Source: Desulfobulbus sp.
GTDB taxonomy: Bacteria > Desulfobacterota > Desulfobulbia > Desulfobulbales > Desulfobulbaceae
Assembly: GCA_050252135.1 (NCBI GenBank)
Contig: JBFWLN010000001.1
Coordinates: 341,721 to 365,720, forward strand
DNA length: 24,000 nucleotides
Direction: 5' to 3'
Positions 1-24,000 of the stretch are shown here, one piece after another. Every line of letters begins with the position of its first letter. Position 1 is the stretch's first letter. The notes beneath the pieces are model-generated. The model saw only the letters and a list, made by a program, of their open reading frames with translations. It did not search any database and was not told the origin of the DNA. The position numbers were made by a program, and so were the translations under genes.

Positions 1-85
1 CGATATAGACGAGCCTGACTGTCAACCTGAACCGAGCCTGTTCAAAACTGCTAGAAGCGTGGGGAAAAGGCGGGTCAACTACAAC

Positions 86-114
86 AAAAAAAGCCTGACC
101 GAGACTGGGCAGGC
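86..114 (-). terminator. Possible intrinsic terminator downstream of the PilZ-sirtuin operon
   Basis: On the minus strand a GCCTG...CAGGC hairpin (93-114) is followed by a U-run (plus-strand A7 at 86-92), about 125 nt after the sirtuin stop. The stem is short and imperfect. Confidence 0.35.
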
Positions 115-238
115 AACCGTCATGGAATGTTCAAAACGTGGGTGGAAAGAAACAACGCATAAATAGTGATTGTTTCAATATACTGCACAACCGAGGCAAA
201 GGCAAGCTCTCTACTTAACGGAGGTCAAGCAAAAAACA

Positions 239-1021
239 TTATCTTCCACAGGCCCTAACCAACCGTGGCAAAGTCTGCAGTACATCGCCAGGGAAAAAAT
301 AGTCTTCCCGTCCTGAGGATCGGAGGCCATGGCCATATCCCGGCAGTGCCGATTCCCGGTTAAATTCAAACAGAGAACCGCCCCTCTCGCGCACCAGGGC
401 AGGCAGGGCCGCAGCGGGATAAACTTGGGCCGAGGTGCCGATTACCAAGAGGAGATCGCAGTCGGCCACAAATTCGTGAATGGCGTCCAGATCACGCACC
501 GATTCGCCGAACAAGACCACATTCGGTTTAAGCGGCCTTTGACAGTGTTCGCAAAGCGGCATCTCACCAGCCTGATACCGTGCGGGTTCAAGAAACTGGA
601 GAGTGTCACAATAAATACACTGCAGATGCTGATGATCACCGTGGATTTCAAATACCTGTCGGTTACCGGCCTGCTGGTGCAGGTTATCGATATTTTGGGT
701 GACAATGCCCGCCAGTAGCCCCATGGCTTCCATTTCAGCCAAAGCTTCATGGGCAGGATTGGGTTTCTTGCCAACGAGAACCTTTCCTAAAGCGCGAAAC
801 AGCTGCCAAGCTTTAGCGGGATTGCGGCGAAAGACATCAATGGAGGCATACTCTTCAGGGGAAAACACGCTCCACAACCCACCGGGGCTACGAAAATCAG
901 GAATGCCACTACCCACCGAAATTCCGGCACCGGTGAGAGCCACCACCTTACGTGCACACTGGACAACGGAAGCAGCTACACCCCAGGCGGCCTCATCCCC
1001 TTGACCAATAAGCACCCTCAT
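239..1021 (-). CDS. cobB: NAD-dependent protein deacylase, Sir2/CobB family
   Basis: 260-aa ORF with the sirtuin hallmarks GAGISVGSGIPDFRSPGGLW, TQNIDNLH, the catalytic FEIHG, a zinc ribbon CIYC...CEHC, and NVVLFGE. Its ATG overlaps the upstream gene's TGA (ATGA at 1018-1023). Confidence 0.9.
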   Translation of the reverse strand: MRVLIGQGDEAAWGVAASVVQCARKVVALTGAGISVGSGIPDFRSPGGLWSVFSPEEYASIDVFRRNPAKAWQLFRALGKVLVGKKPNPAHEALAEMEAMGLLAGIVTQNIDNLHQQAGNRQVFEIHGDHQHLQCIYCDTLQFLEPARYQAGEMPLCEHCQRPLKPNVVLFGESVRDLDAIHEFVADCDLLLVIGTSAQVYPAAALPALVRERGGSLFEFNRESALPGYGHGLRSSGREDYFFPGDVLQTLPRLVRACGR

Positions 1022-1554
1022 CAGTGGAGCTGAACACTGTTGCTCGTCACCGGCAAGGGCACATCAATGAAGGCTCCACCGATACTGCCCCCATGTTCAT
1101 AATGTCGAACAGTGATGATTCGCTCGATCTCCTGCGTGTCCTCTTCCTGGGGCCGCAAACAGATGACCAGCCGATCATTTGTTTTCACCGGCACATCTTC
1201 ATTGATGCGTAACAAGAGGCCACCACTGGACTGGTTGCCGACAACACAATACCGTGCCCGTCCCTTGGACGTTGAGAGCGCCCGAAAGGTGGCCGGAATA
1301 TGAGTTGCAACCCGGTAGTCATGACGGAACTCGAGGTCGATTGCAAAGATCTCGGAACAAGGGCAATTGACCTTCAGAATATGTTTATGCCCCCGAAGCC
1401 CGGCAACAGAAAAAGTGCCGACTCTCCCGCAGGAATTGCAACGAATAGTCACTGCCTCCTGGTGGTTCACAAAATATTTTTGCCGTTTTGGTGTGCCCAT
1501 AACAAACCGCCTTTTCTTTGAATGAAAGGAAATGCTGGCACCTCGATTCACCAT
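1021..1554 (-). CDS. PilZ-domain (c-di-GMP binding) protein with an N-terminal Cys4 zinc-ribbon-like segment
   Basis: The ORF carries the PilZ motifs RHDYR (RxxxR) and NQSSGG (D/NxSxxG), plus CNSCG...CPCS upstream. The start is ambiguous between ATG 1554 and ATG 1500 (MGTPKRQKYF). The stop overlaps the sirtuin start. Confidence 0.7.
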   Translation of the reverse strand: MVNRGASISFHSKKRRFVMGTPKRQKYFVNHQEAVTIRCNSCGRVGTFSVAGLRGHKHILKVNCPCSEIFAIDLEFRHDYRVATHIPATFRALSTSKGRARYCVVGNQSSGGLLLRINEDVPVKTNDRLVICLRPQEEDTQEIERIITVRHYEHGGSIGGAFIDVPLPVTSNSVQLH

Positions 1555-1659
1555 GGATATCTGCCTTTATCATATCCACGGTTACATAAAAATAAGTCTC
1601 TTTTCCAAACGGAGGTATTTTTTTTTGGGCTAGGATGCGAAAATATGTGGCGTCCCTTT

Positions 1660-2538
1660 TCAATGGGTTGCTTTTAGAAAAACCTCCGCATAGGCTCGAC
1701 GGTACGCGGTGATACTGTTGGGATCCAGCCAACGTTCATAGGCTGCCCGATATTGTTTCGTAGGGCGCTGCTCAAGCAACACCTTATTGACGCTTTCAAT
1801 CACACTCTTCCCCCAGGGGGTTTTGGAACAGGCAACGCAACTCATCCAGCCGTCAAAGTTATGGAGATTCTCCGACAGGGTGAGCGTGATGAACTGATCG
1901 CGGATGCCCATCTGCTCCGCCTGGTACAAGGCCTCTTCAGGCAGGCCGATGAGCCCGTCAAGCCTTCCGAGCAGGAGCATCTTAAAAAGATTCAGCGAAA
2001 GCTCCTGTCCGGTGAACTCGACCAGATTTATCTGGCCCTGGTGCCGTTTGAACACCTCATCCAAGGTATTGCCGTAGGAGCGGTCCTTAGCCAGCCCGAT
2101 CATCAAGTTGGCGTTTCCGAGAACAGCATCCAGGGAGACAGTGGTCTGGTTGTTATACTTCCCGATATTTTCTTTTTTGATAATGATCACTGGGGGAAGG
2201 GTGATGAAGCTGGGCATGGAAAAATACATAAAATCTTCCCGCTCGGGAGTTTTGTACAGGCCGACGCTGCACACCTGCTCACCCTGCTTGAACATGTAAA
2301 AATGGCGGGTAATGTTGGTATTGATTTCCTCGTGACTATAGGCAGGCAGATGCTCCTGGAGGATATGCGTGATTGCATCGCCATAGCCCTGTTCCTGATT
2401 GGGGCCACTCTGAATGAAAAATGGCGGCAGAACAGCTTCCATCCAAACGAGATGATTTTGTGCCGCAACCCATTGCGGGGCGGCAATCAGGAACAAACCC
2501 AGGCAAAGGACAAACGCGGGCAAGGCAGCTTTGGACAT
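1660..2538 (-). CDS. Periplasmic solute-binding-protein-like protein (family 3 / TIGR02285-like), function unknown
   Basis: ATG 2538 is preceded by GGAGGG 5 nt upstream. The N-terminal signal peptide is MSKAALPAFVLCLGLFLIAAPQWVAAQ. The overall layout resembles SBP_bac_3-type proteins, a family assignment made from memory. Confidence 0.6.
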   Translation of the reverse strand: MSKAALPAFVLCLGLFLIAAPQWVAAQNHLVWMEAVLPPFFIQSGPNQEQGYGDAITHILQEHLPAYSHEEINTNITRHFYMFKQGEQVCSVGLYKTPEREDFMYFSMPSFITLPPVIIIKKENIGKYNNQTTVSLDAVLGNANLMIGLAKDRSYGNTLDEVFKRHQGQINLVEFTGQELSLNLFKMLLLGRLDGLIGLPEEALYQAEQMGIRDQFITLTLSENLHNFDGWMSCVACSKTPWGKSVIESVNKVLLEQRPTKQYRAAYERWLDPNSITAYRRAYAEVFLKATH

Positions 2539-2741
2539 CTTTTCCCTCCGGTAAGGCAGTGAATCGGGTTGGCCAATCGACACACGTCAAGATATGGAAC
2601 TTTTCCAGTCAACGGTATCGAATACTGTTCCTGTACCGAATGCACAAAGCGACTGTCAAGATAGATTTAGTAATTGCAGAATCTTGGTCTGCCAAGGCGT
2701 TCGAGAAAATCTGGTCTGTGATAAAGGATATTCAACAAGCC

Positions 2742-3905
2742 CTACAAAACTTCATTTCGGGTGGAAAGACCTTGCTCATGGAACGTCTCTTGTTGGACAA
2801 CCGACAATTGGTGATCAAGGGTCCCACGATTAAAAAAGAGGCGAATCAAAAGACCAGTATAGGCAATCACGGCCAATACGGCAAAGGCCGGGATAAAGTA
2901 GCCCAAGGGGCAGAGAATAAGCACAGTTAACCAATGGAGCAGGATCACCGGGCGTGAATGGAGCTTAAGCGGAAAATCTCCGTGACGGCTGATGACGGCC
3001 AACCCACTCAGATTCCATCCATACAGAGCGGTGAAGGCATGCAAGCGCAAAAGGGGCACACTATGTTCCGGGGTGTAATAGCTGGAAAAAGAGAGCAGGA
3101 TATAGGCAATACCGGTGATGGAAGTAACAAGAAGGAAAAGGATTCCGGAAGAGAGAAAGGCTTTCTGCTGCAGCGGTATGCCCTCATACCAGTAGAGGTA
3201 AAAAATGAGCGCCACGGTGAAAAACAAAATAAGGGAGATAGCAACCTGGGAGCTGAACATCCCCGCGAGGATAAAAATAAAAAAGATGATCACCCCTAAG
3301 TTGATGATCCAGAAGGCAGCCTCCTTCAACAGCGAAGTCAGCCGCAGGGACTCTTGCTTCATCAGGCTGAAGATGACCGACATCGAAATGAGAGAAAGAG
3401 GAAAGGAAAAACCGAGAAAAAAGGTATCAAGCTTCAACTTCTCAATGGTAAACCACTGCAGATAGACCGAATTGAGAATGACCGGGCTGGAAAAACACAA
3501 TCCGAGGGTCAGACAGAGGAGAGCCGCCTGATGAAATTTGCGCGGGACCGATTCCTGGAGCGAGAAAAGTCCACGGGGAAAGCGGCTGCCGAAATGATCG
3601 ATTCGCACCTGATTCACCAGATGGGCCAGTCCAAGGGGGAGCAGCATCGCCGGAATGTACCATTCAAAAAAAGCCGAAAAGGCAAAGGCCAGGGCTAAAA
3701 CGACAAACAACTGCCCGCGGCGAGAAAGTTCTGCCTGCTCTTCAGTGAAATAAATCAGCAGGGTACCGCCGCTGCAAAGATTGAACAGGAATATATGCAG
3801 CCGCTCGAAGTTATGGACCGATGGCGGAATAAGGTGATGGAGGAAGCCGCAGGCCAGGGCAGTGGTCATCATGACCAGCAACAGGGTTTTCAGTTTCCAA
3901 CTCAC
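2742..3905 (-). CDS. Polytopic integral membrane protein of unknown function (about 10-12 predicted TM segments)
   Basis: 387-aa ORF with hydrophobic segments throughout and a GTG start. It is the last gene of the yfcH-like operon, 33 nt after the upstream stop. It has two related His motifs, ERLHIFLFNLCSGG and LRLHAFTALYGWNLSG. I recognise no family. Confidence 0.7.
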   Translation of the reverse strand: MSWKLKTLLLVMMTTALACGFLHHLIPPSVHNFERLHIFLFNLCSGGTLLIYFTEEQAELSRRGQLFVVLALAFAFSAFFEWYIPAMLLPLGLAHLVNQVRIDHFGSRFPRGLFSLQESVPRKFHQAALLCLTLGLCFSSPVILNSVYLQWFTIEKLKLDTFFLGFSFPLSLISMSVIFSLMKQESLRLTSLLKEAAFWIINLGVIIFFIFILAGMFSSQVAISLILFFTVALIFYLYWYEGIPLQQKAFLSSGILFLLVTSITGIAYILLSFSSYYTPEHSVPLLRLHAFTALYGWNLSGLAVISRHGDFPLKLHSRPVILLHWLTVLILCPLGYFIPAFAVLAVIAYTGLLIRLFFNRGTLDHQLSVVQQETFHEQGLSTRNEVL

Positions 3906-3938
3906 GGATACGATACTCCAGGGGATGGGGCGGGAGGA

Positions 3939-5315
3939 TTACAATCGACCAAGCAATTGACGCAAGGCCGGTTCCAGGGAAGCCTGGCGGAAGAGATAAC
4001 CGGACTGTTGCAGTTTATCGGTGGAGACCCGGCAGCCACCGAGAAGGACCTCGGAGGCCATCTGCCCGTAGATGGTTTTCAACAAGCCGGCAGGCACTGC
4101 GGGTAAAAGTGGCCGATGCACAACCCGGGCCAGGGCCCGCATCAAATCGCCATTGGTCACCGGCTCGGGCGCGGCAATGTTCACCGGCCCTTCCAGTTGC
4201 TCACAATCGAGGGTATGCAGAATGGCACCCACCATATCGTTGATGCCTATCCAGCTGATGTATTGATCGCCGTCACCAAAGCTGCGGGAAAAGCCGATTG
4301 CCGAGGTCGAAAGCAACCGTTGCAGTGCACCACCCTGTGGACTCAGAACCACACCGATACGCATGAACACGGTCCGGATACCAGCCTCTTCGGCCGGACG
4401 GGCGGAATGTTCCCACAAAGCGCAGACATCGGAAATGAAATCGTCCCCGGCACGATCCTCTTCGCGCATACAGCAGTCAAGGCAGTTGCCGTAAAAACCA
4501 ACCGCCGAGGCGCTGAGAAAGACCTTGGGTTTGACGGTTTGGGCAGCAAGGGTTTGGGCGATGAGCCCGGTGCCCTGCACCCGACTATCGATCACCCGTT
4601 TTTTTTTCTCCCGGGTCCAACGACCTTCGCCGATATTATCGCCGGCCAGATGAATGACCGCATCAAAAGGCGGCAGACCGGCCAGGTTGAGCTGTTTCTC
4701 TGCAGGGTTCCAGTAGATTTCCCTGCAGGCGCGATCCGGCGATCGGCGCACCAGGGTCCAGACTTCATGGCCGCCGGTGGTCAAGAGCGGTCGCAGTGCG
4801 GAACCAAGCACACCACTGGCACCGGTGATCAGAATCCGGAGTGGTGTGGTGCTGCTCCGCTGGTGGAGGCGGATATCGTCTGCCAGGGTCGCATGCCGGT
4901 AGCGAAACACCCGATCCAGGGTCTTTTCCACCTGCTTCCCTGCGAATCCGGGCAAAAGCGGTTGCCCCGGCAAGGTGTAGTCGATCTCGTCTTCCAAAAG
5001 CGCCCCATCCGGGGTGTCTGAAAAACGATGGGTGTGGGTCCAGGAGGCAAAGGGGCCGCGCTCCTGAATATCGCGAAACATCACACCCGGCACATTTTCA
5101 ACATGACGCGCTTGCCAGAGGTAGGGGATGGGACCGGCGTGCAGTTTGAGCACAACCTGTCCGCCCGGATCTATCGAGCCGATCCGTTTGACAACCCGGG
5201 TATTTTCCCAAGGAGGGACCAGTCGCTCCAGTGCCCCCGGCCGACTGTGCCAGTCATAAAGTTCTTGGGCGGTACAGGAAAAATGCGAGGCAAAACGGAA
5301 ATGTCCTCCTGTCAC
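3939..5315 (-). CDS. SRPBCC-domain / TIGR01777 (YfcH-like, DUF1731) NAD-dependent epimerase family fusion protein
   Basis: The N-terminal ~150 aa look START/SRPBCC-like (ELYDWHSRPGALERLVPPWE). They are followed by a Rossmann motif ILITGASGVLGS and a C-terminal DUF1731-like end (GCRVSTDKLQQSGYLFR). The GTG start overlaps the upstream stop (GTGA). Confidence 0.8.
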   Translation of the reverse strand: MTGGHFRFASHFSCTAQELYDWHSRPGALERLVPPWENTRVVKRIGSIDPGGQVVLKLHAGPIPYLWQARHVENVPGVMFRDIQERGPFASWTHTHRFSDTPDGALLEDEIDYTLPGQPLLPGFAGKQVEKTLDRVFRYRHATLADDIRLHQRSSTTPLRILITGASGVLGSALRPLLTTGGHEVWTLVRRSPDRACREIYWNPAEKQLNLAGLPPFDAVIHLAGDNIGEGRWTREKKKRVIDSRVQGTGLIAQTLAAQTVKPKVFLSASAVGFYGNCLDCCMREEDRAGDDFISDVCALWEHSARPAEEAGIRTVFMRIGVVLSPQGGALQRLLSTSAIGFSRSFGDGDQYISWIGINDMVGAILHTLDCEQLEGPVNIAAPEPVTNGDLMRALARVVHRPLLPAVPAGLLKTIYGQMASEVLLGGCRVSTDKLQQSGYLFRQASLEPALRQLLGRL

Positions 5316-6223
5316 CGCCCCCCCTCCCGAACAAGGTCTTTCAATGCCACTCTCAAATCAGGATAGGTAAAGAGATACCCGCTCTCGGTCAGCGCCCGGG
5401 GCAAAACCTTCTGGCCCTGGAGAAGCGAGCGGCCAAACTCTCCCAAAATCGTTTTCATGATAAAGGCAGGGGTAGGCAGGAACGCCGGTCGATGATAGGC
5501 TGTACCCAACTCCCGCGCAAACGTTTTCTGCCGCACCGGCTGGGGAGCGGTAAAGTTGAACGGTCCCCGGCACTCCTCGGCGCTCAGTAAAAAAACAATG
5601 GCACTCACCAAATCTTCCAGGTGGATCCAAGGGAACCATTGCTTGCCGTTGCCGATCGGTCCACCCAAACCAAGTCGAAACGGTAATTTCATCGTGGCCA
5701 GGGCGCCTCCGCCCTTGCCCAGAACAACGCCAAAACGCATCAACACCACCCGAGCCCCTTTCTCGCCGGCCTTTTGCGCCTCAGCCTCCCAGTCGCTGCA
5801 GACCTGGGCGAGGAAATCCTCACCAGCAGCGTTGGTCTCGGTCTTTTCTTCCTCGCCACCATCACCGTAATAGCCAGCAGCCGATGTGCTCAGCAACACC
5901 GCTTCGGTCTCGGCCGGTAAGGCGGCAACCAAATGACGGGTGGTGAGAATGCGGCTGTCGTAAATCGCTTTTTTGTAATTCTCGGTCCAGAGATTGAAAA
6001 CCGAGCGGCCGGTGAGATTAATTAAGGCCTCTTGTTCCGGCACATGATGCTGCCAGTCACCCGGACGGGTGGTATCCGCAGCAACATAGGTGAGGTGGTC
6101 ATGGGCCGGGAGGCGGCACTGGCGACTACTGCCAATAACCGTCACCTCATGTCCCATCTCCAACAGACGTCTGCTCACTGCTCCGCCGACAAAACCGGTT
6201 CCTCCGGTGATCAATATCTTCAT
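5312..6223 (-). CDS. TIGR01777 (YfcH-like) NAD-dependent epimerase/dehydratase family protein with a DUF1731 C-terminus
   Basis: MKILITGGTGFVGG Rossmann motif and a C-terminal GQKVLPRALTESGYLFTYPDL. There is a strong RBS, AGGAGG, 5 nt upstream of ATG 6223. It is a paralogue of the C-terminal part of the downstream gene. Confidence 0.85.
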   Translation of the reverse strand: MKILITGGTGFVGGAVSRRLLEMGHEVTVIGSSRQCRLPAHDHLTYVAADTTRPGDWQHHVPEQEALINLTGRSVFNLWTENYKKAIYDSRILTTRHLVAALPAETEAVLLSTSAAGYYGDGGEEEKTETNAAGEDFLAQVCSDWEAEAQKAGEKGARVVLMRFGVVLGKGGGALATMKLPFRLGLGGPIGNGKQWFPWIHLEDLVSAIVFLLSAEECRGPFNFTAPQPVRQKTFARELGTAYHRPAFLPTPAFIMKTILGEFGRSLLQGQKVLPRALTESGYLFTYPDLRVALKDLVREGGR

Positions 6224-6339
6224 AGGGTCCTCCTGTAAGGAAAGGCTCCAGAATAAAAAATCAGCCTTATGTATTTATTCAATAAACATTCTGAATCGGG
6301 AGGCAAAGAAAAAGGGCGGCAGCGGGTTGACCGTCGCTC

Positions 6340-7113
6340 CTATTTCACAAAAAACAACCCGATCTCGATGGCGATCAGGATGATGATGATCCACTCGAGC
6401 ATGCTCGAATGACTGTGTTTCTGTTCATCGGCCATCATCTCCAACAACTCCTGGATGACCTCCAAACGACTTTTCAGCACCGTGGCCCGGGGGGCTATCT
6501 CCAGATAGCGGGCGAGTGCGAGGTAATAATGCTCAAGCTCTGGATATTCCCAGATAAATTCAGGAGTATCCAACAAGTTATATTGCAAGATGATGTGTGA
6601 TTTTTCCAGGTAAACCCGTCCCCGTTCCTGGGCCAGCTTAGTCCGCGACAGGGCAATGGTTCCCTTCTTCGCCAGGGTCTCGGGGATATATTTGGTTTTC
6701 TTAATTGTCTCCTCGATTGAGGATTCAAAAAAAGCCAACTTGGTGGACTGAGCCAGAGCATGGCTCAAGGAGAGACAGGTCAACTCGGACAGATCATCCA
6801 CATCGATCAAGTCGTTGCGAATTTTTACCCCTTTACTGGGACTCAGTTGATAGGCCAGATCCTCCTCGACAAAGGATTCCCGTGGATTAATCGCATATTT
6901 GAGCACTTGATCGATCAACCGCTTTTCCGATTCATAGTCGTACTCAAAGAAGACGCAAACCCCGTAATCAAAAAGGAAGGCCCGTACGCCCTCGTCTGGA
7001 TTGAGGGAAATGACATTACGGATGCGAGCGGCGTGTGTCTGCCGGGAAAGATGCTCATAGAGGGCACTGAATTGAAAACGTTCAGCAATGCAGAGGGCGC
7101 GAATGGTACTCAT
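6340..7113 (-). CDS. RMD1/DUF155 family protein with a C-terminal TM helix
   Basis: 257 aa with the typical DUF155 layout (FDYGVCVFFEY..., LSHALAQSTKLAFFE, YLEIAPRATVL) and a terminal hydrophobic helix WIIIILIAIEIGLFFV. The family call is from memory. Confidence 0.75.
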   Translation of the reverse strand: MSTIRALCIAERFQFSALYEHLSRQTHAARIRNVISLNPDEGVRAFLFDYGVCVFFEYDYESEKRLIDQVLKYAINPRESFVEEDLAYQLSPSKGVKIRNDLIDVDDLSELTCLSLSHALAQSTKLAFFESSIEETIKKTKYIPETLAKKGTIALSRTKLAQERGRVYLEKSHIILQYNLLDTPEFIWEYPELEHYYLALARYLEIAPRATVLKSRLEVIQELLEMMADEQKHSHSSMLEWIIIILIAIEIGLFFVK

Positions 7114-7155
7114 GGTTGATTCCGTTCAGGAATAAAAGGCTGGATGAGAAACGCT

Positions 7156-7593
7156 CTACTCCGTGCCGTTGGCACCGACCTTGCTTTCCTTGCGCAGTTC
7201 CGGGTAGTACTTTTCGATACAATCGGGGCAGATGCCGTGGGTGAATTCATCCTTGGCGCGATCTTGGATGATCTGCTTGATATCCTCCCAAAATTCGGGG
7301 TCAAGACGTATCTTCTTACAGGAGGCGCATACCGGCAGGATGCTTTCTAAATAACTTACCCGGGTCAGCAACCGGTAGGTATGGTGAATAATGAAGGCAC
7401 CGACAATGGCAATAATGATGCTCTCAAAGATGGATTCCCGCCAATTGATCGGGGTGGCGGGACCACCCAAAAGAACATGGGGGATATCAAGCACCTCGTC
7501 AAACCAGGAGAGGGCGATCACAAACAAAATGGCGCTGCCCTCATACCAGGCGACCTTTTTGGCAATCAGATTGTTCGTCTCAGAAGGGGCCAT
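7156..7593 (-). CDS. Small two-TM membrane protein with a C-terminal CxxCKKIR...HGICPxC Cys4 module
   Basis: 145-aa ORF with an RBS GAGGA 7 nt upstream of the ATG. It has two hydrophobic segments followed by LPVCASCKKIRLDPEFWEDIKQIIQDRAKDEFTHGICPDCIEKYYPEL. Confidence 0.7.
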   Translation of the reverse strand: MAPSETNNLIAKKVAWYEGSAILFVIALSWFDEVLDIPHVLLGGPATPINWRESIFESIIIAIVGAFIIHHTYRLLTRVSYLESILPVCASCKKIRLDPEFWEDIKQIIQDRAKDEFTHGICPDCIEKYYPELRKESKVGANGTE

Positions 7594-8072
7594 GGCAACA
7601 TCCTCAGTTCAAACAAGCACTTGGGGTCATTCCCTGGAACAGCCGGGGCAATGTTTGTGATTCTCGCAACATGCAGCGAAAATCACAATATTTGATTGAG
7701 CGGTCTCCAAAGCGATAACGCACTCAAAAAAAGCGTGGTCATCGTTGGCAACGTGCATCTATCATAGCCGCATTTCCTAAGAATGCACGGGAATTACACA
7801 GATTTTCCCCAAAAGTCCCAACCGAGAATCAGGGGGATCAGCCCCTTACAGCCCTTCTTCGTCCACAGACAGAGCCGATGAGCTTTCAGGTTTCTCAGTG
7901 AAGATGGCTAAGTTAAAAAAACAGGCATACATAAGGTATATCGAGTGTCGTGAAAAGCGCTCCGACGCAGTAGATCGAAGTTTTTACGACGACATCAAAG
8001 ATGACACCAGCGCGGTAATAAGTTCAAGTTTGTGAGCTACGGGGTATATGGGCAAAGGTTGCCTTTGATCTT

Positions 8073-8318
8073 TTACTGAAAATCGACATGACCGATAACG
8101 ATTCGAGGCTCATCCAACCCAATCACCTCCGGTTCGATCCGCAGCAGCTCGTCAATGTTCCAGACGCCGTTTCGCGCAAGCAGGGCCAGGGCCTCTTCCT
8201 TGGTGTTTGCAAGGACGGTCACGTCGGCCTGGAGATAATTTTCCTGATGGATATGGGGCTCATCGAGCATGGACCAACTGGAAAAGCGCTTACTGTGACG
8301 CCAAACAAAGAGCTGCAT
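8073..8318 (-). CDS. Hypothetical small protein (81 aa)
   Basis: The ORF has an RBS GGGAGA 6 nt upstream of ATG 8318. I recognise no family. It is flanked by about 15-bp direct repeats. Confidence 0.5.
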   Translation of the reverse strand: MQLFVWRHSKRFSSWSMLDEPHIHQENYLQADVTVLANTKEEALALLARNGVWNIDELLRIEPEVIGLDEPRIVIGHVDFQ

Positions 8319-8534
8319 GATCGTTCTCCCGGGTTTGATGAGCTACGGAACAGGTGGATAAATCTACCCCGTTGAATCCAACGGTGCAAACCCAAGCTCT
8401 GGATTGCCAGGGGAAAGTGTTCAGCATTGACCTTTTTGATTGATGGTTTATAACTGGTGCCAATGTTTTCCCCGTTGTCGCTGCTGACCGTGGGCCCCGG
8501 CTTTTTTTCGGCCCCAAGGAGAGCAAAAAGAAAA

Positions 8535-9479
8535 ATGGAAATACTGATCATTGGCGCCGGAGCCATGGGGGGGCTGTTCGCCTCTTTGCTTGCGCCGCTG
8601 GCGAGCGTCTGCCTGATCACCACCAACACCGCCCACGCCGACGCCATCAACCAGAGCGGATTTCTGCTGACCGAATTGGACGGGAACACCACCTCGGTCT
8701 CCGTCCGCGCCATCAGCCAGCCAGCACTCTATCACCAACGGGCCGACCTGATTCTGATCTGCACCAAAGCCGGAGCCACAGAAGCGGCTGCTCATACCGC
8801 CAAGGCAGTTTTGGCCGATAGAGGACTGGTTCTCACCCTGCAAAACGGACTGGGCAACCTGGAACGGATCGGGGCCGTGGTCGGGCCACAGCGAGCGACT
8901 GCCGGGACCACCGCCCAGGCAGCCACCCTGCTCGGGCCCGGACACATCAGGCATGCGGGCCAAGGCTCTACCGTTTTAGCTCCAGCCAGGGGATTTCCCG
9001 ACCAGGGGCGAAAGCTAATACCCATTGCCGAGCTTTTTAACCGGGCCGGCATTATAACCAGCATCACCGAGGATATCGATGCACTGCTCTGGTCAAAACT
9101 AATCGTCAATGTCGGTATCAACGCCCTCACTGCCCTGCTGCGAATCCCCAATGGCGCTTTGCTCCTGTCTCCGGCCAGCGAACAGCTGATGTTCGAGGCT
9201 GTGGACGAGGCCCTTGCCGTGGCCAAGGTTCTCAAAATCAACATCGATTTTGATATTCAGCAGGAGCGGGTCCGCCAGGTCTGCGAACTGACCCGCAACA
9301 ACCGCGCCTCCATGCTCCAAGATATCCTTCGAGGTCGGCCCACGGAGATCGATGTCATCAACGGCACCATCGTCGCCAAAGGCATTGAAGCCAGTATCCC
9401 CACCCCTGTCAACCAAACGCTGACCCGGTTAATCAAGGCCCTGGAATCCACCTCCGCGCAACGGATCGACGCAGTTTAA
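8535..9479 (+). CDS. panE: 2-dehydropantoate 2-reductase (ketopantoate reductase)
   Basis: MEILIIGAGAMGG Rossmann N-terminus, LQNGLG, the C-terminal ASMLQDILRGRPTEIDVINGTIV motif typical of ApbA/PanE, and adjacency to panB. I prefer ATG 8535 over the longer track ORF starting at 8457. Confidence 0.85.
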   Translation: MEILIIGAGAMGGLFASLLAPLASVCLITTNTAHADAINQSGFLLTELDGNTTSVSVRAISQPALYHQRADLILICTKAGATEAAAHTAKAVLADRGLVLTLQNGLGNLERIGAVVGPQRATAGTTAQAATLLGPGHIRHAGQGSTVLAPARGFPDQGRKLIPIAELFNRAGIITSITEDIDALLWSKLIVNVGINALTALLRIPNGALLLSPASEQLMFEAVDEALAVAKVLKINIDFDIQQERVRQVCELTRNNRASMLQDILRGRPTEIDVINGTIVAKGIEASIPTPVNQTLTRLIKALESTSAQRIDAV

Positions 9480-9512
9480 CCCATTGGCAGCCCCTCTTTT
9501 TAAGGAGAATTC

Positions 9513-10355
9513 ATGCAACCCAAAAAGCTGACCATCCCTGATATCAGAAACCGCAAAAACGACACCCCGATCGCCGAGCTGACCGCCTATGATTATCCCT
9601 GGGCCAAGGTTGCAGATACCGCCGGGATCGATGTCGTACTGGTGGGAGACAGTCTGGGCATGGTGGTGCTGGGCTATACGGATACGGTTTCCGTGACCAT
9701 GGAGGAGATGATTCACCACACCAAGGCGGTGGTCCGCGGGGTGGAACGGGCCCTGGTGATAACCGACATGCCTTTTGGTTCCTACAACAGCTCGATTCCA
9801 GCGGCGATCAACAACGCCAACCGTATTCTCAAGGAAGGGCGGGCCGATGCGGTGAAGCTCGAGGGTGGGGTCTCCATGGCCGGAACCGTGGCAGCCATCG
9901 TCAATGCCGGGATTCCGGTGCAGGGACATATCGGCCTCACCCCGCAAACCGCGACCGGCCTCGGCGGCTTCAAGGTCCAGGGGAAAAGCGCTCAGGCGGC
10001 CAAACAGCTGCTCGACGATGCCAAAGCCCTGGAGGATGCAGGTTGTTTTTCCATAGTCCTTGAGGCCATCCCCGCTCCCCTGGCCGAGCGTATCACCCAG
10101 GCCATCTCCATTCCGACCATCGGCATCGGCGCCGGCCCCAACTGTGACGGCCAGGTGCTGGTGATTCACGACCTGGTGGGGTTATACGACCGTTTCACCC
10201 CAAAATTCGTCAAACAGTACGCCAATATCAACGAACCGATCCTGGAGGCCCTGCGCCAGTACAAGGCCGAGGTGGAGAACCGCACCTTTCCCACCGAGGC
10301 CCACAGCTTTACCATGAAATCAGAAGAACTGGACAAACTGCTCCAGCTCTACTGA
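9513..10355 (+). CDS. panB: 3-methyl-2-oxobutanoate hydroxymethyltransferase
   Basis: 280 aa containing LTAYDYP, VLVGDSLGMVVLGY, KLEGG, GHIGLTPQ and IGIGAG, the canonical PanB motifs. Confidence 0.95.
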   Translation: MQPKKLTIPDIRNRKNDTPIAELTAYDYPWAKVADTAGIDVVLVGDSLGMVVLGYTDTVSVTMEEMIHHTKAVVRGVERALVITDMPFGSYNSSIPAAINNANRILKEGRADAVKLEGGVSMAGTVAAIVNAGIPVQGHIGLTPQTATGLGGFKVQGKSAQAAKQLLDDAKALEDAGCFSIVLEAIPAPLAERITQAISIPTIGIGAGPNCDGQVLVIHDLVGLYDRFTPKFVKQYANINEPILEALRQYKAEVENRTFPTEAHSFTMKSEELDKLLQLY

Positions 10356-10416
10356 TCCATATGGCTGGACCACCTAATCCAGCCACCTTCCAATAGAGGA
10401 AGAGGCCTCTGGGAGG

Positions 10417-11649
10417 TTAGGGTTGAAGCACAAAGGTGCCTGCCTTGACCTCCTGATCAATATCCGTCAGGGCTCGCTTCATCTGCTTAAGCGCCTGACG
10501 GATGCGGTTTTCATTTTCCACCAGGGCCAGACGGAGGTAACCGTCACCTTCCTCGCCGAAACCGGCACCAGGTGCCAGGGCAACGTTGGCTCGGTTCATC
10601 ATCTCAATCGAGAATTTCACCGACCCCATGTGGTTGTACGGCTCAGGAATTTTCACCCACAAGAACATACCGGCCTTGGGTATCTCCACCTCCCATCCCA
10701 TACGCATGAGTCCCTCGCAGAGCACATCCCGCCGTTTCTGGTAGATCGCGACCTGTTCGAGAATGGTATCGTCGCAGTCGCGCATGGCCACGATGCCAGC
10801 CACCTGGATTGCCGAGAAGATACCGTAATCATAATAGCCCTTGATCTTGGACAACCCGCCGACCATCTCCTTATTGCCCACGCAGTAACCAAGACGCCAG
10901 CCCGCCATGTTGTAGGATTTGGAAAAGGAGCCGAACTCAACCCCCACATCCAGGCCTCCGGGAATCTCCAAAAGCGAGGGGGCGACGGCTCCGTCGTAGG
11001 TGATTTGAGCGTAGGCGAAATCGTTGATGACCATGAAATTGAACCGCTTGGCCAGCTTGACCATTTCGACAAAGAACTCCCGGGTGGCCAGGGTGCCGGT
11101 GGGGTTATGCGGGTAGTTGAGCATCACCAGTTTGGGCCGGGGATAGAGAGATTGACACATTGAACTCACCTGCCGCAGAAACTCCTCCTCCGACCCCAGA
11201 GGAAACCGGATGACACTGGCCCCGGCAATGACAGCCGCGTAGACATGGATCGGAAAAAAGGGTGAGGGCACCAGGACCGTGTCCCCAGGCCCGAGCAGGG
11301 CCAGGCAGAGATGGGAGATTCCCTCCTTGGAGCCGATGGTACAGATGACATCATCCTCGCCGTTGAGTTCCACTCCGTACTTGCGCTTGTAATAAAGGGC
11401 TATTTCCCGTTTGAGATTCTTCATCCCACCGGCGGCCGGATAGCGGTGGGTTTTAGGGTCGACCGCAACTTCACAGAGTTTTTCGGTGACCCGGTTAGGC
11501 GTGGGATCCATGGGATTGCCCATACCCAGATCGATAACATCGATCCCTTGCCAACGCTTTTCCATCTTTATTTTGTTTATCATTCCGAACAGATACGGCG
11601 GAAGCTGCTGCATTCGCTCGGCGAAACGGATGGTAACCTCGTTATTCAT
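10417..11649 (-). CDS. alaC: Class I/II PLP-dependent aminotransferase, AlaC (YfdZ)-like glutamate-pyruvate aminotransferase
   Basis: Close resemblance along its length to my recollection of E. coli AlaC (LPPY.F, DLGMGNP, IGSKEG, SFSKSYNMAGWRLGY with the PLP lysine). ATG 11649 with AGGAGAG 5 nt upstream is preferred over the TTG at 11664. Confidence 0.85.
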   Translation of the reverse strand: MNNEVTIRFAERMQQLPPYLFGMINKIKMEKRWQGIDVIDLGMGNPMDPTPNRVTEKLCEVAVDPKTHRYPAAGGMKNLKREIALYYKRKYGVELNGEDDVICTIGSKEGISHLCLALLGPGDTVLVPSPFFPIHVYAAVIAGASVIRFPLGSEEEFLRQVSSMCQSLYPRPKLVMLNYPHNPTGTLATREFFVEMVKLAKRFNFMVINDFAYAQITYDGAVAPSLLEIPGGLDVGVEFGSFSKSYNMAGWRLGYCVGNKEMVGGLSKIKGYYDYGIFSAIQVAGIVAMRDCDDTILEQVAIYQKRRDVLCEGLMRMGWEVEIPKAGMFLWVKIPEPYNHMGSVKFSIEMMNRANVALAPGAGFGEEGDGYLRLALVENENRIRQALKQMKRALTDIDQEVKAGTFVLQP

Positions 11650-11709
11650 GACGCTCTCCTGCAATAGTCGTTAGGCCATGGCTGACGCGGCCGGCTTTTC
11701 CGGACAACC

Positions 11710-11740
11710 AAAAAAAAGCCTGAACCATGCGGCCCAGGCG
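11710..11740 (-). terminator. Second of two tandem intrinsic terminators between ilvN and the aminotransferase
   Basis: Minus strand: a GCCTGG..CCAGGC-type hairpin (11718-11739) followed by U8 (plus-strand A-run 11710-11717). Confidence 0.5.
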
Positions 11741-11780
11741 AAAAAAAAAACGCCATGGGCCGGTGTTCCAGTCCATGGCG
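11741..11780 (-). terminator. First of two tandem intrinsic terminators between ilvN and the aminotransferase
   Basis: Minus strand: CGCCATGG...CCATGGCG, an 8-bp perfect stem (11751-11780) that can be extended by 2 bp, followed by U10 (plus-strand A10 at 11741-11750). Confidence 0.7.
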
Positions 11781-11915
11781 AAGTATGCAAAACGGTTTTT
11801 AAATATTATGCAACCGGTCGCCAATGAACTGAGTCCATCGCCGCCGCTGCCGCGATCAATCTATACATACAGAGATCCGGTGGTGTCCTTGAAAGAAAGA
11901 GTTGTTAATGCATCA

Positions 11916-11944
11916 GTAGTAGCGACAAACACCGTTCTTGTCAA
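11916..11944 (-). promoter_or_regulatory. Sigma70-like promoter candidate directed toward the aminotransferase
   Basis: Minus strand: TTGACA (11944-11939), a 17-nt spacer, then TACTAC (11921-11916), immediately after the ilvN stop. Confidence 0.4.
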
Positions 11945-11972
11945 CTGCGGCCTGGAGGGATTCAGGTGAAAT

Positions 11973-12299
11973 TCACACCACCCGCTCCATCATCATCTCC
12001 ATTTCCCGAATTTTGGTCCGGGCATCGTTGCGCTCCTCCACCACAAGCACATCCTCCAGCTTGGCCAGTTGCTTCACCACCTGCTCGAGTTTATCGGTTT
12101 CATCGACCTTGAGCCAGATACAGCTGGTCTCCCCTTGACCGGTGGCATTACAGAAAATGCCCTCCATGTTAAAGGCACGCCGGGCAAAGAGGCCGCAGAT
12201 CTGGGACATCACCCCGGGATGGTTGTTCACTTGCAGACGAAGAATAGTGGTGTGCATGGGCATGGTCTCCATGGGGCTGTTGGTATTAGTTTTGTGCAT
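11973..12299 (-). CDS. ilvN: Acetolactate synthase small (regulatory) subunit, short IlvN type
   Basis: NHPGVMSQICGLFARRAFNMEGIFC and KLEDVLVV closely match my recollection of E. coli IlvN. The gene overlaps the ilvB stop. The start is uncertain: ATG 12299 has GGAG 6 nt upstream, and in-frame ATGs also lie at 12272, 12263 and 12257. Confidence 0.85.
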   Translation of the reverse strand: MHKTNTNSPMETMPMHTTILRLQVNNHPGVMSQICGLFARRAFNMEGIFCNATGQGETSCIWLKVDETDKLEQVVKQLAKLEDVLVVEERNDARTKIREMEMMMERVV

Positions 12300-13968
12300 G
12301 ATGGTCTCCGATCATGGTGGTGTTGGCCGCTCCGGGGGGGACCATGGGGGTTACCTCTTCCTCGATATCCATCGGGATATGGATCAGACAAGGGCCGGGA
12401 TAGCGCATGGCCTCGGCAAGCGCCCTATCCGGATCGGACGCGGTGCCCAGATCATAGGCCTGCATGCCGAAACCACGGGCAATGGCGGCAAAGTCGATCT
12501 TGATCCCGTAGGAGGAGGCAAAATAGTGGCGCTCGTAAAAAAGCCGCTGCTGCTGGCGAACCAGGCCCAGACTTTGGTTATTGAAAACTACAATCTTGAT
12601 CGGGACCTGCTGCTCAACCGCAGTGGCCAGTTCCTGGATATTCATCTGCAGGCTGCCGTCCCCGGTGAAGCAGACCACCGCCCTCCCGGGATGGGCCAGG
12701 GCCGCACCAATGGCCGCCGGCATACCAAAGCCCATGGTCCCCAGCCCGCCCGAGGTCAGCAGTTGCCGTGGAAAAGTGAAGGGATAGGCCTGGGCCACCC
12801 ACATCTGGTGCTTGCCAACATCGGTGCTGACAAGGGCATCGGCCCCGGCCAGTTCCGCCACTTTCCGGATATAAGTAAAGGGTCTGCCGGGCAAGAAATC
12901 ATCGGCATGGTAACGGGGAAAATCCTGTTGCAGCTGAAGAATACGGTCCTTCCACTCCTGTCGCGATTGTGAATCCACCTTGGCCAGGAGGGTTGCAAAG
13001 GCTGTGCGGACATCGGCGGTGATCCCCGCATCGGCTGAGCGTAATTTACCGATCTCACTGGCATCGATGTCCACATGAATAACCTTGGCCTTGGGACAAA
13101 ACGCACTGATCAGACCGGTCGCACGATCATCGAAACGTACGCCCGCAGCAATCAGCAAGTCGCACTCGGCCATGGCCAGATTGGTGGCACGAGTGGCATG
13201 CATCCCCAACATGCCCAAGGAAAGAGGGTGGTCGGTGGGCATGATCCCCAGCCCCATCAGGGTCATAACCGTGGGTATATTGCCCTGCTCGGCCAGCTCT
13301 CGAGCCTCAACTGCAGCACCGGCATGGATAACCCCGCCGCCCAGATAGAGGATCGGCCGTTCGGCATTGTTGATCATGGTTGCAGCCGTTGCGATGTCCT
13401 CGGCATGTCCGTCCTTATTTTCTTCGCGGCTGAACTCTTCCGGCCAGGACTCGAATTCGAGGATCTCCGTCTGCACATTTTTCGGCACATCGATCAGGAC
13501 CGGCCCGGGACGTCCGCTTCCTGCCAGATAAAAGGCTCGAGGCAGGATAGTCAGCAATTCCTGCGCTGAGCGAACCAGATAGTTGTGCTTGGTAACGGGC
13601 AGGGACATACCGTAGGTGTCAACTTCCTGGAAGGCATCGGTGCCCAACAAGGTGCTCGGAACCTGGCCGGTGATGCAGACAACGGGAACGGAGTCCAGAT
13701 AGGCATCGGCCAGGGCGGTGAGAATATTAGTGGCACCTGGGCCGGAGGTGGCGAAGCAGACCCCGACCTCACCGGTTGAGCGGGCCATGCCCTGGGCAAT
13801 GAAGCCTGCGCCCTGCTCGTGGCGGGCCAGTACGTGGCGGAGGGACGAGTTGGTGGCTAGGGCGTCGTAGATAGGCAGATTGGCACCACCCGGGATACCG
13901 CTGATAGTACGAATACCTCGTCTTTCCAAATAACGAATGATGATCTGGGCGCCGTTGAGTCTTGGCAT
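12286..13968 (-). CDS. ilvB: Acetolactate synthase large (catalytic) subunit, ThDP-dependent
   Basis: 560 aa with HEQGAGFIAQGMAR, GPGATN, the ThDP motif GDGSLQMNIQEL...NN, and an RBS AAAGGAGGAA upstream of ATG 13968. Confidence 0.95.
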   Translation of the reverse strand: MPRLNGAQIIIRYLERRGIRTISGIPGGANLPIYDALATNSSLRHVLARHEQGAGFIAQGMARSTGEVGVCFATSGPGATNILTALADAYLDSVPVVCITGQVPSTLLGTDAFQEVDTYGMSLPVTKHNYLVRSAQELLTILPRAFYLAGSGRPGPVLIDVPKNVQTEILEFESWPEEFSREENKDGHAEDIATAATMINNAERPILYLGGGVIHAGAAVEARELAEQGNIPTVMTLMGLGIMPTDHPLSLGMLGMHATRATNLAMAECDLLIAAGVRFDDRATGLISAFCPKAKVIHVDIDASEIGKLRSADAGITADVRTAFATLLAKVDSQSRQEWKDRILQLQQDFPRYHADDFLPGRPFTYIRKVAELAGADALVSTDVGKHQMWVAQAYPFTFPRQLLTSGGLGTMGFGMPAAIGAALAHPGRAVVCFTGDGSLQMNIQELATAVEQQVPIKIVVFNNQSLGLVRQQQRLFYERHYFASSYGIKIDFAAIARGFGMQAYDLGTASDPDRALAEAMRYPGPCLIHIPMDIEEEVTPMVPPGAANTTMIGDHHAQN

Positions 13969-14006
13969 GGTCTGTTCCTCCTTTGGTGTGAGTGTCGCGT
14001 AAGGGC

Positions 14007-14041
14007 AAAAAAAAACCCCCGTCGGCAGGCGCCGACGGGGG
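14007..14041 (-). terminator. Attenuator terminator between the leader peptide and ilvB
   Basis: Minus strand: CCCCCGUCGGC / GCCU loop / GCCGACGGGGG, a perfect 11-bp stem (14016-14041), followed by U9 (plus-strand A9 at 14007-14015). It sits 38 nt upstream of the ilvB ATG. Confidence 0.85.
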
Positions 14042-14069
14042 TTGAATTCACTTGTGTAAACGTTTCCCG

Positions 14070-14168
14070 CTAAGGCGCCTCGAACCGTGCACGCACCACG
14101 ACCACCACACTCACGACCACGAGTGCGAGGGAAACGATGATGTTGCTGATACTGGATACGGTTTTCAT
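14070..14168 (-). CDS. ivbL: Val-rich leader peptide of the ilvBN operon (IvbL-like), 32 aa
   Basis: My own translation of the minus strand gives MKTVSSISNIIVSLALVVVSVVVVVRARFEAP*, with 10 Val, 3 Ile and 2 Leu. It is too short for the ORF track. It is followed by the terminator above. It has the same length and AP end as the E. coli IvbL sequence as I recall it. Confidence 0.75.
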   Translation of the reverse strand: MKTVSSISNIIVSLALVVVSVVVVVRARFEAP

Positions 14169-14184
14169 GGTTGCCTAAACGGAA

Positions 14185-14633
14185 TTATAATTCCCAGAGC
14201 GGGAATGATGATTCTTGATACCCAAGGTTAGCTTTTTCGTCAAGAAGAATGTTTCCTAAAAAAAACAAATAATGTAACAACGGACCAAGATCCTGCTGAT
14301 CAAGCCGAATCAAGCCCTGTGTCCGGGCAGCTCCATGGCGAATCGGTACTCCTCCGTTGTGATTTCCCCGTCCAACTCCGGAAAACCACTCGCGCCCCGC
14401 CACGGGCGACAGCACTGCCCCAGAGGGTACAGTTGGGCAGCCCATGGCCTGCAGTTCAAGCATGCCCTCGACAGAATCGGTTCACCCGCCAGCCGGTCTA
14501 CCTGGCATTGTCGAGGGCAGAATGTGCAGGAGGTCAACAGCGCATGCGTGGTAGCAAACCGCAGCTGCAGCTTACCCGTATCCTGAAAGACTGAGCAGCT
14601 AGGATCATGAAGAGGCTCTCTAACAATTGAATA
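14185..14633 (-). pseudogene. Decayed remnant of a PflX-like (COG1313-type) radical-SAM activase
   Basis: One frame gives ...QDTGKLQLRFATTHALLTSCTFCPRQCQVDRLAGEP, which fits the N-terminal C.LCPR.C.V.R..GE signature. A second frame then gives RFCRG (expected G.C..G). Later fragments are GEITTEEYRFAMEL in the first frame and MLELQAMGC in the third frame. The span is far too short for the ~330-aa enzyme, and I found no intact CxxxCxxC cluster motif. Confidence 0.35.
14215..14243 (-). promoter_or_regulatory. Sigma70-like promoter candidate for the ilvBN leader
   Basis: Minus strand: TTGACG (14243-14238), a 17-nt spacer, then TATCAA (14220-14215). A perfect TATAAT also lies inside the palindrome at 14181-14194. 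Confidence 0.4.
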
Positions 14634-14755
14634 AAAACCGTAGGGCTCTCCAGCATGCAAACGCCCAAAAAACACAACGGAGAAAATAAACTGGCTCAAA
14701 CCAAGCCAGTGCATTACGTTATTCACATCTACCCACTGAACAACAGGAAATATCC

Positions 14756-14944
14756 ATGCAACCGATTTCCTCTTTTCCTCAGGCAGCTTCTCCGAAACCT
14801 TCAGCCGTACCAACGCTGCAAGCGCACCTCACCGAGGCCCCCTGCTGAGGCCCGAAATCGGAGCCCCGGGCCGGGGTTCATGAACGTGCGGGCTATACCC
14901 TTTGTCCTTTTGTCTTAGGTTTTACCCAAACCCTGATTGGCCCG
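14756..14944 (+). other. Candidate N-terminal extension of hgcA, in frame with it and interrupted only by TGA 14846-14848
   Basis: ATG 14756 has AGGAAA 5 nt upstream. Translation: MQPISSFPQAASPKPSAVPTLQAHLTEAPC-TGA-GPKSEPRAGVHERAGYTLCPFVLGFTQTLIGPVPQ..., continuous with hgcA. See the findings. Confidence 0.4.
14858..14883 (+). promoter_or_regulatory. SECIS-like stem-loop candidate downstream of the in-frame TGA
   Basis: GAGCCCC / GGGCC loop / GGGGUUC, a 7-bp stem (14861-14879). A 3-bp lower stem is possible (14858-60 with 14881-83, A14880 bulged). The apical loop starts with GG, 22 nt from the U of UGA. Confidence 0.3.
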
Positions 14945-15928
14945 GTGCCGCAAATTGCCACAACACCAAATCGTCATGATATCTGGGGAACGATTGGTGC
15001 CCGCATCGGCCTCATCCGCAGTCATTATAGGGTTACTCCCGGTCTCTACGCCATAGGATCGCCAGCACCAGAGGATCCTGTCCTGGTCACGGCCAACTAC
15101 AAACTGTCCTTTGACGCCCTCCGCCACCAGCTTACCGGTGTCAATGCATGGATCATGGTGGTCGACACCCGAGGGATCAACGTCTGGTGTGCGGCAGGGA
15201 AAGGTAGTTTTTCTTCCCAGGAGGTCATCGAAAGTATCCAGCGGTTTCAGTTAGGTGAAATAGTTTGCCACCGCGAACTGATCCTGCCGCAACTGGCGGC
15301 AACCGGGGTTTCTGCTCAGGAGGTCAAAAAAGGTTGTGGCTGGTCCATACTTTTTGGCCCCATTCGTGCCTCAGACCTGCGCTGTTACCTCCAACACGGC
15401 AAGGTTGCCGACGAGACCATGCGCGAGGTCACTTTCACCCTCAAAGAACGCCTGGAACTCATTCCAGTGGAATTATTCCTGCTTGGCAAGCCGCTTTTCC
15501 TTCTTTTGCTGCTGGGTTTTGTCCTCTCAGGAATCGGGCCGAATATTTTTTCCTTGAGTAGTGCATGGCACAGAGGGTTGCTGTTTTTCGCTGCCACTCT
15601 CATGGGCATTATCAGCGGAGCCGTTGTCACCCCCGTGTTCCTTCCCTGGCTTCCCTGTCGTCAATTTTGGCTCAAGGGGGCATGGGCATCCTTGCCGGTT
15701 GTGGCCTGTGCGCATGCATTGTTTTCTGCCCTCTCTGGGGCAAATCAACTAGCCCTTTCCCTGTGGATCGTAACAATCAGCTCCTACTTAGCGATGAATT
15801 TCACCGGTTCCACCCCGTTTACCTCCCCTAGCGGGGTTGAGCGGGAAATGCGACGCGGCCTGCCGTGCCAAAGCTTTATTGCCCTGGCAGCATTGGGTCT
15901 TTGGCTGATGGCACCCTTTTGGACTTAA
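14945..15928 (+). CDS. hgcA: Mercury methylation corrinoid protein HgcA (core from the first canonical in-frame start; the true N-terminus is probably upstream)
   Basis: The cap-helix signature GINVWCAAGKG (N(V/I)WCA(A/G)GK), PGLYAIG and VLVTANYKLSFDALR lie in a CFeSP-like domain. About 5 C-terminal TM helices follow. hgcB follows 9 nt later. Confidence 0.9.
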   Translation: MPQIATTPNRHDIWGTIGARIGLIRSHYRVTPGLYAIGSPAPEDPVLVTANYKLSFDALRHQLTGVNAWIMVVDTRGINVWCAAGKGSFSSQEVIESIQRFQLGEIVCHRELILPQLAATGVSAQEVKKGCGWSILFGPIRASDLRCYLQHGKVADETMREVTFTLKERLELIPVELFLLGKPLFLLLLLGFVLSGIGPNIFSLSSAWHRGLLFFAATLMGIISGAVVTPVFLPWLPCRQFWLKGAWASLPVVACAHALFSALSGANQLALSLWIVTISSYLAMNFTGSTPFTSPSGVEREMRRGLPCQSFIALAALGLWLMAPFWT

Positions 15929-15937
15929 GCGAAACAG

Positions 15938-16225
15938 ATGAAAGGATATCAATATCTTCGAGGAGTAGCCACTCTCCAGGTCTATCAAGAACGTTGCATT
16001 GGCTGCGGCGCCTGTGTTCAGGTGTGCCCGCACCGAATCTTGACCTTGACCGGAGGCAGGCTTGTGGTGCGAGAGAGGGACCTATGCATGGAATGCGGGG
16101 CCTGCGCCCGAAACTGCCCGACGGAGGCCGTCACGGTGACCCCGGGCGTGGGGTGCGCGATGGCCATCCTCGGAGCGTGGATAAATCGTTTTTTTGGCAG
16201 AAAGATGTTTTCCGATTGCTGTTAA
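15938..16225 (+). CDS. hgcB: Mercury methylation ferredoxin HgcB (2x[4Fe-4S])
   Basis: 95 aa with CIGCGACVQVCP, the HgcB-diagnostic CMECGACARNCP, an extra conserved Cys in GVGCA, and a C-terminal CC pair (...SDCC*). Confidence 0.9.
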   Translation: MKGYQYLRGVATLQVYQERCIGCGACVQVCPHRILTLTGGRLVVRERDLCMECGACARNCPTEAVTVTPGVGCAMAILGAWINRFFGRKMFSDCC

Positions 16226-16244
16226 CAAGTGGGTATCCAACTCA

Positions 16245-17219
16245 ATGAACGAGCAATTTCCCCGACCCAGAATTCTTGTCAGCCGGTGTTTGGGTTTTGC
16301 AGCCTGCCGTTACGACGGCGCGATTCTTAAAAATAGTTTTGTCGAACAGTTGCAGTCCCAGGTCGACCTGATTCCGGTCTGCCCGGAGGCCGACTGTGGC
16401 CTAGGCATTCCCCGGCCGCCAATCCGGCTCTGTAGCTCCGAACAGGGATTGGTTGTCTACCAGCCTGCGACAAGCCGCGATGTCACCGCCCGGCTGCAGG
16501 CTATGATCGCAACCATTCTCACCGAAAATCCTCAGGTGGATGGCGCCATATTAAAAAGCAAGTCACCCAGCTGTGGCCTATTTGACGCCAAGATCTACCA
16601 GGGGGTCGAAAAGCCGCAGCCGCTTGGGAAAGGAGCCGGTGTTTTTGGGGAACAGGTTTTGCGGCACTGCGTCGGGGGGGCCATCGACGACGAGATGCGC
16701 TTAACCAACATTATCCTCCGCGAGCATTTTTTGATCAAGGCCTTTACCCTGGCCCGCATCCGGGAGTTGAGCACGCGACCGACCATGGGAGCGCTTGTAG
16801 CCTTTCATGCCAGCCACAAACTGCTTTTTCTCGCCTATAATCAGAGCCATTTCCGCCTTGCGGGCAAGATCGTGGCCAACCAGGAGAAACTGCCGGTCGC
16901 CGAGGTGGTTCAGCGTTATCGTGAGCAACTGGTGCATATCCTGGAAACACCGATGCGCATCCCCGGGGTGATCAACACCCTCTACCATGCATTCGGCTGG
17001 ATTTCCGAGCATCTGGGAGCAGAAGAAAAACAGTACCTGATCAACACCATCGAAGAGTACCGCGATGAGCGCCTACCGCTGCAGGCGGTCACCCGTTTAA
17101 TCGAGGCCCACGCCCTTCGATTCAGCAACGAATACCTTCTCAGCCAAATTTTCCTTCGTCCTTACCCCCGCGCCCTGGCTGGTTTGCACGATTCCGGCCG
17201 GGGGCGCGAGGTCCGCTGA
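16245..17219 (+). CDS. DUF523 (TudS-like [4Fe-4S] desulfidase fold) / DUF1722 (YbgA-like) fusion protein
   Basis: ILVSRCLGFAACRYDG, PVCPEADCGLGIPRPP and KSKSPSCGL are the DUF523 Cys motifs. The C-terminal half (FHASHKLLFLAYNQSHFRLAGKIVAN) is YbgA-like. ATG 16245 lies 19 nt after the hgcB stop. Confidence 0.75.
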   Translation: MNEQFPRPRILVSRCLGFAACRYDGAILKNSFVEQLQSQVDLIPVCPEADCGLGIPRPPIRLCSSEQGLVVYQPATSRDVTARLQAMIATILTENPQVDGAILKSKSPSCGLFDAKIYQGVEKPQPLGKGAGVFGEQVLRHCVGGAIDDEMRLTNIILREHFLIKAFTLARIRELSTRPTMGALVAFHASHKLLFLAYNQSHFRLAGKIVANQEKLPVAEVVQRYREQLVHILETPMRIPGVINTLYHAFGWISEHLGAEEKQYLINTIEEYRDERLPLQAVTRLIEAHALRFSNEYLLSQIFLRPYPRALAGLHDSGRGREVR

Positions 17220-17230
17220 GGACGGCGCGT

Positions 17231-17626
17231 TCAATTTTCCTGAGATTGACTTTGAATCGTCTTCAACAAGGCTTGCAAGCCGATAGCCTGGAGCACTGTC
17301 AAACATTCATCATGATGGAAGAATCCGGCCATAACTGCGGCAAACTGGGTGGCAAGAAAGACCATCTCGCCGTCTTCCTCCTTGGCCAGTAAACGACGGC
17401 ACCCGGCGATATCATCGGTTTCCACCGCTCCGATGATATCGTTGAGCCAATCGAGCTGACTCTCCTCAAAATGAAACTCCACCATGGCCTGGGCGTACAT
17501 GGATACAATCGCAGCCCGGTGGTCGTAAATGGCATCCAGATCATTCTCCTGGGCAGCGTCCAGCACCTGTTCAATCTGCTCCAGCAGTTCCTGAACATCC
17601 TGATTTTCCTGATTTTCTTCATTCAT
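17231..17626 (-). CDS. Small acidic hypothetical protein (131 aa)
   Basis: ATG 17626 has AGGAGA 6 nt upstream. The protein is strongly acidic and helical (MNEENQENQDVQELLEQIEQ...). It is the last gene of the pta-eamA operon. I recognise no family. Confidence 0.55.
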   Translation of the reverse strand: MNEENQENQDVQELLEQIEQVLDAAQENDLDAIYDHRAAIVSMYAQAMVEFHFEESQLDWLNDIIGAVETDDIAGCRRLLAKEEDGEMVFLATQFAAVMAGFFHHDECLTVLQAIGLQALLKTIQSQSQEN

Positions 17627-17659
17627 ATGGCGTCTCCTATGCAATGCGATGGGTAGATT

Positions 17660-18541
17660 TCAACGTGACTCCCGCCCGGACTGCATCCCCATATAGAGAG
17701 CAAGCAAGGTGCCCGTTACACCTACCCAGTTTATCACGCTGGTCGGACGATGAAACAACAATACGTCCCAAAGAAAAGAAAGCAGTGGTTGAAAGAGGAG
17801 AATAAACCCGGTCAGAGAGGCACGCATTCGCGGCATACCGCCTGCGATCAAAGCCCAACCGAGGGTTTGGCTCAAGAGGCCAAGAGCTAACAACGCTAGC
17901 CAGCTGATCCTATCGGGGATAGCAAGGGAGGTGCCGGTGGCTCCCAGAAAGATACCTAAAAATAGCGCACTTGCCCCGGAAACCAGCATCAGGTTGAAAA
18001 AGAAGGAAAACTCACGCGCCTCGGTCTGGAGTTGACGCAAAATGAGCAAAAAGCCGCTGTAGCACAGCGCAGTCAAAAGCCCAAGCACCACTCCCCAACG
18101 ATACTCTTCTCCCAGAGCCTGCCAAGGACCGCCTACCAGCAGATACAGCCCCAGAAGCGCCAATGGCACCGCAAAGAGAAAGCGAAGATGCAGTCGTTCA
18201 CCCAAAAACAGTACCCCAACGGCGGTGAGCAAATAGACCTGGAAGTTGCCGAGAATGGTAGCCAGGCCCAGGCCGACATATTGGATACTGGCATGCCAGC
18301 AATAAAGATCTAAAGCAAACAGCAATCCGCAGACAAGCCCCCAGAACAAAAGCCGTTTATTAATCGGATGGTATTCACCGCGCAGAATGCAGATCAACAG
18401 CAAGAATAAAAATCCGAAAAAAACGCGGTAAAAGGCGGAGACCGTGGGCGGAACCGTGGCTACCTTCACCCAGACCGCGGAGAAAGAGATGCAGAAGGCT
18501 CCGATCAGTATCGCGGCCAAGGCAGGCAGACGGGTCAACAT
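17660..18541 (-). CDS. EamA/DMT-superfamily transporter (10 TM)
   Basis: A hydrophobic ~293-aa protein with the duplicated 5-TM EamA-like layout. ATG 18541 lies 5 nt after the pta stop. The alternative TTG 18550 overlaps it. Confidence 0.8.
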   Translation of the reverse strand: MLTRLPALAAILIGAFCISFSAVWVKVATVPPTVSAFYRVFFGFLFLLLICILRGEYHPINKRLLFWGLVCGLLFALDLYCWHASIQYVGLGLATILGNFQVYLLTAVGVLFLGERLHLRFLFAVPLALLGLYLLVGGPWQALGEEYRWGVVLGLLTALCYSGFLLILRQLQTEAREFSFFFNLMLVSGASALFLGIFLGATGTSLAIPDRISWLALLALGLLSQTLGWALIAGGMPRMRASLTGFILLFQPLLSFLWDVLLFHRPTSVINWVGVTGTLLALYMGMQSGRESR

Positions 18542-18546
18542 CGGGA

Positions 18547-20682
18547 TCAATCAGCAAGACGCGTTGTTGGTGGCAGCGCTGAAGCCTCAACAGACAGCGC
18601 CTGAGCCTGAATGGCGGTGATAGCCACAGTGTTGACGATGTCGGAGACGAGACAGCCACGGCTGAGATCGTTAACCGGTTTGTTGAGCCCCTGAAGGATC
18701 GGACCGATGGCCACGGCTCCAGAGGACCGCTGCACGGCCTTGTAGGTGTTGTTGCCGGTATTGAGGTCGGGAAAAATAAAGACACTGGCACGGCCCGCCA
18801 CTTCGCTCTCGGGCATTTTTTCATGCGCCACCGACAGATCAATGGCAGCATCATACTGGATTGGGCCGTCGATCTTCAAATCAGGACGGTGTTGTCGAGC
18901 CAGTTCCACCGCACGGCGCACTTTATCAACCTCCTCCCCCTGTCCGGAAGTACCGCTGGAATAGGAAAGCATGGCCACGATCGGCTCGATGTTGAACATG
19001 GCCGCAGTTTCCGCAGAGCGGATGGCGATTTCCGCCAACTGCTCGCTGTTTGGATTGGGATTGACCGCGCAGTCCCCGTAGACCAGCACCCGGGTATCCA
19101 GGCACATGAAAAAAACACTGGAGACCACTGACACCCCAGGTCGGGTACGAATGATCTGAAAGGCCGGCCGCACCGTATGCTGGGTGGTATGCACCGCCCC
19201 CGAAACCATGCCGTCGGCATAGCCGGTATGGACCATTAGTGTGCCGAAATAGCTGACATCATTGATAGCATCACGAGCGTAATCCCGAGTGGACCCCCTA
19301 TGCTTGCGGGCCTGATAGAGGCTTTCAACCAACTCCTCACGCAGGGGCGAGGTCCTGGGATCGATGATAGCCACATCCTGAAGTTTCAAACCCAGGGCCG
19401 CAGCTCGGCTGCGGATGGTCTTCTCCTCACCGAGCAGGGTTAAGTTAACCACTTCGCGGGCACGTAGGATCTCGGCTGCCTGGAGGATTCGGTCCTCCTC
19501 GCCCTCTGGAAAGACAATATGCTTGCGATCGGCGCGGGCTCGCTGAAAAAGGGTATATTCGAACATCAAGGGCGACATGGTGGTGGTCACGGTTTCAATC
19601 ACCTGCTGTTCCAGGGCGGTTGCATCAACGTGGCTCTCGAACACACCCAAGGCGCGGGCTATTTTTTGCGCGTTCCTGGGCCGCAGGGTTCCCTTAACGG
19701 CCGCGGCGCGGGTGGCGGCAGTATAGGTATCTCCGGGCATGAGATAAATCGGCAAGGGGAGGTCATCGATCCCATTGAGTAAACGAACCATGGATGAACT
19801 CGGCTCCAGATTGCCGGAGAGCAACAGGCCCGCAGGGGTTGGATAATTACGTGAGGCAATCGCCCCCAGGGTGGCAAAAATGATATCCGGACGATCGCCG
19901 GGCGTGACCACCAGATCATCCTCCTCAAGAAAATCAATGTAATTGGCCGGACTCATTGCCGCGACCTTGATTGCATGGACATCACGCTGCAACCCGGCCT
20001 CTGGGCCGCTGAAATGGCGGGCACCGAGATCCTCGATAATCTCTTCCATGGTCGGCATGCTGAATCCATGCATTTCGGGCAAAAAATCAAGCCGATAAGG
20101 TCCCCCCTGATGGTTTGCTCGAATTTCCGATTCAGCCGTTTGCAGCAGATCGGGATCGATCCGATTCACAAACACAGCCAACAATGGACACTGGTACTGC
20201 TCGTAGAGCTGTTCAGCTATGCGGATATTTTCTTCTATCTCCTCAATATTCCGCTCATGGCCATTCACCACATGCAGGGTAGGAGCTCCCAATTCCCTGG
20301 CGATGCGAATACTGATGTCGTAGTCAAAAGCCTCGGACATACCAACAATGTTAGGCCCTTCACAGAGAAGGAAGTCGCATTTTTTCCGAACCTCTCCATA
20401 TTTGCGCACGATCTCCCGAAAAAGGAGCCGTTCCTCGCCATCAGCGATCAGCGTGCGGGCCAGTTCGTGACTGACCCCGGCCATTTCATCAAAACGCAAA
20501 GTAAGACCATAACGATCCTTAATCAGAGCAATATCATTATCCTCACGACCATCGCCGGAAATAATCGGCCGAAAAAAGCCGATCCGTTCGATTCGTCGTG
20601 AGAGCAATTCCATAACCCCAAGGGTTACCACCAGTTTGCCACACTCTTTTTCAAGATTGGCGATATACAAACAGTCTGCCAT
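18547..20682 (-). CDS. pta: Phosphate acetyltransferase, long form (N-terminal DRTGG/P-loop-like domain plus PTA domain)
   Basis: About 711 aa. The C-terminal half matches the E. coli Pta motifs as I recall them (GAVHTTQHTVRPAFQII, YGDCAVNPNP, MLSYSSGTSG, FIFPDLNTGNNTYKAVQRS, PVNDLSRG). ATG 20682 has AGGTGA 5 nt upstream. Confidence 0.95.
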   Translation of the reverse strand: MADCLYIANLEKECGKLVVTLGVMELLSRRIERIGFFRPIISGDGREDNDIALIKDRYGLTLRFDEMAGVSHELARTLIADGEERLLFREIVRKYGEVRKKCDFLLCEGPNIVGMSEAFDYDISIRIARELGAPTLHVVNGHERNIEEIEENIRIAEQLYEQYQCPLLAVFVNRIDPDLLQTAESEIRANHQGGPYRLDFLPEMHGFSMPTMEEIIEDLGARHFSGPEAGLQRDVHAIKVAAMSPANYIDFLEEDDLVVTPGDRPDIIFATLGAIASRNYPTPAGLLLSGNLEPSSSMVRLLNGIDDLPLPIYLMPGDTYTAATRAAAVKGTLRPRNAQKIARALGVFESHVDATALEQQVIETVTTTMSPLMFEYTLFQRARADRKHIVFPEGEEDRILQAAEILRAREVVNLTLLGEEKTIRSRAAALGLKLQDVAIIDPRTSPLREELVESLYQARKHRGSTRDYARDAINDVSYFGTLMVHTGYADGMVSGAVHTTQHTVRPAFQIIRTRPGVSVVSSVFFMCLDTRVLVYGDCAVNPNPNSEQLAEIAIRSAETAAMFNIEPIVAMLSYSSGTSGQGEEVDKVRRAVELARQHRPDLKIDGPIQYDAAIDLSVAHEKMPESEVAGRASVFIFPDLNTGNNTYKAVQRSSGAVAIGPILQGLNKPVNDLSRGCLVSDIVNTVAITAIQAQALSVEASALPPTTRLAD

Positions 20683-21113
20683 GGAATTCACCTGGGTAAC
20701 AAAAAAATTTAAGAGAAGGACGTCGCATCTTAGTTGAACCCCACCAGCAATACAAGCCTATTTCTCTTGTATTTTCAAGCCAATGGACCTGATAACTTTC
20801 ATTTGCGCCTTGGGGTTCATCAACACAAGCTAACATACAAAATTATGCGTTACGAAAAACTAGAATGAACGTGCAATGGACAATTAGGATACACTTAATT
20901 TTTTGGACCCCATGCCTTGATTTTCTTTAGGAATTTTTTTTTTCTTGACAAGATACGAGACAGTAACGTTGTGGGACAAACTGAGTGGGGAGTCAGGAGG
21001 TGCCGAATATACTTACAGTTTATACTGAATGGCAAATCATTGTTTGGCACCCCTGAACGTCAAACTCCGCGAAAAAATGGCAAAAATCGGTATCAACACC
21101 TTGATTTTGTTCG

Positions 21114-21142
21114 TTGACAGCCATTTCCTTCTCCTTTATAGT
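21114..21142 (+). promoter_or_regulatory. Strong sigma70-like promoter candidate upstream of satP
   Basis: TTGACA (21114-21119), a 17-nt spacer, then TATAGT (21137-21142). This would give a ~360-nt leader before ATG 21511. Confidence 0.5.
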
Positions 21143-21510
21143 CACCGCTAATTTGACAAAGGGGATTCAGGCTAATCTATATGCTAAGGGGGTGATATTT
21201 AAGAAGTTAGTAAAAATTATCAATAAAATGAGCAATGCTTCAAGGGGGGAGGAAGATAAGTTATTTGTTTCTATAACTGAATAAATTGACTCAAATTTTA
21301 TTGCCTGGATTTTTACCTTTAATACCGTAAGTGTTCTTCTAGTTGTTTGATGTAACCAAAAGCAGTGTGTCGACATCGCGATAACCTAAAAACTAGATAT
21401 TGCGATGGGGTTTTAAGTTATGTTTTACCGTTTACTTGTGAAAGTAGTCGATAGGTACACTTAACCTGTCACGTTCGTGGCAAGAGACAATCACATCATA
21501 GGAGAAAGAT

Positions 21511-22098
21511 ATGGCAGATGTAAAACCCCAGGGTAATCCGGCAGTCGTAGGTCTTGCAGGCTTTGGTTTGACCACCATGATGCTTCAGTTCCACAACCTC
21601 GGCTGGATGGGCACTGGCACAATCTTTTGTACAGCTATGTTTGTCGGCGGATTGATGCAATTCATCGCGGGTTTCCAGGAATTCAAGTGCGGCAATAACT
21701 TCGGTTATAGCGCATTCTGCACGTATGGCGGATTCTGGATGGCACTCGGCCTTATATGGGCCCTGGCCGACCTGGTACCACCAACTTGGAAACATCTGAG
21801 CATTACCGGTAATGATATCGGGTTCTTCCTTGTTGCCTTCACCTTGTACACCGTTATCATGTGGATCGGCTCCATGCGTGTGCATATGGCCATGTTCCTC
21901 ACCTTCACCACCTTGATTCTCGGATTCATCGGCCTTGACCTGGTTTTCCTGGCTGGCATGAAAGAGAGCCTGTTGAAGCTGACCGCCATTGACCTGATTG
22001 TCTGTGCATCTCTGGCCTGGTACATGATGGCTGCCGCTATCTTTGCTCAGCTGTTTGGTCGTCCAATTCTCCCTGTAGGAAAGCCTTTAGTCAACTAA
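21511..22098 (+). CDS. satP: Succinate-acetate/proton symporter, GPR1/FUN34/YaaH family
   Basis: 195 aa with six hydrophobic segments and the family signature NPAVVGLAGFGLTTMMLQ (NPAPLGL.GF..TT). The RBS GGAGA is 5 nt upstream. Confidence 0.9.
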   Translation: MADVKPQGNPAVVGLAGFGLTTMMLQFHNLGWMGTGTIFCTAMFVGGLMQFIAGFQEFKCGNNFGYSAFCTYGGFWMALGLIWALADLVPPTWKHLSITGNDIGFFLVAFTLYTVIMWIGSMRVHMAMFLTFTTLILGFIGLDLVFLAGMKESLLKLTAIDLIVCASLAWYMMAAAIFAQLFGRPILPVGKPLVN

Positions 22099-22141
22099 TT
22101 CTCACTTGGGTGGTTACGCACCACCACGACAAAGTCTTTTT

Positions 22142-22178
22142 AAAAAAGGCGTCCCGTTTTTCGGGACGCCTTTTTTTT
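22142..22178. terminator. Bidirectional intrinsic terminator shared by satP (+) and the TauE transcript (-)
   Basis: GGCGTCCCG / TTTTT loop / CGGGACGCC, a perfect 9-bp stem (22148-22170), flanked by A6 (22142-22147) and T8 (22171-22178). Confidence 0.85.
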
Positions 22179-22478
22179 ATTGAATGAATGCACACTTCAG
22201 TTGAGTCATCACCATCATCAGGCAATATCCCTATCGACATAGGGCAGGATTAGCCAGGAACTCAGAAAAATCCAACCGGTGATCGGCCAAGGGACCATCC
22301 AAAATTTCTCCATTCCCCATAGGGAAATATGTATCCACTACGACCTGACCCAGCTAATATTCGCTGTACCTGCTGTGCCAGTATCGTGGACGATAGTTGC
22401 AGTAAGGATCATAGCCTTGAAATGCCCCCTGGCTAAATGAGAATTGGCGATGTTATTACGGCAAGGCTGGCCGATTGA

Positions 22479-23195
22479 CTAGCGGCAAAGCAACATCAGC
22501 CCCAGGAAGGCCAACAGCAGGTAAATAATCCGCAAATAGGTTGAGCGCGGTATTCTGTCACCGATGCGCGAACCGATCAAGGTACCAAGAAGGACAAAGC
22601 TAGAGGTGAGGGCAAAGAAATGCAGGGTAGAATCGGTGATGATGCCGTTACCGGCATGAACCATGGCGGTAACATACCCATTGATGACGAAAAATCCGGT
22701 CAGTGTGGCACGGATTTCATCTTTTTTCCAATTATGGAGGGTGGTGTAAATTATCGCCGGGGGACCGCCCGCGCCGACGGTGGCATTAATGGCACCGGAA
22801 AAGAAGCCTGCGATATAGCCCCAGATCCGTGGTGGGTTAATGGGCTTGGGGGTAAAACGCAGGTTCAGCAAACTGATGGCGATCAATACCACGCCCAATA
22901 GGCGGCTGATCACCACCGGATCGGCCTGTTTCAGAAATGCTGCACCCAGCAAAATTCCGGGAACAGATCCGGCCAGTAACGGTAGAATCTTTCGCCAATC
23001 GAGCAAATGCCTAAGGGTGTAAACCAGGGTTGTCGTCACGACCAACCCGTTGAGGATAGCCAGGGGTACCGCCTGCTTGACATCCATGATTAGGCTGAGC
23101 AAGGGGATAGCGACCAAGGCACCGCCAAAGCCCGTCAGGCCTTGGACACCGCCGGCGAGAAAAAAAATGCAGCAGGAAAAAACAGCAACCGTCAT
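22479..23195 (-). CDS. TauE/SafE (DUF81) family sulfite/anion exporter-like membrane protein
   Basis: Hydrophobic protein with the duplicated motif G(F/A)GG..(V/I)..P (GLTGFGGALVAIPLL and NATVGAGGPPAIIY). The start is uncertain among ATG 23195, GTG 23198 and TTG 23228, and none has a clear SD. Confidence 0.75.
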   Translation of the reverse strand: MTVAVFSCCIFFLAGGVQGLTGFGGALVAIPLLSLIMDVKQAVPLAILNGLVVTTTLVYTLRHLLDWRKILPLLAGSVPGILLGAAFLKQADPVVISRLLGVVLIAISLLNLRFTPKPINPPRIWGYIAGFFSGAINATVGAGGPPAIIYTTLHNWKKDEIRATLTGFFVINGYVTAMVHAGNGIITDSTLHFFALTSSFVLLGTLIGSRIGDRIPRSTYLRIIYLLLAFLGLMLLCR

Positions 23196-23611
23196 CACAT
23201 GGTCATGGGCGAGGTGTTCTGTTGGCAAAATTGCTGTACGGGAAAGCCACCACTATAGGTCGCCCCTCCCCTTACGTCCATCAATTCCGACATGCTGCCA
23301 TCAACCACCAATGCGACAATTTGTCGCCAATTCTGCAATTTTGTAAACAACACCACCATCAGGAGCTCTTACCAGCAACCAGGCAGGTGAACTCCATTTC
23401 AGCTATACGCCTCTACCCCTCGACATTCCATCCTTTTTCAAAAAAGTTTTCAAGAGGCCTGCCTATTGCATTGAATCAGGCATATTCGTTATTTAAAAAA
23501 ATAATAGCGAATGAATCCTACGGCAGAAGACACACCCTGCTTCCGGAAAATATCGGCGAATCAAGGATCATTTTTCCTTGCAGGTGCGAACGATTGTAAG
23601 GTGTTATTTTT

Positions 23612-23638
23612 AACGTTATTCTACAAACGAATAGCGTT
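23612..23638 (+). promoter_or_regulatory. Inverted repeat (candidate operator) just upstream of the ModE-like gene
   Basis: AACGTTATTC-N7-GAATAGCGTT (9/10 complementary), ending 4 nt before the AGGAGA RBS. Confidence 0.3.
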
Positions 23639-23655
23639 CTTCAGGAGAACCGGTT

Positions 23656-24000
23656 ATGAAAAAAACATGCATGACTCCACCCGATTGTTGCGTCATCATT
23701 GAAATGGAACGAGGAGCGAATTTAGGTTACCGCAAGGCCGTGCTTCTCGAAGAAATTCGGGCGTTGGGATCGCTGACCAAGGCGGCCAAAGTCTCGAAGA
23801 TCGACCAGCAACACGCCCGCGACTTGATCCAGGAAATGAACCGCTCTTTTTCCGAACCGCTCGTCTATTTCCTTGGTAACCCAAGCCTCTCGGATCGGGT
23901 GGAGCTGACAAATAAGGGGTTGAGTACCGTCAAGAGCTATTGGCTGCAGTTTGAGCCTGTCTGGCTCTCGATTATAGAGGAGCGCTCAAGGCACTATTGA
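23656..24000 (+). CDS. ModE N-terminal-domain-like winged-HTH protein (stand-alone, 114 aa)
   Basis: RKAVLLEEIRALGSLTKAAKVSKIDQQHARDLIQEMNRSF resembles the ModE/MopA HTH region (..SISQGAK..GISYKSAWD.INEMN) as I recall it. AGGAGA lies 7 nt upstream. The stop TGA is at 23998-24000. Confidence 0.65.
   Translation: MKKTCMTPPDCCVIIEMERGANLGYRKAVLLEEIRALGSLTKAAKVSKIDQQHARDLIQEMNRSFSEPLVYFLGNPSLSDRVELTNKGLSTVKSYWLQFEPVWLSIIEERSRHY

Follow-up and report, generated by a model that had tools for sequence, protein, structure and literature searches.

A probable selenocysteine codon in the hgcA gene of a Desulfobulbus sp.: comparative support for the N-terminal Cys-Sec motif of HgcA

HgcA, the protein that makes neurotoxic methylmercury (MeHg), has already been described as a selenoprotein. 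According to those sections of the preprint by Haft (2022, bioRxiv 10.1101/2022.07.06.499078) that deal with HgcA, the majority of HgcA proteins are selenoproteins, their N-terminal motif PCUGP being invariant in 20/20 extended sequences of 363-400 aa, and the selenocysteine (Sec) machinery is present in 20/20 species examined. The HgcA sequence of ND132 is given there as ...DDAPCUGPRPDPRAGVFEKPGY. The selenoprotein form is also cited in PNAS 2024, and a 2026 review (PMC13188914) counts HgcA, with a CU motif, among the selenoproteins. The initial annotation of the locus studied here, whose author knew of no selenoprotein form of HgcA, was mistaken on this point, since the PCUGP form had been published by Haft. 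The Sec reading of hgcA is thus correct but not new: besides this publication, the NCBI annotation already reads through the TGA, with a 390-aa product annotated in record JBFXGP010000114.1 over exactly positions 14756..15928 of the window (the whole 24-kb stretch of DNA that was analysed). Our additions, which are support only, are a conserved hairpin with selection at silent sites, a clean split of Sec and Cys forms into clades, and extra Cys pairs in the tails of Cys-type proteins. The hairpin and the Sec/Cys clade structure of HgcA were not found in the HgcA section of the preprint or in its passages on SECIS, hairpins or stem-loops.

The full-length hgcA coding sequence (14756..15928, stop codon included; all features described here are on the + strand) encodes 390 aa with Sec as the predicted residue 31, as deduced from its translation and the NF040863 model. 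Its start codon, ATG 14756-14758, follows a Shine-Dalgarno-like AGGAAA (14745..14750) with a 5-nt spacer, both read off the sequence. From this ATG the frame is interrupted only by TGA 14846-14848, directly 3' of the TGC codon for Cys30 (14843..14845), the first half of the C-U dyad. Translation across the TGA gives MQPISSFPQAASPKPSAVPTLQAHLTEAPC-[TGA]-GPKSEPRAGVHERAGYTLCPFVLGFTQTLIGPVPQIATT..., with ...EAPC-TGA-GPK... at the junction. The 30-codon peptide that precedes the predicted Sec (MQPISSFPQAASPKPSAVPTLQAHLTEAPC, 14756..14845) is rich in Pro, Ala and Ser and is probably flexible. The segment after it (GPKSEPRAGVHERAGYTLCPFVLGFTQTLIGP, 14849..14944) can be translated only with read-through of the TGA: in-frame ATG, GTG and TTG codons were sought between the TGA and GTG 14945 and none was found, and GTG 14945 itself has no Shine-Dalgarno sequence. 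Assignment of the TGA to Sec31 within PCUGP is based on the column comparison described below, on Haft's motif and on a second assembly. The product is 390 aa long, within the 363-400 aa range in the HgcA section of the preprint, and the flanks of the motif nearly match those given there for ND132 (APCUGPRPDPRAGVFEKPGY versus APCUGPKSEPRAGVHERAGY in the window).

The protein scores 413 bits against NF040863 (HgcA_corrinoid, cutoff 275) over profile positions 1-324 of 325. The cap-helix Cys lies in the motif INVWCAAGK, with its codon at 15188..15190; it is Cys145 in the long form, equivalent to Cys82 in the form starting at GTG, and is presumed to be the corrinoid ligand. In alignment A2, with 50 homologues, W144, C145, A146, G148 and K149 do not vary. 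The ligand role of this Cys is based on earlier studies of ND132 Cys93 to which PNAS 2024 refers. The NF040863 HMM wholly covers the C-terminal half of HgcA, and the AF2 model of a 54%-identical relative (P0098) has long helices at residues 210-239, 248-275, 285-303, 310-329 and 340-368. On this HMM coverage and this model, the C-terminal multi-helix transmembrane domain of HgcA is predicted to be present. The hgcB ferredoxin gene (15938..16225, 95 aa; NF040864 116.6 bits versus a cutoff of 99) lies 9 nt downstream of hgcA. Its product contains two CX2CX2CX3CP motifs, Cys73 and a C-terminal Cys94-Cys95 pair, i.e. it is a Cys form and not a Sec form. The TGA after the last Cys codon of hgcB was considered as a second Sec site and rejected: it has neither a conserved hairpin nor a conserved tail, and the next in-frame stop comes 5-285 codons further on.

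To place the TGA among relatives, we compared the window with its 80 best-matching genomic relatives; of these 81 sequences, 79 could be scored at the TGA column. This column contains 51 TGA, 22 TGC and 6 TGT codons within the motif PC[U/C]GP, and the 28 Cys-type relatives show CCG[P/S] at this place. TGC or TGT precedes the column in 79/79 scored sequences, and Gly always comes next. The column lies 33 codons upstream of the start of the tblastn match in 74/79 sequences; the other five have offsets of 31-44, with later match starts or a shorter linker. The upstream frame is open and has an in-frame start in 50/50 Sec-type relatives; L053 ends at a contig edge 44 nt upstream. In L001, the nearest relative, the protein begins with the homologous sequence MQPIAPFPQASPPEPLAFPAFQPQAEAPC. 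Homology in the relatives extends across and upstream of the TGA, although the peptide before it is weakly conserved except for its last few residues. The 32 codons from the TGA to the GTG are conserved at the protein level in Sec-type and Cys-type relatives alike. Fifty further species, with protein identities as low as about 52%, retain the TGA, and the frames on either side of it are intact. The database homologues nearest to the query have 311-350 aa and span 78-88% of it, which indicates that these entries have been cut at the TGA; in the Cys-type relatives, a length of 372-452 aa goes with a coverage of 85-98% of the extended query. Sec and Cys forms are separated by a single bipartition of the tree, so comparisons between the two groups, here and below, are non-independent and p-values would overstate their support. 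An independent public assembly (L081), which has a different left end and differs by one SNP in 13.9 kb, contains the same TGA, and this argues against a sequencing error.

A GC-rich hairpin, GAGCCCC-GGGCC-GGGGUUC, begins 12 nt past the TGA. This putative upper hairpin of a bacterial SECIS (14861..14879) consists of the stem GAGCCCC/GGGGUUC and the apical loop GGGCC (14868-14872); the loop is GGUCC, GGGCC or GUGCC in relatives. A G in the first positions of the apical loop is a rule for bacterial SECIS elements in the bSECISearch literature. The fold of the 66-nt region of the window is ordinary when compared with dinucleotide shuffles (z = -0.72; 44/200 shuffles equally stable). Compared with synonymous recodings, the hairpin of the window is exceptional, at -14.8 versus a mean of -6.1 kcal/mol (z = -3.57; 1/200 as stable). 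The mean z for synonymous recoding is -1.95 in Sec-type and -0.06 in Cys-type sequences, and the mean local 25-nt MFE is -11.0 kcal/mol in the 51 Sec-type versus -4.15 kcal/mol in the 28 Cys-type sequences. A hairpin is present at the same offset in 51/51 Sec-type sequences, all of them with a local 25-nt MFE of -5 kcal/mol or lower, and is weak or absent in the Cys type. The silent sites are constrained: Pro is encoded by CCC in 44/51, Arg by CGG in 38/49 and Gly by GGG in 43/44 sequences, for backgrounds of 37%, 29% and 23%, respectively. A seven-member subclade has kept the hairpin with another stem, CCAC/GUGG. According to these data, selection acts on the silent sites of the hairpin, and does so in TGA forms only. 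RNAalifold found no consensus structure for the 51 Sec-type sequences, since the hairpin shifts register, and local MFE and synonymous recoding were used instead. A count in a fixed register gave 74% paired cells and double changes in just 2 pairs; this modest covariation, on which we do not rely, is attributed to slipping of the stem among runs of C and G. A scan of positions 14700-15000 with Rfam gave no family match, only chance snoRNA-like hits with E above 1. A possible lower stem, GGCCCG 14849-14854 / CGGGCU 14889-14894, is part of the window's MFE fold (14849..14894). It was discarded as window-specific and unsupported by relatives: in alignment A1, column 6 is variable but pairs with an invariant column 47, which leaves no covariation.

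The initial annotation had suggested that HgcA might be extended at its N-terminus by a segment with a Cys-Sec dyad, followed by a SECIS-like hairpin. All its coordinates (the ATG, the spacing of AGGAAA, the TGC and TGA codons, the hairpin, the lack of a start before GTG 14945) proved correct, and the proposal is borne out by the 51 TGA and 28 Cys codons in the column and by the conserved hairpin. The comparisons that it had suggested also came out in its favour: a Cys aligns with the TGA in 28 relatives, homology of the N-terminus continues across and upstream of the TGA, the hairpin is kept in 51/51 TGA forms and not in Cys forms, and the TGA recurs in the independent assembly. The Sec reading is well supported by the alternation of TGA and Cys codons, by continuous coding across the TGA, by the hairpin selected at silent sites and by the presence of the TGA in two assemblies. 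From this comparative sequence evidence, we consider that TGA 14846-14848 is very probably a selenocysteine codon in full-length hgcA, with a probability of roughly 0.88. The ribosome would initiate at ATG 14756, and the hairpin at 14861-14879 would recruit SelB with Sec-tRNA(Sec) at the UGA, where Sec would be inserted. The predicted product has an N-terminal tail with the Cys30-Sec31 dyad in PCUGP, about 20 residues ahead of the first ordered element of the corrinoid domain. Among the Pfam-annotated ORFs of the 24-kb window, no selA, selB, selC or selD was found; the window contains no tRNA and no other convincing selenoprotein gene with an in-frame TGA. No tRNA-Sec was found near hgcA in the eight closest loci. 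A search for direct evidence of Sec incorporation into HgcA found none in the searchable literature.

Other explanations of the TGA have to be weighed against these data. The TGA could be a nonsense mutation of an ancestral TGC, i.e. of a former CC pair, leaving a pseudogene or a shorter protein made from GTG 14945. It is indeed one base away from TGC, Cys-type relatives have CC at this place, the NF040863 profile begins at GTG 14945, and the short form of ND132 HgcA is apparently active in E. coli lysate. Against this, the codon persists, between intact frames, in 50 further species with protein identities as low as about 52%, and is followed, in TGA forms only, by a hairpin selected at silent sites; the 32 codons up to the GTG are conserved as protein without any start codon, and the GTG lacks a Shine-Dalgarno sequence. 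We regard this explanation as highly improbable. An error of sequencing or assembly is scarcely credible: a single wrong base would suffice to turn TGC into TGA and the source is apparently a draft or metagenome-type assembly, but the same TGA occurs in the independent assembly described above and at the same column in fifty other genomes. The alternatives envisaged in the initial annotation (a nonsense mutation, with translation starting anew at GTG 14945; a sequencing error; chance) are therefore contradicted by the relatives and by the second assembly. A further explanation is that the 30 codons form a leader uORF with coupled reinitiation at a non-canonical codon, or that a near-cognate Trp or Cys tRNA reads the UGA. 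The poor conservation of the peptide before the TGA, apart from its last few residues, and the failure of standard tests (RNAalifold, Rfam) to recognise the SECIS would agree with this. On the other hand, the residues of P-C-[U/C]-G-P on either side of the codon are conserved, and in Cys-type relatives the motif is part of a single uninterrupted ORF. The 12-nt spacing and the G-first loop fit SelB-dependent recoding, an argument based partly on background knowledge. Moreover, Thermodesulfobacteriota are among the most selenoprotein-rich bacteria, and the Sec machinery occurs in all 20 species considered in the HgcA part of Haft 2022. Two separate products or near-cognate reading are thus very unlikely, and insertion of Sec is preferred.

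If Sec is inserted, the role of the dyad has to be considered. By analogy, the thiol/selenol pair on its flexible arm may capture Hg(II) or MeHg and pass it to or from the methyl-cobalamin site, a role to which we give slightly less than an even chance. It would work beside the C-terminal Cys-Cys of HgcB, like the Hg-relay Cys pairs of MerA, MerT and MerP. AF2 modelling of P0098, a Cys-type relative, puts the dyad in a tail of low confidence: pLDDT is 42 and 59 over residues 1-20 and reaches 93 by residues 31-40. The 40 upstream residues contain on average 2.46 Cys in the Cys type versus 0.67 in the Sec type, and an extra CC pair is present in the tail of 17/28 Cys-type versus 0/51 Sec-type proteins. 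A stronger claim is that native HgcA accepts Hg(II) primarily through the dyad, one selenol doing the work of the two or more Cys pairs of Cys-type enzymes. The acceptor hypothesis is Haft's (2022, bioRxiv 10.1101/2022.07.06.499078, in the HgcA section), and the division into Sec and Cys clades and the additional CC pairs sharpen it; we find it rather doubtful. When ND132 HgcAB was expressed in E. coli, MeHg was made in lysates (PNAS 2024). The numbering of ND132 Cys93 suggests that this construct was the short form without the dyad, and the lysate activity counts against an essential role of the dyad.

The dyad could instead be a redox centre, forming a selenenylsulfide, that protects or reduces, for example, the corrinoid or the Fe-S system or exchanges with cellular thiols. 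Adjacent C-U pairs can form selenenylsulfides, as in the GCUG of thioredoxin reductase. Most bacterial selenoproteins are redox enzymes (2026 review, PMC13188914), and in lysate the short form is still able to methylate both cobalamin and Hg (PNAS 2024). Against a redox centre, the extra CC pairs in 17/28 Cys-type tails resemble multi-thiol metal chelation and not a single redox couple. In addition, CU recurs in the MerB-like SaoL, in the MerT family and in other organometal-linked SAO proteins (sections of Haft 2022 on these proteins), and HgcB ends in a CC pair, Cys94/Cys95, that is required for methylation (PNAS 2024). A redox role therefore seems unlikely to us.

A Cys-Sec pair on the native N-terminus of a protein that makes methylmercury readily suggests itself as the place where Hg enters, and such a site would tie methylmercury production to selenium availability. 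If the dyad were the primary acceptor, the biochemical and structural studies of HgcA that we found, on the short form, would have missed the real substrate entry, and the native kinetics would be underestimated. Selenium supply would then directly control MeHg output in Sec-type methylators (Desulfobulbales, Pseudodesulfovibrio), with no such control in Cys-type methylators, e.g. many Desulfobacterales. Many database entries for HgcA are cut at the UGA, the closest homologues being 'hypothetical proteins' of 311-350 aa; primers, phylogenies, models and expression constructs derived from such entries thus lack the first ~50 residues.

As regards known systems, the hairpin resembles a SECIS of the E. 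coli fdhF type in that it lies inside the coding sequence, about 11-12 nt past the UGA, with a loop starting with G. The apical loop of fdhF is GGUC. In contrast to the fdhF type, the hgcA stem is short, very GC-rich and slips register, it matches no Rfam model, and its binding of SelB is putative. A search of the PDB and a literature search for HgcAB cryo-EM found no solved structure of HgcA. The large subunit of CFeSP (AcsC; PDB 2h9a, 4c1n, 4djd) is homologous to HgcA residues 91-213, the corrinoid-binding domain (E = 3e-13), but is without the N-terminal Cys-Sec tail, the transmembrane domain and the Cys cap-helix ligand of HgcA. The C-terminal CC of HgcB and the pairs of MerA (NmerA and C-terminal CC), MerT and MerP are all vicinal pairs of soft ligands, sited at flexible termini, and are believed to bind Hg(II) and pass it on. 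They are thiols only and experimentally backed, whereas the HgcA dyad would contain a selenol and has a putative role. Adjacent Cys-Sec in mercury- or organometal-linked proteins is shared with the CU selenoproteins of the SAO group (MerB-like SaoL, SaoB, SaoC) and with CU proteins of the MerT family, as described in the corresponding sections of Haft's preprint, where Cys-only SAO homologues are 'packed' with extra cysteines, as are the tails of Cys-type HgcA. These proteins differ from HgcA in fold and in position of the dyad (close to the C-terminal end of SaoL and SaoC) and have no known sequence homology to HgcA. The closest likeness is to the selenoprotein HgcA of Haft 2022, with an identical PCUGP, a single in-frame UGA and an extension upstream of the formerly annotated start; compared with its description in the HgcA section of the preprint, nothing essential is different at this locus.

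The hgcA reading frame runs on the forward strand from an ATG at 14756 to a stop codon ending at 15928. It is preceded by AGGAAA (14745-14750, 5-nt spacer) and translates as MQPISSFPQAASPKPSAVPTLQAHLTEAPC-[TGA]-GPKSEPRAGVHERAGYTLCPFVLGFTQTLIGPVPQIATT.... The sole break in this frame is a TGA at 14846-14848, directly 3' of a TGC (14843-14845). No ATG, GTG or TTG occurs in frame in the window sequence from this TGA to the GTG at 14945. The initial annotation had placed all these elements accurately to the base. The 3' portion of the ORF is unambiguously HgcA, scoring 413 bits in a profile search with NF040863 (cutoff 275), and the cap-helix motif INVWCAAGK is found in the translation. This profile starts exactly at the residue equivalent to GTG 14945, so that the extension lies outside it. 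Its position 1 corresponds to the old truncated N-terminus, leaving a Cys-Sec extension of about 63 residues uncovered, and HMM-based hgcA surveys therefore cannot separate Sec-type sequences, Cys-type sequences and truncated calls. The next gene, hgcB (15938-16225, forward strand; NF040864, 116.6 bits, cutoff 99), encodes a protein with Cys73 and a C-terminal Cys-Cys. Directly 3' of it, a gene at 16245-17219 on the same strand encodes 2-thiouracil desulfurase (DUF523) and DUF1722 domains. Two mechanically called ORFs over the hgcA 5' region, 14310-14813 on the reverse strand (167 aa, antisense) and 14655-14918 on the forward strand (87 aa, other frame), are probably spurious; the NCBI record lists neither.

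The upstream frames of the 80 best genomic relatives (51–69% identity in the best aligned segment; mostly Desulfobulbales, Pseudodesulfovibrio and Desulfobacterales) were translated with TGA written as U. Among the 79 scorable sequences the same column holds TGA in 51, the window included (Sec-type), TGC in 22 and TGT in 6 (Cys-type), so that a Cys aligns with the TGA in 28 orthologues, an alignment that had been proposed initially as a check. In 74 of these 79 sequences, 33 codons separate the column from the downstream match start, which is equivalent to the GTG. The preceding codon is Cys in all, the residues that follow are Gly-Pro or Gly-Ser, and the consensus for Sec-type sequences reads [DE]-A-P-C-U-G-P-K-x-[ED]-P-R-[SA]-G-V-H-E-R-[AP]-G-Y. 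In all Sec-type relatives the frame 5' of the TGA is open and contains an in-frame start codon, the frame of L053 being followed for 44 nt up to its contig end; the closest relative and the window share the starting residues MQPI. Two sequences were left unscored: L034 is truncated at a contig end, and in L043 a C-G-C-G variant (DGGCGCGNP, upstream of 4001) replaces CU or CC and could represent a third version of the site. When the extended sequence was searched against proteins, the closest homologues (59–74% identity) had 311–350 aa and 78–88% query coverage and are thus cut at the TGA, and more distant Cys-type homologues had 372–452 aa and 85–98% coverage. Such a length pattern is typical of an unrecognised selenoprotein. 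Many HgcA entries in public protein sets are still N-terminally truncated: P0002-P0040 of the database homologues, e.g. Despr_0439 of Desulfobulbus propionicus and JWJ90_14805 of Desulfobulbus rhabdoformis, are 'hypothetical proteins' beginning after the TGA.

The GC-rich hairpin noted initially 12 nt after the TGA was confirmed at 14861-14879 (GAGCCCC-GGGCC-GGGGUUC). Against dinucleotide shuffles it does not stand out for RNA this rich in GC (z = -0.72), and the case thus rests on comparison with relatives. All 51 Sec-type sequences keep a local hairpin at one common offset (+15 to +33, counted from the U of UGA), with GGUCC, GGGCC or GUGCC loops. The mean local 25-nt MFE is -11.0 kcal/mol in Sec-type versus -4.15 in Cys-type sequences, a group comparison that, owing to the clade split described below, does not amount to 79 independent samples. 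Silent sites of the stem are nearly fixed: Pro +6 is CCC in 44/51 (37% in the hgcA body), Arg +7 is CGG in 38/49 (background 29%) and Gly +9 is GGG in 43/44 (background 23%). A within-sequence test free of the kinship problem, in which synonymous codons were resampled with each peptide unchanged, gave -14.8 kcal/mol for the window against a recoded mean of -6.1 (z = -3.57; 1 of 200 as stable). The mean z was -1.95 for Sec-type (24/51 at or below 5%) and -0.06 for Cys-type sequences (2/28). In a subclade of seven, CCAC/GUGG stands in place of CCCC/GGGG and the hairpin is kept with the same GGUCC-type loop. Pair counts in one fixed register are modest, RNAalifold gave no result for the 51 Sec-type sequences, and Rfam had no match in 14700-15000; the C/G runs allow the stem to slide one position from lineage to lineage, so that methods relying on fixed columns fail.

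Taken together, these sequence comparisons make it well supported that the TGA is a real Sec codon with a SECIS-like hairpin. They show the recoding signature expected of the proposed Cys-Sec extension (TGA/Cys alternation, coding continuity and a hairpin under selection) as well as where the dyad (Cys30-Sec31) lies. A sequencing or assembly error, a nonsense mutation and chance had also been considered, and are contradicted by an independent assembly and by the 50 species with the TGA. Contig JBFXGP010000114.1 (GCA_050177895.1) spans window 10017-24000 with the identical TGA; its first 117 nt are unrelated and it differs by one SNP, which marks it as an independent assembly. The SNP is at 18422; the 117 nt face window 10017-10133, inside panB, and may reflect a chimeric or misjoined contig end in one of the two assemblies. 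A pseudogene is at odds with retention of the TGA, with both flanking frames intact and with selection on the hairpin at silent sites; the 32 codons from TGA to GTG are conserved as protein and are translatable only through read-through. A neighbour-joining tree built from the protein body separates Sec-type from Cys-type sequences cleanly into two clades, and a single state change accounts for their distribution. The 51 TGAs thus go back to one ancient state held over deep divergence, and this is good evidence of selection. No sel gene, tRNA or other convincing selenoprotein gene was found in the 24-kb window.

For the role of the dyad, we infer capture and hand-off of Hg(II) or MeHg, with a probability of roughly 0.45. 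Three elements favour it: a flexible arm, extra Cys residues in Cys-type tails, and the terminal CC pair of HgcB, which is required for methylation (2024 PNAS). P0098, a Cys-type relative with 54% identity, was modelled with AF2 (mean pLDDT 85.9). Confidence is low over the dyad-bearing tail (CC at 11-12), with pLDDT values of 42 (residues 1-10) and 59 (residues 11-20), and climbs to 93 by residues 31-40, whose conserved GY..PFV..F segment makes up the first strands; the dyad thus probably sits on a flexible arm. A literature and database search found no solved HgcA structure, only CFeSP homologues covering residues 91-213. Over the 40 residues that precede the dyad, Cys-type sequences average 2.46 Cys and Sec-type sequences 0.67, and a second CC pair occurs in 17/28 versus 0/51 (e.g. 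L030, L033, L065, L069, L075). This suggests soft-metal chelation, with one selenol replacing several thiols. The main functional rival, a redox selenenylsulfide, seems to us rather unlikely. Catalysis probably does not strictly require the dyad, since HgcAB of Pseudodesulfovibrio mercurii ND132 expressed in E. coli, from the Cys93 numbering apparently the short form, gave methylated cobalamin and MeHg in lysates (2024 PNAS).

Some relatives differ in hgcB. Where HgcB of Sec-type loci ends in C-x-C and not CC, a TGA follows the last Cys in 20/21 (L015, L018, L024, L027, L028, L031, L032, L036, L040, L045, L046, L048-L050, L052, L056, L058, L068, L071, L080), and the hgcA stop is TGA in just 19/51 Sec-type loci. 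These hgcB loci lie largely in one part of the Sec-type clade. Past the terminal TGA they show no conserved hairpin or peptide tail, the next in-frame stop being 5–285 codons away, and this TGA looks like an ordinary stop. L070 combines a Cys-type HgcA (DLCCS) with an hgcB, some 1 kb 3' of 3902, in which an in-frame TGA takes the column of Cys73 (PGVG-U-AAY); an ORF ending just upstream of its hgcA resembles, by eye, a heavy-metal-associated (MerP/CopZ-like) domain.

The initial view that no selenoprotein HgcA was known has to be abandoned: the Sec form is known and already annotated here, the NCBI record giving a 390-aa product across the TGA. The 2026 review (PMC13188914) lists HgcA (NF040863, motif CU) among prokaryotic selenoproteins, and the 2024 PNAS paper on purified HgcAB refers to the proposal. 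Our literature search found no experimental report of Sec incorporation into HgcA. The present analysis adds supporting details, namely the hairpin with silent-site selection, the split into Sec-type and Cys-type clades, and the additional CC pairs. The window hgcA belongs to the form described by Haft 2022 (bioRxiv 10.1101/2022.07.06.499078), which counts most HgcA among the selenoproteins and reports that 20/20 HgcA extend to 363–400 aa via a single UGA, with PCUGP perfectly conserved and Sec machinery in 20/20 species. The extra Cys of Cys-type tails agree with its 'packing' remark, the L070 HgcB corresponds to a rare Sec variant of HgcB that it reported, and its ND132 extension, MAPPDVPARDDAPCUGPRPDPRAGVFEKPGYAVEPFV, clearly matches that of the window.

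Follow-up and report, generated by a model that had tools for sequence, protein, structure and literature searches.

We find that positions 14756-16225 of the stretch of DNA analysed here (24,000 nucleotides, hereafter the window) very probably hold a two-gene hgcA-hgcB mercury-methylation module in which HgcA is a selenoprotein. The source is an uncultured Desulfobulbus-like bacterium; the pair is chromosomal and lies on the + strand of the window, and hgcAB is the accepted genetic marker of microbial production of neurotoxic methylmercury. The initial annotation took HgcA to be the product of a 327-aa open reading frame with a GTG start (14945..15928, + strand). That ORF exists, but it appears to be a truncated form of hgcA that begins 189 nt after the proper start. 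In all likelihood the gene spans 14756-15928, the 327-aa ORF being a mechanical one bounded upstream by an in-frame TGA, and the reading of 327 aa as the full HgcA thus missed a 63-codon extension with a predicted Cys-selenocysteine (Cys-Sec) dyad in the motif PCUGP. The features of the locus are collected in Table 1.

Table 1. Features of the hgcA-hgcB locus, in coordinates of the window
Feature	Position	Strand	Details
Shine-Dalgarno-like AGGAAA	14745..14750	+	5 nt upstream of the proposed ATG 14756; context ctgaacaacAGGAAAtatccATG
hgcA, proposed full CDS	14756..15928	+	390 codons including putative Sec31, then TAA stop; corrinoid, membrane-anchored methyltransferase, predicted selenoprotein form
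N-terminal extension of HgcA, 63 codons	14756..14944	+	MQPISSFPQAASPKPSAVPTLQAHLTEAPC-U-GPKSEPRAGVHERAGYTLCPFVLGFTQTLIGP
In-frame TGA, putative Sec31	14846..14848	+	preceded by TGC (Cys30); motif PCUGP, ...TEAPC-U-GPK...
Bacterial SECIS-type hairpin	14858..14883	+	inside the CDS, starting 12 nt downstream of the TGA
Cap-helix motif GINVWCAAGKG	15173..15205	+	Cys codon TGT 15188-15190
C-terminal membrane domain of HgcA	15440..15922	+	five predicted TM helices
hgcB	15938..16225	+	95-aa 2x[4Fe-4S] ferredoxin; NF040864 and Pfam Fer4 twice
First CX2CX2CX3CP motif of HgcB	15995..16030	+	C20-P31, CIGCGACVQVCP; Cys 20, 23, 26, 30
Second CX2CX2CX3CP motif of HgcB	16085..16120	+	C50-P61, CMECGACARNCP; Cys 50, 53, 56, 60
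HgcB Cys73 (GVGC)	16154..16156	+	TGC codon, not the Sec variant
HgcB Cys94-Cys95 pair, C-terminal	16217..16222	+	

The identity of the pair, proposed at first from motifs, was borne out by profile searches. The 327-aa ORF scores 413.7 bits with the NCBIfam HgcA model NF040863, well above the cut-off of 275 (E = 5e-124, profile positions 1-324 of 325). The 95-aa ORF, which does begin with ATG 9 nt after the hgcA stop as annotated (spacer GCGAAACAG), scores 116.6 bits with the HgcB model NF040864 against a cut-off of 99 (E = 3e-34, profile positions 1-93 of 93). Full-length matches at these E-values indicate that the pair is not due to chance. In 77 of 80 related loci hgcB likewise lies directly downstream of hgcA on the same strand. 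From membership of the pair in these two families we infer that the source organism may methylate mercury.

We considered the possibility that the pair is no true methylator and consists instead of a corrinoid paralogue, either of the corrinoid iron-sulfur protein (CFeSP) AcsC/CdhE or of a fused HgcAB-like lineage, together with a generic ferredoxin. Pfam sees only generic domains here (CdhD in HgcA and Fer4 twice in HgcB), and the only solved sequence homologues of HgcA in the PDB are CFeSP subunits, matched in their corrinoid domains, as this idea would predict. It is nonetheless hardly credible in the face of the competing NCBIfam models, by which, rather than by a tree, placement was judged. 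Both equivalog models, the one for HgcA and the one for HgcB, are passed, while the HgcAB-like fusion model NF043039 (204.5 bits, cut-off 285) and the CFeSP/CdhE gamma-subunit model NF003195 (77.9 bits, cut-off 306, with only profile positions 322-445 of 450 aligned) are failed; the assignment to the HgcA clade and not to the fused or CFeSP paralogues therefore holds. The domain content argues in the same direction. The large (gamma) subunit of CFeSP (AcsC/CdhE; PDB 2ycl, 2h9a, 4djd) has a Rossmann-like corrinoid-binding domain homologous to that of HgcA, and residues 28-150 of the 327-aa ORF align to CFeSP chain residues 318-440 and to no other part of the chain (E 3e-13; Foldseek E 1.6e-7). 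HgcA, however, lacks the N-terminal [4Fe-4S] and TIM-barrel domains of CFeSP and has a Cys-bearing cap helix, with an invariant NVWCAAGK motif, and a five-helix membrane domain; it is a membrane protein working with SAM, whereas CFeSP works with methyl-H4folate. The fusion family NF043039 is homologous to HgcA in its corrinoid and membrane regions (ORF residues 28-294, or 91-357 of the full-length protein; 203.7-204.5 bits) and, in its ferredoxin part, to HgcB (47.9 bits), but in the window the two genes are separate and HgcB keeps its C-terminal tail with C73 and the terminal CC.

The cap-helix motif GINVWCAAGKG is present where it was annotated. Its cysteine is residue 82 of the 327-aa ORF, 145 of the full protein and Cys93 in the numbering of Pseudodesulfovibrio mercurii ND132, and the segment N142-K149 is invariant among 33 homologues. 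The conserved cap-helix Cys gives Co-thiolate ligation (PMC11588087). An AlphaFold2 model of residues 32-390, starting after Sec31, has a pLDDT of 80 and agrees with the early estimate of about five TM helices: five long C-terminal helices, with pLDDT mostly above 80, are predicted at full-length residues ~229-257, 267-294, 304-322, 328-347 and 358-389 (H198-226, H236-263, H273-291, H297-316 and H327-358 in the numbering of the model, in which residue 1 is full-length residue 32). A hydropathy scan gives three strong hydrophobic segments, the remaining two TM segments being expected to be weaker in hydropathy. A Foldseek search with the predicted fold ranks a published model of HgcAB first (9a0b_A, E 5e-25); CFeSP chains come after it and match in the corrinoid domain only.

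In HgcB, both of the Cys-cluster motifs described earlier were confirmed, and the extra cysteine in GVGC (C73) and the terminal CC (C94-C95) are both there. Mutagenesis summarised in PMC11588087 indicates that C73, C94 and C95 matter for methylation. Some 6% of HgcB proteins have been reported to have Sec at residue 73 (bioRxiv 10.1101/2022.07.06.499078); in our alignment column, covering 78 loci, there are 75 Cys and two TGA codons. Both of the loci with an apparent HgcB Sec73 belong to those whose HgcA is without Sec, and the two Sec positions never occur together in the 80 loci examined.

The TGA at 14846-14848 is almost certainly a selenocysteine codon, judging from comparison of homologous loci and from the RNA that follows it. 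The frame is open from ATG 14756 into the 327-aa ORF with this one TGA on the way, and APCUGP occupies codons 28-33 counted from that ATG. In the aligned column of 80 loci the codon is TGA in 51, TGC or TGT in 28 and another codon in one; the codon before it encodes Cys in 79 of the 80, and the pentapeptide PCUGP is found in 45. Haft and Gwadz (bioRxiv 10.1101/2022.07.06.499078) described a "perfectly conserved PCUGP" in HgcA, found the same extension and PCUGP in ND132, Geobacter and 18 other HgcA proteins, and found the Sec machinery in all 20 species examined; a 2026 review lists HgcA as a CU selenoprotein. By sequence, the HgcA of the window matches the PCUGP selenoprotein form described by these authors. 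In the literature searched we found no experimental confirmation of Sec in any HgcA; its presence is so far a bioinformatic prediction.

Just downstream of the TGA the transcript is predicted to fold into a hairpin, with the core GAGCCCCGG-G-CCGGGGUUC at 14861-14879 and an apical loop GGC at 14869-14871, corresponding to +24..+26 from the U of UGA. The local minimum free energy is -14.8 kcal/mol; the fold has 11 pairs, 8 of them stacked without interruption next to the loop. A set of bacterial SECIS (bSECIS) criteria has been published (PMC13188914): a loop of 3-9 nt, a stem of at least 4 bp, a G within the first two loop positions, a distance of 16-37 nt from the UGA and an MFE of -7.5 kcal/mol or lower. 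The hairpin in the window satisfies every one of these, as do those of 47 of the 51 TGA loci, against 2 of the 28 Cys loci; mean hairpin energies are -11.2 and -4.8 kcal/mol, respectively. We built the case for the hairpin on per-sequence folding and the published criteria, not on covariation. In a fixed register, covariation across the 51 TGA-type hairpins is weak: only 72.9% of the cells are paired. Double changes occur in 15 cells, more than in shuffled alignments (0 of 500), but slid controls reach similar scores, the CCCC/GGGG core being nearly invariant and the register sliding in one subgroup. Alternative stems with a shifted register are seen in homologous hairpins (CCCAGGUCUGGG; CCAC-GGUCCA-GUGG).

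A UGA followed by a stem-loop inside the coding sequence is also the arrangement of other bacterial selenoprotein genes such as E. coli fdhF, and hgcA resembles them in its small apical loop, starting G-G/U about 20 nt after the UGA, and in having Cys homologues. In E. coli fdhF the SECIS loop is GGUC, at +22..25. The hgcA hairpin differs in that its sequence is family-specific and absent from Rfam: searches with gathering thresholds over the window, and with E <= 10 over 14700-15000, brought up chance matches to snoRNAs but neither a SECIS nor any further RNA family. The putative Sec of HgcA is also unlike those of other bacterial selenoproteins in belonging to a Cys-Sec dyad, a rare arrangement, that sits on an N-terminal arm and not in a redox active site. 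A six-frame scan for TGA codons that are flanked by an open frame and have a hairpin picked out 14846 alone in a sensible gene context, and found no second selenoprotein gene in the 24-kb window.

The alternative gene model would have HgcA as the 327-aa protein from GTG 14945, with TGA 14846 a true stop and the upstream region a 5' leader, a regulatory RNA hairpin or a 30-codon uORF. Several observations would suit it. The NF040863 profile does not cover the N-terminal extension and begins exactly at the Val encoded by GTG 14945 (Val64), matching from profile position 1, and for the 390-aa form the score is again 413 bits, drawn from residues 64-388; this start or one close by is the choice of gene callers and of almost every database entry; and the short form of ND132 seems to be active upon expression in E. 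coli. Furthermore, no selA, selB, selD or tRNA-Sec gene lies within the 24-kb window, and the ability of the host to decode Sec is therefore assumed. Public HgcA homologues are cut off just after the TGA, which we count in favour of the Sec reading: none of the best 120 database homologues exceeds 350 aa and, where checked, they start downstream of the Sec codon.

We nevertheless think this short model quite improbable, as the region between TGA and GTG behaves as protein. It is kept in the HgcA frame, as (E/K)(R/K)xG(Y/F)xLxxFVxxFxxTPxGxVP, in TGA-type and Cys-type loci alike, and the 28 loci with Cys at the TGA column run through it as a single uninterrupted ORF. The extension frame is kept in about 80 homologous loci, and an upstream ORF with a start codon is present in 51 of 51 TGA-type loci. 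Two Desulfobulbus-like relatives (loci L082 and L001) were used for rate estimates, which give a dN/dS of about 0.145 for the extension, equal to that of the core; HgcA of L001 begins with the same MQPI.... The strong bias of the hairpin towards TGA loci means that it tracks the TGA and not the gene. The start codons point the same way, there being a Shine-Dalgarno-like element before ATG 14756 while no purine-rich element was found directly upstream of GTG 14945. Finally, the part of the extension after Sec is modelled by AlphaFold2 as a confident beta-hairpin (pLDDT ~91) packed on the domain.

Among known systems, the pair is close to the founding and biochemically characterised one, HgcA/HgcB of ND132 (DND132_1056/1057). 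The two share the gene order, the cap-helix Cys motif, the five-helix membrane domain and, in HgcB, two CX2CX2CX3CP motifs with cysteines at the identical positions 73, 94 and 95. Their N-terminal extensions are of the same type (...DDAPCUGPRPDPRAGVFEKPGYAVEPFV in ND132 and ...TEAPCUGPKSEPRAGVHERAGYTLCPFV in the window). Pseudodesulfovibrio homologues are about 54-58% identical to the HgcA of the window, ND132 itself not being among the aligned sequences, and the host families differ, Desulfobulbaceae-like for the window and Desulfovibrionaceae for ND132. No arsR-like regulator gene adjoins hgcAB in the window; presumably one stands next to the pair in ND132. The nearest named relatives of the HgcA are those of Desulfobulbus rhabdoformis (71% identity) and D. 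propionicus (Despr_0439, 63%), and D. propionicus 1pr3 reportedly methylates Hg. Apart from an identical 3.4-kb Logan contig, present in the reads of SRR27751818, no HgcA in the databases is more than 74% identical to that of the window.

The locus lies on the chromosome, in a gene order also found in Desulfobulbus-like MAGs. The entire series ilvBN - hgcAB - DUF523/DUF1722 - small ORF - EamA - pta recurs in L082 and L001, along with the MQ..PCUGP extension and the SECIS hairpin, and the block is also syntenic with a third locus, L002. The surroundings are housekeeping genes (ilvBN, panBE, pta), and none of the neighbours of hgcAB in the window is a mer, ars or metal-transport gene. Such conserved synteny among close relatives carries no functional signal. 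Both genes are under purifying selection (dN/dS 0.14-0.23), yet no other gene of the syntenic block evolves as fast. Recent horizontal transfer was considered and rejected: the GC content of hgcAB is 0.55-0.57, like that of the neighbouring genes and against 0.53 for the window, synteny is kept and no signal of transfer was seen. The region just before 14756 showed no convincing sigma-70 promoter, and no terminator separates hgcB from the gene that follows. In seven relatives a divergent radical SAM gene precedes hgcA; in the window only fragments of that gene are left. A 167-aa ORF at 14310-14813 on the - strand was considered as a regulator of hgcAB and rejected, as it has no family match and overlaps the true 5' end of hgcA; its only homology is to a 33-aa fragment of this radical SAM gene, intact in the relatives.

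As to how the module may work, translation would start at ATG 14756 and UGA 14846-14848 would be decoded as selenocysteine, directed by the downstream hairpin acting as a bacterial SECIS bound by SelB. The HgcA product would have 390 residues, comprising an N-terminal arm with the Cys30-Sec31 dyad, a corrinoid domain of the CFeSP type and five transmembrane helices, with the cap-helix Cys145 probably ligating cobalt. By analogy with the ND132 enzyme, HgcB would reduce the corrinoid to Co(I), SAM would methylate it to CH3-Co(III) with a thiolate lower ligand, and the methyl group would then pass to Hg(II) to give CH3Hg+. The methyl donor of HgcAB is SAM, and an ND132 construct with C93 numbering methylated Hg in E. 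coli lysates (PMC11588087). If that numbering denotes the short annotated form, the arm would not be strictly required in vitro. We infer, further, that the soft selenium and sulfur ligands of the HgcA arm, with the tail thiols of HgcB, might take up Hg(II) and deliver it to the methyl-corrinoid.

It is conceivable, and compatible with this mechanism, that the pair is a true hgcAB for which mercury methylation is a side reaction, the native reaction being a SAM-dependent corrinoid methyl transfer to some other soft metal(loid), a thiol or a selenol, for which the Cys-Sec arm would have evolved. The position of the locus among housekeeping genes and away from mer, ars and metal-transport genes would fit such a role, as would the fast evolution of hgcA and hgcB and reports that HgcAB expression is extremely low and its native role unknown; Haft and Gwadz also argue for a wider organometallic biochemistry (bioRxiv 10.1101/2022.07.06.499078). 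We regard a native substrate other than mercury as rather unlikely all the same, given that no alternative substrate is known, that all biochemical and genetic results to date concern Hg, and that the gene context, being mere synteny among close relatives, has nothing to say about function.

Returning to mercury as the substrate, we suggest tentatively that the Cys-Sec dyad on a flexible HgcA arm might be the primary ligand for Hg(II) capture and hand-off. Selenium supply and the efficiency of SelB-dependent recoding might then gate methylmercury formation in nature in lineages like this one, and Sec73 of HgcB could be another way of meeting the same need.

Nothing in this locus is new in kind, HgcAB having been known since 2013, the selenoprotein form since 2022-23 and the SAM donor since 2024. 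The selenoprotein form was described in 2022-23 for most HgcA proteins (Haft and Gwadz, bioRxiv 10.1101/2022.07.06.499078). If our call is correct, it adds one uncultured Desulfobulbus-like lineage to the potential methylators. There is also a lesson for annotation, in that the ORF seen by a reader or a gene caller (327 aa) stops short at what is almost certainly a selenocysteine codon. Anything derived from the short form, be it a survey, a primer, an HMM or a heterologous-expression construct, leaves out a conserved Cys-Sec arm with a possible role in binding Hg, and if the arm matters for activity, selenium availability would become a variable in models of mercury methylation.

Both ORFs that the initial annotation called as an hgcA-hgcB pair are present (see table), the larger carrying GINVWCAAGKG (nt 15173-15205) and the smaller all of the cysteine motifs attributed to HgcB: CIGCGACVQVCP and CMECGACARNCP, Cys73 in GVGC, and the terminal Cys94-Cys95. 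The tests suggested with that annotation for overturning the assignment were run with curated NCBIfam equivalog models. HgcA passed NF040863 (HgcA; 413.7 bits, cut-off 275, profile positions 1-324 of 325) and failed both NF043039 (HgcAB-like fusion; 204.5 bits, cut-off 285) and NF003195 (CdhE/AcsC gamma subunit; 77.9 bits, cut-off 306), while HgcB passed NF040864 (116.6 bits, cut-off 99), and the claim of a pair therefore holds. Pfam returned only a generic CdhD corrinoid domain for HgcA and two Fer4 motifs for HgcB, and the sole HgcA homologues in the PDB sequence set are C-terminal corrinoid domains of CFeSP large subunits (E 3e-13). An AlphaFold2 model of HgcA residues 32-390 (numbered from ATG 14756; mean pLDDT 80.2, pTM 0.67) has a mixed alpha/beta domain and, C-terminal to it, five long helices, in agreement with the approximately five transmembrane helices expected. 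Its top PDB fold match is the published integrative HgcAB model 9a0b_A (E 5e-25, 55% identity), with CFeSP chains ranked next, over ~150 residues only. The NCBIfam, PDB and fold results thus identify the pair as hgcAB, neither CFeSP nor a fused paralogue; the call is right, and what it adds is an ordinary new orthologue of a familiar system.

Features of the hgcAB locus (window coordinates unless a locus is named)
Feature	Position	Strand	Remarks
hgcA reading frame	ATG 14756; TGA 14846-14848; on into the ORF below	+	AGGAAA before ATG; single in-frame TGA
SECIS-type hairpin	14858-14883	+	begins 12 nt after TGA; core GAGCCCCGG-G-CCGGGGUUC; apical loop GGC at +24..+26
hgcA as first read	14945..15928	+	GTG start, 327 aa
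hgcB	15938..16225	+	ATG start, 95 aa; 9-nt gap after hgcA ORF
Upstream neighbours of hgcAB			panE, panB, aminotransferase, ilvBN
Downstream neighbours of hgcAB			DUF523/DUF1722 gene, then small ORF, EamA, pta
ilvB start	13968		
Terminator-like hairpin	14014-14043		13 bp, GC-rich, with T-run
Leader ORF	14070-14168	-	32 codons
Radical SAM remnant	~14185-14813	-	homologous fragment 14481-14579
Rejected ORF	14310-14813	-	167 aa
Intact radical SAM gene	L001 4779-5747	-	relative's counterpart of the remnant
DUF523/DUF1722 fusion gene	16245-17219	+	20 nt past hgcB stop
Insertion	L001 7389-9547		2.4 kb
pta	18547-20691	-	phosphotransacetylase
Transporter-like ORF	21511-22098	+	195 aa
hgcB with TGA at residue 73	L070 ~7008-7253		
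hgcB with TGA at residue 73	L043 ~6998-7243		

One substantive correction is needed. The ORF and identity of the 327-aa hgcA stand, but its start at GTG 14945 does not, as the frame is conserved upstream through a TGA; HgcA almost certainly has a selenocysteine (Sec)-containing N-terminal extension, already in the literature. In 78 related loci extracted from GTDB species representatives, the 110 nt that precede the hgcA match proved to be conserved in frame with HgcA. The window encodes MQPISSFPQAASPKPSAVPTLQAHLTEAPC-[TGA]-GPKSEPRAGVHERAGYTLCPFVLGFTQTLIGP-VPQIATT.... The TGA column holds TGA in 51 of 80 sequences, TGC or TGT in 28 Against two syntenic relatives, dN/dS of the extension (0.145) equals that of the HgcA core (0.14-0.15), which shows that the extension is evolving as protein; in the AlphaFold2 model, the residues that follow the TGA form a confident beta-hairpin (pLDDT ~91). 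Database homologues are nearly all truncated just past the TGA site (none above 350 aa among the best 120), their aligned N-termini falling at assorted Met and Val codons downstream of the TGA, and the NCBIfam HgcA profile itself begins with the Val encoded by GTG 14945. Certain Cys-type loci (e.g. L033, L062, L066, L074 and L069) carry additional Cys-rich stretches (CSC, CC, CxxxCC) nearer the start of the N-terminal arm, which fits the "Cys packing" described by Haft and Gwadz.

The hairpin downstream of the TGA has a local MFE of -14.8 kcal/mol and fits the consensus bacterial SECIS (bSECIS) criteria quoted in PMC13188914 throughout (3-9 nt in the loop, 4 bp or more in the stem, G in the first two loop positions, a distance of 16-37 nt to the UGA, and MFE -7.5 or lower). 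The same criteria are passed by 47 of 51 TGA-type loci versus 2 of 28 Cys-type loci (Fisher p ~2e-14, the loci not being phylogenetically independent), with mean hairpin energies of -11.2 and -4.8 kcal/mol, respectively. Stems differ between lineages (CCCAGGUCUGGG; CCAC-GGUCCA-GUGG), altering the encoded amino acids. Fixed-register covariation is modest, with slid controls scoring alike, and an Rfam search gave no family matching the hairpin. Within the 24-kb window we found no Sec-machinery genes, tRNA-Sec or second selenoprotein gene, and a promoter search at hgcA gave nothing assignable.

The selenoprotein form predicted here for HgcA is not new. Haft and Gwadz (bioRxiv 10.1101/2022.07.06.499078; J Bacteriol 2023) described hgcA genes of ND132 (Pseudodesulfovibrio mercurii), Geobacter and 18 others that extend upstream through one UGA, with products of 363-400 aa and an invariant PCUGP, and the 390-aa product and PCUGP of the window fit exactly. 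Both HgcA (CU) and HgcB (GVGU) appear among the selenoprotein families of a 2026 review; in the literature searched, we found no experimental confirmation of Sec for any HgcA. Haft and Gwadz also reported Sec at residue 73 in ~6% of HgcB proteins; this residue is Cys in the window. Two of the 78 loci (L070 and L043) have TGA at this position (GVG-U), and their HgcA N-termini are without Sec and have atypical motifs (LCCST, GCGCG). No locus in the sample combines Sec in the HgcA arm with Sec73 in HgcB, an anecdotal pattern with n=2.

The hgcAB locus is chromosomal, among housekeeping genes, with identical gene order in the Desulfobulbus-like MAGs L001 and L002 and the 528-kb ENA contig L082, and its GC content matches that of neighbouring genes. 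The nearest named HgcA proteins are from Desulfobulbus rhabdoformis (71%) and D. propionicus (Despr_0439, 63%). The Logan contig SRR27751818_600009 (L081 1-3391) matches window 14101-17491 at 100% identity, thus this public run contains the source organism; apart from this contig, no match exceeds 74% identity. Gene calls on it give a 327-aa truncated hgcA and no hgcB. Compared with L082, hgcA (74% amino-acid identity) and hgcB (70%) have diverged further than any other gene of the syntenic block, their neighbours ranging from 75% (panE) to 96%, most at 80% or above (panB 96, aminotransferase 95, pta 90, ilvB 89, DUF523 81). In the comparison with L082, L001 and L002, they have dN/dS values of 0.14-0.23, roughly double those of ilvB (0.08-0.09), and both genes are still under purifying selection.

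Several neighbouring features were also observed. The leader ORF (MKTVSSISNIIVSLALVVVSVVVVVRARFEAP), rich in Val, Ile and Leu, is followed by the terminator-like hairpin and then the ilvB SD and ATG, an arrangement that resembles a textbook branched-chain amino acid transcription attenuator; L001, L002, L003, L005, L007 and L013 have a conserved leader peptide, and in L082 a 33-aa gene is called for it. A PflX/AmmeMemoRadiSam-like radical SAM gene (~320 aa), intact, divergent and just upstream of hgcA in L001, L004-L007, L011 and L013, survives in the window as a decayed remnant with a 33-aa fragment (64% identity), and in L003 as a C-terminal scrap only. The 167-aa ORF was rejected as a gene because the radical SAM gene has decayed to a fragment here; it overlaps the true hgcA start. 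Downstream, the DUF523 (2-thiouracil desulfurase-like)/DUF1722 gene may be co-transcribed with hgcB, given the shared strand, short gap and lack of a terminator-like site between them. This adjacency is kept in L002, L004, L006, L011, L013 and L082, all close, fully syntenic relatives, and is therefore no evidence of a functional link. In L001, the closest GTDB relative, an insertion absent from the window separates the two genes, bearing a putative HigB/RelE-like and XRE/HigA-like pair (judged by eye) and a 236-aa, apparently AT-rich membrane ORF. The 195-aa ORF, 96% identical to an L082 gene annotated Gpr1/Fun34/YaaH (acetate transporter-like), lies near pta in a small acetate-metabolism neighbourhood.

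HgcAB of ND132 is a membrane-associated complex in which HgcB carries two [4Fe-4S] clusters; the methyl donor is SAM, not methyl-tetrahydrofolate, taking Co(I) to methyl-Co(III) with Cys-thiolate ligation, and HgcA C93 and HgcB C73, C94 and C95 are important for methylation (Zheng et al. 2024, PMC11588087). By homology, Cys145 of the window's HgcA would be the cobalt ligand, and C73, C94 and C95 of its HgcB would be the Hg-handling thiols. The construct of Zheng et al., active in E. coli lysates, uses the C93 numbering (PMC11588087), which we read as the short annotated form of HgcA; if so, activity in vitro does not strictly depend on the arm. Following Haft and Gwadz, we infer that Hg(II) is also bound by the Cys30-Sec31 dyad.
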